From Candidatus Woesearchaeota archaeon CG10_big_fil_rev_8_21_14_0_10_44_13 (GTDB lineage Archaea; Nanobdellota; Nanobdellia; Woesearchaeales; UBA12501), in the NCBI GenBank assembly GCA_002762985.1, contig PCXZ01000030.1, forward strand, positions 80,399-144,398: a stretch of DNA of 64,000 nucleotides, in the 5' to 3' direction. A program made the position numbers and the translations under genes. The notes under the pieces are model-generated. The model was not told the origin of the DNA, made no database searches, and saw only the letters and a program-made list of their open reading frames with translations. The stretch's first letter is position 1; each line of letters opens with the position of its first letter. Shown here piece by piece: positions 1 through 64,000 of this stretch.

Positions 1-836
1 AAGGCAGGACAAAGGCAGTCATGGGATTCGATGATTTCAGGAGAGTGATAGACGAAGTGAAGGATTACCTGTATGAGGTGGACCTTTACAACTGGGGGGA
101 GCCCCTTCTGAACAAGGACATATTCAGGATGATAGAGTATGCCCATAAGTGCGACATAAAGACGAAGATAAGCACAAACCTCAACTATTTCCCGAAGGAT
201 TACGAGAAGAGGATAGTTAGCTCAGGCCTTGATTCGCTGATGATGTCCATTGACGGCGCAAGCCAGGAAACCTACCAGGTCTACAGGAAAGGGGGCGATT
301 TCAGGAAGGTCATCGGGAACATAAGGAAGATCGTCGCAGAGAAAAAAAGGCAGGGAAGCAGGAAACCCCTGCTGATATGGCAGTTCATAGTCATGAAACA
401 TAACGAGCATGAGCTGCCGAAGGTGAAGAGGATGATCAAGGAGCTTGGCGTAGACATACTCAAAGTCGAGGCTGTAAGGAGCGACATGGGGAAGGAGATC
501 TTCGAGAGCGACCAGCAGAAGATCGAGAAGAGCAGGGAATGGCTGCCTAAGGATGAGAAGCTGAGCAGGTTCAACTACAAGAACAGGCAGAAGAAGGTGA
601 GGAAGAGGAGCTGCATATTCCTGTGGAGCATGCCCGTCGTCAATTCGAACGGCTCTGTAAGCCCCTGCTGCTCTGTTTACCCTGAGAAATTCGATTTCGG
701 GAATGCCTTCAGAGACGGCCTTCTAAAGGTATGGAACAACAGGTTCTACACTTCTTCAAGAAGGATAGTATCAGGGAAAGAGATGAAGATGTTCACAGTG
801 TGCGCTTATTGCACAAAGCACGGGTTCATTGAGTGA
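1..836 (+). CDS. Radical SAM / SPASM-domain protein, C-terminal part (5' end outside the window)
   Basis: 'NWGEPLL' GGEP-like motif and a Cys-rich SPASM-type C-terminus (CCSVYPEK...CAYC). The CxxxCxxC core is missing and the reading frame is open back to base 1, so the gene is truncated at the window edge. Confidence 0.55.
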   Translation, partial: GRTKAVMGFDDFRRVIDEVKDYLYEVDLYNWGEPLLNKDIFRMIEYAHKCDIKTKISTNLNYFPKDYEKRIVSSGLDSLMMSIDGASQETYQVYRKGGDFRKVIGNIRKIVAEKKRQGSRKPLLIWQFIVMKHNEHELPKVKRMIKELGVDILKVEAVRSDMGKEIFESDQQKIEKSREWLPKDEKLSRFNYKNRQKKVRKRSCIFLWSMPVVNSNGSVSPCCSVYPEKFDFGNAFRDGLLKVWNNRFYTSSRRIVSGKEMKMFTVCAYCTKHGFIE

Positions 837-1101
837 TGTTCTTTCTTGATAAAACTAAGCCTTAATTTAAGGCAAAAACCGAAATATTTATATATCAGTT
901 GATACCATATCAATTGATATGAGGCTATCCACAATGCGGGAAGCACAAATCAACACTACAACTTATCGACACTTAGTTTTTCAGTTTTAGAAGGAAAGTT
1001 TTGTAGGTAAACGATTCCCGCATTAAAAAGCCTATCCCGAACTTTAGACAGACATTTGACAACCATTTCAGCAACACAAAATAAACCAACAAATACGCAT
1101 T

Positions 1102-1398
1102 GTGGATAAAATGAGCCCAGAAACACTTGAAATTAGGAAAAGGAACTATAGCGAACAAAGAAGCCCTACACTTAACACGGTATTGATGGTAGAAAATACA
1201 ATAATGAAAGTGGGCGAAGTATTGACAATTGGAAAACTCAAGCGGATGCTTCCGAAACAGGTTATGCACCAAACTTTAATGGGAGTCATTGACTATCTTG
1301 AGTATAGTGGTAAAATCATAGTTTATGAAGACAAGGTGTTATGGGCTTTCAAGCCGCAGAGCAAGTTGAAAAAAATAGAGGGGTTGATTGTCCGATGA
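1102..1398 (+). CDS. Hypothetical small protein, possible antitoxin partner
   Basis: 98-aa ORF in an AT-rich inter-island region. Its stop TGA overlaps the ATG of the downstream RelE/ParE-like ORF (ATGA coupling). Confidence 0.3.
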   Translation: MDKMSPETLEIRKRNYSEQRSPTLNTVLMVENTIMKVGEVLTIGKLKRMLPKQVMHQTLMGVIDYLEYSGKIIVYEDKVLWAFKPQSKLKKIEGLIVR

Positions 1399-1787
1399 AA
1401 GTCTACAAGGGAAAAATTAAGAAAAAGATAACTATTAAGTTGATTGGTGATGCAGAAAAAGCTTTTCGTGAGCTGAACAGGATTGTAGGAGAAGAATATA
1501 TAAAAGGAGTCACGAACTCAAAAGAGATCACTCTTCTGGGAGCCATCAGCAGGATTTTTGATATCATATCAATCAATCCTTTTTATGGGGAAAACGCAAA
1601 AAAAGACCTCATTCCCGCCGAGTATAAGCAAAAATATGATGCGAGCAACCTTTTCATTGTTGACCTGCCCGATTACTGGAGGATGGTGTACACATTAGAA
1701 AGTGATGAGATTGAGATCATAGCTTTTGTCCTTGATATCATTGACCATAAGGGGTATAATAAGAAGTTCAGGTTTAGAAAAAGATGA
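1395..1787 (+). CDS. RelE/ParE-fold toxin-like protein
   Basis: The C-terminal segment 'DYWRMVYTLESDEIEIIAFVLDIIDHKGY' matches the RelE/ParE pattern (Y/W-R-h-V-Y ... v-h-hl-v-hH-K-x-Y). The ATG at 1395 overlaps the upstream stop. Confidence 0.4.
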   Translation: MKVYKGKIKKKITIKLIGDAEKAFRELNRIVGEEYIKGVTNSKEITLLGAISRIFDIISINPFYGENAKKDLIPAEYKQKYDASNLFIVDLPDYWRMVYTLESDEIEIIAFVLDIIDHKGYNKKFRFRKR

Positions 1788-1813
1788 TTTAAGGAGTCTC
1801 TTATTCTTCAAGA

Positions 1814-3544
1814 TCACACATCAAAATAAACCATCTGCACAGTCCCTTTCGTAAGCTCATAATCCTTTGTCGAGAACTGGTTCAGCTTCTGCTTCTCCTG
1901 CAGCACGCTGTTGAGCGCAGTCTCATTGAAGCTTCCGCCTTTCTCAAAGATCATGTACAATATCTGCGGGCCCTGCGCTGTCTGCTGGAACGCGATCTGC
2001 TTCAATGAATAAGTGTCCTTGATGTAATCCCATTTGCTTGGGTCGCTCAGTGTCTGCAGGCCCCATTGGTACAGGAAGATCCACCTCACATTGTACTTGT
2101 CCTCGCCGAATCTAGTCACGGTCTCGTTGAAATGGCCCGGGGACCCTTTCCTGTCTGCCTCCCACAAGACACCATAGCTCTGGTGGCCTGAGAAGAACAT
2201 GCGCTCATCGGGCTGGCTGTGTTCCTTTATGTAATCGCCTGCGACATCGAGGCCATAGAACTGCGTGTCGAACTGCCTGTCTTTTGCCTCGAATATGCCG
2301 CCGCCGTATTTCAATACCGGCGGATAGATCAGCAGCAGGAACAGCCCTGCTATGAACAGCCATCTTGTGTGCCTGACATGTATCGTCTTCTCTATGCTGC
2401 CTGCTATCACGACAAAGCAGAAAGCTATCAATATCACGATCAGGGGAGCCAGAGGATACTGGTGATAGCTGTGGCCCGAGAGCTTTGAAGCCATTATCCA
2501 CAGCCAGGGTATCGCACCTGCTATGTAAGCCAGAAGGAATCTATCCCCTATGCTCTTCTTATAGATCATGAAGAACAGTATCAATCCGATGCCTGCGAAA
2601 AGCATGCCTATCAAAGTATAATTGTCAGCAGTATAAGGCTTCACTATGCTCCAGAATTTTGAGCCGAAGAGCGCTGAAAGATTGTAATAGATATCCCCCT
2701 GGGAGGCATTCTGCGCATCAGGGCTCATAGCATATGTCGAAGTTATCCTTATGTTGTTAAGGTACCATAATGGGACCAGTATCACGGGCAGCGCTGCATA
2801 GATGAAAGGCCTGATGTTCCTCTTCAGGTAGTCTTTCTGCAGGACTTTCCTGTAAGGGAATATCGCTGCCATAGGTATCGCAAATAATGCAAAGGAGTAT
2901 TTTGTCAGGAATGACAGGACCATGAACAATGAAGCCATGACGAGATATTTCATTTTTGACCTGTCTTCGGGGTCCTCGACCCAGATTATGTAAAGGTAGA
3001 TGGAAAGCATCCCGAAGAACAATGCGGGATTGTCAAGCTGCACCTGCCTTCCGAAGAAGACAAGCAGCGGATTAGTGGAAGCGATAAGCGCCGCAGTCAG
3101 CGCAAAATCCTCCCTTTTGAACAGCCTCCTTATCACAAGATAGAGGAAGAATATGCCTGCCATGACAAACAAGACAGAGATGAACCTCGCAACGCCCACT
3201 TTTTCGCCGAAGAAAATGAAGCCTATGGCGCTTGCCCATGATGTGACAGGCAAAGTATCCCCATGGGCGCCGTCAGGATTAGTGAATATGTCTGGAGAAT
3301 CCGCCCTTGGAGTGAGCCAGTCTCCATACCTCTCAAAATTCCTTGCCTCAGTGAGATAATGGGTCTCTTTCCAGTTATGGTATCCTATGACAGGATAATC
3401 AAGGTGATAGACCCTTATATAAAAACCGAAGATTATGATCAGCGCAAGGATTATCCAGTTGAGGTTTTTCTTTATAGGATCGAATGAAATCTCCGCTTCC
3501 TCTTTTCCCTGCTTAGCCATGTGCCTAGAGTCTTGTTTAGCCAT
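1814..3544 (-). CDS. GT-C fold membrane glycosyltransferase (PMT/ArnT/GT39-83-like), paralog 1
   Basis: 576 aa with ~11 predicted TM helices at the N-terminus followed by a soluble C-terminal domain. The architecture is that of dolichyl/undecaprenyl-phosphate-sugar-dependent GT-C enzymes. Confidence 0.5.
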   Translation of the reverse strand: MAKQDSRHMAKQGKEEAEISFDPIKKNLNWIILALIIIFGFYIRVYHLDYPVIGYHNWKETHYLTEARNFERYGDWLTPRADSPDIFTNPDGAHGDTLPVTSWASAIGFIFFGEKVGVARFISVLFVMAGIFFLYLVIRRLFKREDFALTAALIASTNPLLVFFGRQVQLDNPALFFGMLSIYLYIIWVEDPEDRSKMKYLVMASLFMVLSFLTKYSFALFAIPMAAIFPYRKVLQKDYLKRNIRPFIYAALPVILVPLWYLNNIRITSTYAMSPDAQNASQGDIYYNLSALFGSKFWSIVKPYTADNYTLIGMLFAGIGLILFFMIYKKSIGDRFLLAYIAGAIPWLWIMASKLSGHSYHQYPLAPLIVILIAFCFVVIAGSIEKTIHVRHTRWLFIAGLFLLLIYPPVLKYGGGIFEAKDRQFDTQFYGLDVAGDYIKEHSQPDERMFFSGHQSYGVLWEADRKGSPGHFNETVTRFGEDKYNVRWIFLYQWGLQTLSDPSKWDYIKDTYSLKQIAFQQTAQGPQILYMIFEKGGSFNETALNSVLQEKQKLNQFSTKDYELTKGTVQMVYFDV

Positions 3545-3608
3545 ACAACCCCTCTCGATAAAAATTCCATAAACTATATAAATATTGCTAAATTAGGCAT
3601 TATTGACC

Positions 3609-4289
3609 ATGACGACCAAAAAGACCTTTATTGTCATACCTGCATATAATGAGGAAAGGAAGATAGCAGGAGTGATAAAAGGGCTTAGGAGAGAGGGCTA
3701 CAGCAGCATAATCGTAGTTGATGACGGCAGCGAAGACGGCACATTCGATGCTGCCAGGAGAACAAATGCCATAATGTACAGGCATGCCCTGAACAGGGGC
3801 CTCGGCGGCGCTCTGGGCACAGGCATAAAGGCGGCGCTGGAAAGGGATGCAGAGATAATCGTGACATTTGACGCTGACGGCCAGCACAATCCGAAAGAGA
3901 TAAAGGATGTTCTCAGGCCAATAATTAAAGATGAGGCGGATTTCGTAGTCGGATCAAGGCTCATCAACCCGAAAGGCATGCCCTTTGTGAGGAGGGCCGG
4001 CAATTGGGGCTTTAATGTGATAACATGGATATTGTTCGGCGTATGGACCACTGATTCCCAATCCGGGCTGAGGGCTATGTCAAGATATGCAGCAGAGAAG
4101 ATCGAGCTGAAGACGAACAGGATGGAAGTGAGCTCTGAATTCTTCACAGAGATAAAGAGGAATGGCCTCAGGTACAGGGAAGTCCCCATAAGGGCCATAT
4201 ACACAAAATATTCCCTTGAAAAAGGCCAGAGCAGCCTCAATGGATTCAAGATACTTTTCAAGCTTGTCCTCAGGAGGGTAATGGATTAG
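3609..4289 (+). CDS. GT2 polyprenol/dolichol-phosphate glycosyltransferase (DPM1/ArnC-like)
   Basis: 'FIVIPAYNEE', 'VVDDGSEDGT' and a 'TFDADGQH' DxD region. The ORF track starts at TTG 3603, but the ATG at 3609 sits 26-35 nt after a TATA-like box. Confidence 0.8.
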   Translation: MTTKKTFIVIPAYNEERKIAGVIKGLRREGYSSIIVVDDGSEDGTFDAARRTNAIMYRHALNRGLGGALGTGIKAALERDAEIIVTFDADGQHNPKEIKDVLRPIIKDEADFVVGSRLINPKGMPFVRRAGNWGFNVITWILFGVWTTDSQSGLRAMSRYAAEKIELKTNRMEVSSEFFTEIKRNGLRYREVPIRAIYTKYSLEKGQSSLNGFKILFKLVLRRVMD

Positions 4290-4403
4290 GATTGCTGCTG
4301 ATCAAAAGGAAAACTAAATAAATAGAGGGAAGATTTAAGGAATCAGAACAGAAGTAATTAAAAACAATCTAAATTAATCAAAAAACAGCTAAAAGGTGAT
4401 AAG

Positions 4404-4745
4404 ATGCTTTTCAAGATAATAGTCGTTTTGTTCGTGCTGTTCGCATGGAGCAGGGTTTTTCTAAGGTTCAGGGACAGGAAGGTCAGCAGGTGGGAATTCG
4501 CTTTCTGGAGCCTGATGTGGATTGGAGCTCTGGTCGTGCTTTTCATGCCTGCGATAACAAGACCGATTGCAAACCTGCTTCAGATAGGCAGAGGCATAGA
4601 TGTAGTCGTCTACCTGAGCATAATACTTCTGTTCTACCTTGTCTTCAGGATATATGTGAAGCTTGAAGAGGTCGAGCAGGAGATAACAAAGGTCGTCAGT
4701 GAAGTCTCATTGAAGAAAGGAAGAGGCAGCAAAGGCAAGAGATAA
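4404..4745 (+). CDS. Small membrane protein, DUF2304-like (GT2-associated)
   Basis: 113 aa with three hydrophobic helices and a basic tail. It lies between two GT2 genes, as DUF2304 proteins typically do. Confidence 0.35.
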   Translation: MLFKIIVVLFVLFAWSRVFLRFRDRKVSRWEFAFWSLMWIGALVVLFMPAITRPIANLLQIGRGIDVVVYLSIILLFYLVFRIYVKLEEVEQEITKVVSEVSLKKGRGSKGKR

Positions 4746-4772
4746 TCAGAGATATGCAAATAGGTTGAATAA

Positions 4773-5516
4773 ATGGCAAAAAAATCACTCCAGGTCGTGA
4801 TACCTGTCTATAATGAAGATAAGGATATTGAGAATTCTGTAGAGAACCTCAGGCACTTCCTCGGCGAATACATGGACAAATACAGATGGCAGGTCGTCAT
4901 AGCCAATAACGCATCTACTGACCGTACATTGGATATCGCAAAAAAACTCAGGAAGAAATACAAGGATGTCTCTTACATCAATCTTGACCAGAAAGGGAGG
5001 GGAAGGGCATTGAGGAAGGCATGGACAGAGACGAAAGCCGATATTGTCAGCTATATGGATGTAGACCTTTCTACGGACTTGGAGGCTTTCCCTGTACTGA
5101 TAGAGGCCCTTGCCTACAGGGGATATGATGTTGCGACAGGCTCAAGGCTCATGTCCGGCTCAAGGACAAAAAGATGCGTGAAGAGGGAGATCCTCTCAAA
5201 GGGATATAACCTCATAGTGAAGCTTATCCTGGGGACGAAGATAACTGATGTGCAGTGCGGGTTCAAGGCTGCAACCGGAAAGGCTGCAAGGGAGCTTGCC
5301 CCATGGGTCAAGGACAATAACTGGTTTTTCGACACGGAGCTCCTGATAGTCGCTGAGAGAAAAGGATATCGTATCTTTGAGACGCCTGTGACATGGGACG
5401 AAGACCTGCACAGCAAGGTGAGGATCTTCAAGACCGTCTATGACTACCTGAGGGATGTCTCAAGGATAAGGTATGAGATGTGGTTCAACAGGGAAAAATA
5501 CAGGAAAGTGAAGTGA
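4773..5516 (+). CDS. GT2 polyprenol-phosphate glycosyltransferase
   Basis: 'VVIPVYNEDKDI', 'IANNASTDRT' and a 'YMDVDLSTD' DxD motif. Confidence 0.8.
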   Translation: MAKKSLQVVIPVYNEDKDIENSVENLRHFLGEYMDKYRWQVVIANNASTDRTLDIAKKLRKKYKDVSYINLDQKGRGRALRKAWTETKADIVSYMDVDLSTDLEAFPVLIEALAYRGYDVATGSRLMSGSRTKRCVKREILSKGYNLIVKLILGTKITDVQCGFKAATGKAARELAPWVKDNNWFFDTELLIVAERKGYRIFETPVTWDEDLHSKVRIFKTVYDYLRDVSRIRYEMWFNREKYRKVK

Positions 5517-5520
5517 TATC

Positions 5521-6492
5521 GTGAGAAAAAGAGACCTTGCAAAAAGACTTCTTCCGTTGTTAGGCATTGCATTGTTCCTGTTCATAATCTCGAAGCTTGA
5601 TATCAATGGCATAATCGGTGTCGCAAAGAACATAAGATGGTGGCTTCTTGTCCTGGGTGTTGTTACCGCTTATCTTGCGGTCTACCTGAAGGCATGGAAA
5701 TGGAAGAAGATAATAGACTACTCGGGCATGAAATACACGCTCTCGAATTCGTTCATTGCGTGGCTTGTCGGATTTGCCGTCGGCATGATAACTCCCGGCC
5801 GCGTAGGTGATTTCTACAGGTCAGTGTATCTTAAGACATCGAACAAGAAGCCCTTGGGCGTCTGCTTCGCGACAGTATTCCTTGACAGGATAGTGGACAT
5901 AATAATCATGCTCATTTTTGCAGGCCTTGGCGTCATTTATCTCATCTTAGGGTACAATGTGCCTTATGGCAGGGAGCTTGCGATAACAGTTGTCGTGCTC
6001 GCTTTGCTAAGCCTCGTGTTCCTGTTCGTTTTCAGGGAGAATGTAGTAAGGAAGCTCGTAAGGCCTCTGTTCTACAGGTTCATACCTGAGAGATACCACA
6101 AGGACATGAAGAAGAACTACAAGAGCTTCTTCAGCCTTTTCAACAGGGTGATGGAAAAACCTTCGATGATTGCCGTGGTTTTCATTATAGGGCTTCTCGG
6201 CTGGCTCATTGCTTTCTTTGAGATGTATCTGCTCGCCCTTGCATTGAATCTTGATGTGAGCTATGTCTTCATCGGCTCGATAGCGCCCATAATAAACATG
6301 ATAGAATTGATACCGATATCATTCTCGGGCATTGGCACGAGGGATGCTGCGATGATATTCTTCATGGGCCTTGTCTCTGTGAACAAGGAGGCTGCAGTCG
6401 CGTTCTCATTGCTGATATTGGTCGTGATATATGTCATAGCGATACCCGGCATAATATATTGGATGAAGCATCCGACGGAATTGCCGAAGTGA
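5521..6492 (+). CDS. Flippase-like membrane protein (UPF0104 / lysyl-PG synthase TM-domain family)
   Basis: GTG start. Multi-TM protein with the 'PGRVGDFYR' motif typical of the TIGR00374 flippase-like family that accompanies GT2 genes. Confidence 0.55.
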   Translation: MRKRDLAKRLLPLLGIALFLFIISKLDINGIIGVAKNIRWWLLVLGVVTAYLAVYLKAWKWKKIIDYSGMKYTLSNSFIAWLVGFAVGMITPGRVGDFYRSVYLKTSNKKPLGVCFATVFLDRIVDIIIMLIFAGLGVIYLILGYNVPYGRELAITVVVLALLSLVFLFVFRENVVRKLVRPLFYRFIPERYHKDMKKNYKSFFSLFNRVMEKPSMIAVVFIIGLLGWLIAFFEMYLLALALNLDVSYVFIGSIAPIINMIELIPISFSGIGTRDAAMIFFMGLVSVNKEAAVAFSLLILVVIYVIAIPGIIYWMKHPTELPK

Positions 6493-6500
6493 ATAAGAAA

Positions 6501-7691
6501 TCATTTCTTCAGCATAGTTTTGTATATGTCAACAATCTTTTCAGCCATCGCCGGGAAAGAGAACTGCTGGACGAACTTGTATCCGTTCTCGCCCATCTGC
6601 CTCGCTTTTTCTGGATTCTCGAGGACTTTCCTTAATTTCTCTGCAATATCCTTCGCATCCATCCTTTTTGCCACAAGACCTGAACCTGATCTCTCGACCA
6701 TCTTCTTAGGCGCAGGTATGTCTGTGACAACAACGGGCTTCTTGACAGACCATGCCTCAAGCAGCACAACACCGAAAGTCTCTGTCAGGTCATTCGTAGG
6801 CAAAGCAAGGACATCCCCTGCATTATAATAATCATTAAGGCCTTCCTGCATCACAGTAGGCACGAACTTTACCCTGCCCTGCATCTTCAGCCTTTTCACC
6901 TGCTCAACAAGGTCTTTCGTGCTCTTCCCGTCTCCGCTGCCCACGATCATCAGGAAAACGTCAGGCATCATATTGACTGCATCAATAAGGTAGTTTATCC
7001 CTTTCCTGGGGTCTATCCTTCCGACGTAAAGCACGACTTTCTTACCTGCAGGGATATTCTCCTTCTTCTTGAACTTATCTATCTGCTCTTTGCCGAGTGG
7101 CCTGAAAGTCGGCGCCAGGGACATTGGGAAGACTTTCGCCTTGTACATGAATCTCTTGAGATAGTATGAGTTCTCCATGTATTCCCTGCTTACGCCCAGG
7201 ATAAGATCGCTCATCTTCAGCTTGATCCAGTACATCCAGCCATAAACTGTCATGACAGGGACAAAATACCATGGCAATCCTTTCCATTTGAATGCGTCAG
7301 AATGGCAGTGCAGCAGGATCTTTTTCCTCATGAATATCTTAGCAAATCCGCCTAGCATCGTTGTAACAAAGACGTTCGGCTCGTGCAGGTGCACGATATC
7401 CGGCTTTTCCCTCATCAGCTTCAGGAACGGAGGGATGACCAGGGGCGTTGAATACTTGTCATTATTGTATAAGGTATTTGCAAGATAGACTTTTGCTGTC
7501 TTCTTTATCCCTTTGTATTTCCACTCCCTGACCTCGAATCTCCTCTTGTACTTGTGGTAGTCCTGAACATTGGCTGCAAAAATCACGATATCAATGCCTC
7601 TTCTGAGCAGTTCAGGGGTCATCCACTTTATCCAGAGCTCCCTGCCACCTATCTTCGGAGGCAGGTATGGCATAACCATTGCAACTTTCAT
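6501..7691 (-). CDS. GT4 (GT-B fold, glycosyl transferase group 1) glycosyltransferase
   Basis: 'VGRIDPRKGINYLIDAV' and 'EAWSVKKPVVVTDI' C-terminal GT4 signature. Confidence 0.8.
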   Translation of the reverse strand: MKVAMVMPYLPPKIGGRELWIKWMTPELLRRGIDIVIFAANVQDYHKYKRRFEVREWKYKGIKKTAKVYLANTLYNNDKYSTPLVIPPFLKLMREKPDIVHLHEPNVFVTTMLGGFAKIFMRKKILLHCHSDAFKWKGLPWYFVPVMTVYGWMYWIKLKMSDLILGVSREYMENSYYLKRFMYKAKVFPMSLAPTFRPLGKEQIDKFKKKENIPAGKKVVLYVGRIDPRKGINYLIDAVNMMPDVFLMIVGSGDGKSTKDLVEQVKRLKMQGRVKFVPTVMQEGLNDYYNAGDVLALPTNDLTETFGVVLLEAWSVKKPVVVTDIPAPKKMVERSGSGLVAKRMDAKDIAEKLRKVLENPEKARQMGENGYKFVQQFSFPAMAEKIVDIYKTMLKK

Positions 7692-7874
7692 AATTGATGG
7701 TTTGGGTTTTAAGGTTTATAAATCTTTTTGATGACTGATTAAGTCAAAACAGATATTGTAAAAGAAGAGCATTATTGCGCCGCGGGCGGCGTGCTTAACA
7801 GGCCTGATTTCAGTATTACAGGATAGTTAAGTATCAGCGATAACTTTAAATAACCTCTTTGTTTGGCCTGTGCT

Positions 7875-9431
7875 ATGGCGAAAAAGGCAGGGAATAAGGC
7901 TGATCTTGGCAAGTATCTTACTGACAGGAACATATTCATCCTGCTGTTCATAGCTTCCCTCGCATTGAGAATCATCTTCGTAAATGAGGGGATACCTCAT
8001 TTTGACTCCATTGCGGACGCAAACAAGGCGCCTTTGACGATAAGCACAGGAAAATTGCAGTATTCCTACGGTTATGGCTCTCCGGGCATAGTCGTCCTGC
8101 TCACAGCAGCCTATTATGTTGATCATCTTGTCAGGGGAGCTACAAATGCTGAATTCGCCTATTTTTTCATAACGCTTGTCACAGCAGCGCTATCGATATC
8201 TGTCCTTTACCTTGTCGCAAAGAAGATAACAGGGGACAGGCTGATAGGCATTTTCTCTGCTGTCCTTTTCTGCGTAACACCCATATACCTGTCTGTGACG
8301 ACATACCCGAAAACGCACGGCCCGGGGGAATTCTTTTCCCTGCTTGCAGGATATTACCTGCTAAGGGCCGCTGACAAAGGCAATGATGAGCTGAAGAACA
8401 TAATAATATCGGGCCTTTTGTTCAGCTTCGCGATAAGCATAAGGGTGTTCAGCTTCTTTTATATAATCCCCTTCCTGATATTCTATGCCAACCCGATGAT
8501 TGTTTCGGGAAAAAAGATTTCATTCAACAAGGGGATCCTTGACAAGAAAAACATATTCTGGTTCTTGTTCTCTGTTCTCATAATTGTTTTCATACTTTTC
8601 ATACCGAGGCTGCTCGAGGTTGGAGCAGGGGGGTTCATCAATATACTTCTCGGGGAGAGGAAGACCGTCGCATGGCAGGGTGCGATGTCGGACAGGCTGT
8701 CATTCGCGCTTTCACAGCTGCACAGATCAGTCACCTGGCTCGGCTGGGCAGCAGGCGCTTTGGGGATCTATTATTTATACAGGAAGAACAAGGTCGCACT
8801 TGCTGCGCTGGCGGTCTGGTTCTTCATGTTCTTCATCTACTTCGGCAATCTGAGGGGCGTTGAGGCGAGATTCCTGACATCCGCCCTGATAGCCATACTC
8901 ATACTTGCGGCATGCGGATGCAAATTATTGTACAACAGCAACAGGATCCTGGGGTTGGCAGTAGTAATAGGCCTTGTCGTCTGGATGTTCACAACAATCT
9001 ACCCTGTACTAGAATACAGGCACAATTATTCAGGCCAGAAGGAGTTCGCATTGTGGGCTGGATCAATGACAGAGCCGAATTCCATCCTGATAAGCACTGA
9101 TGAGGGCTTTTTTTATGAGTTCTATACAGGAAAGAAGTTCATAGGCCATTATTACTCAGGAAGCGATGATGAGATAGCAAATTTCATCGATATACTCCAT
9201 AATTACCTGCAGAAAGGCGTCCCTGTCTACATGGCCCAGTCAGGCATAGGATATGACCCTGACGGAAGATTCACCAAAGAGCTGCTGAAGAATTTCGACG
9301 TCTATGTGGTGGGGTCGAAAACGAACGAGGCTTACAGCCAGAACACCCTCCAGTTGCAGCTTTATGATGAGAAGCTGTTCAAGCTGGTTGAAAAATCCAA
9401 TCCTAATGGCGCAAACCAGCAGATACAATAA
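7875..9431 (+). CDS. GT-C fold membrane glycosyltransferase, paralog 2
   Basis: Multi-TM N-terminal region plus a soluble C-terminal domain. The ORF track uses a TTG at 7863, but the ATG at 7875 (MAKKAG...) is the more likely start. Confidence 0.45.
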   Translation: MAKKAGNKADLGKYLTDRNIFILLFIASLALRIIFVNEGIPHFDSIADANKAPLTISTGKLQYSYGYGSPGIVVLLTAAYYVDHLVRGATNAEFAYFFITLVTAALSISVLYLVAKKITGDRLIGIFSAVLFCVTPIYLSVTTYPKTHGPGEFFSLLAGYYLLRAADKGNDELKNIIISGLLFSFAISIRVFSFFYIIPFLIFYANPMIVSGKKISFNKGILDKKNIFWFLFSVLIIVFILFIPRLLEVGAGGFINILLGERKTVAWQGAMSDRLSFALSQLHRSVTWLGWAAGALGIYYLYRKNKVALAALAVWFFMFFIYFGNLRGVEARFLTSALIAILILAACGCKLLYNSNRILGLAVVIGLVVWMFTTIYPVLEYRHNYSGQKEFALWAGSMTEPNSILISTDEGFFYEFYTGKKFIGHYYSGSDDEIANFIDILHNYLQKGVPVYMAQSGIGYDPDGRFTKELLKNFDVYVVGSKTNEAYSQNTLQLQLYDEKLFKLVEKSNPNGANQQIQ

Positions 9432-9440
9432 TAAAAACTG

Positions 9441-10475
9441 ATGATAATAAAAACAGGTGAACCTAAGAAAATGGCCCATTTTGTCTCAATAATAGTGCCT
9501 GTGAAGAATGAACTGAAGTATATCATCGAGTGTGTCAATTCCCTCCTGAATGTCGATTACCCGAAAAACAGCTACGAGATCATCGTAGTGCTTGATAAGA
9601 ATGCGACAGCTGAAGTCGAGAGGGCATTGTCAACTTTCAGGGGAAGGATAAAGGTCGTGAGATCAAAGAGATCAGGGTCAGCTGCGAACAGGAACCTGGG
9701 AGTGATGAAAGCTGACAAAAGGGCGGCATATTTCGCATTCACGGATGCTGACTGCATAGTCAGCAAGAACTGGCTGGGCAGCCTTGTTCACAGGATAAAT
9801 AATTCAAGCAAGGACATAGGCTGCGTAGGCGGATTGAATCTTGTGCCAGAATCAGACAATCAGTTTGCAAAGCTTATCGGCGCAATAGAACAGACCTTGC
9901 TCGGAGGGGGAGGGTCTGCGCAGTCTGCAGTCACAAAGAGGATGAGAATAGTCCAGTCAATACCGAACTGCAATGCCCTGTACAGGAAAGAGCTGTGGAT
10001 TAAGAACAAGCAGGACGAAAACCTTATAATAGGCCAGGACGGAGAATTCAACTACAGGCTCGGAAAGCAGGGAAATAAGTTCTTGATCATACCTAATGCA
10101 GTCGTATGGCACCACAGGACAAACAGCATAAGGAAGCATGTAAGGAGGATGTACAAGTATGGGGAGGCTGCTGCAAGGGTGTTCAAGCTGCACCCGGGCA
10201 TATTGAAAGCAAGGTGGTATGCCTCTTTGTCCTTGTTCGGGATGGCTCTTGTGATAATACTTTTTGTGATATCATTCTCAAGCATTCTCGCATTATACCT
10301 TCTTGAAGGGCTGGTGATTGCATACCTTGCAATGCTGCTTTTGACTACATTGCAGGTCATAGTAAAGCTGAAAAAACCCATCGCCATATTCACTCCGTTC
10401 ATCCTTGCCCTGCAGCACCTGTTCTACAACATAGGTTTTATGGCTGGGCTTGTGGAAATGGAAACCAGAAAGTGA
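9441..10475 (+). CDS. GT2 glycosyltransferase with C-terminal TM anchor
   Basis: 'VSIIVPVKNE' and 'FTDADCIV' DxD motif, followed by two C-terminal TM helices. An alternative start at 9471 (MAHF) is possible. Confidence 0.7.
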   Translation: MIIKTGEPKKMAHFVSIIVPVKNELKYIIECVNSLLNVDYPKNSYEIIVVLDKNATAEVERALSTFRGRIKVVRSKRSGSAANRNLGVMKADKRAAYFAFTDADCIVSKNWLGSLVHRINNSSKDIGCVGGLNLVPESDNQFAKLIGAIEQTLLGGGGSAQSAVTKRMRIVQSIPNCNALYRKELWIKNKQDENLIIGQDGEFNYRLGKQGNKFLIIPNAVVWHHRTNSIRKHVRRMYKYGEAAARVFKLHPGILKARWYASLSLFGMALVIILFVISFSSILALYLLEGLVIAYLAMLLLTTLQVIVKLKKPIAIFTPFILALQHLFYNIGFMAGLVEMETRK

Positions 10476-10487
10476 TTTATCAGGCCA

Positions 10488-11906
10488 TTATGCCTTCCTG
10501 CAATCAAATATATATGCACTATCTTCCCTGAAGACCTCCCTGCAATATGCGCTTAATCTCTCTGCTGCTTCTTCATTAGGCATCCTGTATATCTCAGGTG
10601 TCTTTGATGTAAGGATCACATAATCTATGCCTAACCTGCCTATATTCCCACTGAGATCGCCGAATATGTCTGCATTGTACTGCATATCAGCCCTGTAATT
10701 GAAAGGCCCCCAGTTGAATGTGGCTACTTTGCCCGGATGCGAGATGATCCACTGGCTCGCATGATACTCGCTGTCTGTCGCTGTCTCCAGCCTGACAAAA
10801 TAGTATGCCGAGAATAAGCCCGCGATGACAGAGCACGCGACCAAGACGGCAGTCATATGGAGGTAGTATCTTTTCAGCCTTATCCTCTCGACAAAATGCC
10901 CCCAGCCGTCAGCTCCGAGTATGGCCAATGGGAACAGCAGGAATGCAAGGTTTCTTGTAGGAGGGAAAGGGGCTATGAACTGGAAGAATGATACAAACAC
11001 AAGGAAAATGACAAATGGATAAATTGTTTTTTTATGCTGCGTTTTCATCCTTGAGAAGAAAGCCAGGAACAATGCGGGCAACCCAACCCTTATTGGTATC
11101 AGATACCAGTAGGAATCTACAACGATCTTTTTTGCTATCCCGAGGCCCGCATTAGGGGGAGGGAATGAGATGTACTTGATCAGCATTGGCATGCTGAGTA
11201 TTGCTGTAGAGGCGGCAAGAAGCGCGATATGCTTTATGAAATCAGACCTTTTCCTTATCAAGACGACAATAAGTAATATGAAGTATGTGAAGCCAAGGTA
11301 AGTGGTATAGCTGTAGAAAAGCAGGACTGAGAATATCAGGGCCAGAATGAAATTCACAGCATAATTCCTGTTCTTCGTGTCTTCGAGCATGCTCAAAAGA
11401 TAGTTGAAGCAGAGCAACGAGAGGATTATGCCTAATATCTGCGGCTGGGCATTGGTCGAGCCCAGGACCATGTATTCAGGGGAAAAGACAGCAAGCGCTG
11501 TAGCAAGCAGGGCCTTCTTTTCATCTAGGAATCTCCTTGCCAGAGGATAGAATGCGAAAACGGCCATTGCCGCAAGCAATGAAGGGAAAAACCTGGCAAA
11601 AAAATCCATCCCGAAATAACTTCCGAACCCCAGGATCACATCGAACAGCGGCGGGTAATTGGGGTAGCTTATGCAGTCCTCAACGCTGATGCTATAGAAT
11701 GCCTTTAAGGGAAACCCCCCGTTCCTGAGGTAACATTCAGCCTTCTGTATGTGCTGCCATGCATCATCGCTTGTAGGGTAAGATGTGTACAAGAAAGGGA
11801 GAAGCATGGCTGCAAATGCCATTAAAAACAGCAGCAGAAGCGTTAAACGGCTTTTGTCTTTAACCATATCTTGGACTATTCCCCTTAAGTTTTTAAATAT
11901 TCCCAT
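10488..11906 (-). CDS. GT-C fold membrane glycosyltransferase, paralog 3
   Basis: 472 aa with ~10 TM helices and a C-terminal soluble domain. Same architecture as the paralogs at 1814-3544, 7875-9431 and 16209-18026. Confidence 0.45.
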   Translation of the reverse strand: MGIFKNLRGIVQDMVKDKSRLTLLLLFLMAFAAMLLPFLYTSYPTSDDAWQHIQKAECYLRNGGFPLKAFYSISVEDCISYPNYPPLFDVILGFGSYFGMDFFARFFPSLLAAMAVFAFYPLARRFLDEKKALLATALAVFSPEYMVLGSTNAQPQILGIILSLLCFNYLLSMLEDTKNRNYAVNFILALIFSVLLFYSYTTYLGFTYFILLIVVLIRKRSDFIKHIALLAASTAILSMPMLIKYISFPPPNAGLGIAKKIVVDSYWYLIPIRVGLPALFLAFFSRMKTQHKKTIYPFVIFLVFVSFFQFIAPFPPTRNLAFLLFPLAILGADGWGHFVERIRLKRYYLHMTAVLVACSVIAGLFSAYYFVRLETATDSEYHASQWIISHPGKVATFNWGPFNYRADMQYNADIFGDLSGNIGRLGIDYVILTSKTPEIYRMPNEEAAERLSAYCREVFREDSAYIFDCRKA

Positions 11907-11912
11907 TAAATC

Positions 11913-12075
11913 GGCTCTGTCCTAAATGAAGGTTAGCATCAATTTGTGAGGCTTCTTCTATATAACAATAAAGACGAGAAGGGGGTTGTCCCTTACGGGG
12001 AATCTCGGCCTTAGGTTAAATAAGCAGAAGCCGAACCGATGCTAACCCGAGTGAAGCGAGATTTAGGACAGAGCC
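11913..12075. mobile_element. MITE-like non-autonomous element (163 bp) with imperfect ~28-bp terminal inverted repeats and a 9-bp target-site duplication
   Basis: The left repeat (GGCTCTGTCCTAAAT-gaa-GGTTAGCATC at 11913-11940) and the right repeat (GATGCTAACC-...-ATTTAGGACAGAGCC at 12038-12075) carry exact reverse-complement blocks of 15 and 10 bp. They are flanked immediately by the direct repeat CATTAAATC at 11904-11912 and 12076-12084. Confidence 0.55.
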
Positions 12076-12202
12076 CATTAAATCAGGATTCTTGCGCACG
12101 CACAGCGACGGGGTGGGACTACATTAATCCGTAAGGATTTATCGATGTTGCTTGAATTAGTCGGAGGGCTAAAGCTTTAGCTTTATGCCCCCCTTAGTGT
12201 TG

Positions 12203-12290
12203 CGCTCGACTTGAAAATCGCGGTTGCGGATTTTCAAGATCTGAAAATGGCTTTGCCATTTTCAGCAGATGCGCGTAACCATCTCGAGCG
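12203..12290. repeat. Three-way hairpin cluster: two near-identical 10-12 bp hairpins enclosed by a 7-bp outer stem
   Basis: Hairpin 1 is cTTGAAAATCGC-ggtt-GCgGATTTTCAAg (12210-12238). Hairpin 2 is CTGAAAATGG-ctttg-CCATTTTCAG (12241-12265). The outer stem is CGCTCGA / TCGAGCG (12203-12209 / 12284-12290). An additional hairpin lies at 12166-12190. Confidence 0.5.
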
Positions 12291-12352
12291 GGACGGTTTT
12301 TGAGGAAAAAATGCCTTTTAAGTTACAACAATACACGAATTTCCCATCGCAA

Positions 12353-12365
12353 CCTTTAAATAACC
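12353..12365 (+). promoter_or_regulatory. TATA-like box (CCTTTAAATAACC) upstream of asnB
   Basis: A/T box 20-32 nt upstream of the ATG at 12385. The same spacing recurs at other genes (3574-3583, 32072-32086, 33251-33263), consistent with archaeal leaderless promoters. Confidence 0.4.
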
Positions 12366-12384
12366 AAGTATAAAATAAAACATT

Positions 12385-14319
12385 ATGTGCGGGATAAACG
12401 GCATAGCTGGGTTCGAGGACAAGGAACTCATAAAGAGGATGAATGATGCAGTCGCCCACAGGGGCCCTGATGATTCAGGATTCTTCTCTGACAGGAATGT
12501 TTGCCTCGGCCACAGGAGATTGAGCATAATCGACCTGAGCAAGAGGGGCCACCAGCCCATGTGCAACGAGAACAAGGATATCTGGATAGTTTTCAATGGC
12601 GAGATATACAACTTCAGGGAGCTGAAGAAAGAGCTTGATGAGAAAGGCCATAGGTTCAGCAGCGATTCTGATACAGAGGCGATAATCCACCTTTATGAGG
12701 AGGAAGGGATTGGCTGCGTCAGGAGGCTCAAGGGCATCTTTGCGTTCGCGATATATGATTCGAAAAAGAAGATCGTCTTCATCGCCCGGGACCAGCTTGG
12801 GGTGAAGCCATTGCATTACGCTTTTGTGGATAATGGCAGCAACATGCTCTTCGCGTCAGAGATAAAATCGATCCTCCAATGCGAAAATGTAAGGAGGGAA
12901 GTGAACCTCAATGGCCTCCATAAATTCATGAACTTCAATTACATATTCGGCGGCGAGACATTGTTCAGGGGCATCTTCAAGCTCAACCCTGGCCATTGCT
13001 TGGTCTATGATATAAAGACGAAAAAGCACAGGATAGGTAAGTACTGGGAATTGAAGATAGAGAAGACAGACCACCCCGAGGATTATTATGTCGGAAGGAT
13101 AAGGGAAGGGCTTTCAGAATCGATAAGGATGCAGCTTGTCTCTGATGTGCCTTTAGGGGTTTTCCTCTCAGGAGGCATTGATTCAAGCTCTATCGTGGCA
13201 TTGATGTCGGAATTCGATGACATTGAAAAGCCGATAAAGACCTATGCAGTAGGGTTCAATGAGCCATGGGATGAACTGCATGATGCAAAAAGGGTCAGCG
13301 ATAAGTTCGGCACTGACCACCATGAGATCTATGTCGAAAGCGATGTCCTTAAGCATTACCCTGAGTTCATATGGCATATGGACACGCCAAAGACCAACAT
13401 AAGCCCGCAATTCTACATCTCGAAGCTTGCAAAAAGGTCTGTGACTGTCGCATTGACGGGCCTCGGAGGAGATGAGCTTTTTGCCGGCTATAGGAGGCAT
13501 AAGTATTATTACCATCAGGAAAAAATAAGCGCGATGATACCTGAATCCCTCGGGAAGCCTTTCTTCAGCGCGATGAGCAGGATAGCATTGTCAAACTACC
13601 TCAAAAGAGGGATGATATACCTTGCAAACATACATGATGAAGAGAAGACCTACACTATCGCTGCGCCGTTGCTTGTCTATGAGGATGAGAGGGACGACCT
13701 TTATGGAGAGGGGATGAAGAAGGCAGGATTGCAGGATTTCAAGGACATGCTCAAGCCTTATCTCTCACAGAAGACCAAGAATGATGATGCTGATTATTAC
13801 AACCAGACGCTGAAGATGGAGATAAAGACATACCTCAATGATGACCTCCTCGAGAGGATGGACAGGATGTCCATGGCCCATGCTGTTGAAGCTAGGGTCC
13901 CGTTCCTCGACCATGATTTTGTAGAGTTCGCATTCTCGATACCAAACAAGTACAGGAGGTTCAAGCTAGGCACAACATCAGGCAAGGACCTTCTGTGCAA
14001 GGCCATGAAGGGCAAGGTCCCTGATTTTGTCTTCAAGAAGAAGAAGGTCGGATTCAACATGAGCCCTTATTACTGGTTCAAGGCCCACCTGAGGGAGCAC
14101 ATAAAGAACATACTGACGAAAGAGGCAGTGTACAGGAGGGGGCTTTTCAGCTACAAGTATGTGGAGAGATTCCTGAACAAGAAGCCGTCTGAAAACCTCT
14201 ATTACCAGTACCAGACATTGTGGAACATGATGGCATTCGAGATATGGCACCAGATGTATATCGATGCTGACAGGAAGCGGATCATGAAGCCGAAGATGGG
14301 GATAGAGGATTATTCATGA
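12385..14319 (+). CDS. asnB: Asparagine synthetase (glutamine-hydrolysing) family amidotransferase
   Basis: N-terminal 'MCGI' catalytic Cys of class II glutamine amidotransferases and the 'SGGIDSS' PP-loop. The length of 644 aa fits the family. Confidence 0.85.
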   Translation: MCGINGIAGFEDKELIKRMNDAVAHRGPDDSGFFSDRNVCLGHRRLSIIDLSKRGHQPMCNENKDIWIVFNGEIYNFRELKKELDEKGHRFSSDSDTEAIIHLYEEEGIGCVRRLKGIFAFAIYDSKKKIVFIARDQLGVKPLHYAFVDNGSNMLFASEIKSILQCENVRREVNLNGLHKFMNFNYIFGGETLFRGIFKLNPGHCLVYDIKTKKHRIGKYWELKIEKTDHPEDYYVGRIREGLSESIRMQLVSDVPLGVFLSGGIDSSSIVALMSEFDDIEKPIKTYAVGFNEPWDELHDAKRVSDKFGTDHHEIYVESDVLKHYPEFIWHMDTPKTNISPQFYISKLAKRSVTVALTGLGGDELFAGYRRHKYYYHQEKISAMIPESLGKPFFSAMSRIALSNYLKRGMIYLANIHDEEKTYTIAAPLLVYEDERDDLYGEGMKKAGLQDFKDMLKPYLSQKTKNDDADYYNQTLKMEIKTYLNDDLLERMDRMSMAHAVEARVPFLDHDFVEFAFSIPNKYRRFKLGTTSGKDLLCKAMKGKVPDFVFKKKKVGFNMSPYYWFKAHLREHIKNILTKEAVYRRGLFSYKYVERFLNKKPSENLYYQYQTLWNMMAFEIWHQMYIDADRKRIMKPKMGIEDYS

Positions 14320-16178
14320 AAAACATGAAAAAGGCAGGCAGGAAGAAAGGGAGAGATGACAAGAAGGTAATGAAAGGCCTGGATGGGGGGAAAGGAGCAA
14401 AGTCAGCAAAAACAAAAGACAGAACAATGAAAACCCTTTTCTTCGATGATGATAATATAATGGTGCATGTAGGCGGCGATTCTGTCAAAAGGAACGCAAA
14501 AGAATACCTCACAAAAGAGGATTATGCCTACATGGACAATGAGACATATAAGTTCTTCATGGATTTCGCAGGGCTTCATCCTGACCTCAGGGATTATTTC
14601 GATTACAACGGCATGAATGTCCTGGATTTTGTCGAGGAAGAATTTTGCTTCAAATCAATATTCTCTTACACCATAAAGGACATAGTGAGGGCTATCGGCA
14701 CTACGATGAAGGTGATAGACGCTGAGCAGCCTTTCAAGGTTATAGTGAAAGATGATGTCTCGATAAAAAACAGATGTGCGTTGATGACGGCAAGGGCGAT
14801 GGGCATGAAAACAGGCATAAGCTCGTTTGGATTGCCAAAAAGGATCAATAAGCTCATAAGATCCGATCTTATGTCATATGGTTATGAGATATACCTCAAA
14901 ATCCAGAAATTCAGGAGAAGATTGGACCAGAGGATGGAAAAGGGCAGGGGAGGGATATTGCTGCTGCCATATTATGCTAACCATGCTGATGTCATGAGCC
15001 CGATCATAAGCCTGCTGAAAAAGAAAAAAGAGGATTTTGATGTCGTATGCGTAGATAATATCTTCAATGTTACGAAAAAAAGGCTTGACAGGTATGGGAT
15101 AGGTTATGAGATATTTGAGCATTATTCCAACAAGAAGGTGATGAGTCTTGTGGATACCAATGAAGAGGAATTCAGGGCAAAATGGAAACAGCTCGATAAG
15201 GATATTGAGGCCCAGAACGAGATCAGGTACAGGAAGATAGGTTTGTGGGATATCCTCAGGCCCAGGCTAAGGTTCCTCTTCCTCAGGAGATTCGCACAGG
15301 TCTCAGAGTACATAGAGACAACAAGGCATATGATCTCTGTAAAGAAGCCTTCAATAATTGTGATAGCGAATGACACATCGACTTATGGTAGGGTCGCTGC
15401 AGCTGTCTCAGGGATGGAATCAGTGCCAAACCTGCTTGTCCAGCACGGCGCAGTCGCAGACGAACCGAAGTACAACAGGATATTTGCAGATGATATGGCT
15501 GTTGAAGGGCCTGAAGTCAGGAGATTCTTTATTGAGAAGGGCCTTCCGGAAAACAAGTTCATGGTTACAGGCCAGCCAAGATATGATGTCCTTGCGAGAA
15601 GGGAAGGGATACCGGGCAGGGATGAGATGTGCAGCAAGCTTGGCATAGACGGCAAAAAGAAGGTGATTGTCCTTGCAACACAGGTCCCAGAATGCAATGA
15701 GAAGGTAGTAAGGGCAGTCTATGATGCAGTAAAAGGCATGCAGGACTGCTTTCTTGTAGTGAAGCTCCATCCTGCTGAAAGGACAGACAGGATGTACCAG
15801 GACCTGAGAAAGGAGACAGGGATAAAGAATATAGTGATAGGGAAGGATATCCACCTCTATGGCCTGTTGAATGCCTGCGAGCTCATGATTACTGTCTTCT
15901 CGACTACTGCATTAGAGGCCATGATGCTTGACAGGCCCGTGATCACGATCAACCTGACAGGAGAGCCTGACATGATGCCATACGCAAGCTCTGGAGCTGC
16001 TCTAGGAGTCTACAAGGCAGATGACCTTAAGGATGCGATTGAAAAGGTCATGCATGACAGGAAGACAAAGGAAGCATTGGATAAGAATAGGGAGAAATTC
16101 GTCTATGGCCTTGTCTATAAGATGGATGGTAAGGCGAGCGAGAGGGTTTATTCCCTTATGAAAAATTTGAGAAGATGA
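14316..16178 (+). CDS. GT-B-like capsule/teichoic-type polysaccharide biosynthesis protein (KpsS/LpsZ / TagF-like family)
   Basis: The C-terminal 'VVKLHPAERTD...VFSTTALEAMMLDRPVITI' resembles the HP motif of Capsule_synth / CDP-glycerol glycerophosphotransferase families. The start overlaps the asnB stop (ATGA). Confidence 0.35.
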   Translation: MKNMKKAGRKKGRDDKKVMKGLDGGKGAKSAKTKDRTMKTLFFDDDNIMVHVGGDSVKRNAKEYLTKEDYAYMDNETYKFFMDFAGLHPDLRDYFDYNGMNVLDFVEEEFCFKSIFSYTIKDIVRAIGTTMKVIDAEQPFKVIVKDDVSIKNRCALMTARAMGMKTGISSFGLPKRINKLIRSDLMSYGYEIYLKIQKFRRRLDQRMEKGRGGILLLPYYANHADVMSPIISLLKKKKEDFDVVCVDNIFNVTKKRLDRYGIGYEIFEHYSNKKVMSLVDTNEEEFRAKWKQLDKDIEAQNEIRYRKIGLWDILRPRLRFLFLRRFAQVSEYIETTRHMISVKKPSIIVIANDTSTYGRVAAAVSGMESVPNLLVQHGAVADEPKYNRIFADDMAVEGPEVRRFFIEKGLPENKFMVTGQPRYDVLARREGIPGRDEMCSKLGIDGKKKVIVLATQVPECNEKVVRAVYDAVKGMQDCFLVVKLHPAERTDRMYQDLRKETGIKNIVIGKDIHLYGLLNACELMITVFSTTALEAMMLDRPVITINLTGEPDMMPYASSGAALGVYKADDLKDAIEKVMHDRKTKEALDKNREKFVYGLVYKMDGKASERVYSLMKNLRR

Positions 16179-16208
16179 TGAAAGGGATGATGGATACATG
16201 GTAAATCC

Positions 16209-18026
16209 TTAACTCCTAGAAATCCTATAGAAGAATATCTGATTTTTTTCGTCATAATATAAAAGAGTCATGTTTAGATTGGAATATGCATTGAGCTGTT
16301 CTTGCAAGGGGATATCTTTAATGGGGATTATCAGCACATAAGAGATATTGTAATAATCAATCTCCTGCTCATCCCTCCTGAGGAACAATGAGGCATTCAC
16401 AAGCCCTTTCTCATCGATTATATAATGGGAGTATTTGCCTAACAGCCCCTCTATCTGCATGAGATAGCTTTGCTCCCTTTTCTCGTCGAGTTTGGCCTGG
16501 TAATAAGGGTCCATCACTGCCCTCATCCTAGTATAATGATAGACCTCCCATGTTGGGGTCATGATCACTCCATGCCTGTCAAGATTTGCAGAAGCCCATC
16601 TGCCCAATCTTTCAAGGCCCTGCTGCTCGCTGAGAAACTGCTGCTGAGGGGATCTTGTATAATCAAGCAGGCTGGAAAGGTCGTAAAATGAGAATGCGAT
16701 TGTTGCTATGATGAATAGGGCTGTCCAAAAAACACGGCTTGGCTTTTTCCTCTTCTTCAATATGGATAGGACATGATTGACTGCGATAGGCGCACCCATC
16801 AAAAAGAAGGGAAAGAAATACCTGTCCCTCCATAAATACCACCCGCCTATTGAAACGAAGTAGGCCATGGAGAATATGATGGATGATACCAAGAATATCT
16901 TCTCATAATCTGAAAGATCATGCTTCAGATGGCATATCAGCTTATCAGCTGCGCTGCCATGGCTGCTACCCCCATTGCGCATGAACCTGCCGGTCGGTTT
17001 GCCAAGGAATCTGTCGATAAATGAGAGTATGAGGAATATGAGGATTAAAGGGGTGAATATCCAAGGCAGACGGAATATCATCTTATATGCTGTGAAAACC
17101 TTCGCATTGATTATGTTGGCAGGCGGCTCGCTCAGATAAGACTGCAGTGTTGGCTGGCTTGTATCATACATGAGCCTGTGCCAGTTAAGCGAATATTTGT
17201 AGAGATTTGTGGCGCTATAGAAAGGTTTTCCAAAATTGTCATAGGTGTATAACCCAAGAGGCACCATGATTATGGCGAAGGCCAGGACCATCATCATGAG
17301 GCCTTTCTTGCTTATGTCCCTCTTCTCGAAGAAAATGAAGAACATGAACAGTAGCATGATTGAGCCGAAAAAAACCAGGCCGAGATAGTTGATATAAGTG
17401 AGTATCGCAAATAGTATTCCCGATGCGATATAATGCTTAGGTTCATTCTTTTTGAACGTGAAGTAGAGGGAAGTTATTGTCAAGACGAAGAAAAAGAAAT
17501 AAACGCTTTCCCTCATTATTATCCCTGCAGAGTATATAGAGGTGGCATTTACTGCAACAATCAACGTCGATATGACCCCCACAGTCCGATTGTATAAGCG
17601 GGACGAGAGCAGATATATTATGACCAGCATAAGGATGTAAAAAAACAATGAAGAGAGTTTTGCTATCGCTATCGAGCTGCCGAAAAGCCAGAATGCCCCT
17701 GCAAGGATATAATGATAGCCAGGAGGGTAGACTGGGCTTGGATAAGGGATTAAAGGGATCCTGAACCAGTATGTCCATACAAAATCCTGCACAGGGCCTT
17801 TCCCATCATGGATGTTCTCTGCAATATTATAATGGTATGCCTCATCACCTCTTTCAAGGAACCTGTCGAATCCGGCAGTAGTCGTTATGAAATATAAGAC
17901 GCAACCTGCGCCTGCAGCAAGGATAAGCATGACCAACAAGAACGGCTTAAGTTCATGTTTCATCCCTGTTGATGCGGATTTACTGGATTTCCTGGTTTTC
18001 CTTGTGTTCCTGGTTTTTTTCGCCAT
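16209..18026 (-). CDS. GT-C fold membrane glycosyltransferase, paralog 4
   Basis: 605 aa with ~12 TM helices, a basic N-terminal tail and a C-terminal soluble domain. Confidence 0.45.
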   Translation of the reverse strand: MAKKTRNTRKTRKSSKSASTGMKHELKPFLLVMLILAAGAGCVLYFITTTAGFDRFLERGDEAYHYNIAENIHDGKGPVQDFVWTYWFRIPLIPYPSPVYPPGYHYILAGAFWLFGSSIAIAKLSSLFFYILMLVIIYLLSSRLYNRTVGVISTLIVAVNATSIYSAGIIMRESVYFFFFVLTITSLYFTFKKNEPKHYIASGILFAILTYINYLGLVFFGSIMLLFMFFIFFEKRDISKKGLMMMVLAFAIIMVPLGLYTYDNFGKPFYSATNLYKYSLNWHRLMYDTSQPTLQSYLSEPPANIINAKVFTAYKMIFRLPWIFTPLILIFLILSFIDRFLGKPTGRFMRNGGSSHGSAADKLICHLKHDLSDYEKIFLVSSIIFSMAYFVSIGGWYLWRDRYFFPFFLMGAPIAVNHVLSILKKRKKPSRVFWTALFIIATIAFSFYDLSSLLDYTRSPQQQFLSEQQGLERLGRWASANLDRHGVIMTPTWEVYHYTRMRAVMDPYYQAKLDEKREQSYLMQIEGLLGKYSHYIIDEKGLVNASLFLRRDEQEIDYYNISYVLIIPIKDIPLQEQLNAYSNLNMTLLYYDEKNQIFFYRISRS

Positions 18027-18151
18027 GTTGTCCTTCTTATCCTTGTAGCCGGATTGATTTATCCTATCTTACCCATCTTATCTTTATCTGATGGCATGAT
18101 ATGCCGATAATGACTGGCTGATAAGGGCATGCTGATCATGATACCCCTATC

Positions 18152-19498
18152 TCATCTGCTGGATTTTTTTGCCGTGTTTGCCATGAATTCCCTGAATGAA
18201 TCTATGACCCAATCAAGCTGCAGGCCATCTATCCCTGGATAAACGCCTATGAAGAAAGAATTCCTTGCGACAGTGTCAGAATTCCCGAGATTGCCTGAGA
18301 TCCTAATATTCGCGTCTTTATATGCCGGCTGTTTTGCGATATTGCCTGCGAAGATCATGCGTGTCTCTATCATCCTGCCGTTCAGCCATTCAAGCAGTTC
18401 CTGTCTCGAGAAAGGCGCATCCTCCCTGACGGACATCGGGAACGCAAACCACGATACATCCGATCTATCCAATGCCCGCGGCAGGACAAGATGATTGTCA
18501 TACGCCGAAAGCGCTTCGAAGAGCCTTGCGAAATTTTCCTTGCGTTTTTTTATGAATCCAGGCAGTTTTTCAAGCTGTGCAAGGCCCATTGCCGCCTGCA
18601 GATCCAGGGGTTTCATATTGTAGCCAATGTTAGTATAAAGATACCTGTGGTCCCATGGCTGGCCGTCAAGCTTGAACTTGAATCTTGAATTGCATGTGCC
18701 ATTTGGGTTTTTCTCGTCCCACTTGCAATAACAGGCGCGACCCCATGACCTCAGTGAGGATGTTATCTTCGCCAGCTCATCATCGTCTGTTGCAACTGCC
18801 CCCCCTTCCCCCATCGTTATGTGGTGGGCAGGATAAAAGCTGAATGTGCTCATATGGCCAAAGGCACCTGCCTGTTTTATGCCATATCTTGAACCTAATG
18901 CATCACAGCAGTCCTCTATGACAAACAAGCCGTGTTTTTCTGACAAGGCCATTATCTCGTCCATATCATTAGGATTGCCCAGGGTGTGGGGCACGAATAT
19001 TGCCTTTGTTTTCCTTGTGATTGCCTTTTTTGCGGCAGATAAGTCCATATTGCAGGTGTCCACCTCAACATCAACAAGGACAGGGATAAGATTGTTCTGC
19101 AATATGGGGTTGAGTGTCGTCGGGAATGTGACTGCGGGGGTTATCACCTCGTCCCGGGGGTTGAGGTGCCTGCTGAAGCTCCTGGAGCATAATGCTGATA
19201 CTGCCAGCAGGTTTGCTGAAGACCCTGAATTCGCCAGCAGCACATGCTTGACATTGAGGAATCTTGCCAGCTTTGATTCGAATTCATCACCATACCTTCC
19301 CAGGGTCAGCCAGAAATCCAGCAATGAGTCCGCCATCGCATTCATCTCTTTATCATCGAACACCCTTCCGCCGTAATGCACCTTTGATTTTCCAGGGATG
19401 AATCTCTTATCGGCGAATTTAAGGGAATGAAACTCTTTTATCTTTGAGAATATCTCTTTCCTGAGTCTTTTTTCATTCAGATCTTTTTTATCATCCAT
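18152..19498 (-). CDS. rfbH: CDP-6-deoxy-D-xylo-4-hexulose-3-dehydrase family (LPS biosynthesis protein RfbH/DdhC, E1)
   Basis: Aligns along its length to RfbH ('GRVFDD', 'NSGSSANLLA', 'SFYPAHHITMGEGGAV', 'IGVYPG'). It has the His-for-Lys 'AHH' hallmark of E1 in the DegT fold. Confidence 0.8.
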   Translation of the reverse strand: MDDKKDLNEKRLRKEIFSKIKEFHSLKFADKRFIPGKSKVHYGGRVFDDKEMNAMADSLLDFWLTLGRYGDEFESKLARFLNVKHVLLANSGSSANLLAVSALCSRSFSRHLNPRDEVITPAVTFPTTLNPILQNNLIPVLVDVEVDTCNMDLSAAKKAITRKTKAIFVPHTLGNPNDMDEIMALSEKHGLFVIEDCCDALGSRYGIKQAGAFGHMSTFSFYPAHHITMGEGGAVATDDDELAKITSSLRSWGRACYCKWDEKNPNGTCNSRFKFKLDGQPWDHRYLYTNIGYNMKPLDLQAAMGLAQLEKLPGFIKKRKENFARLFEALSAYDNHLVLPRALDRSDVSWFAFPMSVREDAPFSRQELLEWLNGRMIETRMIFAGNIAKQPAYKDANIRISGNLGNSDTVARNSFFIGVYPGIDGLQLDWVIDSFREFMANTAKKSSR

Positions 19499-20469
19499 CT
19501 ATGCAGCTCCTTCTTCTTAAGTTTGGATTCATACCATTCTATCGTCTTCCTAAGCCCCTCATCAAGGCCCGTCTTTGGTGCCCAGCCAAGAAGTTTTCGT
19601 GCCTTTCTGTTGTCGCAATAGAAATGCATGGCTTCCCCTTCACGGTAAGGCAAAGCGCCGATGTGCAATTTGACAGGGTTGCCCATGATCGCAAGTATTC
19701 TCTGGACAACATCTTTTATCTTATATTCTTTCCCATTGCCGATGTTTATTATCTCACCGATGGCTTTTTTTGAGAGTGATGCCTTTATGAAGCCGTCTGC
19801 AATGTCCTCAACATAATTGAATTCCCTGGTCTGTTCGCCCGGCGTAGTATGGATCTCCTTGCCATGCAGAGCGTTTATTATTGTGTTTGGAATGAGCATG
19901 CTGTTCTTCTGGTAAGGGCCATAAGTCAGGAATGGCCTTAATGTCACTATAGGGCAACTGAGCACCTTGTTATACATCCTGCAGAATAATGTTGTAGATG
20001 CCTTCGAAGCAGAGTAAGGGGACACAGGATTCATCTGCTGGTCTTCCTTGAACGGCGCCATGTTATCCCCATATTCCTCGCATGTGCCTGTGTTGATGAA
20101 GCAGTCATAATCCGATTTGTCCAGGGCCTGAAGAAGATTCATTGTGCCCATTATGTTGCTCTGGATGATTTTACTTATATTCTCAAATGTCCTGTCAACG
20201 CTTACATATGCTGCAAGATGAAAAACCTTCTGGGGATTGACTTTCTGCACGATCTTGCTGATTTTGGCCGCATTGGTGAGGTCAGCGACCTTTGTTCTTA
20301 TCCTGTCTTCCACACCTTCAAGATTACCTGTGTCTTTTGTCTGTAGGATCACTGTAACTTTCGCGCCTTCTGCTATAAGCCTCCTGACAAGATGTGAACC
20401 TATGAAACCATTCCCTCCAGTCACAAGAACATCTGTGCCATCAAGATCCATCTCGCACCTTCTATCCAT
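19477..20469 (-). CDS. NAD-dependent sugar epimerase/dehydratase (SDR), candidate CDP-dideoxyhexose synthase/epimerase
   Basis: 'VLVTGGNGFIGSHLV' Rossmann motif and 'YSASK' catalytic YxxxK. It sits between rfbH and rfbG. Confidence 0.6.
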   Translation of the reverse strand: MDRRCEMDLDGTDVLVTGGNGFIGSHLVRRLIAEGAKVTVILQTKDTGNLEGVEDRIRTKVADLTNAAKISKIVQKVNPQKVFHLAAYVSVDRTFENISKIIQSNIMGTMNLLQALDKSDYDCFINTGTCEEYGDNMAPFKEDQQMNPVSPYSASKASTTLFCRMYNKVLSCPIVTLRPFLTYGPYQKNSMLIPNTIINALHGKEIHTTPGEQTREFNYVEDIADGFIKASLSKKAIGEIINIGNGKEYKIKDVVQRILAIMGNPVKLHIGALPYREGEAMHFYCDNRKARKLLGWAPKTGLDEGLRKTIEWYESKLKKKELHRWMIKKI

Positions 20470-20551
20470 CTGATTTATGATTTTATTTTATGGGTTTGAT
20501 TTTATGGTTTTAAGCCCATGATATTAAGATTTTAAATGACGGATGAACAGG

Positions 20552-21565
20552 TCATCGCTTATTAAAATATCTCCTGTACCACTCAAGCGACTTCTTTATG
20601 CCTGATTCTATGCTCTCCCTGTGGGACCAGCCGAGGAGCTGCCTTGCCTTTTTTGATGACAGGAACTGCTCTTTTATCTCGTTCCTGGCTTCATTCAGCA
20701 CATTTGGCCTGAGATTGTTCTTTCCTGATATCTTTATTATCTTCAATACTAAATCATATGCACTTATGGGGTTCTCTGTGCCGAAGTTGAATGCCTGGCC
20801 CTTGATGCCCTGCTTGTCCACGTTCTTCCCCAAGGTCAGATAAGCGCTTACAGCATCGGCTATGAACAGGTAATCGCGTATGAATTTTCCATCGCTGCGT
20901 ATTATGGGATTCTCATCATTCAGGACTGACTTGATTGTCCCGGGCACTATCCTGTTGAAATTCAGATCCCCTCCGCCGTAAAAATTGCCGCACCTTGTAA
21001 CACCCACTGGAAGGCCATATGTCTTATGATATGCTTGTGCAATAAGGTCTGTGCAGCTCTTTGATACGTCGTAAGGATGAGAACCATGGAGAGGTGCCTC
21101 TTCAGTATAAGGCAGTTCCTTATGGTGGCCATAAGCCTTGTCGCTTGAAGCCACGACTATCCTCTTAACGATCTCGTTCCTTCTGCATGCCTCAAGCATG
21201 TTCCATGTCCCTTTTATATTGGAATCAAAAGTGGATATAGGCAGCCTGTTCGCTGTGCCCACTATGGCCTGGGCTCCCAGATGAAATACTGTGTCGACCT
21301 CATATTCATTAAGCGCCCTCTCAAGAAGCCAGTAATCCTCAAGCGAACCATTGACGACTGTGGCTTTCTTTATTGTGCCTGATTCCACAAGGTGCGACCT
21401 TGGCACATTATCCCTGATAAGGCATATTACTTCAGCTCCATCGTCGACAAGCTGCTTTGTCAGCCATGATCCCAGGAATCCTGTTGCGCCTGTGACAAAA
21501 ACCCTTTTCCCGCTCCAGTACGAATCTCCTTTGCTTGTATCGCTTCCGGATGTCTTGTTCTTCAT
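20552..21565 (-). CDS. rfbG: CDP-glucose 4,6-dehydratase
   Basis: 'YWSGKRVFVTGATGFLGSWL' is the classic RfbG N-terminus. The start at 21565 (MKNK...) is ATGA-coupled to the rfbF stop, whereas the longest ORF (to 21643) would overlap rfbF by 82 nt. Confidence 0.8.
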   Translation of the reverse strand: MKNKTSGSDTSKGDSYWSGKRVFVTGATGFLGSWLTKQLVDDGAEVICLIRDNVPRSHLVESGTIKKATVVNGSLEDYWLLERALNEYEVDTVFHLGAQAIVGTANRLPISTFDSNIKGTWNMLEACRRNEIVKRIVVASSDKAYGHHKELPYTEEAPLHGSHPYDVSKSCTDLIAQAYHKTYGLPVGVTRCGNFYGGGDLNFNRIVPGTIKSVLNDENPIIRSDGKFIRDYLFIADAVSAYLTLGKNVDKQGIKGQAFNFGTENPISAYDLVLKIIKISGKNNLRPNVLNEARNEIKEQFLSSKKARQLLGWSHRESIESGIKKSLEWYRRYFNKR

Positions 21566-22383
21566 TTCCACACCTTCCATGGCACATTCCCTTTTTTCCA
21601 TAATCCATTGAGATATTCCATATCCTTGAAAGTGTCCATGCAATACCAGAACCCTTTATGCTCATAGACTGCAAGCTTGTTCTCTTTTGCCAGGGCCATG
21701 AGGGGATCCTGCTCAAGCACGCAATTCTCATCCAGATAGTCGAATATCTTCCTGTTGAATACGAAGAAACCGCCGTTTATGACGCCATCAAGCTGCGGTT
21801 TCTCTTTGAAAGATTTTGCAAAACCTTTATTGTCGACCTCTATCACTCCGAATCTGGAGATTGGGTGGATTGCGGACAATGTTGCGGTCGGCTTCAGGGA
21901 ATTATGGTATGCCATCAGCTTGTTTATGTCTATGTCGGCAACTCCGTCGCCATATGTCACAAGGAACATGTCCCCGTCGATGTATTTCTCTATCTTCTTT
22001 ATCCTTCCGCCCGTGTTCGTCTCAAGGCCGGTATTCACAAATGTTATGTTCCAGTCATCAGTGTTGTTAGAGTGTATTATCTTCTCCTTTTTTGATTTGA
22101 GGTTGAGGGTGAAATCATTCGCTTTCCATTCAAAATTGACAAAATACTCCTTGAGCATATCCCCTTTATATCCAAGGCAGAGTATGAAATCCTTGAAACC
22201 GTAGTGGGAATAGGTCTTCATGATGTGCCATAATATCGGCATGCCCCCTATCTCGACAAGCGGCTTTGGCATGAATTCCGTCTGTTCCCTAAGCCTGGTG
22301 CCCATCCCACCGCATAGTATGACTACCTTAGTGTTCTTCTGGTTCTTTTGACTGTTCTGATTCTTCTGCTCGGCCATTCTCAA
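21562..22383 (-). CDS. rfbF: Glucose-1-phosphate cytidylyltransferase
   Basis: 'VVILCGGMGTRLREQTEFMPKPLVEIGGMPILWHIM' is the RfbF signature. It is 273 aa long. Confidence 0.85.
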   Translation of the reverse strand: MRMAEQKNQNSQKNQKNTKVVILCGGMGTRLREQTEFMPKPLVEIGGMPILWHIMKTYSHYGFKDFILCLGYKGDMLKEYFVNFEWKANDFTLNLKSKKEKIIHSNNTDDWNITFVNTGLETNTGGRIKKIEKYIDGDMFLVTYGDGVADIDINKLMAYHNSLKPTATLSAIHPISRFGVIEVDNKGFAKSFKEKPQLDGVINGGFFVFNRKIFDYLDENCVLEQDPLMALAKENKLAVYEHKGFWYCMDTFKDMEYLNGLWKKGNVPWKVWK

Positions 22384-23072
22384 ACCCCCTTAAGCTTATA
22401 ATGCAGCATATTCTTCAGGAACTCGAATGTAGTGGTCCATCTCACATGAGATTGGCCCCCTTCTCTTTTACGGTATTCGACGGGAAGCTCTTTTACCCCG
22501 TAGTTGTTCCTTTTTGCATTTATCATTATCTCGGCATCCACAAACCAGTCCTTCGACTGAGGATTGATTTTTAGGTAGCATTCTTTCTTCATTATCTTAG
22601 GACAGCCATTTATATCTTTTGAATTTACAGAGAACATCATATAAAAAAGCATATTGTAGAATCTTGACTGGATTTTCCTCATAAGGCTGTAATTTCTTGA
22701 TACCCGTGTGATCTTGCACAAATCACAGTTGCCTTTCTTCAGCTCATCATAAAGCATGACAACTGCTCCTGAGCTAATCTCATTGTCGCCCCACATATAC
22801 CCAACATACTTGCCTTTCGCTGATTTCAGCCCTTGAATCACCCCATTGCCATACCCAATGTTCTTTTTGATGGTGACTATCCTCATTCTCTTCCCTTCAG
22901 AGTTCCTGATTGCTTCCAATATCTGCGGCGTCCGGTCATTAGAGCCATTATTGACTGCAATTATCTCGTAATCAACAGATGCATCTTTTAGGCTAGCTGA
23001 TAGGTCAGAAACAACTTTTCCCGCATTCTCCTGTTCATTATAAAAAAGCGCAACTATTGATAATTCAGGCAT
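22380..23072 (-). CDS. GT2 glycosyltransferase (DPM1-like)
   Basis: 'LSIVALFYNEQEN' and 'IAVNNGSNDRT'. The start is coupled to rfbF by a 4-nt overlap. Confidence 0.7.
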   Translation of the reverse strand: MPELSIVALFYNEQENAGKVVSDLSASLKDASVDYEIIAVNNGSNDRTPQILEAIRNSEGKRMRIVTIKKNIGYGNGVIQGLKSAKGKYVGYMWGDNEISSGAVVMLYDELKKGNCDLCKITRVSRNYSLMRKIQSRFYNMLFYMMFSVNSKDINGCPKIMKKECYLKINPQSKDWFVDAEIMINAKRNNYGVKELPVEYRKREGGQSHVRWTTTFEFLKNMLHYKLKGV

Positions 23073-23208
23073 TTTTACCCCCTTTGTCCCATAAAGTTAA
23101 GCCTGTATCTTTTTAAATATTGCTTTTTTATATGTGGTTAAAGGCTGTTAAGAAGCGCTAAAATGCAGGATAAGGCAAAGGTTTTATTGGCTTAAGATGG
23201 ATGTGAAA

Positions 23209-24321
23209 TCAAGAATACTTAAAGAAACCCTGCCCTGATTTCCTTCCCAGCTTCCCTTCCTTGACCATCTTCACCATTATCCCTGCAGGAAGATATTTCC
23301 TGTCATTAGTCTTATTGCGGATATTGTTCATTATCTCGAGCACCACATCCAGGCCTATGAGGTCCATGAGGGCCAGCGGCCCCATTGGGTGATTCAAGCC
23401 GAGCTTTACTGCCTTGTCTATATCCTCTTTTGAAGCAACGCCTTCGCCATATATATGGGCAGCCTCATTCAGATAAGGCACCATTATCCTGTTGACTATG
23501 AAACAAGGGGAATCTTTTGTTATGACTGGTGATTTACCGAGCGTTTCTGCAAATTCCACTGCAAAATTCAGTGTTTTTTCGGATGTATTCTTCCCTTTGA
23601 CAACCTCTACAAGGGCCATCCTCGGCACAGGGTTGAAGAAGTGTATGCCCAGAAACCTTGACGGATCCTTTAAGTTCTCGCCAAGCTCATCAACTGAAAG
23701 GGAAGAGGTGTTTGTGGCTATCACTGCGTTTTTTTTGCATATCTTGTCGAGCTTCCTGAAGTATTCATCCTTTGTCTTCTTGTCTTCAACGACTGACTCT
23801 ATCACAAGATCTACATCCCCCAGGTCTTCTATTCTTGCAGAAGGCCTATACCTGCCCATGGCCTCATTTTTATCCTTTTCAGCCATGAATTTCGCCATGA
23901 ACCTGCTTATCTCTTCACCTGCCTTTTTCAGCCTGTCCTCTGTCCTGCTTATGAGACGGACTTCCATGCCGTGCATAAGCGCAACTTCGGCTATGCCCAA
24001 TCCTGTGACTCCTGTGCCAACAATACCCATCTTAAGGCCATGCAGTGAGCCTTTGTCTTTGCCTTTTCCTGCTGGTTCCAAGGTATGCCCTACATCATAC
24101 CTTACGCCTGATTTGATTATGCCAAGATTGCCCTGATCATCCTCCACAAGGACATCAAAATAAGGCACTTGCTTATGGTCAGAAGAAGGAACAAGAACTT
24201 CAGTGAATGCCTTGACTTTGAGCTTACTGTCCTTTTTCTCAGAGACCTCTGATCTGCAGAATATGCATCTCTTCACGTCATAATAATACACTTTTCCGCA
24301 TTTTTTACAGACGAATACCAT
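23209..24321 (-). CDS. Fusion protein: DUF35 (Zn-ribbon + OB-fold thiolase-associated scaffold) fused to 3-hydroxyacyl-CoA (3-hydroxybutyryl-CoA) dehydrogenase
   Basis: The N-terminus has CKKCG...CIFC (a rubredoxin-like ribbon) followed by an OB-like β-rich segment of ~90 aa. The C-terminus has a 'GIVGTGVTGLGIA' NAD-binding motif and an HBD catalytic region ('ATNTSSLSV', 'HFFNPVP'). Confidence 0.65.
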   Translation of the reverse strand: MVFVCKKCGKVYYYDVKRCIFCRSEVSEKKDSKLKVKAFTEVLVPSSDHKQVPYFDVLVEDDQGNLGIIKSGVRYDVGHTLEPAGKGKDKGSLHGLKMGIVGTGVTGLGIAEVALMHGMEVRLISRTEDRLKKAGEEISRFMAKFMAEKDKNEAMGRYRPSARIEDLGDVDLVIESVVEDKKTKDEYFRKLDKICKKNAVIATNTSSLSVDELGENLKDPSRFLGIHFFNPVPRMALVEVVKGKNTSEKTLNFAVEFAETLGKSPVITKDSPCFIVNRIMVPYLNEAAHIYGEGVASKEDIDKAVKLGLNHPMGPLALMDLIGLDVVLEIMNNIRNKTNDRKYLPAGIMVKMVKEGKLGRKSGQGFFKYS

Positions 24322-24357
24322 TTTATTTTCAGATCATGTCTTCAATCATGTTCCAGA

Positions 24358-25494
24358 TCAATCTTCTTTCTTGAGTATGTGTATGACACATGTCCCTCCG
24401 ACCCCGCCTATGTTCTGCGCAAGCCCGATATTTGCACCTTTGACCTGCCTTTTTCCTGCTTCGCCCCTTAGCTGTGCCACAATCTCGCAGATCTGGGAAG
24501 CGCCAGTTGCGCCTATAGGATGCCCGTTAGCCTTCAATCCGCCGCCAGTGCCTATTGGTATTCTGCCATCGAGCTTTGTCTCCCCTTTCCTTACGAGATC
24601 CTTGCTCTCCCCGGGCTTGCAGAATCCCAAATCCTCCATCGCGACAAGCTCTGATATTGTGAAGCAGTCATGGACCTCGGCTATATCCACATCTTTTGCG
24701 GATATGCCTGCTTCCTTATAGGCCTCTGCTGCTGCAAGCCTTGTCGCCTTGAATGAGGTTATGTCCTTTCTCTGTGCAAGTGATATTGTGTCTGTTTTCA
24801 GGCTGGAAGCCAGGATCTTTATGTCCCTCTTTGATCTCTTTTCCCTTGACACGACAAGAGCAGCAGCTCCGTCACTTATTGGGCTGCAGTCAAAAAGCCT
24901 TAAAGGCGTGCAGACGATTGGTGATCTCTTTATCATATCAAGATCAACTTTTTTGTGGTAGAAATGCGCTTTCTCGTTGAGGTTTGCGTTCTCATGGGAT
25001 TTTAGGGCAACAAGCGCAAGATCATCAGCAGTCGTGCCATATTCTTCCATATGTTTCTTGGCTACGAGGGCGTATGCTGCAGGGAATATTAGGCCGTTGT
25101 TCTGGTCCATGCAACAGTCGCCGGCAGCGCATATGCCTTTTGTGAGCAATGAATTATCGATCCCATTCATCTTCTCTACCCCAAGGACAAGCACATTCTT
25201 GTATCTGCTTAGGGAGATTATCGCCTGATGCAGGGCTGCTCCACTCGATGAGCATGCAGTCTCGATCCTTATTATTGGGATATTAAGGCCAGGAAGAAGG
25301 CTTGATATGAGCGAGTTCATGTGAAGCTGGTTCTGCAAAATGCCGCCCAAGAAGTTCCCAACATATATCGCGTCTATCTCAGTTATGGGTATTCCGCTGT
25401 CTTCTATCGCATCGTACATTGCTTCATAAGCCAGCTCTGGCAGCCCTTTGTCCAGAACGCCGAATTTTGTCTTCCCGATCCCGCTTATATACAT
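24358..25494 (-). CDS. Thiolase (acetyl-CoA C-acetyltransferase, archaeal/SCP-x type)
   Basis: Thiolase-fold condensing enzyme. 'CSSSGAAL' around the active Cys, a C-terminal 'GHPIGATG' and 'GGVGG' are present. The ORF track start is 25515, but the ATG at 25494 (MYISGIGKTKFG) matches family N-termini. Confidence 0.7.
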   Translation of the reverse strand: MYISGIGKTKFGVLDKGLPELAYEAMYDAIEDSGIPITEIDAIYVGNFLGGILQNQLHMNSLISSLLPGLNIPIIRIETACSSSGAALHQAIISLSRYKNVLVLGVEKMNGIDNSLLTKGICAAGDCCMDQNNGLIFPAAYALVAKKHMEEYGTTADDLALVALKSHENANLNEKAHFYHKKVDLDMIKRSPIVCTPLRLFDCSPISDGAAALVVSREKRSKRDIKILASSLKTDTISLAQRKDITSFKATRLAAAEAYKEAGISAKDVDIAEVHDCFTISELVAMEDLGFCKPGESKDLVRKGETKLDGRIPIGTGGGLKANGHPIGATGASQICEIVAQLRGEAGKRQVKGANIGLAQNIGGVGGTCVIHILKKED

Positions 25495-25590
25495 TAAAAT
25501 ACACCTTATGATCATTCTATAATCATTCTATTATTCTTTCTTGCCCTTAATTATAAAAAGTTTTTGCATTGCCGGATTGATTGCAGGATT

Positions 25591-26679
25591 TCAGATCGTG
25601 AAATCAGAATCTCCTGCGGTCACGAACCAATTATCCGGATTTTTGAAAAAACGGATGTCCGGAAGATTTTTGGTGTCATCTATCTTCACTATGAACCTCT
25701 GGCCCATCGTCCTGGAATAGATGAACCCGTTCTTGCTGAACATCTTCCTATGCTGCCTCTTCATACCATAAGCCTGTATGGCGTCACAGCCCTCTTCAAT
25801 AAAATAGTCGTTTATTTTCCATATTAGGGCCTGCATTGTGCCAATGTCATGAGGGCTTGCTACAAACTCCACTACCCTGCCCCAGTTGAAATTCTCGCTT
25901 GATATCTTTGTAATGACGACATATCCATTTATCCTGCCTTTTTTGTCTGCAGCAGCGAATATCCTGAACCCCCTTGTGGGGTTTTTTGTGTATTTCCAGT
26001 CCAGATACTCCTTATCCCTCACTGCAGCAATACCCAAATCATCTGAGACTTCATCCCAGAACACATCGAATCTGCTGTCAAAATTTTTTAATTCATCGAT
26101 CGTGTGATCTGCAAGGTATCTGCCTGGCTTCTTTGCGCTGAAAAACATGGCAAGAATGAGCCCGAGAGGCCTGGAAAGCAGATAGGATAATCTTCCTTTT
26201 TTCATCTTCAGCGAGTATGACAGAAATTTCTCTGGATTGATTATCCTTATCATGGCCTTAGCCATATCCAGATTGGACCATCCCATGCTGCTTTCTATTC
26301 CATAAGCCACGTCCCCGACACCCAATGCAAGGCAGATATTGGCCTCTTCTTTCCATCTCTTCACCATTTCCTTCCCTATACCTTTGCCCCTGTGGCCAGG
26401 ATGGGCCATAAGGCCCCCGCCCCACGCAATCATCACATTCTTGTCGCCCATCTTAATCATGCCCGGATTTAAGTTTATATACCCGATGATCTTGCCTTTA
26501 TTTTCAACAACCCAGCTATCCAGCTTATGGTCCCTCAAGACAGGATTCTCCCTGGAGTACCAATGCCAGTTCTTTTTGAATTTTTCAGCTGTTTTGCTGC
26601 CAAAAACCAGCCTGCATAGGCTTATCACTCCTGCTAGATCAGATTCCCTGAAAGTCCGGGTCTTGTAATCCTTGTCCAT
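25591..26679 (-). CDS. Two-domain GNAT-fold acyltransferase (FemAB/CelD-like, Acetyltransf_6-type)
   Basis: 362 aa. 'MIAWGGGLMAHPGHRGKGIGKEMVKRW' is a GNAT acyl-CoA-binding motif, and a second GNAT-like half follows. It lies directly downstream of the thiolase/HBD pair. Confidence 0.5.
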   Translation of the reverse strand: MDKDYKTRTFRESDLAGVISLCRLVFGSKTAEKFKKNWHWYSRENPVLRDHKLDSWVVENKGKIIGYINLNPGMIKMGDKNVMIAWGGGLMAHPGHRGKGIGKEMVKRWKEEANICLALGVGDVAYGIESSMGWSNLDMAKAMIRIINPEKFLSYSLKMKKGRLSYLLSRPLGLILAMFFSAKKPGRYLADHTIDELKNFDSRFDVFWDEVSDDLGIAAVRDKEYLDWKYTKNPTRGFRIFAAADKKGRINGYVVITKISSENFNWGRVVEFVASPHDIGTMQALIWKINDYFIEEGCDAIQAYGMKRQHRKMFSKNGFIYSRTMGQRFIVKIDDTKNLPDIRFFKNPDNWFVTAGDSDFTI

Positions 26680-26853
26680 TTGGCTCCCTGCGGCCCATTA
26701 TGGCCAGTTGCACCTCCTATTGGATGAAGGGTATAAATAGTTTGTCAGCCGATTCCTGATTGGTTTTCATGCCTTCTTATCATGAGGAAAATATGAAAAA
26801 ATTTATATATACTCTTAAAAAGGCATTAATAAGCCAAATCAGGGGGGTGTAAT

Positions 26854-27393
26854 TTGATAAACATGTTATTGATGACTTGGAAAGTCGTAAGCAGAAATGT
26901 AAAAAGGATGTACCTGTACTTCTTCGGCACATGGGCTGTCCATTGCGAAGTCATCTATGATGATGGGGTGTGGGCAAAGATAAAAAGTCTCTGCAAAACA
27001 AGGAAGCTGATATGGTATTGCATAACACCTGTCAATTACGACCTTATGAGTGCTTCGGGGAACCTGAGAATGGGCAGGGAAGCGTATTCAAGGCTCCTTA
27101 AGAGGAGATACAAGGAAATTGAGGCCATGGGCCAGGAGATCCAATTGCATGTCCACCTTTCCATACTCAAGAACATGGGCAGAGGGCAGCAGATGAAGAT
27201 GATAAGAGATAGCAGGGAATGGATGCTGCAGAATGGTTTTAAGGTCACGAAATTCGTGCCAGGATGGTGGAATTATGACAATGACACCCTGGAAATACTG
27301 GAAGAGCTTGGCCTGAAGATGGTAGGCAAGGACAGGTATTATGAGATACATGATTACGAGCTCGGGGCATTGAATAAGCACCTTGGTGTCTGA
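26854..27393 (+). CDS. Polysaccharide deacetylase-like (CE4/NodB-fold) protein, short form
   Basis: 'VIYDDG' resembles NodB motif 1 (TFDDG) and 'LHVHLS' resembles the His motif. The call is tentative. Confidence 0.3.
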   Translation: MINMLLMTWKVVSRNVKRMYLYFFGTWAVHCEVIYDDGVWAKIKSLCKTRKLIWYCITPVNYDLMSASGNLRMGREAYSRLLKRRYKEIEAMGQEIQLHVHLSILKNMGRGQQMKMIRDSREWMLQNGFKVTKFVPGWWNYDNDTLEILEELGLKMVGKDRYYEIHDYELGALNKHLGV

Positions 27394-27449
27394 GGAAATT
27401 TTAAAGATTGTTTGAATGAATTTTAAGAGGCCGGTGAGGGAAAAGAATT

Positions 27450-29222
27450 ATGAGGATAATAGGGATCCACGATGGGCATAATGCGACAGCGTGCCTGCTT
27501 GAGGATGGAGAACTGAAGGACTGCATAAGTGAAGAGAGATTCACGCAGTTCAAGAACCAGCCTGGATTCCCGAAGAATGCAGCAAGATGGATAATGGAGA
27601 AGAACGGCCTTTCTGCGGATGAAATTGATTTTGTCGCCCTGTCCTCATTCCTCATGAATGATGTGGAACACTACAAAAAATCCCAGACAATGGGCAATCA
27701 ACTCTTTGAAAAAAGGGCCTATATCCTCAAACCAGGCATTCTTAGGAGCGCAATGATAAATTCAGGGGCCTACGGCATCGCAAAGAAGGTTTTTGACAGG
27801 TATTATTACACACCAAAAAGGGATATAATGTATAAAGCCCTCCTTGAGAAAAGAAAGGAGGAGATATGCAGGAACATCGGCATAAACAAGGAGAGGATAA
27901 TAGTCGTTGACCACCATGCCGCCCATGCTTCTGCATCGTATTATGGCTCTTACTTCAATGATGAAGATTCTCTTATATTCACTGCAGACGCTTACGGCGA
28001 TTATGCCTCTGCAACAGTCTCCATAGGCAGCAAGGGCAGGATAAGGAAGGTATCATCAACAACAGACATGTCTTTGGGGGATTTCTATTCCGCAGTCACG
28101 AGGTTCCTCGGCCTCAAGGTATGGGAGCACGAGTACAAGGTCATGGGCCTTGCAGCATACTGTAAGGACAAGGATGTCATGGAGATTTATGGCATTCTCA
28201 GAGGGATGATCGAACTGTCAAAAAAAGACCTGAAATTCCGCAAAAAAGTGGTGGATTCCTATTACACCCATATGAAAAATGTCCTTGTAGGTTATAGGTT
28301 CGACTGGATAGCAGGCGCTGCACAGAAGCTTACAGAAGACCTTGTGACTGAATGGGTCAGGGAAGCCATAAAGAGGTACAAGATAAGGAATGTCTGCGGC
28401 GGTGGCGGATGTTTCATGAATGTCAAGGTGAACAAGAAGATAATCGAGATGCCTGAAGTAAAGAAATTTTTTGCGATACCCAGCTCAGGAGATGAATCCA
28501 CATGCATAGGCGCGGTATATTTCGTCCATGCAGAAAAAGACAAGTTGGGGGTGAAGCCTTTCTTCTCGCCTTATCTTGGAATTTCTTATGACAAGGATTA
28601 CATAAAGAGAGTAATAGAAAAGAAGAACCTGAAAAAGAGATTCAGGATCACATTTGAGGAGGATATGGAGAAGAAGGTCGCAAGCCTGCTTGCGAAAGGG
28701 AATGTTGTCGCGAGATTCAGGGGGAGATGCGAATACGGCGCCAGGGCCCTTGGAAACAGGAGCATACTTGCAGACGCCTCGAACTTTGCAGTGATCCCGG
28801 AGATAAACAAGATGATAAAGATGAGGGATTTCTGGATGCCCTTTGCATGCTCGATCATGGCTGAGAGGGCAAGCAAGTACCTCATAAACCCGAAGAATGT
28901 GCCTTTATCATACATGGTGATAGCCTGCGACACTGTGAATAAGAACAGGAACGACATACTTGCCGGAACCCACCAGTTCGACAAGACAGCAAGGCCTCAG
29001 GTGGTCTCCAAAGAGATGAACGAGAGCTACCACAGGCTGATAGCCGAGTTTGAGAAACTCACAGGAAGAGGCGGTGTCCTTAACACATCATTCAATATCC
29101 ATGGCAAGCCCCTTGTATGCTCTCCTGAAGATGCAATAAATACGATGGAGAACTCCGGCCTGGATTACCTTGCGATGGAAGATTACCTTTTCGAGAAGAT
29201 CAACAAAGACAAGGAAGAATGA
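27450..29222 (+). CDS. Carbamoyltransferase, NodU/CmcH family
   Basis: 590 aa with an 'MRIIGIHDGHNATACLLEDGEL' N-terminus (Carbam_trans_N) and a conserved C-terminal domain. This is an O-carbamoylation enzyme family. Confidence 0.75.
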   Translation: MRIIGIHDGHNATACLLEDGELKDCISEERFTQFKNQPGFPKNAARWIMEKNGLSADEIDFVALSSFLMNDVEHYKKSQTMGNQLFEKRAYILKPGILRSAMINSGAYGIAKKVFDRYYYTPKRDIMYKALLEKRKEEICRNIGINKERIIVVDHHAAHASASYYGSYFNDEDSLIFTADAYGDYASATVSIGSKGRIRKVSSTTDMSLGDFYSAVTRFLGLKVWEHEYKVMGLAAYCKDKDVMEIYGILRGMIELSKKDLKFRKKVVDSYYTHMKNVLVGYRFDWIAGAAQKLTEDLVTEWVREAIKRYKIRNVCGGGGCFMNVKVNKKIIEMPEVKKFFAIPSSGDESTCIGAVYFVHAEKDKLGVKPFFSPYLGISYDKDYIKRVIEKKNLKKRFRITFEEDMEKKVASLLAKGNVVARFRGRCEYGARALGNRSILADASNFAVIPEINKMIKMRDFWMPFACSIMAERASKYLINPKNVPLSYMVIACDTVNKNRNDILAGTHQFDKTARPQVVSKEMNESYHRLIAEFEKLTGRGGVLNTSFNIHGKPLVCSPEDAINTMENSGLDYLAMEDYLFEKINKDKEE

Positions 29223-29255
29223 TGCGCCCAATGAAGGGTTATTTATGTTAGTTTT

Positions 29256-30479
29256 GTGTTGCTGAGAGGTGCAAAAATCACAACAGTGGATGATGTCCGT
29301 TATTTCATAGATAAGAGGAAGTGGGAAAATCATAGAGGGCCGCCTCCTGGCCATCCCTGCGCTGATCCTAAGCTGAAAAACACCGCAAAGTGCAGGAGGA
29401 CCATTGAACTCTTTAATTCTGCCGTGACATATGACATAAAGAAGAATGTGGACAGGAAAGAGAGCGTAAGATGCCTGACAGGCATGCAGAAGGCAGACCT
29501 TAAGAGGAAAGACAAGCTTAAGATACTACATATCGGCACAGGCACATTGATCCAGAATGTCTACAGGGACCTGCAGCAGAAAGACGGGAATGTGAGCCAT
29601 GTCATGGTGCATACGACGACTGCAAAAAAAGGGGGCTATGACATGAACCTGAGCATGAGCCCTTATGAGTTCGGGTGGGGCCATAACATAAAGTCTATAT
29701 TGGCGAACACATTCAACGGCAACTTCAGGGATCTGTTAAGGTATGATGTATACCACATACATCATGATGCATTCTTATTGCCCAGCAAGAAGGATATAGC
29801 GTGGCTTAAATACAAGTTCAAGAAAAAGGTCCTTCTCGACTGGAGGGGTCAGGGAGTGAGGGTCTGGGGCTTCAACTGCATCCCCTGGCTAAGCAAGATA
29901 AGGCAGATATGCTCCAGCCCTGACCTGCTTGATTTCCAGGAGTATGAGGGGCAATTCGAATGGCTTCCTTTCGGCATTGACATTGGCTATTTTAACAGGA
30001 TAAAAACAACGAGCGACGAGGATAATCCGCTGATAATGCACGCTACTGCGAACTGGAAGATAAAAGGCACGGATCATGTGCTGAAAGCTGTTGATGAGCT
30101 CAAGAAGGAAGGTTATAAGTTCAGGTTCCTGCTCAATGACAAGGTGCCTTATGAGACGACTGTAAAGAATTACGCAAAGAGTGATATAGTCGTTGATTGG
30201 ATAAATCCGATCTATGGGATATATGGGACTGTATCCATAGAGAGCATGGCCCTCGGCAAGGCATGCTGCGCATCGCTCAACCCTAAATATGACAGGTATC
30301 TGCCTGGCTGCCCTGTTGTCAACTGCAGCCCAAAAGATTTAAAAGAAAAGCTCATTTATCTCATAGAAAACCCTTCTGAAAGGAAAAGGATAGGAAAAGA
30401 GGGGAAAGAATATGTAAGGAAGATGCATGATATAAAAAAGATAAAAGACAAGTTATATGATATATATGACGAATGCTGA
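29256..30479 (+). CDS. GT-B fold glycosyltransferase-like protein (GT4-like C-terminus)
   Basis: 'LIMHATANWKIKGTDHVLKAV...ESMALGKACCAS' resembles the GT4 C-terminal domain. The real start may be the ATG at 29484 (MQKADLK...). Confidence 0.4.
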   Translation: MLLRGAKITTVDDVRYFIDKRKWENHRGPPPGHPCADPKLKNTAKCRRTIELFNSAVTYDIKKNVDRKESVRCLTGMQKADLKRKDKLKILHIGTGTLIQNVYRDLQQKDGNVSHVMVHTTTAKKGGYDMNLSMSPYEFGWGHNIKSILANTFNGNFRDLLRYDVYHIHHDAFLLPSKKDIAWLKYKFKKKVLLDWRGQGVRVWGFNCIPWLSKIRQICSSPDLLDFQEYEGQFEWLPFGIDIGYFNRIKTTSDEDNPLIMHATANWKIKGTDHVLKAVDELKKEGYKFRFLLNDKVPYETTVKNYAKSDIVVDWINPIYGIYGTVSIESMALGKACCASLNPKYDRYLPGCPVVNCSPKDLKEKLIYLIENPSERKRIGKEGKEYVRKMHDIKKIKDKLYDIYDEC

Positions 30480-30901
30480 ATGATATTGCAGCTAAGGTGT
30501 TACCCATGGAAGAAAGATTCAAAAAATGGAAAAAACCGGCCATAAAAGACGGAAAACCGACAAAATGGAACTGGATAGTGAGGCACCCTGACGGTCTTGT
30601 CCTTGGGAAAAAGACAGACATAGGCGCATTCACATACATAAATGCTGCATATGGCGTTGAAATAGGGAATGATGTGCAGATAGGCTCGCACTGCTCAATA
30701 TACTCGATTAGCACTATTGACGATAAAAAAGGGAAGGTTGTACTGAAAAAAAATTGCAGGATAGGGTCCCACAGCGTGATTATGCCTGGTGTCACAATAG
30801 GCGAGAATTCAGTCATAGGCGCTTTCAGTTTTGTGAATAAAGATGTGCCTCCCGGTTGTGTCGCTTTCGGCATCCCTGCAAAAGTGAAGGGGAAAAGATG
30901 A
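30473..30901 (+). CDS. Hexapeptide-repeat (LβH) sugar acetyltransferase
   Basis: Repeated [LIV]-G-x-x-x-x-I hexapeptides: 'IGNDVQIGSHCSI', 'IGSHSVIMPGVTIGENSVIGAFSFV'. An alternative start is at 30506. Confidence 0.7.
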   Translation: MLNDIAAKVLPMEERFKKWKKPAIKDGKPTKWNWIVRHPDGLVLGKKTDIGAFTYINAAYGVEIGNDVQIGSHCSIYSISTIDDKKGKVVLKKNCRIGSHSVIMPGVTIGENSVIGAFSFVNKDVPPGCVAFGIPAKVKGKR

Positions 30902-30961
30902 AGCCTGTGATGGATGAAGCGCAAATGATACCAACATATTCAAGAATGGTGAAAAGAAAAG

Positions 30962-31684
30962 GTGAGCGTCATGGATAAGATGAAGATAGTATCTATAATC
31001 CCTGCAAGGGGCGGCTCAAAAGGGATACCGAGGAAGAACATAAAGCTGCTGGCAGGAAAACCGCTGATTGCGCATACGATTGAGCAGTCTGTGAATTCAA
31101 AGCTTGTCTCGAGGACGATTGTCTCGACAGACGATAAGGAGATAGCAGACATCTCAAAAAAATACGGCGCTGAAGTGGTAATCAGGCCCGCAGAGCTCGC
31201 TGTCGACACTGCGCCTTCAGAGCCGACGATAATCCATGTCCTTGACACGCTGAAAGAGAAGGAAGGGTGGGTGCCTGATTTCGTCGTCTTCCTACAATGC
31301 ACATCCCCCCTGAGGAAGAAAAAAGACATAGACAATGCCATACAGAAGCTCATTGATGAGAAAGCCGATTCGCTGCTGAGCGTCTGCAACAATCATGCAT
31401 TCATATGGAAATTCGACAAGAATAAAGGTACTGCGGTCTCTGTCAATTATGATTATAAGCACAGGCCCAGAAGGCAGGATCGCGAGCCTGAGTACAAGGA
31501 GAACGGCTCGATATATGTGACAAGGCCTGAGATATGGAGAAAGGAGAACAACAGGCTCGGAAGGAAGATAGCCCTGCATGTCATGGAAGTTGATGACTCA
31601 TGGGAGATAGACGACCCTTTCGATTTCTGGCTGATAGAACAGGTGATCAACCACAGGAAAAAATCAGGGAATCCGGAGTATTGA
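30962..31684 (+). CDS. Acylneuraminate (nonulosonic acid) cytidylyltransferase, NeuA/LegF/PseF family
   Basis: 'IIPARGGSKGIPRKNIKLLAGKPLI' is the CMP-NeuAc synthetase signature. Confidence 0.8.
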   Translation: MSVMDKMKIVSIIPARGGSKGIPRKNIKLLAGKPLIAHTIEQSVNSKLVSRTIVSTDDKEIADISKKYGAEVVIRPAELAVDTAPSEPTIIHVLDTLKEKEGWVPDFVVFLQCTSPLRKKKDIDNAIQKLIDEKADSLLSVCNNHAFIWKFDKNKGTAVSVNYDYKHRPRRQDREPEYKENGSIYVTRPEIWRKENNRLGRKIALHVMEVDDSWEIDDPFDFWLIEQVINHRKKSGNPEY

Positions 31685-31699
31685 GGAGGTTCATCCAGA

Positions 31700-32020
31700 A
31701 TGGTGATCGTAGGCAAGGCAAAAACCAAAAAGTATGAAATAATTGAAGTAGGGATTAAGGATAAGAAGAACAGAGCAGAGATGCATGAGAAGGCAGATGA
31801 CATCTATTTTGTCCTTGGCGGTAGCGCAAGGCTTACGCTTGGCGGAAGGATTGTGAAAAAAATCAGGAAAAGCGCCGGCGAGTACCGCGGTGATAGGATA
31901 GCAGGCGGCAAGACAAGGCTGTTAAAGAAAGGTGAGATCATCTCCATCCCAAGGAGAACACCTCATATGATGGACGCCAGGAAACGCAAGATAGGGTATG
32001 TCGTTGTGAAGGTGCATTGA
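31700..32020 (+). CDS. Cupin-domain small protein
   Basis: 106 aa. A β-rich segment ('DIYFVLGGSARLTLGG...GEIISIPRRTPH') has a cupin-like pattern. Confidence 0.35.
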   Translation: MVIVGKAKTKKYEIIEVGIKDKKNRAEMHEKADDIYFVLGGSARLTLGGRIVKKIRKSAGEYRGDRIAGGKTRLLKKGEIISIPRRTPHMMDARKRKIGYVVVKVH

Positions 32021-32107
32021 GGCTGTTTAAGGCAGGCAATCATAAACTCCCACTTAGTAGTCAATAACACAAAATTTATATATTTATTCTTTCGGCAAAT
32101 ATACAGG

Positions 32108-33244
32108 ATGACTCAAATAAATCTTTGGCAGCCCAATGATCACAGCATCTGGAGGGTAGGGTATGATCCTTTAAGTAATGATAATCCTGAGTCCAAAACA
32201 GTGGAAGATGTTGTCAACAAACATTATTCTGGGCATATATTCAAGCCTATTGAAGTGGAAAGGCTTATGGGCAAGGAAGGTGGCAGCAGCATCAATTACA
32301 AGGTCAAAGGAAAAGATGGGCCAGTCATCCACCTGAAAAACTTCCTGAGATTCAAATGCGATCCTGACCGGCTTAACAGGGAGATTGAGACACTGGATAG
32401 AGTGATAGCAGTGGCAGACCATCTCGTCGGAAGGGGCATAAAAACTTTCACATTCATAGAGGCAAAAGATGGTAGGAGATATGTACGTGAAGGCGATTCC
32501 CAATGGATGGCATCTATATTCATAGAAGGCGACCATTACAAGGGGACACTCCCTCAGCTGCAGCAGTTTGCAAAAGAGCTTGGAAGAATAGATAAAAGTA
32601 TGCAAAGTTTTCAGAATGCGATTGACAGCGAATATGTTGAAATCCCTTTCAAACCTGAAATCCTGAGGGAGCTTAAAGACCTGAATAAAAAAGCCATGTC
32701 CGAAAATCCAAGCGAGATGGATCATCTTGCGCAGACGGTCATAAATGAGATACTTGAACCCATGCTGCAGGGGATTGTTGAAGGAGTAAAAAGGTATTCA
32801 TTTGAACCGGGAATTACTGTCGGAAACATCCATCCTCATCATACTCTATATGAAGGCGATGACCTCAAAGCAGTCTCAGATCCTGAAAAAGCAAGCTTTG
32901 GTTATCCCGTTATTGAACAGATAAGTTTCAGTGCGCACAGGTTCATAAGGCAGGCGATTGTCTATATGTTCACCTGCCATGGCGTTGAACCAAACAAAGA
33001 AGAGATAAAAAGGCTTATGGACGGCTTCATTAAAGGTTATATCAAGGAGAATAATCTGTCAGCCAAAGAGATTGAAGCGATCCCATTGATGATAGCAAAA
33101 ACAAATGCCCACAAGGCATTGAGGATTCTCCAGTATCATTATGGCCTTGAAATAGACACAATGGGGAGGCCCGTGGAAAAGCTGCAGTCTGAGCTTTACA
33201 AATTCGCTACCCATATCCGTGAAGCAGAACATTTTAAGGTCTAA
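32108..33244 (+). CDS. Hypothetical protein, possibly a kinase-like (APH/ChoK-fold) phosphotransferase
   Basis: 378 aa. 'GNIHPHHTLYEGDDL...DPE' weakly resembles the APH catalytic loop and DxE motif. It lies inside the nonulosonic-acid module. Confidence 0.2.
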   Translation: MTQINLWQPNDHSIWRVGYDPLSNDNPESKTVEDVVNKHYSGHIFKPIEVERLMGKEGGSSINYKVKGKDGPVIHLKNFLRFKCDPDRLNREIETLDRVIAVADHLVGRGIKTFTFIEAKDGRRYVREGDSQWMASIFIEGDHYKGTLPQLQQFAKELGRIDKSMQSFQNAIDSEYVEIPFKPEILRELKDLNKKAMSENPSEMDHLAQTVINEILEPMLQGIVEGVKRYSFEPGITVGNIHPHHTLYEGDDLKAVSDPEKASFGYPVIEQISFSAHRFIRQAIVYMFTCHGVEPNKEEIKRLMDGFIKGYIKENNLSAKEIEAIPLMIAKTNAHKALRILQYHYGLEIDTMGRPVEKLQSELYKFATHIREAEHFKV

Positions 33245-33284
33245 AAAACAAACTTTATAAACATCAAGATTGTCGAGTTTTCTT

Positions 33285-34334
33285 ATGACGCATAAAACCA
33301 TTAAAATAGGGGGTAAGCTTGTAGGAGAAGGCCAGCCTGTATTCATAATAGGGGATATAGGCATAAACCACCAGGGAGACATAAAGATAGCGAAGAAGCT
33401 CATAGATGTGGCATGCCTTGCAGAGATAGACTGCGTCAAGTTCCAGAAGAGGAATGCAAAGAAGATGCTAACCAGGGCAGGCCTTGAAAAGCCTTATGAA
33501 GGCCCTCATTCTTTCGGAAAGATTTATGGCGAGCATAGGGATGCCCTTGAGCTGAGCGAAAATGATTACAAGGAGCTCAAGAGATACTGCGATGAGAAAG
33601 GGATCATGATGTCTGCAAGCGTCTGGGATGAGGACAGCGCTGAATTCATAAACAGCCTTGGCGTCCCGTGCGTGAAGATAGGGTCAGGCGACATGACTAA
33701 CCTGCCTATGCTTGAGAAGGTCGCAAAATTCGGCAAACCCATATTCTTATCGACAGGCATGGCGACAATGGAGGAGATTGAAGAATCAGTGAGGCACATA
33801 GAGAAATGGAACAAGCAGATAATACTCCTGCACTGCGTATCGACATATCCTTCAAAATTCGAAGAACTTAATCTGAGAGCCATGGAATCCCTGAAAAAGT
33901 TCGGATATCCTGTAGGCTACTCGGGCCATGAATTGGGCATAGCGATAAGCCTTGCTGTTGCAGTGATGGGTGCATGCGTCGTCGAGAGGCACTTCACGCT
34001 TGACAGGACCATGAAAGGAGGGGACCATGCTGCAAGCCTTGAGCCTGAAGGCCTTAGGAAGCTTGTGAGGGACATACGGGCATGGGAAAAATCCCTCGGC
34101 TCGGGAAAGAAGGCTGTGCTCGACTCAGAAAAACCTATCGCTCTGAAGCTCAGGAAGAGCATTGCCTCGACAAGGGCCATAAAGAAAGGGACTGTGATAA
34201 CGAAAGAGATGCTCACAACAAAAAGCCCAGGTGACGGCCTTGCGCCGAAATATTACTACACCCTACCGGGAAAGAAGGCAGCAAGAGACATTCCTGAAGA
34301 TGTGACCATCAAGAAAGAAGATATAGAATGGTGA
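33285..34334 (+). CDS. neuB: N-acetylneuraminate / legionaminic / pseudaminic acid synthase family (NeuB-like) with C-terminal SAF domain
   Basis: The NeuB TIM-barrel ('VKFQK', 'VKIGSGD', 'HCVSTYP', 'GYSGHELG') is followed by an SAF/antifreeze-like domain. The ORF track TTG is at 33270, but the ATG at 33285 follows a TATA box. Confidence 0.85.
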   Translation: MTHKTIKIGGKLVGEGQPVFIIGDIGINHQGDIKIAKKLIDVACLAEIDCVKFQKRNAKKMLTRAGLEKPYEGPHSFGKIYGEHRDALELSENDYKELKRYCDEKGIMMSASVWDEDSAEFINSLGVPCVKIGSGDMTNLPMLEKVAKFGKPIFLSTGMATMEEIEESVRHIEKWNKQIILLHCVSTYPSKFEELNLRAMESLKKFGYPVGYSGHELGIAISLAVAVMGACVVERHFTLDRTMKGGDHAASLEPEGLRKLVRDIRAWEKSLGSGKKAVLDSEKPIALKLRKSIASTRAIKKGTVITKEMLTTKSPGDGLAPKYYYTLPGKKAARDIPEDVTIKKEDIEW

Positions 34335-34414
34335 GCATTGGATAGATTAAGTTATTCTTAAACATTAAAAATGTATATTAAATATTTTTCTTGAACTTAT
34401 AAGATATTACATTG

Positions 34415-35911
34415 TCATAATGATGATTTGATGAGGTCTTTAATCTCTTTTATATCTACTATCCTGAAAAGAAGCACGGTTATTATATAGAATATGCCTG
34501 CTGCAATAGAGCATATGAAGAACTCAGCCATGTCGCTGTAAGAGAGGTTTCTTTTGATAACCCAAACTGCTGCAATGAAGCTCATCCCTGCGATAAAGCT
34601 CTTCGCCCATGCCCAATATGGGATTTTTACGTCGATAAAATGCCTTATTTTCGCTGAAGACCAGATGAGGATTATGAGGTAGCTGAATAATGTCGTTGAT
34701 GCTGCTGCTATGATCCCGAATTTAGGTATGAATAGTATGTTAAGGACCAGATTGACCAAAGAAGCTACGATGATAATCTTTGTGCTCTCCCTGGGCTTGC
34801 CTATCCCTGAAAGGATATTGTTGTTTATGAAGCCGACATTGTAAAGGACCATTCCTATCGACAGGATCTGCAATGCTATGCTTCCGTTCACATAAGCCTG
34901 CCCGAAAAAGAATTTTATGATGAGCTTTGGGAAGGATATCATCACCATTGCCAGAGGCATTATCATCACAAAAGAGTATTTATGAAGGAGGGTTATCCCT
35001 ATCTTCAGCTTGTCTATCCTTCTCTTGGCCCAGAGCTCTGAGCTCAATGGCAGAAGGACTATCGCAAGGGAATTGGTGAAGTAGAGCAATAGCTTTGATG
35101 TTGGTATGGCTACATTATACCATCCTACCTCCTCGAGAGGCCTGAAATATGTCAGCACTAATGTATCTGTATAAGACAGTATGTACAGGCCAAAGAGACC
35201 CACAGTGAAGGAAAGCCCGAAATGCAAAAGTTTTTTCGAGAGATCAAAAGTGATCCTTGTTTTTGTCTTCAGGAACAATGGCCATGCCTTCAAAAAGAGA
35301 GGGATATATATCACGAAGAGGATGGCCTGTGAAAATAAGTAGGCTATCGAAGGCGATGCTGCTGTCTTGTCATAGATGAAAAGCACGTAAGTGGCAGAGA
35401 TTATCAATAACATCCTCAAAAACTCGTCGAGGGACAGGTAAACCATCTTCTGGAAGCCCTGTAGGGAGTAGATAAGGACCCGTTCCAGGGGCATTATGAA
35501 GAACATGAGCGCGAATATCCTTATGAAAAGGGAAGCAGAAGGCTCTTTGAAAAAGTTTATTGCGAGATAATCTGAAAGCAGGAATAGGATTGAGGAGATT
35601 ATGAAGGAACATACGAGCTGGAATCCCATCACAAAAACTATCGAACTCTTTATCTGCTGGTATTTCTTCTTTACATTGAACTCAGCTATATGTTTCACAA
35701 GAGCAGAACCGAGGCCGAAATCCCTGAATATGGCCATGAAACCGAATAATGAGAAGATTGAATAGAAAAGCCCGTATTCTGCGGGCGTAAGATTCCTTGC
35801 GAGCAATAGGCGCAGCAGATAGGCCAAAAAGGCGGCCAGCATGGACATTATGAATATGATCGCGCTTGAACGCACTGCCTTCTTCGTGTAGTGTGTTTTT
35901 TCCTTTCTCAT
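34415..35911 (-). CDS. wzx: Wzx-type oligosaccharide flippase (MOP/polysaccharide biosynthesis protein family)
   Basis: 498 aa with ~12-14 TM helices and a basic N-terminus. This is the typical 'polysaccharide biosynthesis protein' topology. Confidence 0.65.
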   Translation of the reverse strand: MRKEKTHYTKKAVRSSAIIFIMSMLAAFLAYLLRLLLARNLTPAEYGLFYSIFSLFGFMAIFRDFGLGSALVKHIAEFNVKKKYQQIKSSIVFVMGFQLVCSFIISSILFLLSDYLAINFFKEPSASLFIRIFALMFFIMPLERVLIYSLQGFQKMVYLSLDEFLRMLLIISATYVLFIYDKTAASPSIAYLFSQAILFVIYIPLFLKAWPLFLKTKTRITFDLSKKLLHFGLSFTVGLFGLYILSYTDTLVLTYFRPLEEVGWYNVAIPTSKLLLYFTNSLAIVLLPLSSELWAKRRIDKLKIGITLLHKYSFVMIMPLAMVMISFPKLIIKFFFGQAYVNGSIALQILSIGMVLYNVGFINNNILSGIGKPRESTKIIIVASLVNLVLNILFIPKFGIIAAASTTLFSYLIILIWSSAKIRHFIDVKIPYWAWAKSFIAGMSFIAAVWVIKRNLSYSDMAEFFICSIAAGIFYIITVLLFRIVDIKEIKDLIKSSL

Positions 35912-35956
35912 TTCATGGCTCCAGACAGATGATAAGATATCATAAAAAGATAAATT

Positions 35957-37144
35957 TCACTTTATGACCTTCCTTATCTCTGATGCATTCTCATGTATGC
36001 TTCTTACGCATGCTGAGACTTTCTTCACATCCTCGACGCTTAGATGGGAATATAGAGGAAGGCTCAAGACTTTTCTTGATACGTCGTTTGTCACAGGCAG
36101 CTTCGCATTGTAATGCCTGAACATGCCCCCATAACAAGGCTGCTCATGCAGAGGGGGATAGAAATATTTCCTTGCGATTATGTTCTCCTTTGCCAGCGCC
36201 TCAGCCAGCCTGTCCCTGTCAAGGCCGAACTCTTTTTCATCGATATATATCGAGAAATCCTTGAATGTGCTCCTCACTCCTTCCCTTATCTTCTGGTATT
36301 TTATGCCGGGGGTTCCCTTAAGCTCTTTCTTATAGATGTCTGCTAGCTTATTCCTGTTCAGGACATTCTTCTCTACCATCTGCAATGTCCTCAGGCCCAA
36401 AAGCCCGTTTATCTCGCTCATCCTTGCGCTCAATCCCCCATATTCGCATACAAGGGTGCCATTGTCGCCGTAAGTCCTGCCCAGCTTCATGAGCCTGGCT
36501 GTCTCATCATCATTTGTAGTTACCATACCTCCTTCTGCTGCAGTCACAAGCTTTGTAGGGCTCAGGCTGAAGCTTTCTGCATCGCCGAAATTGCCAACAT
36601 ACTCCTTTCCGACTTTTGAGCCGAATGCGTGGGCAGCGTCATAGATAAGCCTGAGATTATTGTCCCTTGCAATCTCACCAAGGGCTTTCACATCGCAAGG
36701 ATGCCCGAACAAGTGCACTCCGAGTATAAGGGAAGTTTTATCTGTGATTGCCTCATTGACAAGTTCAGGGTCAATCAGATAGCTTTCCGGGTCGACATCG
36801 ACGAACACTGGCTTTAGATTATTCCATATGACTGAATGGCCTGTGGCAGAGAATGTAAAGCTTGGGAGTATGACCTCACCTTTCAGCTTCATGGCTTTCA
36901 TCAGGAGCATCAGGCCTGAGGTGCATGAAGACAGCGCAACTGCATTTTTCACGCCTAAGACTGATCTTGTCTCTTTCTCGAATTCTGCGACATAAGTGCT
37001 GTTTGTTATCATTCCGCTTTCGAGTATCTTCCTTATACCCACAATGAGCCTGCTGAACTCAGGCATTGTCGGTTTTGTTATAGGCAGGATCTCGCTGAAT
37101 GCTGCCTTGCCGCCAAGAATCGCAGGTTTTTGTCCTTTAGCCAT
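35957..37144 (-). CDS. DegT/DnrJ/EryC1/StrS family PLP-dependent sugar aminotransferase
   Basis: 'FSLSPTKLVTAAEGGMV' is the PLP-Lys motif. It is 395 aa long. Confidence 0.8.
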   Translation of the reverse strand: MAKGQKPAILGGKAAFSEILPITKPTMPEFSRLIVGIRKILESGMITNSTYVAEFEKETRSVLGVKNAVALSSCTSGLMLLMKAMKLKGEVILPSFTFSATGHSVIWNNLKPVFVDVDPESYLIDPELVNEAITDKTSLILGVHLFGHPCDVKALGEIARDNNLRLIYDAAHAFGSKVGKEYVGNFGDAESFSLSPTKLVTAAEGGMVTTNDDETARLMKLGRTYGDNGTLVCEYGGLSARMSEINGLLGLRTLQMVEKNVLNRNKLADIYKKELKGTPGIKYQKIREGVRSTFKDFSIYIDEKEFGLDRDRLAEALAKENIIARKYFYPPLHEQPCYGGMFRHYNAKLPVTNDVSRKVLSLPLYSHLSVEDVKKVSACVRSIHENASEIRKVIK

Positions 37145-37229
37145 TGTTTTCCCCTCAGTTTTTGTTTTTTGGATTTTTCTGTTTTTGGATTTTCTTGAAA
37201 TTTGGTATGATCCGACATCTGATTGATAC

Positions 37230-38243
37230 CTAATCCGGCCTGTAATTGTAATATCTCCTCTGGTTTATGTCACCGAATCTGTTGTTCTTGACAGCATCCA
37301 TTATCTCTTTTATGCCGTCTTTTGCGCTTTTTGTTGTCTTGAAGCCCAAGGCAGCGATCTTGTCAAAGACGACATTATATGTCCTTTTGTCTTTTATCTC
37401 CTCAATATATGTCACCTTTACGTCGGGGACCATCTTCTCAAACATCGCACCCAGGTCCTTAAGCCTGTAGTTCTCCCTGTCAGAACCGACATTGAATGTC
37501 TGTCCGCATACATTGTCTTCGGGCTGTTCAATCATGAATCTGAATGCATTCGCGACATCAGAGACATGCACCAATGGCCTCCACTGGTCTCCTCCGAAAA
37601 TATTTATGTTCTTTTCCAGTACGGCCCTCTGGGACAGGTAATTAACGACAAGGTCAAACCTCATCCTTGGCGAAAGCCCATAGATTGTTGCCAGCCTGAG
37701 TATGACAGGGCAGAAGTTCTTGTCCTTGTTCTCAAGCATGAATCTCTCAGAATCTATCTTTGTCTCAGCATATACTGAGACAGGATTGAGCTCTGAAGTC
37801 TCGTCCAGCTTTCCTGTAGGGCTTGAGCCATACACTGAACAGCTTGATGCGAAGACGAGCCTCTTCACGCCTGATTTTTTGCATAGCTCCACAATCTTCT
37901 TTGTCGCAAGATAATTCGTCCCTACAGCACGGTTTATATCAACCGAACAAGCCGGATCGCCTACAATTGCTGCAAGATGCACTACTGCTGCAACATCATC
38001 CTTTATGGCTTTTTTCAGGTCATCATCAGACCTTATGTCTCCTTCGATTATATCCAGCCCCGGGTTGCCCCTGACCTCATCAAGGGTTTCCCTGTTGAAC
38101 AGGAATTTATCAATGACCCTGACTTTATATCCTGATTTCAATAATATCCTCACAAGGATAGAGCCTATATAACCTGCGCCGCCTGTGACAAGGACGAACT
38201 TGTTTTTGTATTTAGTCTTATCTTTATTGTCCATTTTTGCCAC
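37230..38243 (-). CDS. NAD-dependent nucleotide-sugar epimerase/dehydratase (SDR)
   Basis: 'VLVTGGAGYIGSILV' and a 'YAETK' YxxxK motif. Confidence 0.65.
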   Translation of the reverse strand: MAKMDNKDKTKYKNKFVLVTGGAGYIGSILVRILLKSGYKVRVIDKFLFNRETLDEVRGNPGLDIIEGDIRSDDDLKKAIKDDVAAVVHLAAIVGDPACSVDINRAVGTNYLATKKIVELCKKSGVKRLVFASSCSVYGSSPTGKLDETSELNPVSVYAETKIDSERFMLENKDKNFCPVILRLATIYGLSPRMRFDLVVNYLSQRAVLEKNINIFGGDQWRPLVHVSDVANAFRFMIEQPEDNVCGQTFNVGSDRENYRLKDLGAMFEKMVPDVKVTYIEEIKDKRTYNVVFDKIAALGFKTTKSAKDGIKEIMDAVKNNRFGDINQRRYYNYRPD

Positions 38244-39198
38244 CCATATTTTTGCCGCCTATGGCAGAATTGAACCATTCTGCTGTCTTTTTTATGCCTT
38301 CTGACAGCACCACCCCGGGCTTCCAACCGAGTTCTTTCTTCGCAAGGCCAGCATAGAGGTAAATCCTGTAGACCTCACCTGGTATCGCCTGGCCATGTCT
38401 TGCGTCGATGCCGGATTTTGTCGCCTTCTTTATCTCAGAGTATATCTGATTGACTGATGTTTCCTTTCCGAAACCTATGTTGAATATCCTGCTTTTAGTG
38501 CTTTTCTCAAGCGCGAGAAGATTTGCTCTTGCGACATCGCCTACATAGACGAAATCCCTTGTTTGCCTGCCATCCCCGTTTATTACAGGGACCTGCCCTT
38601 TTGATATCCTGTCCAGGAATATGGAGATCACGCCTGCTTCGCCCTTGGGATCCTGCCTCGGGCCGTAGACATTCGCATACCTCAATATTGTGTAATCTAT
38701 CCTGTAAAGGAAATTGTAAAGGAAAAAATACTGCTCTGCAGCATATTTAGAGGCCCCGTAAGGGCATATCGGGTGGACAGGATGCTTTTCGTCGCATGGC
38801 ATATACTCCGGCTCCCCATAACAGGCTCCGCCTGAGCTTGAATACAATATCTTTTTTACGCCTGATCTTCTGCAGCATTCAAGGACATTTATTGTGCCTA
38901 TCACATTCGAGTTCGCATCGAACATCGGGTCTTCTACTGATTTCCTGACATTTATCTGAGCTGCCTCATGTATCACAAAATCGGGCTTCTCTTTCTCAAA
39001 GACATCCTTAAGCCCCTGGCCCGTTATATCGACATCGTAGAATTTCGCCTTCTTGCTTATGTTCTCTTTGTTCCCTGTCACAAGATTATCTACAATGACG
39101 ACATCATATCCTTTTTCGATCAGCAGATCCACTATGTTGCTGCCTATGAAGCCTGCGCCGCCTGTGACAAGCACTTTCCCTTTGGTTTTTGCCATCAT
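38224..39198 (-). CDS. UDP-glucose 4-epimerase family (short GalE-like)
   Basis: '[15 protein letters not shown]', 'YGASK' and 'NVYGPRQ' motifs. Confidence 0.7.
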   Translation of the reverse strand: MMAKTKGKVLVTGGAGFIGSNIVDLLIEKGYDVVIVDNLVTGNKENISKKAKFYDVDITGQGLKDVFEKEKPDFVIHEAAQINVRKSVEDPMFDANSNVIGTINVLECCRRSGVKKILYSSSGGACYGEPEYMPCDEKHPVHPICPYGASKYAAEQYFFLYNFLYRIDYTILRYANVYGPRQDPKGEAGVISIFLDRISKGQVPVINGDGRQTRDFVYVGDVARANLLALEKSTKSRIFNIGFGKETSVNQIYSEIKKATKSGIDARHGQAIPGEVYRIYLYAGLAKKELGWKPGVVLSEGIKKTAEWFNSAIGGKNMGGKNGQ

Positions 39199-39213
39199 CT
39201 CATCCCCTTGGAA

Positions 39214-40197
39214 TCATTTTTTTGGATTATTCTTGAAATATTCTATTGTTTTCCCGAGCCCTTCGTCAAGGCCTATCTTGGGCTCCCAGCCGAGCTCTTT
39301 TCTCGCCTTTGTTATGTCCGGCTGCCTTATCTTTGGGTCATCAACAGGCAATGGCTTGAATGTTATCCTGCTTCTTGAGCCTGTGATACTGACTATCTTC
39401 TCCGCAAAATCGATCACCTTCATCTCGTTAGGGTTGCCTATGTTCACTGGATCGTTTATCTTTGACAGAGCGAGCCTGTAAATGCCATCTACAAGGTCAG
39501 TGACATAGCAGAATGACCTTGTCTGGGAGCCGTCGCCAAAAACCGTCAATGGCTTCCCTGCCAAGGCCTGCGTAATGAATGCAGGTACAACACGCCCGTC
39601 ATCAAGCCTCATCCTCGGGCCATAAGTATTGAATATCCTGACTATCTTCGTATCAAGCCTGTAAAACCTGTGGTAAGCCATTGTCAATGCCTCTGAAAAA
39701 CGTTTGGCCTCGTCATAACAGCCCCTCGGGCCAACAGGATTGACATTGCCCCAGTATGTCTCAGGCTGAGGATGCACCAAAGGATCACCATAGACCTCTG
39801 ATGTGCTTGCAAGAAGGAAAACCGCTTTTTTCTTTTTTGCCAGTTCCAATACATTATAAGTGCCAAAAGACCCTATCTCTAGGATTTTTATCGGCATCTT
39901 GACAAAATCAATGGGCGAAGGAGGGCATGCAAGATGCAATACATAGTCTATCTTCTCGTCAATATCAAAAGGCTTGACTACATCCTGCTCAATGAACCTG
40001 AAATCTTTGTTTTTCTTCAGGTGCCCTATGTTCTTCGGGCTGCTTGTGAGGAAATTATCCACGCATATGACCCTGTTGCCCTTGTCGAGAAGGAATTCGC
40101 AGAAATGACTGCCTATGAAGCCTGCGCCGCCAGTTATCAAGAATGTTTTCATGTTATCGTCGCCCGTCATCCTTCTTTTTTTACCTTCCGACACCAT
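39214..40197 (-). CDS. uxs: UDP-glucuronate decarboxylase (UDP-xylose synthase)
   Basis: 'CYDEAKR' and '[10 protein letters not shown]' are UXS hallmarks. An alternative start is at 40152 (MKTFLITGG). Confidence 0.75.
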
Positions 40198-41479
40198 GAT
40201 AGATAAAGCCGAGCTTTCTCATCTCCTTCGGCTCGTATATGTTCCTTCCGTCGAAGACTATCGGCCTCTTGAGCATGGATTTTACCTTATTCAGGTCAAG
40301 ATTCCTGAACTCGTCCCATTCTGTCACAATGACCAGCGCATCGCATCCTTTAAGCGTTTCATAAGGGTCCTTAGTATAATCAATGTTTTTGAGTATGTGC
40401 TTTGCCGTGTGTTCTGCCTCCGGATCGAACGCAGTGATCTTTGCGCCTTCTTTCTGAAGCTCATTTATGATCGTTATCGAAGGCGCTTCCCTCATATCAT
40501 CTGTCTTAGGCTTGAAGGCCAGGCCCCAGATCGCTATCCTCTTGTTCTTCAGGTCTCCCAGCTCTTTCTTTATCTTAGGGATCATCCATCTTTTCTGCTC
40601 TTCATTGACCTCTTCTACGGCTGTGACTATCTTCATGTCGATGCCATAATCTTTTGCGGTCGAGATAAGTCCCTTCACATCCTTCGGGAAGCAGCTTCCG
40701 CCGTAGCCTACCCCTGCCTGCAGGAACCTCGGCCCTATCCTTGTGTCCAGGCCCATGCCTTTAGCCACCATCTTTATGTCTGCTCCTGCCTTCTCGCACA
40801 GCCTTGCCAGTTCGTTCATGAATGATATCCTTGTCGCCAGCATCGCATTGCTTGCGTATTTTATCATCTCGGCTGTCTTGACATCTGTTACTAGCACTGG
40901 TTTTCCTGTCCTTTCTATGCCTTTGTATATCTCAAGCATCATCTCCCTTGCTTTTGCGTTCTCTACTCCTATGACGACCCTGTCAGGGTTCATGAAATCC
41001 TTTATCGCCTCCCCTTCCCTCAGGAATTCAGGGTTTGACACAAGGTCGAAATCATGCTTCTCCTTCTGGTTCTTCCTTATTATATCTTTAACCTTGTCTG
41101 CTGTCCCTACAGGCACTGTGCTCTTGTCGACAATCACCTTATAGCAGTTCATGTGTCTCCCTATGTCTGCTGCAGCTGAATCAATATATCTCATATCGAC
41201 TGAACCGTCATCATTCGAGGGCGTGCCTACCGCTATGAATATGACATCAGAGCCCTGGATTGCCTTCCTTGAATCTGTCGTGAATGTGAGCCTTTTTTCC
41301 CTCACATTCCTCTTCACATGATCGCTCAGGCCTGGTTCGTATATCGGGATTATGCCTTTTGAGAATTTCTCTATCTTCTCCTTGTCCACATCAAGGCATA
41401 TGACCTCATTGCCCAGGTCTGCAAGGCAGGCGCCTGTCACGCTCCCCACATATCCTGTCCCTATGATTGTTATTTTCAT
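40181..41479 (-). CDS. ugd: UDP-glucose 6-dehydrogenase
   Basis: '[20 protein letters not shown]', 'GGSCFPKD' around the catalytic Cys, and a length of 432 aa. Confidence 0.85.
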
Positions 41480-43047
41480 TTTGTCACCTTCTGTTTATCC
41501 TCGCCCGTGTATGGCGGCATCTTTTGATCATATTCACCAACACCATCAAATTTAGACAACAACCCCTGGATCGCCTGGATTATGTCATACATCTCTTTCC
41601 TTGTATTGAAGGATTCTGCAGTAATCACGAGAACGGGCTGGTTTGATGATGCCCTTATCAGGCCCCAGCTTCCATTATCAAAGATAAAACGGACACCATT
41701 GATCGTCACGAGCTCTTTTATCCTCTTTCCTGCAAAATTTTCACCATTTTTCTTCATTTTCCTGAATATTTCCGTGACTTCATCAACAATATCATATTTA
41801 ACAGAATCATTTGTCGTTGAAGGCTCCAATGTCGGGCTCTGATATGACTTTGGCTGCTGCGACATGATTTCTGACAATGGAGCGTCATTATTGGACAGTA
41901 TTGTGACAAACCACGCTGCTGACATGCATGCATCATCATATCCTTTGCCAAACTTCTGCCTTAGGAAGAAATGGCCGCTTTTCTCAAAACCTGCCAATGC
42001 GCCTATCTCGTCAGATTTGGCCTTTACATAGCTATGCCCTGTCTTGCTGAAAACAATCCTGCTCTTGTATTTATTCAGTATTGTGTCGATTGAATAAGCG
42101 CCGGTTGATTTGACATCAATAACTATGTTCTGCGCAGGAGGCATCTTCTGCACGAGGAACCTTGCGATGAAAAGCCCGACCCTGTCTGAAAATATGATAT
42201 TTCCCTTCTCGTCTACTACTCCCAAACGATCCCCGTCACCATCCACGACAACGCCTATGTCCGCCCCCTGTTTCCTTACGAATTCCCCTATGGCATTCAC
42301 AAACTTCATGTCCTCTGGATTGGGATTGAACTTGGGGAAATCCCAGTCCAGATCGCATTCGAATTCGATTACATCAAAACCGAGGCTTTTTATCAGTCTA
42401 GGGATGAAGTAACTTCCGCCCCCGTTAGCCCCTGAAACAATTACCTTGAGCTTTCTCTTTTTAAGATAAGGCTTCACTGTTTTTTGGATATCTGCCAGGT
42501 ATAACCTGTCCATGCCTTCAAATTTTGAATAATGGCCGGCGCCTTTCATGAATTTTTCAGAATAAACAAGCTTCTTGAATCCTACTATGTCCTCAGGCCC
42601 AAAAGTCTTTGAATATCCTTTTGCAAGTTTCAGGCCGGTCCATCCATTATCATTATGGCTTGCTGTGATCATTGCGGCACTTATCAGTTTCAGGTGATAC
42701 TGGCTGAAATAGAGCATCGGCGTTATTACAACACCAATATCGATTACATCCACTCCTGTTGAGAGCACGCCCGTGATAAAAGCATATGTGTTGCCTTTTG
42801 AATAAGACCTGTAATCGCAGCCTACGCTCATCTTTTTCTTCTTAAGGACCTTTCGTACATATGTGCCATAAGCCTGGCCAAGGACAAAAAAACCTTCTGT
42901 GTTTATTGCGGGCTCAATCTGCTTGCCGCCTTTAGTTAGGGGTATAAGTGGGTTCCTTAGGTCATACTCGCGGAAGAGGTTTTCCCCTATGACGGGGTTA
43001 TCTGCCCACCCATAGCTCTTGAATTTGGCTTTTTTAAGAATTCTCAT
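41476..43047 (-). CDS. α-D-phosphohexomutase (phosphoglucomutase/phosphomannomutase) family
   Basis: 'TASHNDNGW' phosphoserine loop and 'VVDGDGDRLGVVD' metal-binding loop. Confidence 0.75.
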   Translation of the reverse strand: MRILKKAKFKSYGWADNPVIGENLFREYDLRNPLIPLTKGGKQIEPAINTEGFFVLGQAYGTYVRKVLKKKKMSVGCDYRSYSKGNTYAFITGVLSTGVDVIDIGVVITPMLYFSQYHLKLISAAMITASHNDNGWTGLKLAKGYSKTFGPEDIVGFKKLVYSEKFMKGAGHYSKFEGMDRLYLADIQKTVKPYLKKRKLKVIVSGANGGGSYFIPRLIKSLGFDVIEFECDLDWDFPKFNPNPEDMKFVNAIGEFVRKQGADIGVVVDGDGDRLGVVDEKGNIIFSDRVGLFIARFLVQKMPPAQNIVIDVKSTGAYSIDTILNKYKSRIVFSKTGHSYVKAKSDEIGALAGFEKSGHFFLRQKFGKGYDDACMSAAWFVTILSNNDAPLSEIMSQQPKSYQSPTLEPSTTNDSVKYDIVDEVTEIFRKMKKNGENFAGKRIKELVTINGVRFIFDNGSWGLIRASSNQPVLVITAESFNTRKEMYDIIQAIQGLLSKFDGVGEYDQKMPPYTGEDKQKVTK

Positions 43048-43308
43048 TATGCATCCCTAAAAACTGCCTGTTTTTTGGTTACCATAGGCTAATATGTTAT
43101 GGGAGCCATATTTAAATTTTGTTAAAATTCCCCCTATTCTGCAAAAAAGGCCACATAAGCCAATATTGGCCAATAAGGGCTTTTTTTGGCAGATAAGCCC
43201 TTCTTATAACGAAAGCTTTAAATATTAATATATGTTTTTATACATTAATTTTGCAGGAGTAGCAAAATCATGTTAGAATAGCAGAATAAACCAAAAAGGT
43301 GATGTTTT

Positions 43309-43578
43309 ATGTTAAAAATGCAGAAGATATCTGAAACTTATGAACTAAAGGTCTTCACAGACACAGGCGAATATTTCGGCGATGTCGAGGAATCGATCCT
43401 GACAAAGACGAAGGTTTTCGGCTGGAGGGTCAAGGCAACAAAGAATTCTTATCTTGCGAAAGTCCTTGGATCCGCAAAAGGTGTCATTGTCCCGCATCAG
43501 CTTGTGAAGTCCATAGGTGATGTGATGATAATATCGAAAGCTGCGATCCCAAGCTATTCTGGCGAAGGCGAAGCTTAA
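43309..43578 (+). CDS. PRC-barrel domain small protein
   Basis: 89-aa archaeal-type PRC β-barrel ('VFGWRVKAT...GVIVPHQLVKSIGDVMI'). Confidence 0.55.
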   Translation: MLKMQKISETYELKVFTDTGEYFGDVEESILTKTKVFGWRVKATKNSYLAKVLGSAKGVIVPHQLVKSIGDVMIISKAAIPSYSGEGEA

Positions 43579-43681
43579 ATTTTTTTATTAATCTTATTAA
43601 TCTATAATTGATATATGATCTATCTTCATCTGTTTAGATAATTCATATCCAGATATCTCTTCAGATTTATCCTTAATTATT

Positions 43682-45073
43682 TCAGAAAACCATCTCAAAC
43701 TGCCTGCTTTTCTCTGCATCGCGTTTTGCTTCTGTTATGAGTCTCCTGTAGACGGCCTTCATCTTCCCCGACATATCCAGTGTCTCAGGTATGAAAACAG
43801 TCTGCATGCATCTCCTTCTTGTGCAGTCATCTATGACATTCTCCCGGCAGTTGGAATTATCTATATTTCCTTCCCTGACGGACATGTTCAGGAAGGGATT
43901 GTGGTCATAAGGCTCTGGCGTGCTGTGGAAATTGACATCCCCCTGCAGGGTCTTTTTTATCACAATGGGCGCATGCTCAAATGAGCAGGCCAATTCTATT
44001 GATTCGCTGCCTTTCTCATACCTTTCTGCCACCATCTCGTAAGGGCTGTCCTTGAAAACAATCGTGTAGTAGGGCATCTTGGTATAGCCCATCTCAGTTA
44101 TCTTTTCCCTTATCTTCCTCACCCACCTGTTCTCGTTCATCTGGTATGAGCTGCTCCTTCCGAAATCTTTTGTCTTCTGCCTCATGACTGCAAATCTTGC
44201 CAATCCTACATCTCCTGTCCTGTTCAGCGCTGCGCTGTAATGCTCGAATATTTCTGTCAGTCTCCTGTTTATGCTGTAAAGCGTTTCGCCTTTGACATAA
44301 TGCGCTATCAGGACATCGACTTCAAGGCTTGAGAGGAAAGGATTGCTGACAAAATCAAATGCGAGAGTAGGGTTTATCCTCCTTGTGTTCCTCTTCCCAT
44401 AATCGATCGAGAAATCCCTACCTAACCTGAGCTGCATGAATTGTGCTGTCTCAAGGGCAGCTGGATGGGAACCCATCACTCTTAGGTTCTTCTGGCTTTC
44501 AAAATCGCCATCAGGAGCAGAGCTGTATATGTCTTCATACTGTATGAGCCCGGAATCAGTGACAAATGGGTTGTTTATGTGGACGCTGTTGAATCCCTTG
44601 CTCTTTGATTTTATCATTCCTTCGAGGGACCTGCCGTAGATCCTTGGGTTTTCTATTGCGCTCATGCCTCCCTCGACCCAGAGATTCTTTGATCCCTCTT
44701 TCTTCTGTATGCGATCCACAAGTATCCTTTCAAGGTCTTCGATAGGGCATTGCAGCAATCCCTCTTTGCCATTGATCGGGAACTTGGGGCTGTAAGATAG
44801 GGTGCCTTCCTGCATCTTCTGCGTCTCATCCTTTTTGAATGCCTGCCATCTCTCAAGCCATTTTATAAGCTGGGGCTGGGTCGTTATTATGGTGTGGCCG
44901 ATTATATACCTTGCAGGATCACAGAATAAGGTGTTTGACCCCGATCTTATGGCTACCCCGTAATTCCTGGGGAGGATTATGTTCGTTTCTGGGATGTTAG
45001 TTTCAAGAATATCCGCCCCGGAGTCATTTTCCTGCCCTGTTCCCTTGCCTGTATGCCCTGTATCCTGCGCCAT
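43682..45073 (-). CDS. Hypothetical protein (463 aa) with low-complexity N-terminus and C-terminal 4-Cys cluster
   Basis: No recognisable family. The C-terminus has C...C-x7-C-x4-C, and the gene is flanked by AT-rich intergenic DNA on both sides. Confidence 0.3.
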   Translation of the reverse strand: MAQDTGHTGKGTGQENDSGADILETNIPETNIILPRNYGVAIRSGSNTLFCDPARYIIGHTIITTQPQLIKWLERWQAFKKDETQKMQEGTLSYSPKFPINGKEGLLQCPIEDLERILVDRIQKKEGSKNLWVEGGMSAIENPRIYGRSLEGMIKSKSKGFNSVHINNPFVTDSGLIQYEDIYSSAPDGDFESQKNLRVMGSHPAALETAQFMQLRLGRDFSIDYGKRNTRRINPTLAFDFVSNPFLSSLEVDVLIAHYVKGETLYSINRRLTEIFEHYSAALNRTGDVGLARFAVMRQKTKDFGRSSSYQMNENRWVRKIREKITEMGYTKMPYYTIVFKDSPYEMVAERYEKGSESIELACSFEHAPIVIKKTLQGDVNFHSTPEPYDHNPFLNMSVREGNIDNSNCRENVIDDCTRRRCMQTVFIPETLDMSGKMKAVYRRLITEAKRDAEKSRQFEMVF

Positions 45074-45147
45074 ATGAGGGAGAGTGCATCAGGAGTATAA
45101 ATAAGATTGCGGTGATAAACATCACCACAAAATTTATATAGTGATAA

Positions 45148-45882
45148 ATGAGGGGTTTTCCAATGGACATAAAAGTGCTTGAGGATGCAGGATTAACGAA
45201 CACAGAAGCCAGGATCTACACTATGCTGCTGAGGTCAGGCAGTGCTATGGCCGGGAAGATATCAAGGGATACAGGCATCCACAGGAGATCGGTCTATGAT
45301 GCCATAGAGAGACTTGTTGAGAAAGGCCTTGTGTCCTACATAAAGACGAATAACAGGAACTATTTCCAGGCAGAGGATCCAAAGAGGTTCATTGAGCTGC
45401 TCAAGGAGAAGGAAGAGGGCATAAAAGCCGTGCTGCCTGAGCTTGAGGGCCTGAAAAAGATGGCTCCAGAGACAAAGGAGACTACATTCTACAGGGGTAA
45501 GCTGGCAATAAGGTCGATTTTTGACGACCAGATAAACGAAGGGGGTGAGATACTTGTCCTTGGGGGCTCTGAGAATGTCAATGAGATAATGGGCTACTAT
45601 TTCATACATTATGATAAGGAAAGGAAGAAAAAGAGGATAAATGTGAAGATAATATTCAGGGAATCCGCCAAGAAGGGAGATTATGTCAAAAACATACCTT
45701 TGGCAGACATAAGATACATACCTGACAAGAACTCATCCCCTCTGGCAATAAATATCTATGGCAACAAGGTTGCCATAATCCTATGGACAAATGAGCCCAT
45801 AGGCATATTAATAAAAGAGAAGGCCATTGCAGACGGATATACTAAATATTTCGATATGGTATGGGAAAGCGCAAAAAGATGA
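45148..45882 (+). CDS. trmB: TrmB-family transcriptional regulator (sugar-responsive)
   Basis: N-terminal wHTH 'LEDAGLTNTEARIYTMLLRSGSAMAGKISRDTGIHRRSVYDAIERLVEKGLV' plus a C-terminal sensor domain. The likely start is 45163. Confidence 0.7.
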   Translation: MRGFPMDIKVLEDAGLTNTEARIYTMLLRSGSAMAGKISRDTGIHRRSVYDAIERLVEKGLVSYIKTNNRNYFQAEDPKRFIELLKEKEEGIKAVLPELEGLKKMAPETKETTFYRGKLAIRSIFDDQINEGGEILVLGGSENVNEIMGYYFIHYDKERKKKRINVKIIFRESAKKGDYVKNIPLADIRYIPDKNSSPLAINIYGNKVAIILWTNEPIGILIKEKAIADGYTKYFDMVWESAKR

Positions 45883-45924
45883 GAGATCCGGAAAGATGAA
45901 AACCAAAAAGATTAAAAAAGAAGA

Positions 45925-46812
45925 ATGAAAATCCTGATCATAGCGAATCCGAAATCGGGGAAGGGCGCTGCAAAAAAAGTGATGCCCAGGCTGAAGAATT
46001 TCTTTGAAAAAAATTATGCTGAGCTGGATGTATACTTAACAAAAAAACAGAATGATGCGACTGCTAAAGCTAAGGGCGCTGCAAGATCAGGGAGATATGA
46101 CATCATTGCGGCCTGCGGCGGTGATGGTACAGTGAATGAGGTGCTTAATGGGATGGTCATGGCAGGGAAAAAAGGAAAAAAAGTGAGATTTGGGGTCATA
46201 CCGCTGGGAACAGAGAATGTCCTGGCCCAGGAGACAGGGATCCCTTTTGACACATTAAGCGCTGCAAGGGTCATATTGGAAGGGAAAACCATAAACATCG
46301 ACCTTGGCAATGCAAACGGAAGATACTTCGTCCTTATGGCAGGCATAGGATTTGATGCGCATGTGGCTTCAAAGCTTAAGCCTTTTGTCAAGAAGATAAT
46401 AGGGAGGGCTGTATATCCAATTACAGCCTGGAACGAGCTTCTGAAGTATAAACATTCTGAGCTCGATATAACCATTGACAGGAAGATAAAGACTAAAGGG
46501 ACCTACATAGTCGTAGGCAACATAAAGAATTATGGGGCCGGGCTTAAGATCACGCCCAAGGCAAGCATAAGCGACGGTTTTGTCGATGCCTGCATATTCA
46601 AAGGCAAAGACGTCTTCAGTTTCCTGGAATTTATCGGGGGCACTTTCACCAAGAAGCATATGGATCTCTCAACAATAGAATACCACAAGGCAAAAGAGGT
46701 CGTTGTAAGGTCAAAGGATAAAGTGTTGTGCCATGTCGACTGCGAGGTCATAGGCACTACTCCTGTGAGGATAAAGGCATGCCCCGGCATTGTGAAGATG
46801 ATAGTACCTTAA
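45925..46812 (+). CDS. Diacylglycerol-kinase-catalytic-domain lipid kinase (YegS/BmrU family)
   Basis: 'IIAACGGDGTVNEVLNG' and 'IPLGTENVLA' are DAGK_cat motifs. Confidence 0.75.
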   Translation: MKILIIANPKSGKGAAKKVMPRLKNFFEKNYAELDVYLTKKQNDATAKAKGAARSGRYDIIAACGGDGTVNEVLNGMVMAGKKGKKVRFGVIPLGTENVLAQETGIPFDTLSAARVILEGKTINIDLGNANGRYFVLMAGIGFDAHVASKLKPFVKKIIGRAVYPITAWNELLKYKHSELDITIDRKIKTKGTYIVVGNIKNYGAGLKITPKASISDGFVDACIFKGKDVFSFLEFIGGTFTKKHMDLSTIEYHKAKEVVVRSKDKVLCHVDCEVIGTTPVRIKACPGIVKMIVP

Positions 46813-46888
46813 AAGAATTATTAAGATGTTTTTACCTTTGATTTTATCTTCTTTTACCTCCACTCCAAGTGAGCCTACTCTCTCGGCC

Positions 46889-47374
46889 TTATTTATCGTC
46901 CTTCAATACCCTCTCAATCTCCTCTTTTGTTGTTGAATCGACGGTTGAGAACAGAGACAATAATCCTGCCTTCAATCCTGCCCCTTCTGTCACAAGGTCA
47001 TGCGTCATGGGGTACAATGTCCATCTCTTCTCCGTCTTTGAGAAAGGATTTATGAAATAGATGCTGAAATGCCTCTTGAATTTTGCAAGTTTTTCCCAGC
47101 TCTTTATAACTGCGTCAAATGCTTCCTTGGTGTTGTAGACTGCAAGCGAGCAGTTATCATGGCCCTTGAGCCTGTCAAGAGATGATATGAGATTAGAATT
47201 GTCAAGGAACGGCTCGATAAGGTATATGTGCTCTTTTCCGTCCTTAAGCTTTGCTATGACAATCTCCTCTTTCTGGCTGATCTCAAGGATATTCTTCACT
47301 ATGAGATCCTTGTTCTTCACAAACCTCGCAACCCATTCTGCAAGATAATCCCGCGGATTTGCTATCCTGATCAC
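46889..47374 (-). CDS. Hypothetical cytosolic protein co-transcribed with the VSD-like membrane protein
   Basis: 161 aa with no recognised motifs. Its start overlaps the upstream gene's stop by 4 nt. Confidence 0.3.
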   Translation of the reverse strand: MIRIANPRDYLAEWVARFVKNKDLIVKNILEISQKEEIVIAKLKDGKEHIYLIEPFLDNSNLISSLDRLKGHDNCSLAVYNTKEAFDAVIKSWEKLAKFKRHFSIYFINPFSKTEKRWTLYPMTHDLVTEGAGLKAGLLSLFSTVDSTTKEEIERVLKDDK

Positions 47375-48039
47375 CTGTTTTTTTGTTTTGATTGCCCTGA
47401 TTTCTCTTTGCTTATGTCTTCTATCACGTTATGGTGCTCTTTTGTAGGTTTCTCGAAATAAGGCAGTATCTTCAAGAGCCTTGGAATCCTCTGTATCGGC
47501 CTTATCAGCCTGACAATCAACCTTGTGCGGCTCAGCTTCTCTGTTCTTTCTGCTGTCTTCATGAGCCTCAACCCTTCCCTCTCGAGCACTATGCCCTCAT
47601 GCAGTATTGTCGGAGGCTCCATAAAGAGCTGCGGCAGGTTTGATATGAGGTATATCTGCTCAAAAAGCCTGAAAACAAGGAAAAATGGGAAGACTGCAAT
47701 TATATCCAACCAGTGTTTTTTGAGAAACTCAGGTATTTTCCTGACTTTGATGTATTTGAACACAAGATCTATGCAAAAAACCGCCAGTATGAAGTAATCG
47801 AGCACTGAAACATAAAATTCATACGGGCTTATCAGCTCTTCGAACGCAAGGTCAACTACTATCAGGACAAGCAATAAGATGACAAGATAAGGGATGCTCT
47901 TATCTATCACATATTCGATTTTATGGAGTATGTCATGGATCTTCTCTTTTTTTACCATGAAGACCGAGATAAGGTTTTTATTTATTAATGTTTCTGATGG
48001 ATTTGTTGATTGGGGGGCATGGCTGATTGAGAGAGACAA
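47371..48039 (-). CDS. Putative voltage-sensor-domain (S1-S4)-like membrane protein without a pore domain
   Basis: Three hydrophobic helices carry conserved acidic residues ('DYFILAVFCID', 'LDIIAVF'). They are followed by the arginine-periodic segment 'RTRLIVRLIRPIQRIPRLLK' (R every third position), which looks like S4. Confidence 0.3.
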   Translation of the reverse strand: MSLSISHAPQSTNPSETLINKNLISVFMVKKEKIHDILHKIEYVIDKSIPYLVILLLVLIVVDLAFEELISPYEFYVSVLDYFILAVFCIDLVFKYIKVRKIPEFLKKHWLDIIAVFPFFLVFRLFEQIYLISNLPQLFMEPPTILHEGIVLEREGLRLMKTAERTEKLSRTRLIVRLIRPIQRIPRLLKILPYFEKPTKEHHNVIEDISKEKSGQSKQKNR

Positions 48040-48080
48040 AGATTAATAAATGGATTCTGCGCATGATATGCCTGATATTC

Positions 48081-48734
48081 ATGGACGATTCAAACATCGG
48101 CAAGGTCATCTCGATCCTGAAGAAAGAGACGAAAGGATATGTCATCCCAATAGTCACAGAAGTGGCCGGCAGAGATGATCCTTTCCTTGTGCTCATCTCC
48201 TGCCTTATAAGCCTCAGGACAAAGGACCAGGTGACGGCAAAAGCGTCTGCAAGACTGTTCAGGCTGGCAAAAACTCCTGCAAAGATGATGAAACTGAGTG
48301 TGAAGCAGATTGAGGATGCGATCTATCCTGCGGGATTCTACAAGACAAAGGCGGGAAGGATAAAGGATATATCAAAAGTTTTGGCTGAAGATCATGGTAG
48401 CAGAGTCCCTGATGAGATTGATGAATTGCTGAAATTAAAAGGAGTAGGAAGGAAGACCGCAAACCTGGTCGTCACTCTTGGCTATGGCAAGCCTGGAATC
48501 TGTGTTGACACGCATGTGTATAGGATATCCAACAGATTAGGATATGTAAAGACAAGGAACCCGTTTGAGACTGAGATGGCACTGAGGAAAAAACTTCCTA
48601 AAAGATACTGGCTCATCTACAACGACCTCCTTGTCGCATGGGGGCAGAATGTCTGCGTCCCCATAAGCCCGTTCTGCAGCAGATGCACTATTGCGAAGTA
48701 CTGCAAGAGAGTTGGTGTCGGGAAAAGCAGATAA
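48081..48734 (+). CDS. nth: Endonuclease III (HhH-GPD DNA glycosylase with [4Fe-4S] cluster)
   Basis: 'LKGVGRKTANLVV' HhH-GPD motif and a C-terminal C-x6-C-x2-C-x5-C. The ORF track start at 48027 is probably too long. Confidence 0.8.
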   Translation: MDDSNIGKVISILKKETKGYVIPIVTEVAGRDDPFLVLISCLISLRTKDQVTAKASARLFRLAKTPAKMMKLSVKQIEDAIYPAGFYKTKAGRIKDISKVLAEDHGSRVPDEIDELLKLKGVGRKTANLVVTLGYGKPGICVDTHVYRISNRLGYVKTRNPFETEMALRKKLPKRYWLIYNDLLVAWGQNVCVPISPFCSRCTIAKYCKRVGVGKSR

Positions 48735-48743
48735 GGCATAAAC

Positions 48744-49145
48744 TCATGTTTGATATGCCTTACATCTGCTTAATATCTCTTCTGCCCTGCTTACAGTCAA
48801 CGAGGTGTCTTCCCTAATAACAACATAAACTATCTTCTCAAGCGCTTCTAAGTCCAAGGATGTGCCAATCTCTGCTGCTGGCGCGAGCTCATTCAACCCG
48901 ACGCCTATCGCGCCTATGCGCCTTCCATGATTATCAGGCAAACTGTGCCTTTCTTTCTCTACGATCTCGAACAGCCTGTTTATCGCCCGGACAGCCTCTT
49001 TCCTGTTGCCGTTATATCCCTCTAGCAGGCAACTTATTGTGCCAGGATAGTGTTTTGCATACTGCTTGAATTGTTCGTTCATGCCGTCAGTTTTCATTTT
49101 TCTCGCTCCATTGCTTTTCATACTATTGACCGGATCCGAAAGCAA
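48744..49145 (-). CDS. Hypothetical protein
   Basis: 133-aa ORF with no recognisable motif. Confidence 0.25.
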   Translation of the reverse strand: MLSDPVNSMKSNGARKMKTDGMNEQFKQYAKHYPGTISCLLEGYNGNRKEAVRAINRLFEIVEKERHSLPDNHGRRIGAIGVGLNELAPAAEIGTSLDLEALEKIVYVVIREDTSLTVSRAEEILSRCKAYQT

Positions 49146-49391
49146 GACTTAGCAGTTTACCAAGAAGAAACGATGAAGGCTCTTACCCAGCTAATGCTAA
49201 GCAAGGCTTTTACCAAAAGTAAAAGAATCCGGTCTTCTGACTGGCAAAATCTCCTTTGTCTGATTTTGCTGTCATTCCGATCATTAGCATGGTGACGCAT
49301 AGGGTATATTTAAAACTTTCTATAAAATAGGCTGTTTCCAACTGGACATGGGCAGGCAAATTATTTAAACAAACGCTTAAACCCATTTTCC

Positions 49392-50174
49392 ATGATCAGG
49401 AACAGCTTCATCTTCCTCGACAGGATAAGCAAGAACGCTGAAAAGAGGATATGGCAGCAGGGCATAGACAGCTGGGATTCTTTCATTGAAGCGAAGAGGA
49501 TTGACGGCATTTCCGGGCTGAGGAAAGGCCATTATGACAGGCAGATAGACGAGGCAAGAAGGCATCTTTATTCCATGAACTCAGCATATTTCACGAATAT
49601 GCTCACAAGAGGTGAGACATGGAGATTATATCCCTTCTTCAAAGAGGATGCCGTTTTCCTTGACATAGAGACGACAGGCTATTACGGCAATATAACTGTG
49701 ATAGGGCTTTATGACGGCATTGACACAAAGATGATGATAAAGGGAGTAAACCTGGACAAGGAGATAATAAAGAAAGAGCTGTCAAAATATAAATTGATTG
49801 TGACATTCAACGGCTCTTCATTCGACCTTCCTGTCATTGAGAGATATTTCCAGGGCGTTGTCCCTTATATACCACATATTGACCTGAGGCATGTCTGCTC
49901 AAAGATAGGCCTGACAGGCGGCCTCAAATCCATAGAGAGACAGTTGAACATAAAAAGGCTGCCTGAACTGGATAATGTCACAGGAGAGGATGCAGCAAAG
50001 CTGTGGAGGGTATTCAGGGCGACAGGTGATGAATATTACCTCAATCTCCTGCTGAAATACAATGAGGAGGATATAATAAACCTCAAGACTATCGCAGATT
50101 TCGCTGTGAAGGGATTATGGAGGAAGACGAGATACGGTGAAAATGTTGACGAAAAACGGAATGATGGAAAATAA
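49392..50174 (+). CDS. RNase H-like 3'-5' exonuclease family protein (YprB-like)
   Basis: An 'FLDIETTG' exo motif sits inside an RNase-H-like fold, with an N-terminal HhH-like region. Confidence 0.55.
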   Translation: MIRNSFIFLDRISKNAEKRIWQQGIDSWDSFIEAKRIDGISGLRKGHYDRQIDEARRHLYSMNSAYFTNMLTRGETWRLYPFFKEDAVFLDIETTGYYGNITVIGLYDGIDTKMMIKGVNLDKEIIKKELSKYKLIVTFNGSSFDLPVIERYFQGVVPYIPHIDLRHVCSKIGLTGGLKSIERQLNIKRLPELDNVTGEDAAKLWRVFRATGDEYYLNLLLKYNEEDIINLKTIADFAVKGLWRKTRYGENVDEKRNDGK

Positions 50175-50194
50175 TGGAAAAAGAGGCTGAATGA

Positions 50195-50692
50195 ATGGAC
50201 TTTTTCGCGCATATCGCATGGGCTTATATAATATTCAACAAGCTAAAAAAAAGGGAATTCTGTCTTGCCCTGCTTTTTGCTGCTTTGCCCGATATTATAG
50301 GTTGGGGGGGATTTATGTTCTATAACCTTTTCAATGGAAGATTCGGTCAGCCAGACCTTACAAAAATACCAAGCTGGACATGGATGTTGTATGATATTTC
50401 CCACAGCCTTGTTGTATTTGGTGTTATTCTGTTGGTAGTCTGGCTCATATACAAAAAAATACCCTTATTCATGCTTGCATACCCCATTGAGATATTGATG
50501 GACATCCCCACTCATTCAAGGGAATTCCTGCCGACACCGTTCCTCTGGCCCGTCTCAAACTGGCATTTTCCTGGGTTCTCATGGGGGCAGGGATGGTTCA
50601 TGATATTGAACTGGTCGCTTATATTGGGTGGGATTGTTTATGTGAGTAGGGAGAGGATAAGAGGGCTTTGGCGTGCAAAAAGGAGCAGATAA
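50195..50692 (+). CDS. Membrane-bound metal-dependent hydrolase-like protein (YdjM/DUF457-type)
   Basis: Small polytopic membrane protein with an N-terminal 'MDFFAHIAW' and conserved His/Asp positions. Confidence 0.3.
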   Translation: MDFFAHIAWAYIIFNKLKKREFCLALLFAALPDIIGWGGFMFYNLFNGRFGQPDLTKIPSWTWMLYDISHSLVVFGVILLVVWLIYKKIPLFMLAYPIEILMDIPTHSREFLPTPFLWPVSNWHFPGFSWGQGWFMILNWSLILGGIVYVSRERIRGLWRAKRSR

Positions 50693-50727
50693 GTTTATAT
50701 ATAATCTTCTATCTTAATAACATTATG

Positions 50728-51210
50728 AAACATATTGGTTGGTGTTTGGATAAGATACAGATTGTGATGGCAGACATACCCAGAGAGGTGATTTCTCAGC
50801 AAGATAAAGACAAGGCAAATAAGATACTTGACGAAGTCCAAGAATATGCGGATACTTTAGCTAAACTGGTGCTCAATCCCAGATTCAAGGAATACCTGAA
50901 TAAGCTAGAAAGATCTTCGATCGAGGGGATCATGCTGCAGGCGCATGAGATCGAAGAATTGTTCAAGGATCTTGAGCATATGCTGCATTTGCTGGACCTA
51001 TACATCAAAAATCTGAGGGATATAATCCTAAATCATCCTGAACAGTGGGGTGGAAAGGCAGACCAACTGGTCCTTACGATCCACCAAAAGTTCGGCGGTG
51101 AGAGGGGGGAATTGCGCAAGGTATTCCAAATTGCCATTCATGCAAGGGAAGAATTGGAACAGATCGTAGATTCTGAAAAACATTTGGCGGAATTTCTTGA
51201 GATAAGATGA
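50728..51210 (+). CDS. Hypothetical α-helical protein
   Basis: ORF 50668-51210. The likely start is the ATG at 50728. Confidence 0.3.
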   Translation, partial: KHIGWCLDKIQIVMADIPREVISQQDKDKANKILDEVQEYADTLAKLVLNPRFKEYLNKLERSSIEGIMLQAHEIEELFKDLEHMLHLLDLYIKNLRDIILNHPEQWGGKADQLVLTIHQKFGGERGELRKVFQIAIHAREELEQIVDSEKHLAEFLEIR

Positions 51211-51227
51211 ATATGATTATTATGTAT

Positions 51228-51884
51228 TCACTTGAATACTTCCCCAGTCTCCATGCTCCAGAAAACAAGGTCAAGCTCGTCGATATTTATCCTGTGTTCT
51301 TCGCAGAAGGCCTCAAGCTCCTTCTCAAGACCCAGATACTCTTTCCTTGACAGGGTCTTTGGCAGCTTATGGACAGCGCCATGCCTCAGCATATTCTTCA
51401 GTATGTGCCTGTCCAGTATCGCAAGGCCCCTGAATCCTATGTTCCTGAGGAAATGGCTGGCCTCTTTGTAGCTTATCCCTTTCACGTTCCTGACAAGGAA
51501 CTCGCGTAATTCTTTTGGATCTGCTTTTTTCTTCTTAGCTTCCTTCACTTTTTCCAGGACCATATTGATCTTTCCCTTGAGCTCCACAAGGTACTTCGCC
51601 TTGTTGTTGTGGAACCTAACATTGCCTATGAGGTATCTTGAAGGGTTGAAATCATTGTGCAGGAAATCCTTGTCCTTTAGGATGGAGACTGAGATGTCGC
51701 ACCTTCTTGCTTTTGACTGGGGGGTGCATAGGCAGAAACATAGCTCATAGAACCAGTCCTTTTCAGGCACTTTTGAGAAATCCGCCAGCCTTCCCTTTAT
51801 CTCAGGCTTGTTTTTCCAATAAAAATCAAGAAGTTCCCTTATTTCTTCTTTTTTGGTTTTCCGCAGTGCCCGCATGACATCCAC
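51228..51884 (-). CDS. ogg: N-glycosylase/DNA lyase (Ogg2-type 8-oxoguanine DNA glycosylase)
   Basis: The 'GISYKEASHFLRNIGFRGLAILDRHILK' HhH-GPD region is typical of archaeal Ogg2. It is 218 aa long. Confidence 0.7.
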   Translation of the reverse strand: MDVMRALRKTKKEEIRELLDFYWKNKPEIKGRLADFSKVPEKDWFYELCFCLCTPQSKARRCDISVSILKDKDFLHNDFNPSRYLIGNVRFHNNKAKYLVELKGKINMVLEKVKEAKKKKADPKELREFLVRNVKGISYKEASHFLRNIGFRGLAILDRHILKNMLRHGAVHKLPKTLSRKEYLGLEKELEAFCEEHRINIDELDLVFWSMETGEVFK

Positions 51885-52032
51885 ACCCCTCTTGGGGTTT
51901 TATATTTTATGGAAAATATTTTATGAAAGATGATTTATTGAAATAAGATCATTTCTTTTTCTTCTTTTTCGGCTTTTCACAGCAGCAACATCCCATGATT
52001 GCACCTCCTTTTTATTAGTTCATCGAATCAAT

Positions 52033-52617
52033 CTAATTGCAGCACTTGTCATTGTTCGTTTTGACTTCATGGTATTTCGCATCATGGACGTCCATATCAT
52101 CTATCATATCCTTCTGCTGCCAGTCCTTGACCCATTGGCCCACTTCAAATATCTTTATCTTATTGTCTTTCGTGTTGCATATTACCCTGTTTATTCCTGC
52201 ATTGAGTATCATCTTCTTGCATATGAAGCAGGGCGATATGTCTATAAGGGTATTATCCCCGCCATATATCCTCTTGCCGAATATATACATGTCCGCCCCT
52301 TCTATGTTTGTCCCTGCCCTTGATGCGTTTATTATTGCGTTCTGCTCAGCATGGACGCTCCTGCACAGCTCATACCTGTGCCCTGAAGGGATATTCAGCT
52401 CCCGCCTCAGGCAGTTGCCCCTCTCCCAGCAGTCCTTTGTCTTCCTTGGGGCTCCGACATATCCAGTAGAGATTATCCTCTTATCCTTAACTATCAACGC
52501 GCCTATCCTTGCGCTCATGCAGGTGCCCCTTTCAGCGACATCCCTCGTTATAGCAAGGAAATACTCGTCCCATGAAGGCCTTTTTGAATGATCTTGCTGT
52601 TCTTGGTCTTTTGGCAT
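52033..52617 (-). CDS. dCMP deaminase (cytidine/deoxycytidylate deaminase zinc-binding family)
   Basis: 'HAEQNAI' and 'PCFICKKMI' zinc-ligand motifs. Confidence 0.8.
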   Translation of the reverse strand: MPKDQEQQDHSKRPSWDEYFLAITRDVAERGTCMSARIGALIVKDKRIISTGYVGAPRKTKDCWERGNCLRRELNIPSGHRYELCRSVHAEQNAIINASRAGTNIEGADMYIFGKRIYGGDNTLIDISPCFICKKMILNAGINRVICNTKDNKIKIFEVGQWVKDWQQKDMIDDMDVHDAKYHEVKTNNDKCCN

Positions 52618-52644
52618 TGTATCCCTTTTATATCTTATTGTTCA

Positions 52645-53205
52645 TTATTTATCCTTCTTTTTTAACAGATCATCGACATTTTTTCTCAGCTTTTCAAGTG
52701 AACCATCATTGATCATGGTTAAATCGGCCATGCCCATGCAGTTAAGCAATTGCTGGCCTGTCTTGCCCCCCTTGAGCTGGACTTCCTCCTGCCCCCTGAA
52801 TTTCTCGAAGCTGACAGAGTCCGAGGCCCTTTTCCTCAGCTTTATCCTGTCGTATCTCAGCTCTATCGGGGCATCGACTGCGATCAATATAAATCTTTTG
52901 TTTTTCTTCAATTCCTCTATTTCGGCAGGATTCCTTATGCTGTCCACTATGAAATCCTTATTTCCGTGCATTTCGCCTTCCTTTATCCTCTTGAGGACCC
53001 TCTTGCTCAATGTAGCAGGGCCTTCCTTTGCCCTCAGTTCGTTGCCTACTGTAATAAGGTTGTCAAGGCCCTCGTCAAGGCCTCTTTTTTTTACCTCTGC
53101 CCTTATTTCGTCAGACAATGAAGTGTATTCGAAGCCTTTCTCTTTCAGCATCTCTGCTACTGTGCCTTTGCCTGCGCCGTTTGTGCCGGTTAAACCTATT
53201 ATCAT
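52645..53205 (-). CDS. P-loop nucleotide/nucleoside monophosphate kinase family protein
   Basis: 'IIGLTGTNGAGKGT' Walker A in a ~185-aa NMP-kinase-sized protein. Context suggests a dNMP kinase, but the substrate is unknown. Confidence 0.4.
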   Translation of the reverse strand: MIIGLTGTNGAGKGTVAEMLKEKGFEYTSLSDEIRAEVKKRGLDEGLDNLITVGNELRAKEGPATLSKRVLKRIKEGEMHGNKDFIVDSIRNPAEIEELKKNKRFILIAVDAPIELRYDRIKLRKRASDSVSFEKFRGQEEVQLKGGKTGQQLLNCMGMADLTMINDGSLEKLRKNVDDLLKKKDK

Positions 53206-53247
53206 ATTGTCGCCTGTGTTTTATCGAATGATGTCAAATAGTTGATA

Positions 53248-53886
53248 TCAATATTCTATCCCTCTTCTCGCCGAAACCCCCTTGTCGAAATAATGTTTCA
53301 CAAGCTTCATCTCTGTGACAAGATCAGCCTTCTCTATTATCTCCTGCGGGGCGCCTCTGCCTGTGAGCACAAGCTCTGTGTTCTTCGCTTTGTTCCTCAT
53401 CAGCGCAAGTACGGCCTCAGAGCTTATTATGTTCTTCCTCAGGGCATTATTTATCTCGTCCAATATCACAAGATCATATTCTCCTGAGACGGTTGCCTCT
53501 TTCGCATGCTCCATCGCTTCAAATGCCAATGCCTTCTCTTCCTGATCCTGCAGGAAGCAGTTCCTGCATTCCCCGCATTGTATATCTTCCCTTATGAAAT
53601 CGACAGGAAAACTGTCTTTCTCTCCGTCAAACCCTGAAAGCTTTAGCTGCCTCTGCTCCTTCACGCAGGGTTTGCCATACTGGTAGATCTTTATGTTTGG
53701 AAGATAATTTTTTATCGCTATATACTCGCCAGTATAAGCGCCGCCTTTGAGGAACTGGACTATGCAGACCTTGAGATTCTGGCCTGCAGCCCTCAACGCA
53801 ATCCCCATTGAGGTGGTGGTCTTGCCCTTATTATCCCCAGTATACACATGGACCATTCCCAGATTTTCCTTTCCCATCAAAACCAC
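53248..53886 (-). CDS. cobA: ATP:cob(I)alamin adenosyltransferase, CobA/CobO/BtuR type, with a Cys-rich insertion
   Basis: 'VYTGDNKGKTTTSMG' P-loop and 'VQFLKGG...ILDEIN...HYFDKGV' CobA core. A 4-Cys insert (C-x22-C-x2-C-x2-C) lies in the middle. Confidence 0.7.
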   Translation of the reverse strand: MVLMGKENLGMVHVYTGDNKGKTTTSMGIALRAAGQNLKVCIVQFLKGGAYTGEYIAIKNYLPNIKIYQYGKPCVKEQRQLKLSGFDGEKDSFPVDFIREDIQCGECRNCFLQDQEEKALAFEAMEHAKEATVSGEYDLVILDEINNALRKNIISSEAVLALMRNKAKNTELVLTGRGAPQEIIEKADLVTEMKLVKHYFDKGVSARRGIEY

Positions 53887-53923
53887 ATTCCGTCATTTAT
53901 CCTTATCATGCTGCCAAAATCAT

Positions 53924-56110
53924 TCAAGAGCAGTAAGAGTAGCCGCACGAAGGGCATGTGGCGCAGCCGCTCTCGAACTTGAGCTTGCTGCCGCACTCAG
54001 GGCATATCTCATCCCTCTGCTCTTCCTTCTTCTCCTCTTTTTTCTTGGCTTTTTTCTCCTCAGCATCTGTGACATCTATGTTCAATACCTGCTCGCCCCT
54101 GCTCCTGTCCCTGTAGACCGTAACGCCTTTGCATTTAAGCTTGTAAGCCTGCATATACACGTTCTCGACGTCCCTTGTTGTGGCGCTGTGGGGGAAATTC
54201 ACTGTCTTTGACACTGCATTGTTCGTGTATTTCTGGAATGCGGCCTGCATCCTGACATGCCATTCAGGCGTCACATCATGCGCAGTCACATAGACCTTCT
54301 TCACGGACTTTGGTATCTCATCGAAGCTGTGCAGTGATCCCTTGTTCGCTATCTTCTTCAGCAGATCTTCAGAATAGAACCCTTTTTCCCTGGATATGAT
54401 CTCAAAATACTTGTTTGTGTACAGGAGATCCTGGCCGTCCATGACCCTTTTTATGAAAGATATGGCGAACAATGGCTCTACGCCGCTGGCTACATCCGCT
54501 ATCATGCTTATCGTGCCCGTTGGAGCGATAGTAGTCCTTGTCGCATTCCTTACCCTATCCTCTTTCTTGCCAGTGTCATAGATGCTGCCCTTGAAAGCAG
54601 GGAAAACTCCCCTTTCTTTCGCCAGCTCTGCTGATTTTGCCATGGCCTCATCATCTATGAACTTCATGACCTTCTCTGCGAGCTTCAGGGCTTCTTCAGA
54701 ATCATATGCCAGGTCAAGCTGGAACAGCATGTCAGCCCACCCCATCACACCTAATCCTATCTTCCTTGTCTTCAGGGTCTGCTCTTTTATCTTATCTATC
54801 GGATAAGAGTTCATGTCTATGACATTGTCAAGGAAATGCACGGCCTGATGTATGATCTTCCTCAGCTTCTCGTAATCGACTTCCCCATCCCTGACAAAAT
54901 TCGCCAGGTTTATTGAGCCTAGATTGCACGACTCGTAAGGGAGCAACGGCTGTTCTCCGCAGGGATTTGTGCTCTCGATCTCGCCTAAGTTCGGAGTCGG
55001 GTTGTATTTGTTTATCTCGTCTATGAAAACTATGCCCGGATCCCCGTTCTTCCATGCCATCATCACTATGAGATCGAATATGCCCCTTGCAGGGACTTTC
55101 CTGATGGCCTCTTTCGTCCTGGGGTTCAAGAACTCGAATTCCTTGTCCTTCTCGAGCGCCTTCATGAACTTTTCTGTCAAAGCCACTGAGAAGTTGAAGT
55201 TGTTGAATACATTGTCCTTCTCTTTTGCGACTATGAAATCCATTACGTCAGGATGGTCGACCCTCAGGATGCCCATGTTCGCCCCTCTTCTCTTCCCGCC
55301 CTGTTTTATCACGTCAGTGGCCGCATCAAAGACCTTCATGAAAGACAATGGCCCTGATGATACCCCTTTCGTCGATTTCACCCTGTCGCTCTTCGGCCTC
55401 AGCCTTGAGAATGAGAATCCTGTGCCTCCGCCGCTCTTGTGGATCAATGCGGTGTTCTTTATGGCATCGAATATCTCCTCCATAGAATCGCCAACGGGCA
55501 ATACGAAGCATGCTGAAAGCTGCTGTATCTCATTGCCTGCGTTCATCAAGGTGGGGGAATTCGGCAGGAAATCAAGGTTCGCCATCATCTCATAGAAAGA
55601 CTGCTCTACTTCCCTCGCTTCATCTTCTTTTGCGCCGTGCTTCCTGTCAGCCGAGGCTATGTTCCTGGCCACTCTCCTGAAAAGCTGGTTAGGCGTCTCT
55701 ATGATGTTCCCGTCGTTGTCCTTCCTGAGGTATCTTTCGCTCAGCACTTTAAGCGCATTCACGCTGAGCTTTGTCTCGACAAGCCTTCCCATCACTGCTG
55801 TCTTCTCTGCCCTCAGCTCGCTCCTCTTCTGCCTGTAGAGTATGTATTCCTTCGCTGTCTTCGCGTGGCCTGTCTTCATGAGAACCTTTTCGACAGTGTC
55901 CTGGACTTCCTCGACTGTAGGTATCTTTTTTCCGTCAAAGATGGCGTTCAGCTCGTCAGCGACCATGGCAGAAAGCTCCTCTGCAATCTTCCTGTCCTTT
56001 CCGCCCACTGACTCTGCTGCCTTGAATATGACATCTGTTATCTTCTCTTTATCGAAATCGACTATCCTTCCGTCCCTCTTCTTTATCTTCTTAACATCTG
56101 TGTCTGCCAT
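53924..56110 (-). CDS. nrdJ: Adenosylcobalamin-dependent ribonucleotide reductase (class II, NrdJ) with N-terminal ATP-cone and C-terminal zinc ribbon
   Basis: N-terminal ATP-cone ('VKKIKKRDGRIVDFDKEKI'), an RNR 10-stranded-barrel core, and a C-terminal 'CPECG...CATCPSCG' ribbon. Confidence 0.85.
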   Translation of the reverse strand: MADTDVKKIKKRDGRIVDFDKEKITDVIFKAAESVGGKDRKIAEELSAMVADELNAIFDGKKIPTVEEVQDTVEKVLMKTGHAKTAKEYILYRQKRSELRAEKTAVMGRLVETKLSVNALKVLSERYLRKDNDGNIIETPNQLFRRVARNIASADRKHGAKEDEAREVEQSFYEMMANLDFLPNSPTLMNAGNEIQQLSACFVLPVGDSMEEIFDAIKNTALIHKSGGGTGFSFSRLRPKSDRVKSTKGVSSGPLSFMKVFDAATDVIKQGGKRRGANMGILRVDHPDVMDFIVAKEKDNVFNNFNFSVALTEKFMKALEKDKEFEFLNPRTKEAIRKVPARGIFDLIVMMAWKNGDPGIVFIDEINKYNPTPNLGEIESTNPCGEQPLLPYESCNLGSINLANFVRDGEVDYEKLRKIIHQAVHFLDNVIDMNSYPIDKIKEQTLKTRKIGLGVMGWADMLFQLDLAYDSEEALKLAEKVMKFIDDEAMAKSAELAKERGVFPAFKGSIYDTGKKEDRVRNATRTTIAPTGTISMIADVASGVEPLFAISFIKRVMDGQDLLYTNKYFEIISREKGFYSEDLLKKIANKGSLHSFDEIPKSVKKVYVTAHDVTPEWHVRMQAAFQKYTNNAVSKTVNFPHSATTRDVENVYMQAYKLKCKGVTVYRDRSRGEQVLNIDVTDAEEKKAKKKEEKKEEQRDEICPECGSKLKFESGCATCPSCGYSYCS

Positions 56111-56219
56111 CTTATGCCTCCTCTTTTTTACTGAATCATTGTTTTTTCTTTGTTTTTATCGGTTTTTAGTTTTTTTACCGGCTTAACTTTTATTTTCCTT
56201 CATTTTATCACGTTGAGAT

Positions 56220-56666
56220 TCATTTCTTCAGCTTTCCGAGCTCCTCTTCAAAGGATTTCGGATCATTAAACTCCTTATAGACAGAAGCGAACCTCAGATA
56301 AGCCACATCATCAGTCTTTTTCAGCTTTTTCATGACTATGTCTCCTATAGACCTTGCAGGGATCTCCTTCTTTCCCTTGTTGAGTATATCAGATTCTATG
56401 TCATCGACCATCCCTGCCAGCATCTCATCGCTTATGGGCCTTTTCTCGCATGCTTTCCTCATGCCCAGAAGTATCTTCTCGCGGTCAAACTCCTGTTTTG
56501 AGCCGTCTTTCTTTATCACTGAAAGGGAAATCTGGAAATTCTCGTATGTCGTGAAGCGTTTGCTGCACTTGAGGCATTCCCTTCTGCGCTTTATAGAACT
56601 AGAATCAGGGCTATCCCGCTTGTCCATCACCTTGCTTTCAGCATGGGAGCAGTATGGGCACCTCAT
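56220..56666 (-). CDS. nrdR: Transcriptional repressor NrdR (zinc ribbon + ATP-cone)
   Basis: 'MRCPYCSHAESKVMDKR...RRRECLKCSKRFTTYE' zinc ribbon, followed by an ATP-cone with a 'VAYLRFASVYKEF' end. The ATG at 56666 is preceded by GAGGAG, and the longer track ORF (to 56792) is an N-terminal over-extension. Confidence 0.8.
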   Translation of the reverse strand: MRCPYCSHAESKVMDKRDSPDSSSIKRRRECLKCSKRFTTYENFQISLSVIKKDGSKQEFDREKILLGMRKACEKRPISDEMLAGMVDDIESDILNKGKKEIPARSIGDIVMKKLKKTDDVAYLRFASVYKEFNDPKSFEEELGKLKK

Positions 56667-56722
56667 TTTTACACTCCTCTGAATAACCTCTTTTTTGACG
56701 TTTGTTACTTCAAGATAAAGAA

Positions 56723-56769
56723 ACACAATATCTTGTGTTTTCCAAGATAAAAACCACAATATCTTGTAT
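56723..56769. promoter_or_regulatory. Tandem NrdR boxes (two 16-bp palindromic operators, centre-to-centre 31 bp) upstream of nrdR-nrdJ
   Basis: ACACAATATCTTGTGT (56723-56738) and CCACAATATCTTGTAT (56754-56769) match the NrdR-box consensus acaCwAtATaTwGtgt. Each sits inside a ~31-bp direct repeat (CAAGATAAA...). Confidence 0.65.
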
Positions 56770-56925
56770 CTGTAAGGAAATCTGTTGAGCATTATAAATA
56801 TTCTTATTGTGTGGAATATATTTTTAGTAGATTGTATTTGGTAGGTTGTTTTTTAGGACAACTTAGCTGTTTTTTTGATATTTTTGAAAAAAATAGAGAA
56901 AAGTAAAAGAAAAAAATAATAAAAA

Positions 56926-57381
56926 TCACGCCTTATACACTATATCCCCTTCCCTGACCTTGTCGATGACCTTCATGCCTATCTCCTGGCCTTTCTTGGC
57001 CTCTGTGACCTTGTCATGGTCTATCTGCATCGATTCGACCTTCTGCTTCAGGTTGGTGGTCGCTCCTTCTATGGATATCACATCGCCGGCCTTGAGGCTG
57101 TTTTCAATCTTCACTACTGCGACGCTTATGTGCGAATAGAAATGGGTGACTTCGCCTATCTTTGTCCTCTGCACAAGCTTTGCGGCCGGTTTCACTGCCC
57201 GTTTCAGTGAGGATTTCTTTGCCGCTGCCTTCTTTGCGGGCTTTGCTGCCTTTCTCATCACTTTTTTCTTAACGGCTTTCTTTGCAGCTTTCGCTCTCTT
57301 GAATTTGGGTTTCTTTGATGCCTTTGACTTAGAAGCCTTTTTTGGCTTGGATTTTGCCTTCTTTTTTGCCATATATTTCAC
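56926..57381 (-). CDS. Lysine/alanine-rich (histone H1-like tail) DNA-binding protein with C-terminal β-barrel domain
   Basis: The N-terminal ~75 aa are AKK/PAKK repeats, and a C-terminal ~75-aa β-rich domain follows. A TATA box and a GGAGG-like SD lie upstream. Confidence 0.45.
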   Translation of the reverse strand: MKYMAKKKAKSKPKKASKSKASKKPKFKRAKAAKKAVKKKVMRKAAKPAKKAAAKKSSLKRAVKPAAKLVQRTKIGEVTHFYSHISVAVVKIENSLKAGDVISIEGATTNLKQKVESMQIDHDKVTEAKKGQEIGMKVIDKVREGDIVYKA

Positions 57382-57587
57382 CCCTCCTTTGGCTCGTTAA
57401 GGCAAGGAGGTATTTAAATTTAATGAATGGTCTATCAAAACCATGAAATCCCCTGCTCAAAACCTTTTATAACGACACCAAAAGCCTTATAAATATCCTT
57501 CCAACTGACTTATAAAGATATATACGCGAGTATATACGACAGAAACCCCCAAACAGCCCCATAGTTTCTCCGGCAAGGTGATTTCTA

Positions 57588-60494
57588 ATGATAATTTACA
57601 AAGAGAAGCAGGACAGCGAAGAGAAATTGCTGAATATACTGAACCCTACAGTCAGGAAGTGGTTCTTCAGCAGGTTCAAGGAATTCTCACTCCCTCAGCT
57701 TTTCGGCGTGACAGAGATACATTCCAGGAAGAATATACTTGTGTCTGCCCCTACTGGAGCTACAAAGACGCTGACTGCATTCCTCTCTGTGCTTAACGAG
57801 CTTGTCGATTCTGCTGAAAAAGGCATATTGGAGAACAAGATCTACTGCGTTTATATTTCTCCACTCAAGGCGCTGAACAATGACATAGAAAAAAATCTTG
57901 TAGAGCCATTGAAGCAGATTGAGGATATCGCCGGCAAAAAACTCGGCATAAGGGTCGCTGTAAGGACAGGAGACACTACAACGACCGAGAAATCCGCGAT
58001 GCTGAGAAATCCGCCGCACATATTGATAACGACGCCTGAAAGCCTTGCCATAATCCTGGCCTCAATAAAGTTCGTCGATCATCTGAAGGCAGTCGACTGG
58101 GTGATAATAGATGAGATACATGCGCTTGCAGAGAACAAGAGGGGGGTGCATCTTTCATTGAGCGTCGAAAGGCTGCAGAGGCTCAGCAGGTACACTGCAA
58201 GAGTGGGGCTTAGCGCCACTATCGCCCCATTGGAAGAGATAGCCAAATTCCTTGTCGGGTCTGAAACAAGAGACAAGGATAGAGGGGACAAGGAGAGAGA
58301 CTGCATAATCGTTGATGTCCAGTTCCTGAAGAAGATGGACCTCAAGGTGCTGAGCCCTGTCCCGAACCTGATAGAGACCGAGCACAACATAATGCACAAT
58401 GAGATGTATGTGCTGATGGACAGGCTCATACAGGAGCACAAGACTACATTGATATTCACGAACACGAGGTCTGCGACAGAACGTGTTGTACATCATCTCA
58501 AGGAGAAATTCCCTAAGAATTACACTGAGAACATCGGGGCCCATCATGGGAGCCTGAGCAAAGAGCTGAGGTTTGAGATAGAAGAAAAGCTTAGGAAAGG
58601 TGAACTTAAGGTCGTTGTGAGCTCGACAAGCCTTGAATTGGGGATTGATATAGGCTATATAGACCTGGTCATCCTCCTTGGCAGCCCGAAAAGCGTTGCG
58701 AGGGCCCTGCAGAGGATAGGCAGGAGCGGCCACAGGCTGCATGAGACCACAAAAGGCAGGATCATAGTCCTTGACAGGGATGACCTTGTCGAATGCTCTG
58801 TCCTCCTCAAGGCGGCAATCGAGAAGAAGATAGACAAGATCCACATCCCTAAGAACTCCCTTGATGTCCTTGCACAGCACGTCCATGGGATTGCGCTCGA
58901 AGGGCAGATACATTTTGATGAGATGTTCGATATCGTCAGAGGCTCATACTGCTATGAAAACCTGAAAAGATCCGAGCTGAAGGAGATCGTCGAATATCTT
59001 GCAGGCAAATTCATCTCGCTTGAGGACAGGAACATCTACGCAAAGATATGGTATGATGAAAAGACAGGCATGATGGGCAAAAGAGGGAGATTGAGCAGGG
59101 TCATACACATGACGAACATCGGCACGATACCTGATGAGACTGGAGTCAAAGTAAAGCTCGGTGACAGGATAATAGGTGTCATAGAGGAGGCTTTCCTGGA
59201 AAGGCTCAGCAGAGGGGACATCTTTGTCCTGGGCGGTGAAGTCTATGAATTCCTTCATGCGAGAGGGATGTCCATACAGGTGAGGGCATCGCCGCAGAGG
59301 CCCCCCAATGTCCCATCATGGTTCTCTGAGATGCTTCCATTGAGCTTTGACCTCGCATTGGAGATAGGGAGATTCAGGAGGCTGTTGGGGGAGAAGATAG
59401 AGGCAGGGAAGACAAAAGATGCGGCCATAGAGTTCATACTGTCCTACCTTTATGTTGATCAAAATGGCGCAAACTCCATCTATGAATATTTCAGGGAACA
59501 GTTCGATTATGTCGCAGAGATCCCTGAGGATAAGAAGATACTTATAGAGAATTACAGGGATGAGGGGGGGAGGAACAATGCGGTCTTCCATACCTTGTAT
59601 GGCCGGAGGGTTAATGACTGCCTCAGCAGGGCTGTTGCTTTTGCAATAGGGAGGACCCAGCATAAGGATGTCGAGCTCGGCATAAGCGACAATGGCTTCT
59701 ATGTGGCGTCTGCTTCCAAGATAAACGCCCTTGCGGCATTCAGGCTCCTGAAAGCCAAGGATTTCGACAAGGTGCTCTCGAATGCTATAGAGAAGACAGA
59801 GATCCTCAAGAGAAGGTTCAGACACTGCGCAACAAGGGCATTGATGATATTGAGGAGCTATGGGGGGAGGACAAAGAACGTCGGAAGGCAGCAGGTAAGT
59901 TCCATGATACTGATGAATACTGTGAAAAGGATAAACCCTGATTTTTTCATAATCAAGGAGGCCAAGAGGGAAGTCCTTGAGGACCTCATGGATATAGAGA
60001 ATGCAAAGAGGATACTGACAAGGGTTGAGAATGAGGACATAGCGATAAAAGAGATAGTGACTGTGATACCTAGCCCTTTCGCCTTCAGCCTGGTCCTGCA
60101 AGGCAAAGTCGATGTGATGAGGATAGAGGACAAAGTCGAGTTCCTGAGGAGGATGCATAAGAATGTCCTTGCAAAGATCTCCCTGAAGCAGGGTAAAAAG
60201 CTGTCAGCCAAAGAGGAGAAGGAGATCGATTATGAGGAAGTATGGAAAAATGCTGAAGAGAGGAAGCTCACGAAGGAAGAGGAAGAGAAGAAAGAGCTTA
60301 AGATCATGGTGTGGAACCTGAAAAGAGCCCCTTTATTTGCAAAACAGGAGATCATTGACATAATCGACGGCAAAAAAGAGACGGACATAAGCGAGGAATT
60401 CATATCTGCATTGAGGAAATACAGGAAAGAGATCGAGAAGACCTGGCCAAAGGAGCTCAGGAAGCTCGTTTTTGACAGGGTAAGATTAAGCTGA
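57588..60494 (+). CDS. lhr: Lhr-family (Lhr-core) ATP-dependent DNA helicase
   Basis: 968 aa. 'VSAPTGATKT' Walker A, 'DEIH' box and an Lhr-type winged-helix C-terminal extension. Confidence 0.75.
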   Translation: MIIYKEKQDSEEKLLNILNPTVRKWFFSRFKEFSLPQLFGVTEIHSRKNILVSAPTGATKTLTAFLSVLNELVDSAEKGILENKIYCVYISPLKALNNDIEKNLVEPLKQIEDIAGKKLGIRVAVRTGDTTTTEKSAMLRNPPHILITTPESLAIILASIKFVDHLKAVDWVIIDEIHALAENKRGVHLSLSVERLQRLSRYTARVGLSATIAPLEEIAKFLVGSETRDKDRGDKERDCIIVDVQFLKKMDLKVLSPVPNLIETEHNIMHNEMYVLMDRLIQEHKTTLIFTNTRSATERVVHHLKEKFPKNYTENIGAHHGSLSKELRFEIEEKLRKGELKVVVSSTSLELGIDIGYIDLVILLGSPKSVARALQRIGRSGHRLHETTKGRIIVLDRDDLVECSVLLKAAIEKKIDKIHIPKNSLDVLAQHVHGIALEGQIHFDEMFDIVRGSYCYENLKRSELKEIVEYLAGKFISLEDRNIYAKIWYDEKTGMMGKRGRLSRVIHMTNIGTIPDETGVKVKLGDRIIGVIEEAFLERLSRGDIFVLGGEVYEFLHARGMSIQVRASPQRPPNVPSWFSEMLPLSFDLALEIGRFRRLLGEKIEAGKTKDAAIEFILSYLYVDQNGANSIYEYFREQFDYVAEIPEDKKILIENYRDEGGRNNAVFHTLYGRRVNDCLSRAVAFAIGRTQHKDVELGISDNGFYVASASKINALAAFRLLKAKDFDKVLSNAIEKTEILKRRFRHCATRALMILRSYGGRTKNVGRQQVSSMILMNTVKRINPDFFIIKEAKREVLEDLMDIENAKRILTRVENEDIAIKEIVTVIPSPFAFSLVLQGKVDVMRIEDKVEFLRRMHKNVLAKISLKQGKKLSAKEEKEIDYEEVWKNAEERKLTKEEEEKKELKIMVWNLKRAPLFAKQEIIDIIDGKKETDISEEFISALRKYRKEIEKTWPKELRKLVFDRVRLS

Positions 60495-60537
60495 AAAACA
60501 AAAAAATATTTAAATCAGCAGCAGGGGTTGTAGGGTT

Positions 60538-61065
60538 ATGGGGGGAAAGATAGTCGTTGTTGACGAGAAGGATAACTTCCTGAGGGAAGAGGAAAAATCG
60601 AGATGCCATGAGGGAGAAGGGATGCTCCATAGGGCATTCTCTGCGTTCATATTCAATGATAAGAACGAGCTTCTTATCCAGAAGAGGAGCAGGTTCAAGG
60701 TATTATGGCCCATGCACTGGAGCAATAGCTGCTGCAGCCACCCAATAAAAGGCGAAACCTATGAAGGGGCGGCAGAAAGGAGGATAAGAGAGGAGCTCGG
60801 CATCAGCTGCAAGATGAGGCTGCTTTTCAAATTCCAGTACAGCGCAAAATATGGCGATATCGGCTCTGAGAATGAGCTTTGCGCTGTCCTCGCAGGGAGA
60901 TGCGGCAGTAAAATAAAGATTGGCCCTGACCCAAAGGAGATAGCAGAATTCAAATTTGTTGATGTCAAAGAACTGAAAAAGGACATTGAAAAAAATCCTG
61001 ATGTATACACTCCATGGTTCAAGATGGAGCTTGGAAGGGTATTGAAAGAGATGATGATGGGATAG
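60538..61065 (+). CDS. idi: Isopentenyl-diphosphate Δ-isomerase, type 1 (Nudix)
   Basis: 'HRAFSAFIFN', 'WSNSCCSHP' (catalytic Cys) and a Nudix 'GAAERRIREELGI' box. Confidence 0.75.
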   Translation: MGGKIVVVDEKDNFLREEEKSRCHEGEGMLHRAFSAFIFNDKNELLIQKRSRFKVLWPMHWSNSCCSHPIKGETYEGAAERRIREELGISCKMRLLFKFQYSAKYGDIGSENELCAVLAGRCGSKIKIGPDPKEIAEFKFVDVKELKKDIEKNPDVYTPWFKMELGRVLKEMMMG

Positions 61066-61078
61066 AGAATATGCGAAG

Positions 61079-61930
61079 GTGGTCAAAATCGAAGTGATGC
61101 TTGCTGAACATATGGGTATGTGCAATGGGATGAGGAAGGCAGTGAAACTTGCTGAAGAGACGGCTGAAATGTACAGAGGCAACGGCGGGGTCTATATGCT
61201 CGGCCCGATCGCCCATAACCCCCATGTCATGGCCTATTTCAAGGAGAAAGGAGTGGTGAAAGTTGATTCTATCGACGAGATAAGGGCAGAAGCAGGGACA
61301 GTGATAATAAGGGCGCATGGCGTTCCTGACAGCGTCAAGAAGAGTGCTGCAGAAAGGGGGATGAATGTAGTTGATGCTACATGCAATCTTGTCCTTAGAT
61401 CGAAAGATATCGCAAAGATGCTTGAAAATGAGAAATACAAAGTTGTTATCTATGGCGAAAAAAAACATCCTGAGATAATTGGCATAGCAGGGAATCTTGC
61501 TGACCCATTGATTATTGAAGATCTTGACCAGGCAAGAAGCCTCAGTTTATACAAAACAATGGGCCTGATAGCACAGACTACAAGCATGCCTGAAAAATAT
61601 GCTGAGATACAGAAAGAGCTCAGGGCCCATTGTGAATGCCTCAGGATTGAGGATACGATATGCATGGCGACGCAGAACAGGCAGGACTCAGGAAGAAAAA
61701 CAGCCGAAAGGGCAGAATTGATGCTTGTCGTAGGCGATGCAAGCTCATCAAACAGCATGAACTTACTCAAGGCATGCAAGGAGGTCAATGAGTATACTTT
61801 CATGGTCAGCGATGCATCTGGCCTGAAGCCAAACTATTTCAAGGGGATAAAGAAGATCGGCCTTACTGCGAGCGCATCTTCTCCTGAATGGGTCATAAAT
61901 GGCATCGTCAATGCATTAAGGGGCATGTAG
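61079..61930 (+). CDS. ispH: 4-hydroxy-3-methylbut-2-enyl diphosphate reductase (IspH/LytB)
   Basis: IspH blocks 'GMCNGMRKAV', 'GPIAHN', 'RAHGV', 'DATCNLV', 'GEKKHPEIIG', 'QTTS', 'ICMATQNRQ', 'LVVGDASSSNS' and 'GLTASASSPE', plus three cluster Cys. Alternative starts at 61097 or 61112 are possible. Confidence 0.8.
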   Translation: MVKIEVMLAEHMGMCNGMRKAVKLAEETAEMYRGNGGVYMLGPIAHNPHVMAYFKEKGVVKVDSIDEIRAEAGTVIIRAHGVPDSVKKSAAERGMNVVDATCNLVLRSKDIAKMLENEKYKVVIYGEKKHPEIIGIAGNLADPLIIEDLDQARSLSLYKTMGLIAQTTSMPEKYAEIQKELRAHCECLRIEDTICMATQNRQDSGRKTAERAELMLVVGDASSSNSMNLLKACKEVNEYTFMVSDASGLKPNYFKGIKKIGLTASASSPEWVINGIVNALRGM

Positions 61931-61989
61931 CAGAAAGGAGTTTAGCAATGCCCAATATATTTTTATAACCTTCTTCTTATCTTTTACAA

Positions 61990-62727
61990 ATGGATATATC
62001 AAAGAATATCAAAATAGTCGATTTGGGGCTGAAGATAGGCAAAACCCTCATCCTGGCAGACCTCCATATAGGCTATGAAGAGGCATTGAACAAGCAGGGA
62101 CTGATGGTGCCCAGATTTCAGTTCAAAGACCTTCAGGAAAGGCTTGAGAAAATCCTGAAAAAAGCAAATCCTGACGTGATTGTCGTGAACGGCGACATAA
62201 AGCATGAGTTCGGCAGGATCTCAGGGCAGGAATGGAGGGAAACACTGAAGATACTGGATCTTCTGGCTAGGAATTCAAAGAGGGTTATACTTGTCAGGGG
62301 CAATCATGATAAAAAACTCGGGCCGATAGCGAAGAAGAGGGATATTGAGGTAGTTGATGAGTATGAGATTGGGGGAGATGATATAAAAGGAAGGGAGGGT
62401 AAGATCCTTGTCGTCCATGGCGACAAAGAGACAAGGCTGCCGAAAAACACAAGAACGATAATCATCGGCCACGAGCATCCTGCTGTCTCGATAAGAGAAG
62501 GGCAGAGAACAGAGACATTCAAGTGCTTTCTGAAGGGAAAATACAGAGGCAAAGAGCTTATTGTAATGCCGTCGTGCAACCTCGTGACAGAGGGCAGCGA
62601 TATCACAAAAGAGGGTGTTCTGAGCCCGTTCCTGAAGCAGAGACTTGATGATTTCGAGGTTTTTGTGGTAGAAGATGCTGAGAGTGATAAGATATACCGG
62701 TTTGGAAAGCTGAAGAATATAAGATAG
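61990..62727 (+). CDS. Calcineurin-like metallophosphoesterase (MPE-type phosphoesterase/nuclease family)
   Basis: 'ILADLHIG', 'VVNGDIKHEFG', 'VRGNHD' and 'GHEHP' are metallophosphoesterase motifs I-V. Confidence 0.65.
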   Translation: MDISKNIKIVDLGLKIGKTLILADLHIGYEEALNKQGLMVPRFQFKDLQERLEKILKKANPDVIVVNGDIKHEFGRISGQEWRETLKILDLLARNSKRVILVRGNHDKKLGPIAKKRDIEVVDEYEIGGDDIKGREGKILVVHGDKETRLPKNTRTIIIGHEHPAVSIREGQRTETFKCFLKGKYRGKELIVMPSCNLVTEGSDITKEGVLSPFLKQRLDDFEVFVVEDAESDKIYRFGKLKNIR

Positions 62728-62772
62728 AAATCAGAGAGAATCTAAACAGAATCCTTAAGTCAGATCAACAAA

Positions 62773-63147
62773 TCATTTCAAGGCCACGCACTTGTCCCCT
62801 CTGTAAAGGCACCCCGTCACACCATATTCAGCCCTGCAGTTCATACCGCAAGTCACTTTCCTTGCTGTCAAAGGGACATTCTTTACCTGATAGCAATTGC
62901 AGTCGCAGGGGCTTAGGAAGCAGTTTGGATCGCCGGAAGGTGTTATCTCTTTGGATTTCAGATCATCCACATTGACATTCTCCAATGGCTGTGTCTGGGG
63001 CTTGTATTCCTCCTGGGCCTGTGTTGAAGGGTCTGCTGTTGTCTTGATCTCCTGTTTTCCGGAGCAGCCTGCTAAAGAGAACGCGATAAGGCATATCAGG
63101 CTTAATGCCATTGCCATTAAGATTGTTCTTTTTTTCATTTTTTCCAT
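62773..63147 (-). CDS. Secreted lipoprotein with Cys-rich C-terminal domain
   Basis: Signal peptide plus a lipobox ('LAGC'). The mature part contains 8 Cys. Confidence 0.5.
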   Translation of the reverse strand: MEKMKKRTILMAMALSLICLIAFSLAGCSGKQEIKTTADPSTQAQEEYKPQTQPLENVNVDDLKSKEITPSGDPNCFLSPCDCNCYQVKNVPLTARKVTCGMNCRAEYGVTGCLYRGDKCVALK

Positions 63148-63182
63148 ATAAGCCTCAAAACCATGTCTGTTTAAATTTTTTG

Positions 63183-63368
63183 CTATTTTTTATGTTTTTC
63201 TTTGTTTGCCATGCTCTTCCTTAATCTCGGCAGTACAAAATAGGCCAAAATCGCAGCGATTACTATCACGCTCCAGAAAAAGGCCTCGTTTACAAGTTTC
63301 AGTGCAAAAAGAACAAGATTAGCTATAAGGAGAGCTACAAGCAGGATGGCAATTGCCTTCAGGTTCAT
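63183..63368 (-). CDS. Small two-helix membrane protein
   Basis: 61 aa, translationally coupled (ATGA) to the upstream zinc-ribbon ORF. Confidence 0.35.
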   Translation of the reverse strand: MNLKAIAILLVALLIANLVLFALKLVNEAFFWSVIVIAAILAYFVLPRLRKSMANKEKHKK

Positions 63369-63514
63369 TTAGCTTTTCCTACTATCCTGCATACTTTAGT
63401 TCCGCATTTGGGGCAGACACCTCTTATGCATTTGAGGTTGTTCTTCAAGACCGCTTCTTTTGGGTCTTTTATATCAACCTGTTTTCTGCACCTCATGCAT
63501 CTTGCTTGTGGCAT
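63365..63514 (-). CDS. Small zinc-ribbon protein (49 aa, below the ORF-track cutoff)
   Basis: Hand translation gives MPQARCMRCRKQVDIKDPKEAVLKNNLKCIRGVCPKCGTKVCRIVGKAK, with C-x2-C ... C-x2-C plus extra Cys. Its stop overlaps the next start. Confidence 0.35.
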   Translation of the reverse strand: MPQARCMRCRKQVDIKDPKEAVLKNNLKCIRGVCPKCGTKVCRIVGKAK

Positions 63515-63719
63515 TTAGGCACCTCTGTTTTAAAGATTTATCCTATTTATCGTGTTTATGAGGGAGATATAGCTACTTTAGTATATAAATATATTGTATA
63601 AAAACTAAAAAATCATATATGGGCAATATATGAAAATAAGTTATATATGAAAATAATTAAAGATCCTGAAAAAATGAAGAAAATTGAAAATAACACAGAA
63701 GATCGTCTGATTGAAGGAC

Positions 63720-63944
63720 TCATCTCTGGAATATGCCTGCAAACCTGTTCTTCTTCTGCTCCGCTTCCGCATCCTTCCTTATCTGGTCCAGTTGAATCCT
63801 CTGCACATACTCGCCTACCTGGCCTGAGCAATCCGTGCAGTATGCTTTTTTTCCGTTTGTCTTGGCTATGCATTCCCTGCACAAGAGCTTTCCGCACCAT
63901 TGGCATGTCGCTATCGACTGCTTCTGGTGCTTGCTGCATTTCAT
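63720..63944 (-). CDS. Small zinc-finger protein (CxxC-x9-CxxC-x8-CxxC)
   Basis: 74 aa: 'CQWCGKLLCRECIAKTNGKKAYCTDC'. It is preferred over the overlapping 108-aa frame, which lacks motifs. Confidence 0.35.
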   Translation of the reverse strand: MKCSKHQKQSIATCQWCGKLLCRECIAKTNGKKAYCTDCSGQVGEYVQRIQLDQIRKDAEAEQKKNRFAGIFQR

Positions 63945-64000
63945 TTTATTCGTTCTCCACCCTTGGAGCCAGTATGAAGCTCAGGCTCACCTTGTCAAGG

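Follow-up and report, generated by a model that had tools for sequence, protein, structure and literature searches.

A type 1 isopentenyl-diphosphate isomerase gene paired with ispH in a woesearchaeal genome: a candidate terminal MEP module that may draw on external HMBPP

INTRODUCTION

Archaea normally obtain IPP from mevalonate and carry a type 2 isopentenyl-diphosphate isomerase (IDI), the type 1 enzyme (IDI1) being typical of bacteria and eukaryotes. In the MEP pathway, the [4Fe-4S] enzyme IspH reduces HMBPP to IPP and DMAPP, the two compounds that IDI interconverts. That some Woesearchaeota have a full MEP pathway of bacterial type has been reported before (Castelle and Banfield 2018, cited in Huang 2021, PMC8421398), its genes being co-located in a clade of 52 genomes and in subgroup J (Castelle 2021, PMC8204110; Huang 2021, PMC8421398). 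It is also the only isoprenoid-precursor pathway that Huang 2021 (PMC8421398) reports from woesearchaeal genomes, which implies that these lack a mevalonate pathway. An IspH in Woesearchaeota is therefore not new as such. On L004, a related archaeal contig, dxs, ispG, dxr, a fused ispDF, ispE, and ispH are clustered and a cis-prenyltransferase gene adjoins ispH. Partial MEP pathways have been described in reduced or host-associated bacteria, namely, Listeria, Mollicutes, and Rickettsia (PMC13001223). Such gene sets bear on two questions, namely, where DPANN archaea that have neither the mevalonate nor the MEP pathway obtain their precursors and which organisms serve as hosts for Woesearchaeota.

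Here we describe an idi-ispH gene pair from the metagenome-assembled genome (MAG) of Candidatus Woesearchaeota archaeon CG10_big_fil_rev_8_21_14_0_10_44_13 (MAG 44_13; GCA_002762985.1), a small, probably host-dependent archaeon. The MAG was recovered from Crystal Geyser groundwater, has a coverage of approximately 13x and a GC content of approximately 44 to 45%, and is 90.2% complete with 0.98% contamination. The pair lies in a 64-kb stretch of a 153-kb contig; this stretch is referred to below as the window. It has in common with the woesearchaeal MEP clusters the phylum, a bacterial-type IspH that was probably gained by horizontal gene transfer (HGT), and the products IPP and DMAPP, but the window ispH has no upstream MEP genes nearby, is paired with IDI1, and sits in a slot between the genes for an Lhr helicase and a metallophosphoesterase (MPE). 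Compared with the canonical bacterial end of the pathway (IspH of E. coli and A. aeolicus; Idi of E. coli), the protein families and the catalytic and cluster-binding residues are the same, whereas the host is archaeal, IspG and the steps before it are apparently lacking, and idi and ispH form one operon-like unit. Like the bacteria with partial pathways, the organism has an apparently incomplete gene set and would need precursors from partners. Listeria, however, retains the upstream part of the pathway as far as MEcPP, and some Rickettsia retain only IspD, whereas the window retains the last step and the isomerase, a combination that is sensible only with an imported substrate. The archaeal mevalonate route ends in the same two products and likewise requires that IPP and DMAPP be balanced, and a close relative (L011) does use a type 2 IDI beside IspH; the window differs from that route in its Nudix-type isomerase and in having no mevalonate-pathway gene except a thiolase.

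RESULTS

A sequence-only reading of the window had placed co-oriented idi and ispH neighbors at 60538-61930, and two plus-strand ORFs were found at exactly those positions (Table 1). The intergenic gaps are 43 nt between lhr and idi, 13 nt between idi and ispH, and 59 nt between ispH and the next gene. Since only 13 nt separate them, idi and ispH are probably cotranscribed, and the A/T-rich element upstream of idi is a possible archaeal promoter for the joint transcript. A scan for sigma-70 promoters and terminators is uninformative for an archaeal host. The public gene call starts ispH 15 nt later, at 61094, giving a protein of 278 aa, and this shorter form corresponds to P0001 on the JGI contigs.

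Table 1. Features of the window that are discussed in the text
Feature	Position	Strand	Details
Glycosylation island, part (43 kb total)	1814..18026	.	Pfam PMT_2/PMT and GT2 matches
Four PMT_2 (GT-C) genes	1814-3544, 7863-9431, 10488-11906, 16209-18026		Pfam
Lhr-core type ATP-dependent helicase, left slot border	57588..60494	+	968 aa; NF010338, 1196 bits (cut-off 849)
TATA-like A/T-rich element AAATATTTAAAT, possible promoter	60504..60515	+	23-34 nt 5' of the idi ATG; read from sequence
idi, type 1 isopentenyl-diphosphate delta-isomerase, Nudix fold (activity predicted)	60538..61065	+	175 aa
ispH (lytB), HMBPP reductase (activity predicted)	61079..61930	+	283 aa; GTG start at 61079
MPE/PdeM-like metallophosphoesterase (SbcD_rel_arch), right slot border	61990..62727	+	245 aa; TIGR00024, 186 bits (cut-off 115); Pfam Metallophos

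The idi product scored 149.2 bits against TIGR02150 (cut-off 105.8) and 154.3 bits against NF002995 (cut-off 127). It also matched Pfam NUDIX, and its scores against generic Nudix hydrolase models were far below their cut-offs. When aligned with the solved IDI1 structures from human, Salmonella, and E. coli, it was found to retain H24, H31, C66, H68, E86, E111, E113, and the tryptophan of the TPW motif, which are equivalent to H25, H32, C67, H69, E87, E114, E116, and W161 of the E. coli enzyme. The catalytic pair Cys67/Glu116 and the metal ligands His25, His32, His69, and Glu114 (E. coli numbering) are thus all present. The gene, whose product is 100% identical to NCBI protein PIN86322.1, encodes a type 1 IPP isomerase by family and residues, with the corresponding activity predicted.

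The ispH product scored 244.4 bits against TIGR00216 (cut-off 187.85) and 269.3 bits against Pfam LYTB (PF02401; cut-off 24.5), and the nearest solved structure was that of A. aeolicus IspH (3DNF; E value of 6e-57). A MAFFT alignment with the E. coli and A. aeolicus proteins showed that 13 of 13 key residues are kept (E. coli numbering: the three cluster cysteines, H41, H74, H124, E126, T167, T168, S225, S226, N227, and S269). The [4Fe-4S]-ligating cysteines C12, C96, and C197 are present not only in the window protein but also in L002, L013, and P0003. The gene encodes IspH/LytB, and HMBPP reductase activity is predicted for it.

Several features of the contig look bacterial, namely, IspH, IDI1, NrdR, and many glycosyltransferases of bacterial type, and the nearest named relatives of IspH outside its own clade are from Clostridia, at approximately 30 to 35% identity. 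These features would suit a bacterial contig or a piece of bacterial DNA placed in an archaeal bin by mis-assembly, and a bacterial-like contig was one of two options left by the sequence-only reading. This option fails. On this contig, PCNA and an archaeal RNase J are encoded no more than 3 kb downstream of ispH, Lhr and MPE genes are there too, and the window Lhr and IDI match, at 100% identity, NCBI proteins assigned to MAG 44_13. Furthermore, identical synteny has been assembled independently from several samples and with several assemblers (JGI, Logan, and NCBI), idi and ispH do not differ in GC content (0.46) from the flanking DNA, and NCBI places the contig in Woesearchaeota. Given the archaeal markers, the repeated synteny, the matching GC content, and the NCBI assignment, bacterial origin or mis-assembly was rejected, its probability being negligible in our judgment.

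Both border genes of the slot scored above their family cut-offs, and the helicase has the DEAD, Helicase_C, WH_Lhr, and DEAD_assoc domains. In the window, idi-ispH lies between them, and in relatives the intervening cargo differs; L002, L011, L012, L082, and L083 each have a homologous phosphoesterase after Lhr and variable cargo. Pairs of idi1 with ispH were seen again in L002/L003 and in L013, hence in two further lineages at the least. In the Lhr-MPE slot of L011, a type 2 IDI (TIGR02151, 423 bits) adjoins IspH, and in the same slot of L012, a relative whose Lhr is 78% identical, it is IspG that adjoins IspH. Among the relatives, GCA_042576685.1 has the IDI2-IspH arrangement and GCA_046484055.1 has IspG-IspH. 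Because the pairing recurs, and does so with a type 2 IDI in the same slot, the adjacency of idi and ispH is not accidental. IspH is kept repeatedly beside an isomerase of either type, even a nonhomologous one. As for signs of a mobile island around the pair, there was no tRNA gene in the window, there were no meaningful flanking repeats, and there was neither an integrase in the neighborhood nor a deviant GC content. A scan of GTDB genomes with a single IspH query found no relative, and a scan with an Lhr alignment found one genome only, L008 (Lhr 66% identical), which has no idi or ispH beside Lhr. Neither scan brought up a GTDB species representative that belongs to the IDI1-linked clade.

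The window IspH is 56% identical to that of L002, compared with 77 to 87% for the neighboring genes, and its dN is 0.35, compared with 0.08 to 0.15 in the flanking genes, i.e., approximately fourfold faster. The dN/dS ratios for the same two genomes were approximately 0.08 for IspH and 0.10 to 0.17 for IDI; these values are rough and indicative only, dS being saturated, and they suggest purifying selection on both genes despite rapid change. Fast evolution and replacement by a divergent allele are both compatible with the saturated dS and cannot be separated, and the high dN of IspH could reflect relaxed constraint or an altered substrate. Among three genomes in which Lhr is 76 to 78% identical, IspH is only 31 to 41% identical, and the IspH of L011 falls below the TIGR00216 cut-off and has an H41N substitution.

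In neighbor-joining analysis, the IDI1-linked IspH proteins formed a separate clade (98/100 bootstrap), and they are only 37 to 40% identical to the cluster-type archaeal IspH. At least five diverged members of this clade have a full-length, intact IspH with all catalytic residues, and IDI1 lies beside three of them. The lineage of the window IspH is rare: among 1.84 billion representatives, just two 50%-identity clusters are 47% or more identical to it. At the deep nodes that place the three IspH types, neighbor-joining support was at most 41%, and no bacterial donor was assigned.

The divergence of IspH at 56% identity and a dN of 0.35 beside well-conserved neighbors, its 31 to 41% identity among genomes with similar Lhr, the low score and H41N change in L011, and the rarity of the lineage could all be taken to mean that the enzyme has been repurposed. 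It would then act on another substrate or have a nonisoprenogenic role, with IDI or a neighbor handling the product and HMBPP not being the physiological substrate. A review describes both substrate promiscuity of IspH and nonisoprenogenic roles of partial MEP pathways in bacteria (PMC13001223). However, the HMBPP-specific residues for diphosphate binding, proton relay, and the cluster are all kept in the IDI1-linked copies, and IspH is consistently accompanied by an IPP/DMAPP isomerase, whichever its type, or by IspG, which points to the canonical substrate and products. We therefore consider repurposing to be quite unlikely. The raised dN, together with the apparent loss of the upstream genes, would also be compatible with a decaying remnant of a lost MEP pathway that is heading toward pseudogenes and has no present function. 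This is very improbable in view of the five or more diverged members of the well-supported clade that have intact ORFs and complete catalytic residues, the dN/dS of approximately 0.1 (with dS saturated), the tight, operon-like gene spacing, and the isomerase of a different fold that L011 has beside IspH at the same place.

MEP genes may be dispersed, so 64 kb by itself shows little about the rest of the pathway. It had been claimed from the sequence that no other MEP gene occurs in the 64 kb, and tblastn and Pfam scans confirmed this and extended it to the next 8 kb. In tblastn searches of the window and the 8 kb downstream (72 kb) with Dxs, Dxr, IspDF, IspE, and IspG of L004, ispH was the sole match, and Pfam scans that covered approximately 55 of the 59 called ORFs of the window, among them nearly all of the larger ones, detected no MEP or mevalonate gene except one thiolase. 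Neither a ferredoxin or flavodoxin partner nor a prenyltransferase was seen in the window.

Published annotation was consistent with this result. MAG 44_13 does not figure in the complete alignments of dxs, dxr, ispE, and ispG in Huang 2021 (PMC8421398), in which other subgroup D MAGs are included. The source data of Fig. 3a in that paper give, for the 13 MAGs of subgroup D, two with dxr, dxs, ispD, ispF, and ispG, one with ispE, and three with ispH (PMC8421398), counts that agree with the upstream genes being missing from 44_13. The two MEP-positive MAGs of the subgroup, CG11_..._43_8 and CG08_land_..._43_7, both contribute to the alignments of dxs, dxr, and ispG, and that of ispE includes only CG08 of the two (PMC8421398). 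On the basis of the published annotation and name searches in the alignments, MAG 44_13 thus appears to have ispH without dxs, dxr, ispE, and ispG.

An ispH gene with the other six MEP genes absent is also recorded in subgroups B (1/8), C (1/11), E (1/9), and I (2/21) (PMC8421398). There are accordingly five ispH-only MAGs in these four subgroups, and the other six genes account for 0 of 294 possible gene calls, making incompleteness an unlikely cause of the pattern. The published presence/absence tables therefore already hold an "ispH alone" pattern in several woesearchaeal subgroups, which is not discussed in the text of Huang 2021 (PMC8421398) to the extent that this text was available. A metagenome scan for IspG, a weak one that used two peptide patterns only, returned 68 loci with identities of up to 54%, all of them from samples other than the source sample Ga0066639.

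DISCUSSION

The second option of the sequence-only reading was a host-dependent archaeon that had acquired the terminal pair on its own. A terminal pair fits the lack of upstream genes in the 72 kb and in the published MAG data, but its stand-alone acquisition does not follow, as the two genes may instead be the remnant of a full MEP pathway. The remnant origin is suggested by the known occurrence of the MEP pathway in Woesearchaeota and by the relative that retains IspG beside IspH. Common ancestry is not apparent from the IspH tree, however, and independent acquisition into the slot has equal standing.

Whichever of these origins applies, the reading that we favor, holding it to be about as probable as all else, is that idi-ispH is a terminal MEP module retained in a DPANN archaeon and fed by external HMBPP. 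The pair would represent the terminal module of a bacterial-type MEP pathway that was acquired by some Woesearchaeota, and it would be carried as cargo in the variable slot between Lhr and its putative MPE nuclease partner. With the six upstream genes apparently absent, a lack that we extend to the whole genome from the 72 kb and the published MAG annotation, the module would be unable to form isoprenoid precursors from sugars. HMBPP, and possibly IPP or DMAPP, would have to be supplied externally, with bacterial neighbors or hosts as the most plausible source. We know of no HMBPP transporter, and none is evident in the window.

The main rival is an ordinary full MEP pathway in which the upstream genes are located elsewhere, probably in one unbinned cluster, and idi-ispH is its dispersed end. 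Complete, co-located pathways are published for the 52-genome clade and subgroup J, L004 carries such a cluster, L012 retains IspG beside IspH while having an Lhr that is 78% identical, and MAG 44_13 is just 90.2% complete. In cluster genomes, however, ispH is within the cluster, as in L004, whereas in the window it lies apart from any such cluster and forms a pair with idi. In addition, 44_13 is absent from four independent MEP alignments containing other subgroup D MAGs, five MAGs from four subgroups have ispH only (0/294 calls for the other genes), and the weak scan with two peptide patterns found no IspG relative on contigs of the source sample. We consider a full pathway unlikely on this evidence. 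If the upstream genes do sit in the unbinned fraction, the finding reduces to the already known HGT-derived pathway.

A point to be set beside external feeding is that the MAG is approximately 90% complete and that a single unbinned contig of approximately 12 kb could hold all six upstream genes, because the MEP genes of Woesearchaeota usually lie together (Castelle 2021, PMC8204110; L004).

A wider and more tentative proposal, possible but on the whole doubtful, is that some host-dependent Woesearchaeota keep interchangeable end modules (IspH with IDI1, IspH with IDI2, or IspG with IspH) in one slot and salvage bacterial HMBPP with them, or MEcPP where IspG is kept. If true, this would amount to a new form of pathway-end parasitism and provide a genomic marker of the dependence of these DPANN archaea on bacterial rather than archaeal partners. 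An end-only module with an isomerase of either fold, under purifying selection, offers a testable hypothesis of HMBPP uptake from bacteria and a simple marker that can be sought in other genomes.

Under external HMBPP supply, the resulting C5 units would then feed the remaining prenyl products, for example, polyprenyl-phosphate sugar carriers for the glycosylation island of the window. The PMT_2 family includes glycosyltransferases that depend on polyprenyl-phosphate sugars, and from general biochemistry the four PMT_2 genes of the island (Table 1) are possible consumers of such IPP-derived carrier lipids.

The idi-ispH pair belongs to an archaeal genome

The interval 60538-61930, in which the sequence-only reading had placed adjacent genes for a type 1 isopentenyl-diphosphate isomerase (IDI) and IspH, was found to be filled by two co-oriented ORFs whose products both score over curated cut-offs. 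IDI scored 149 bits against TIGR02150 (cut-off, 106) and 154 bits against NF002995 (cut-off, 127). Aligned to the IDI1 structures solved for human, Salmonella and E. coli, it retains both metal histidines of the N-terminal part, the catalytic cysteine within the motif NSCCSHP and the catalytic glutamate within ENELC; the C-terminal tryptophan of these structures is also present. IspH scored 244 bits against TIGR00216 (cut-off, 188) and 269 bits against Pfam LYTB, and its nearest solved structure was that of Aquifex aeolicus IspH (E value of 6e-57). All 13 residues checked were kept, comprising the three [4Fe-4S] cysteines and, in E. coli numbering, H41, H74, H124, E126, T167, T168, S225, S226, N227 and S269. 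Public gene calls start ispH at 61094, giving a protein of 278 aa. The genes are separated by 13 nt, and an A/T-rich TATA-like element lies 23 to 34 nt 5' of the idi start codon; judged from the sequence, a single idi-ispH transcript is likely.

Features of the window
Feature	Position	Strand	Profile match
Glycosylation/surface-polysaccharide island	1-43047		
Zinc ribbon/3-hydroxyacyl-CoA dehydrogenase fusion	23209-24321	-	
Thiolase	24358-25515	-	
ORFs of 463, 378, 161 and 222 aa	43682-45073; 32108-33244; 46889-48039	-; +; -	no Pfam match at E = 0.1
NrdR, ribonucleotide reductase, CobA	53248-56792	-	
151-aa protein	56926-57381	-	weakly Peptidase_U32_C-like
Lhr-core helicase, left of pair	57588-60494	+	NF010338, 1196 bits
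idi, type 1 IDI, 175 aa	60538-61065	+	TIGR02150, NF002995
ispH, 283 aa	61079-61930	+	TIGR00216, Pfam LYTB
MPE/PdeM-like phosphoesterase, right of pair	61990-62727	+	TIGR00024, 186 bits

One option raised earlier was that the contig is bacterial-like. PCNA and an archaeal RNase J are encoded downstream of the window on the same contig, the window IDI is 100% identical to NCBI PIN86322.1, and Lhr matches, at 100% identity, an "ATP-dependent helicase" from the MAG Candidatus Woesearchaeota archaeon CG10_big_fil_rev_8_21_14_0_10_44_13 (hereafter 44_13). Because of these archaeal genes and matches, a bacterial contig was rejected, its probability being close to nil. Huang et al. 2021 list the MAG (GCA_002762985.1) under subgroup D, from Crystal Geyser groundwater, as 90.2% complete with 0.98% contamination, a GC content of 0.444 and a size of 1.5 Mb (PMC8421398).

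The rest of the MEP pathway

The observation that no other MEP gene occurs in the 64 kb held. A tblastn search of the window and 8 kb downstream with Dxs, Dxr, IspDF, IspE and IspG of an archaeal MEP cluster gave ispH as the sole match, and a Pfam scan of nearly all larger ORFs (about 55 of the 59 called) revealed no MEP or mevalonate-pathway gene beyond idi-ispH except a thiolase.

Bacterial MEP genes in Woesearchaeota had already been described (Castelle and Banfield 2018, as cited by Huang et al., PMC8421398). The pathway, with co-located genes, is known from 52 genomes that form a monophyletic clade (Castelle et al. 2021, PMC8204110) and, with a fused ispDF, from subgroup J (Huang et al. 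2021, PMC8421398). We also found a cluster of dxs, ispG, dxr, fused ispDF, ispE, ispH and a cis-prenyltransferase gene on an archaeal contig (L004) encoding an RpoL-like subunit, its IspH being 37% identical to that of the window. IspH in Woesearchaeota is therefore not new.

For subgroup D, the Fig. 3a source table of Huang et al. gives dxr, dxs, ispD, ispF and ispG in 2 of 13 MAGs each, ispE in 1 and ispH in 3 (PMC8421398). The supplementary dxs, dxr and ispG alignments contain exactly two subgroup D MAGs, CG11_..._43_8 and CG08_land_..._43_7, and only one of the two is in that of ispE, in agreement with those frequencies (PMC8421398). MAG 44_13 is missing from these four alignments, none of which is truncated, yet is present in other gene alignments of that study; since the window carries ispH, 44_13 is the third ispH-positive MAG, without the rest, as far as these tables go. 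Similarly, ispH is tabulated without the other six MEP genes in subgroups B (1/8), C (1/11), E (1/9) and I (2/21), a pattern undiscussed in the portions of the text available to us (PMC8421398). The gene-history table lists ispH as an intra-phylum "Transfer" and dxr and ispG as "Origination", with the node of each entry unstated. According to the same source, MEP is the sole isoprenoid-precursor pathway found in Woesearchaeota genomes, implying that there is no mevalonate pathway (PMC8421398).

A full MEP pathway elsewhere in the genome is unlikely but deserves weight: given the clustering of these genes in Woesearchaeota, all of them could lie on a single unbinned contig of ~12 kb within the ~10% of the genome that is missing. 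A metagenome scan for IspG, limited to two peptide patterns, yielded no locus from the source sample. The alternative proposed in the sequence-only reading, a host-dependent archaeon that had acquired the pair, was borne out in part: the terminal pair is in an archaeon, and the upstream genes are absent from the published tables. The pair may equally have descended from the known woesearchaeal MEP pathway or have been acquired separately.

The Lhr-MPE interval carries variable cargo

Lhr-core and MPE genes are usually adjacent partners, forming a nucleic-acid repair gene pair. In relatives, the interval between them held differing genes, indicating a variable cargo slot; no integrase or repeats were evident around it.

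Contents of the Lhr-MPE interval in relatives
Locus	Lhr identity to window	Cargo
L002/L003	85%	IDI1, IspH; PCNA further downstream
L013 (2.5-kb contig)	Lhr not on contig	IDI1, IspH
L011 (GCA_042576685.1)	76%	type 2 IDI (TIGR02151, 423 bits), divergent IspH
L012 (GCA_046484055.1)	78%	IspG (TIGR00612, 410 bits), unknown gene, IspH
L082	71%	MTHFR, P-type ATPase, DUF2238
L083	68%	CoaE, PPAT-like gene, 2-hydroxyacid dehydrogenase, MetOD1, others

Within the window's sub-clade IspH is the constant occupant, and its partner is always the enzyme of the preceding step (IspG) or of the following one (an isomerase, with one or the other of two unrelated folds). The pairing was correctly observed and is non-random. 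The best case for joint action of IspH and the isomerase on the canonical metabolites comes from L011, where IDI2 in place of IDI1 lies beside IspH. Repurposing of IspH is rated somewhat less probable than a hidden pathway. Such IspH-plus-partner modules in this slot appear to be undescribed in the literature searched, as does a terminal-only MEP state.

NCBI labels the Lhr of the L011 contig (JBHPEX010000053.1) "Thermoproteota archaeon." The contig nevertheless belongs with the window's Woesearchaeota relatives, as judged from its 76% Lhr identity and the order of its genes (NrdR, Lhr, cargo, MPE, DUF5679, PCNA, RNase J), and the label is probably wrong.

IspH is divergent but constrained

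Between the window and L002, identity was 87% for PCNA, 79% for RNase J, 77% for MPE, 71% for IDI and 56% for IspH; dN was 0.35 for IspH, 0.20 for IDI and 0.08 to 0.09 for Lhr and PCNA. When the window, L011 and L012 were compared with one another, identity was 76 to 78% for Lhr and 31 to 41% for IspH. In an exhaustive search with phmmer, covering 1.84 billion cluster representatives, no more than two clusters were at least 47% identical to the window IspH. The low identities, high dN and few relatives indicate that this IspH is rare and either fast-evolving or repeatedly replaced. The NG86 dS for ispH (61079-61930 versus L002:4455-5306) was ~4.3, which is saturated, versus 1.1 to 1.4 for flanking genes; this noisy estimate hints that the two alleles predate the genome split, for example through recombinational replacement by a divergent allele.

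In a neighbor-joining tree that lacked support at deeper nodes, the IDI1-linked IspHs formed one clade (98/100), the IspG-linked IspH grouped with another protein, P0007 (99/100), and more loosely with archaeal IspH of the cluster type, and the IDI2-linked IspH was a long unplaced branch. Even so, the alignments show constraint on all catalytic positions of the window IspH. With dN/dS between the window and L002 near 0.1, a rough value given the saturated dS, a functionless remnant is a distinctly improbable explanation.

A possible terminal module

The reading we favor, at about an even chance, is a retained terminal module in which IspH would convert imported HMBPP into IPP and DMAPP and IDI would balance the products; imported IPP or DMAPP would serve just as well as substrates of IDI. 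A review summarizes the build-up of MEcPP and HMBPP in stressed bacteria and the sensing of bacterial HMBPP by immune cells of the host (PMC13001223); that this archaeon might take up HMBPP is something we purely infer. Polyprenyl-phosphate lipid carriers serving the glycosylation island would be a plausible sink; in L004, a cis-prenyltransferase gene adjoins ispH. The island is very large, occupying two-thirds of the window in a genome of 1.5 Mb, and encodes five PMT_2 GT-C enzymes, five GT2, GT4, NeuB, a CMP-sugar synthetase, a Wzx-like flippase, two DegT aminotransferases, four NAD-dependent epimerases/dehydratases, UDP-glucose dehydrogenase, phosphoglucomutase, asparagine synthase, a carbamoyltransferase and a radical SAM/SPASM protein.

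Other features of the window

The remainder includes DNA repair genes, the thiolase and its neighboring fusion protein, and NrdR with a ribonucleotide reductase (RNR); no tRNA or rRNA was found in the window. The fusion comprises an N terminus of ~90 aa, a DUF35/ChsH2-like rubredoxin zinc ribbon and a 3-hydroxyacyl-CoA dehydrogenase. In archaea, DUF35 proteins usually act as a scaffold that joins thiolase to HMG-CoA synthase where the mevalonate pathway begins; the dehydrogenase in the synthase's place suggests a channelled route from acetoacetyl-CoA to 3-hydroxybutyryl-CoA.

The bacterial-type NrdR adjoins an ATP-cone RNR and the corrinoid adenosyltransferase CobA, suggesting a B12-dependent class II enzyme. 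At the equivalent place, L011 has NrdR with class III NrdD and a radical-SAM activase, and L082 has NrdR, NrdD, activase and a class I/II-type reductase. The locus is thus conserved, but the class of RNR that it encodes differs between genomes. The 151-aa protein upstream of Lhr is very lysine/alanine-rich in its N-terminal half, its weak Pfam match being C-terminal; at that position L011 has an 87-aa gene with the same weak match, and L012 has an 87-aa gene with a different one (GTP_EFTU_D2).
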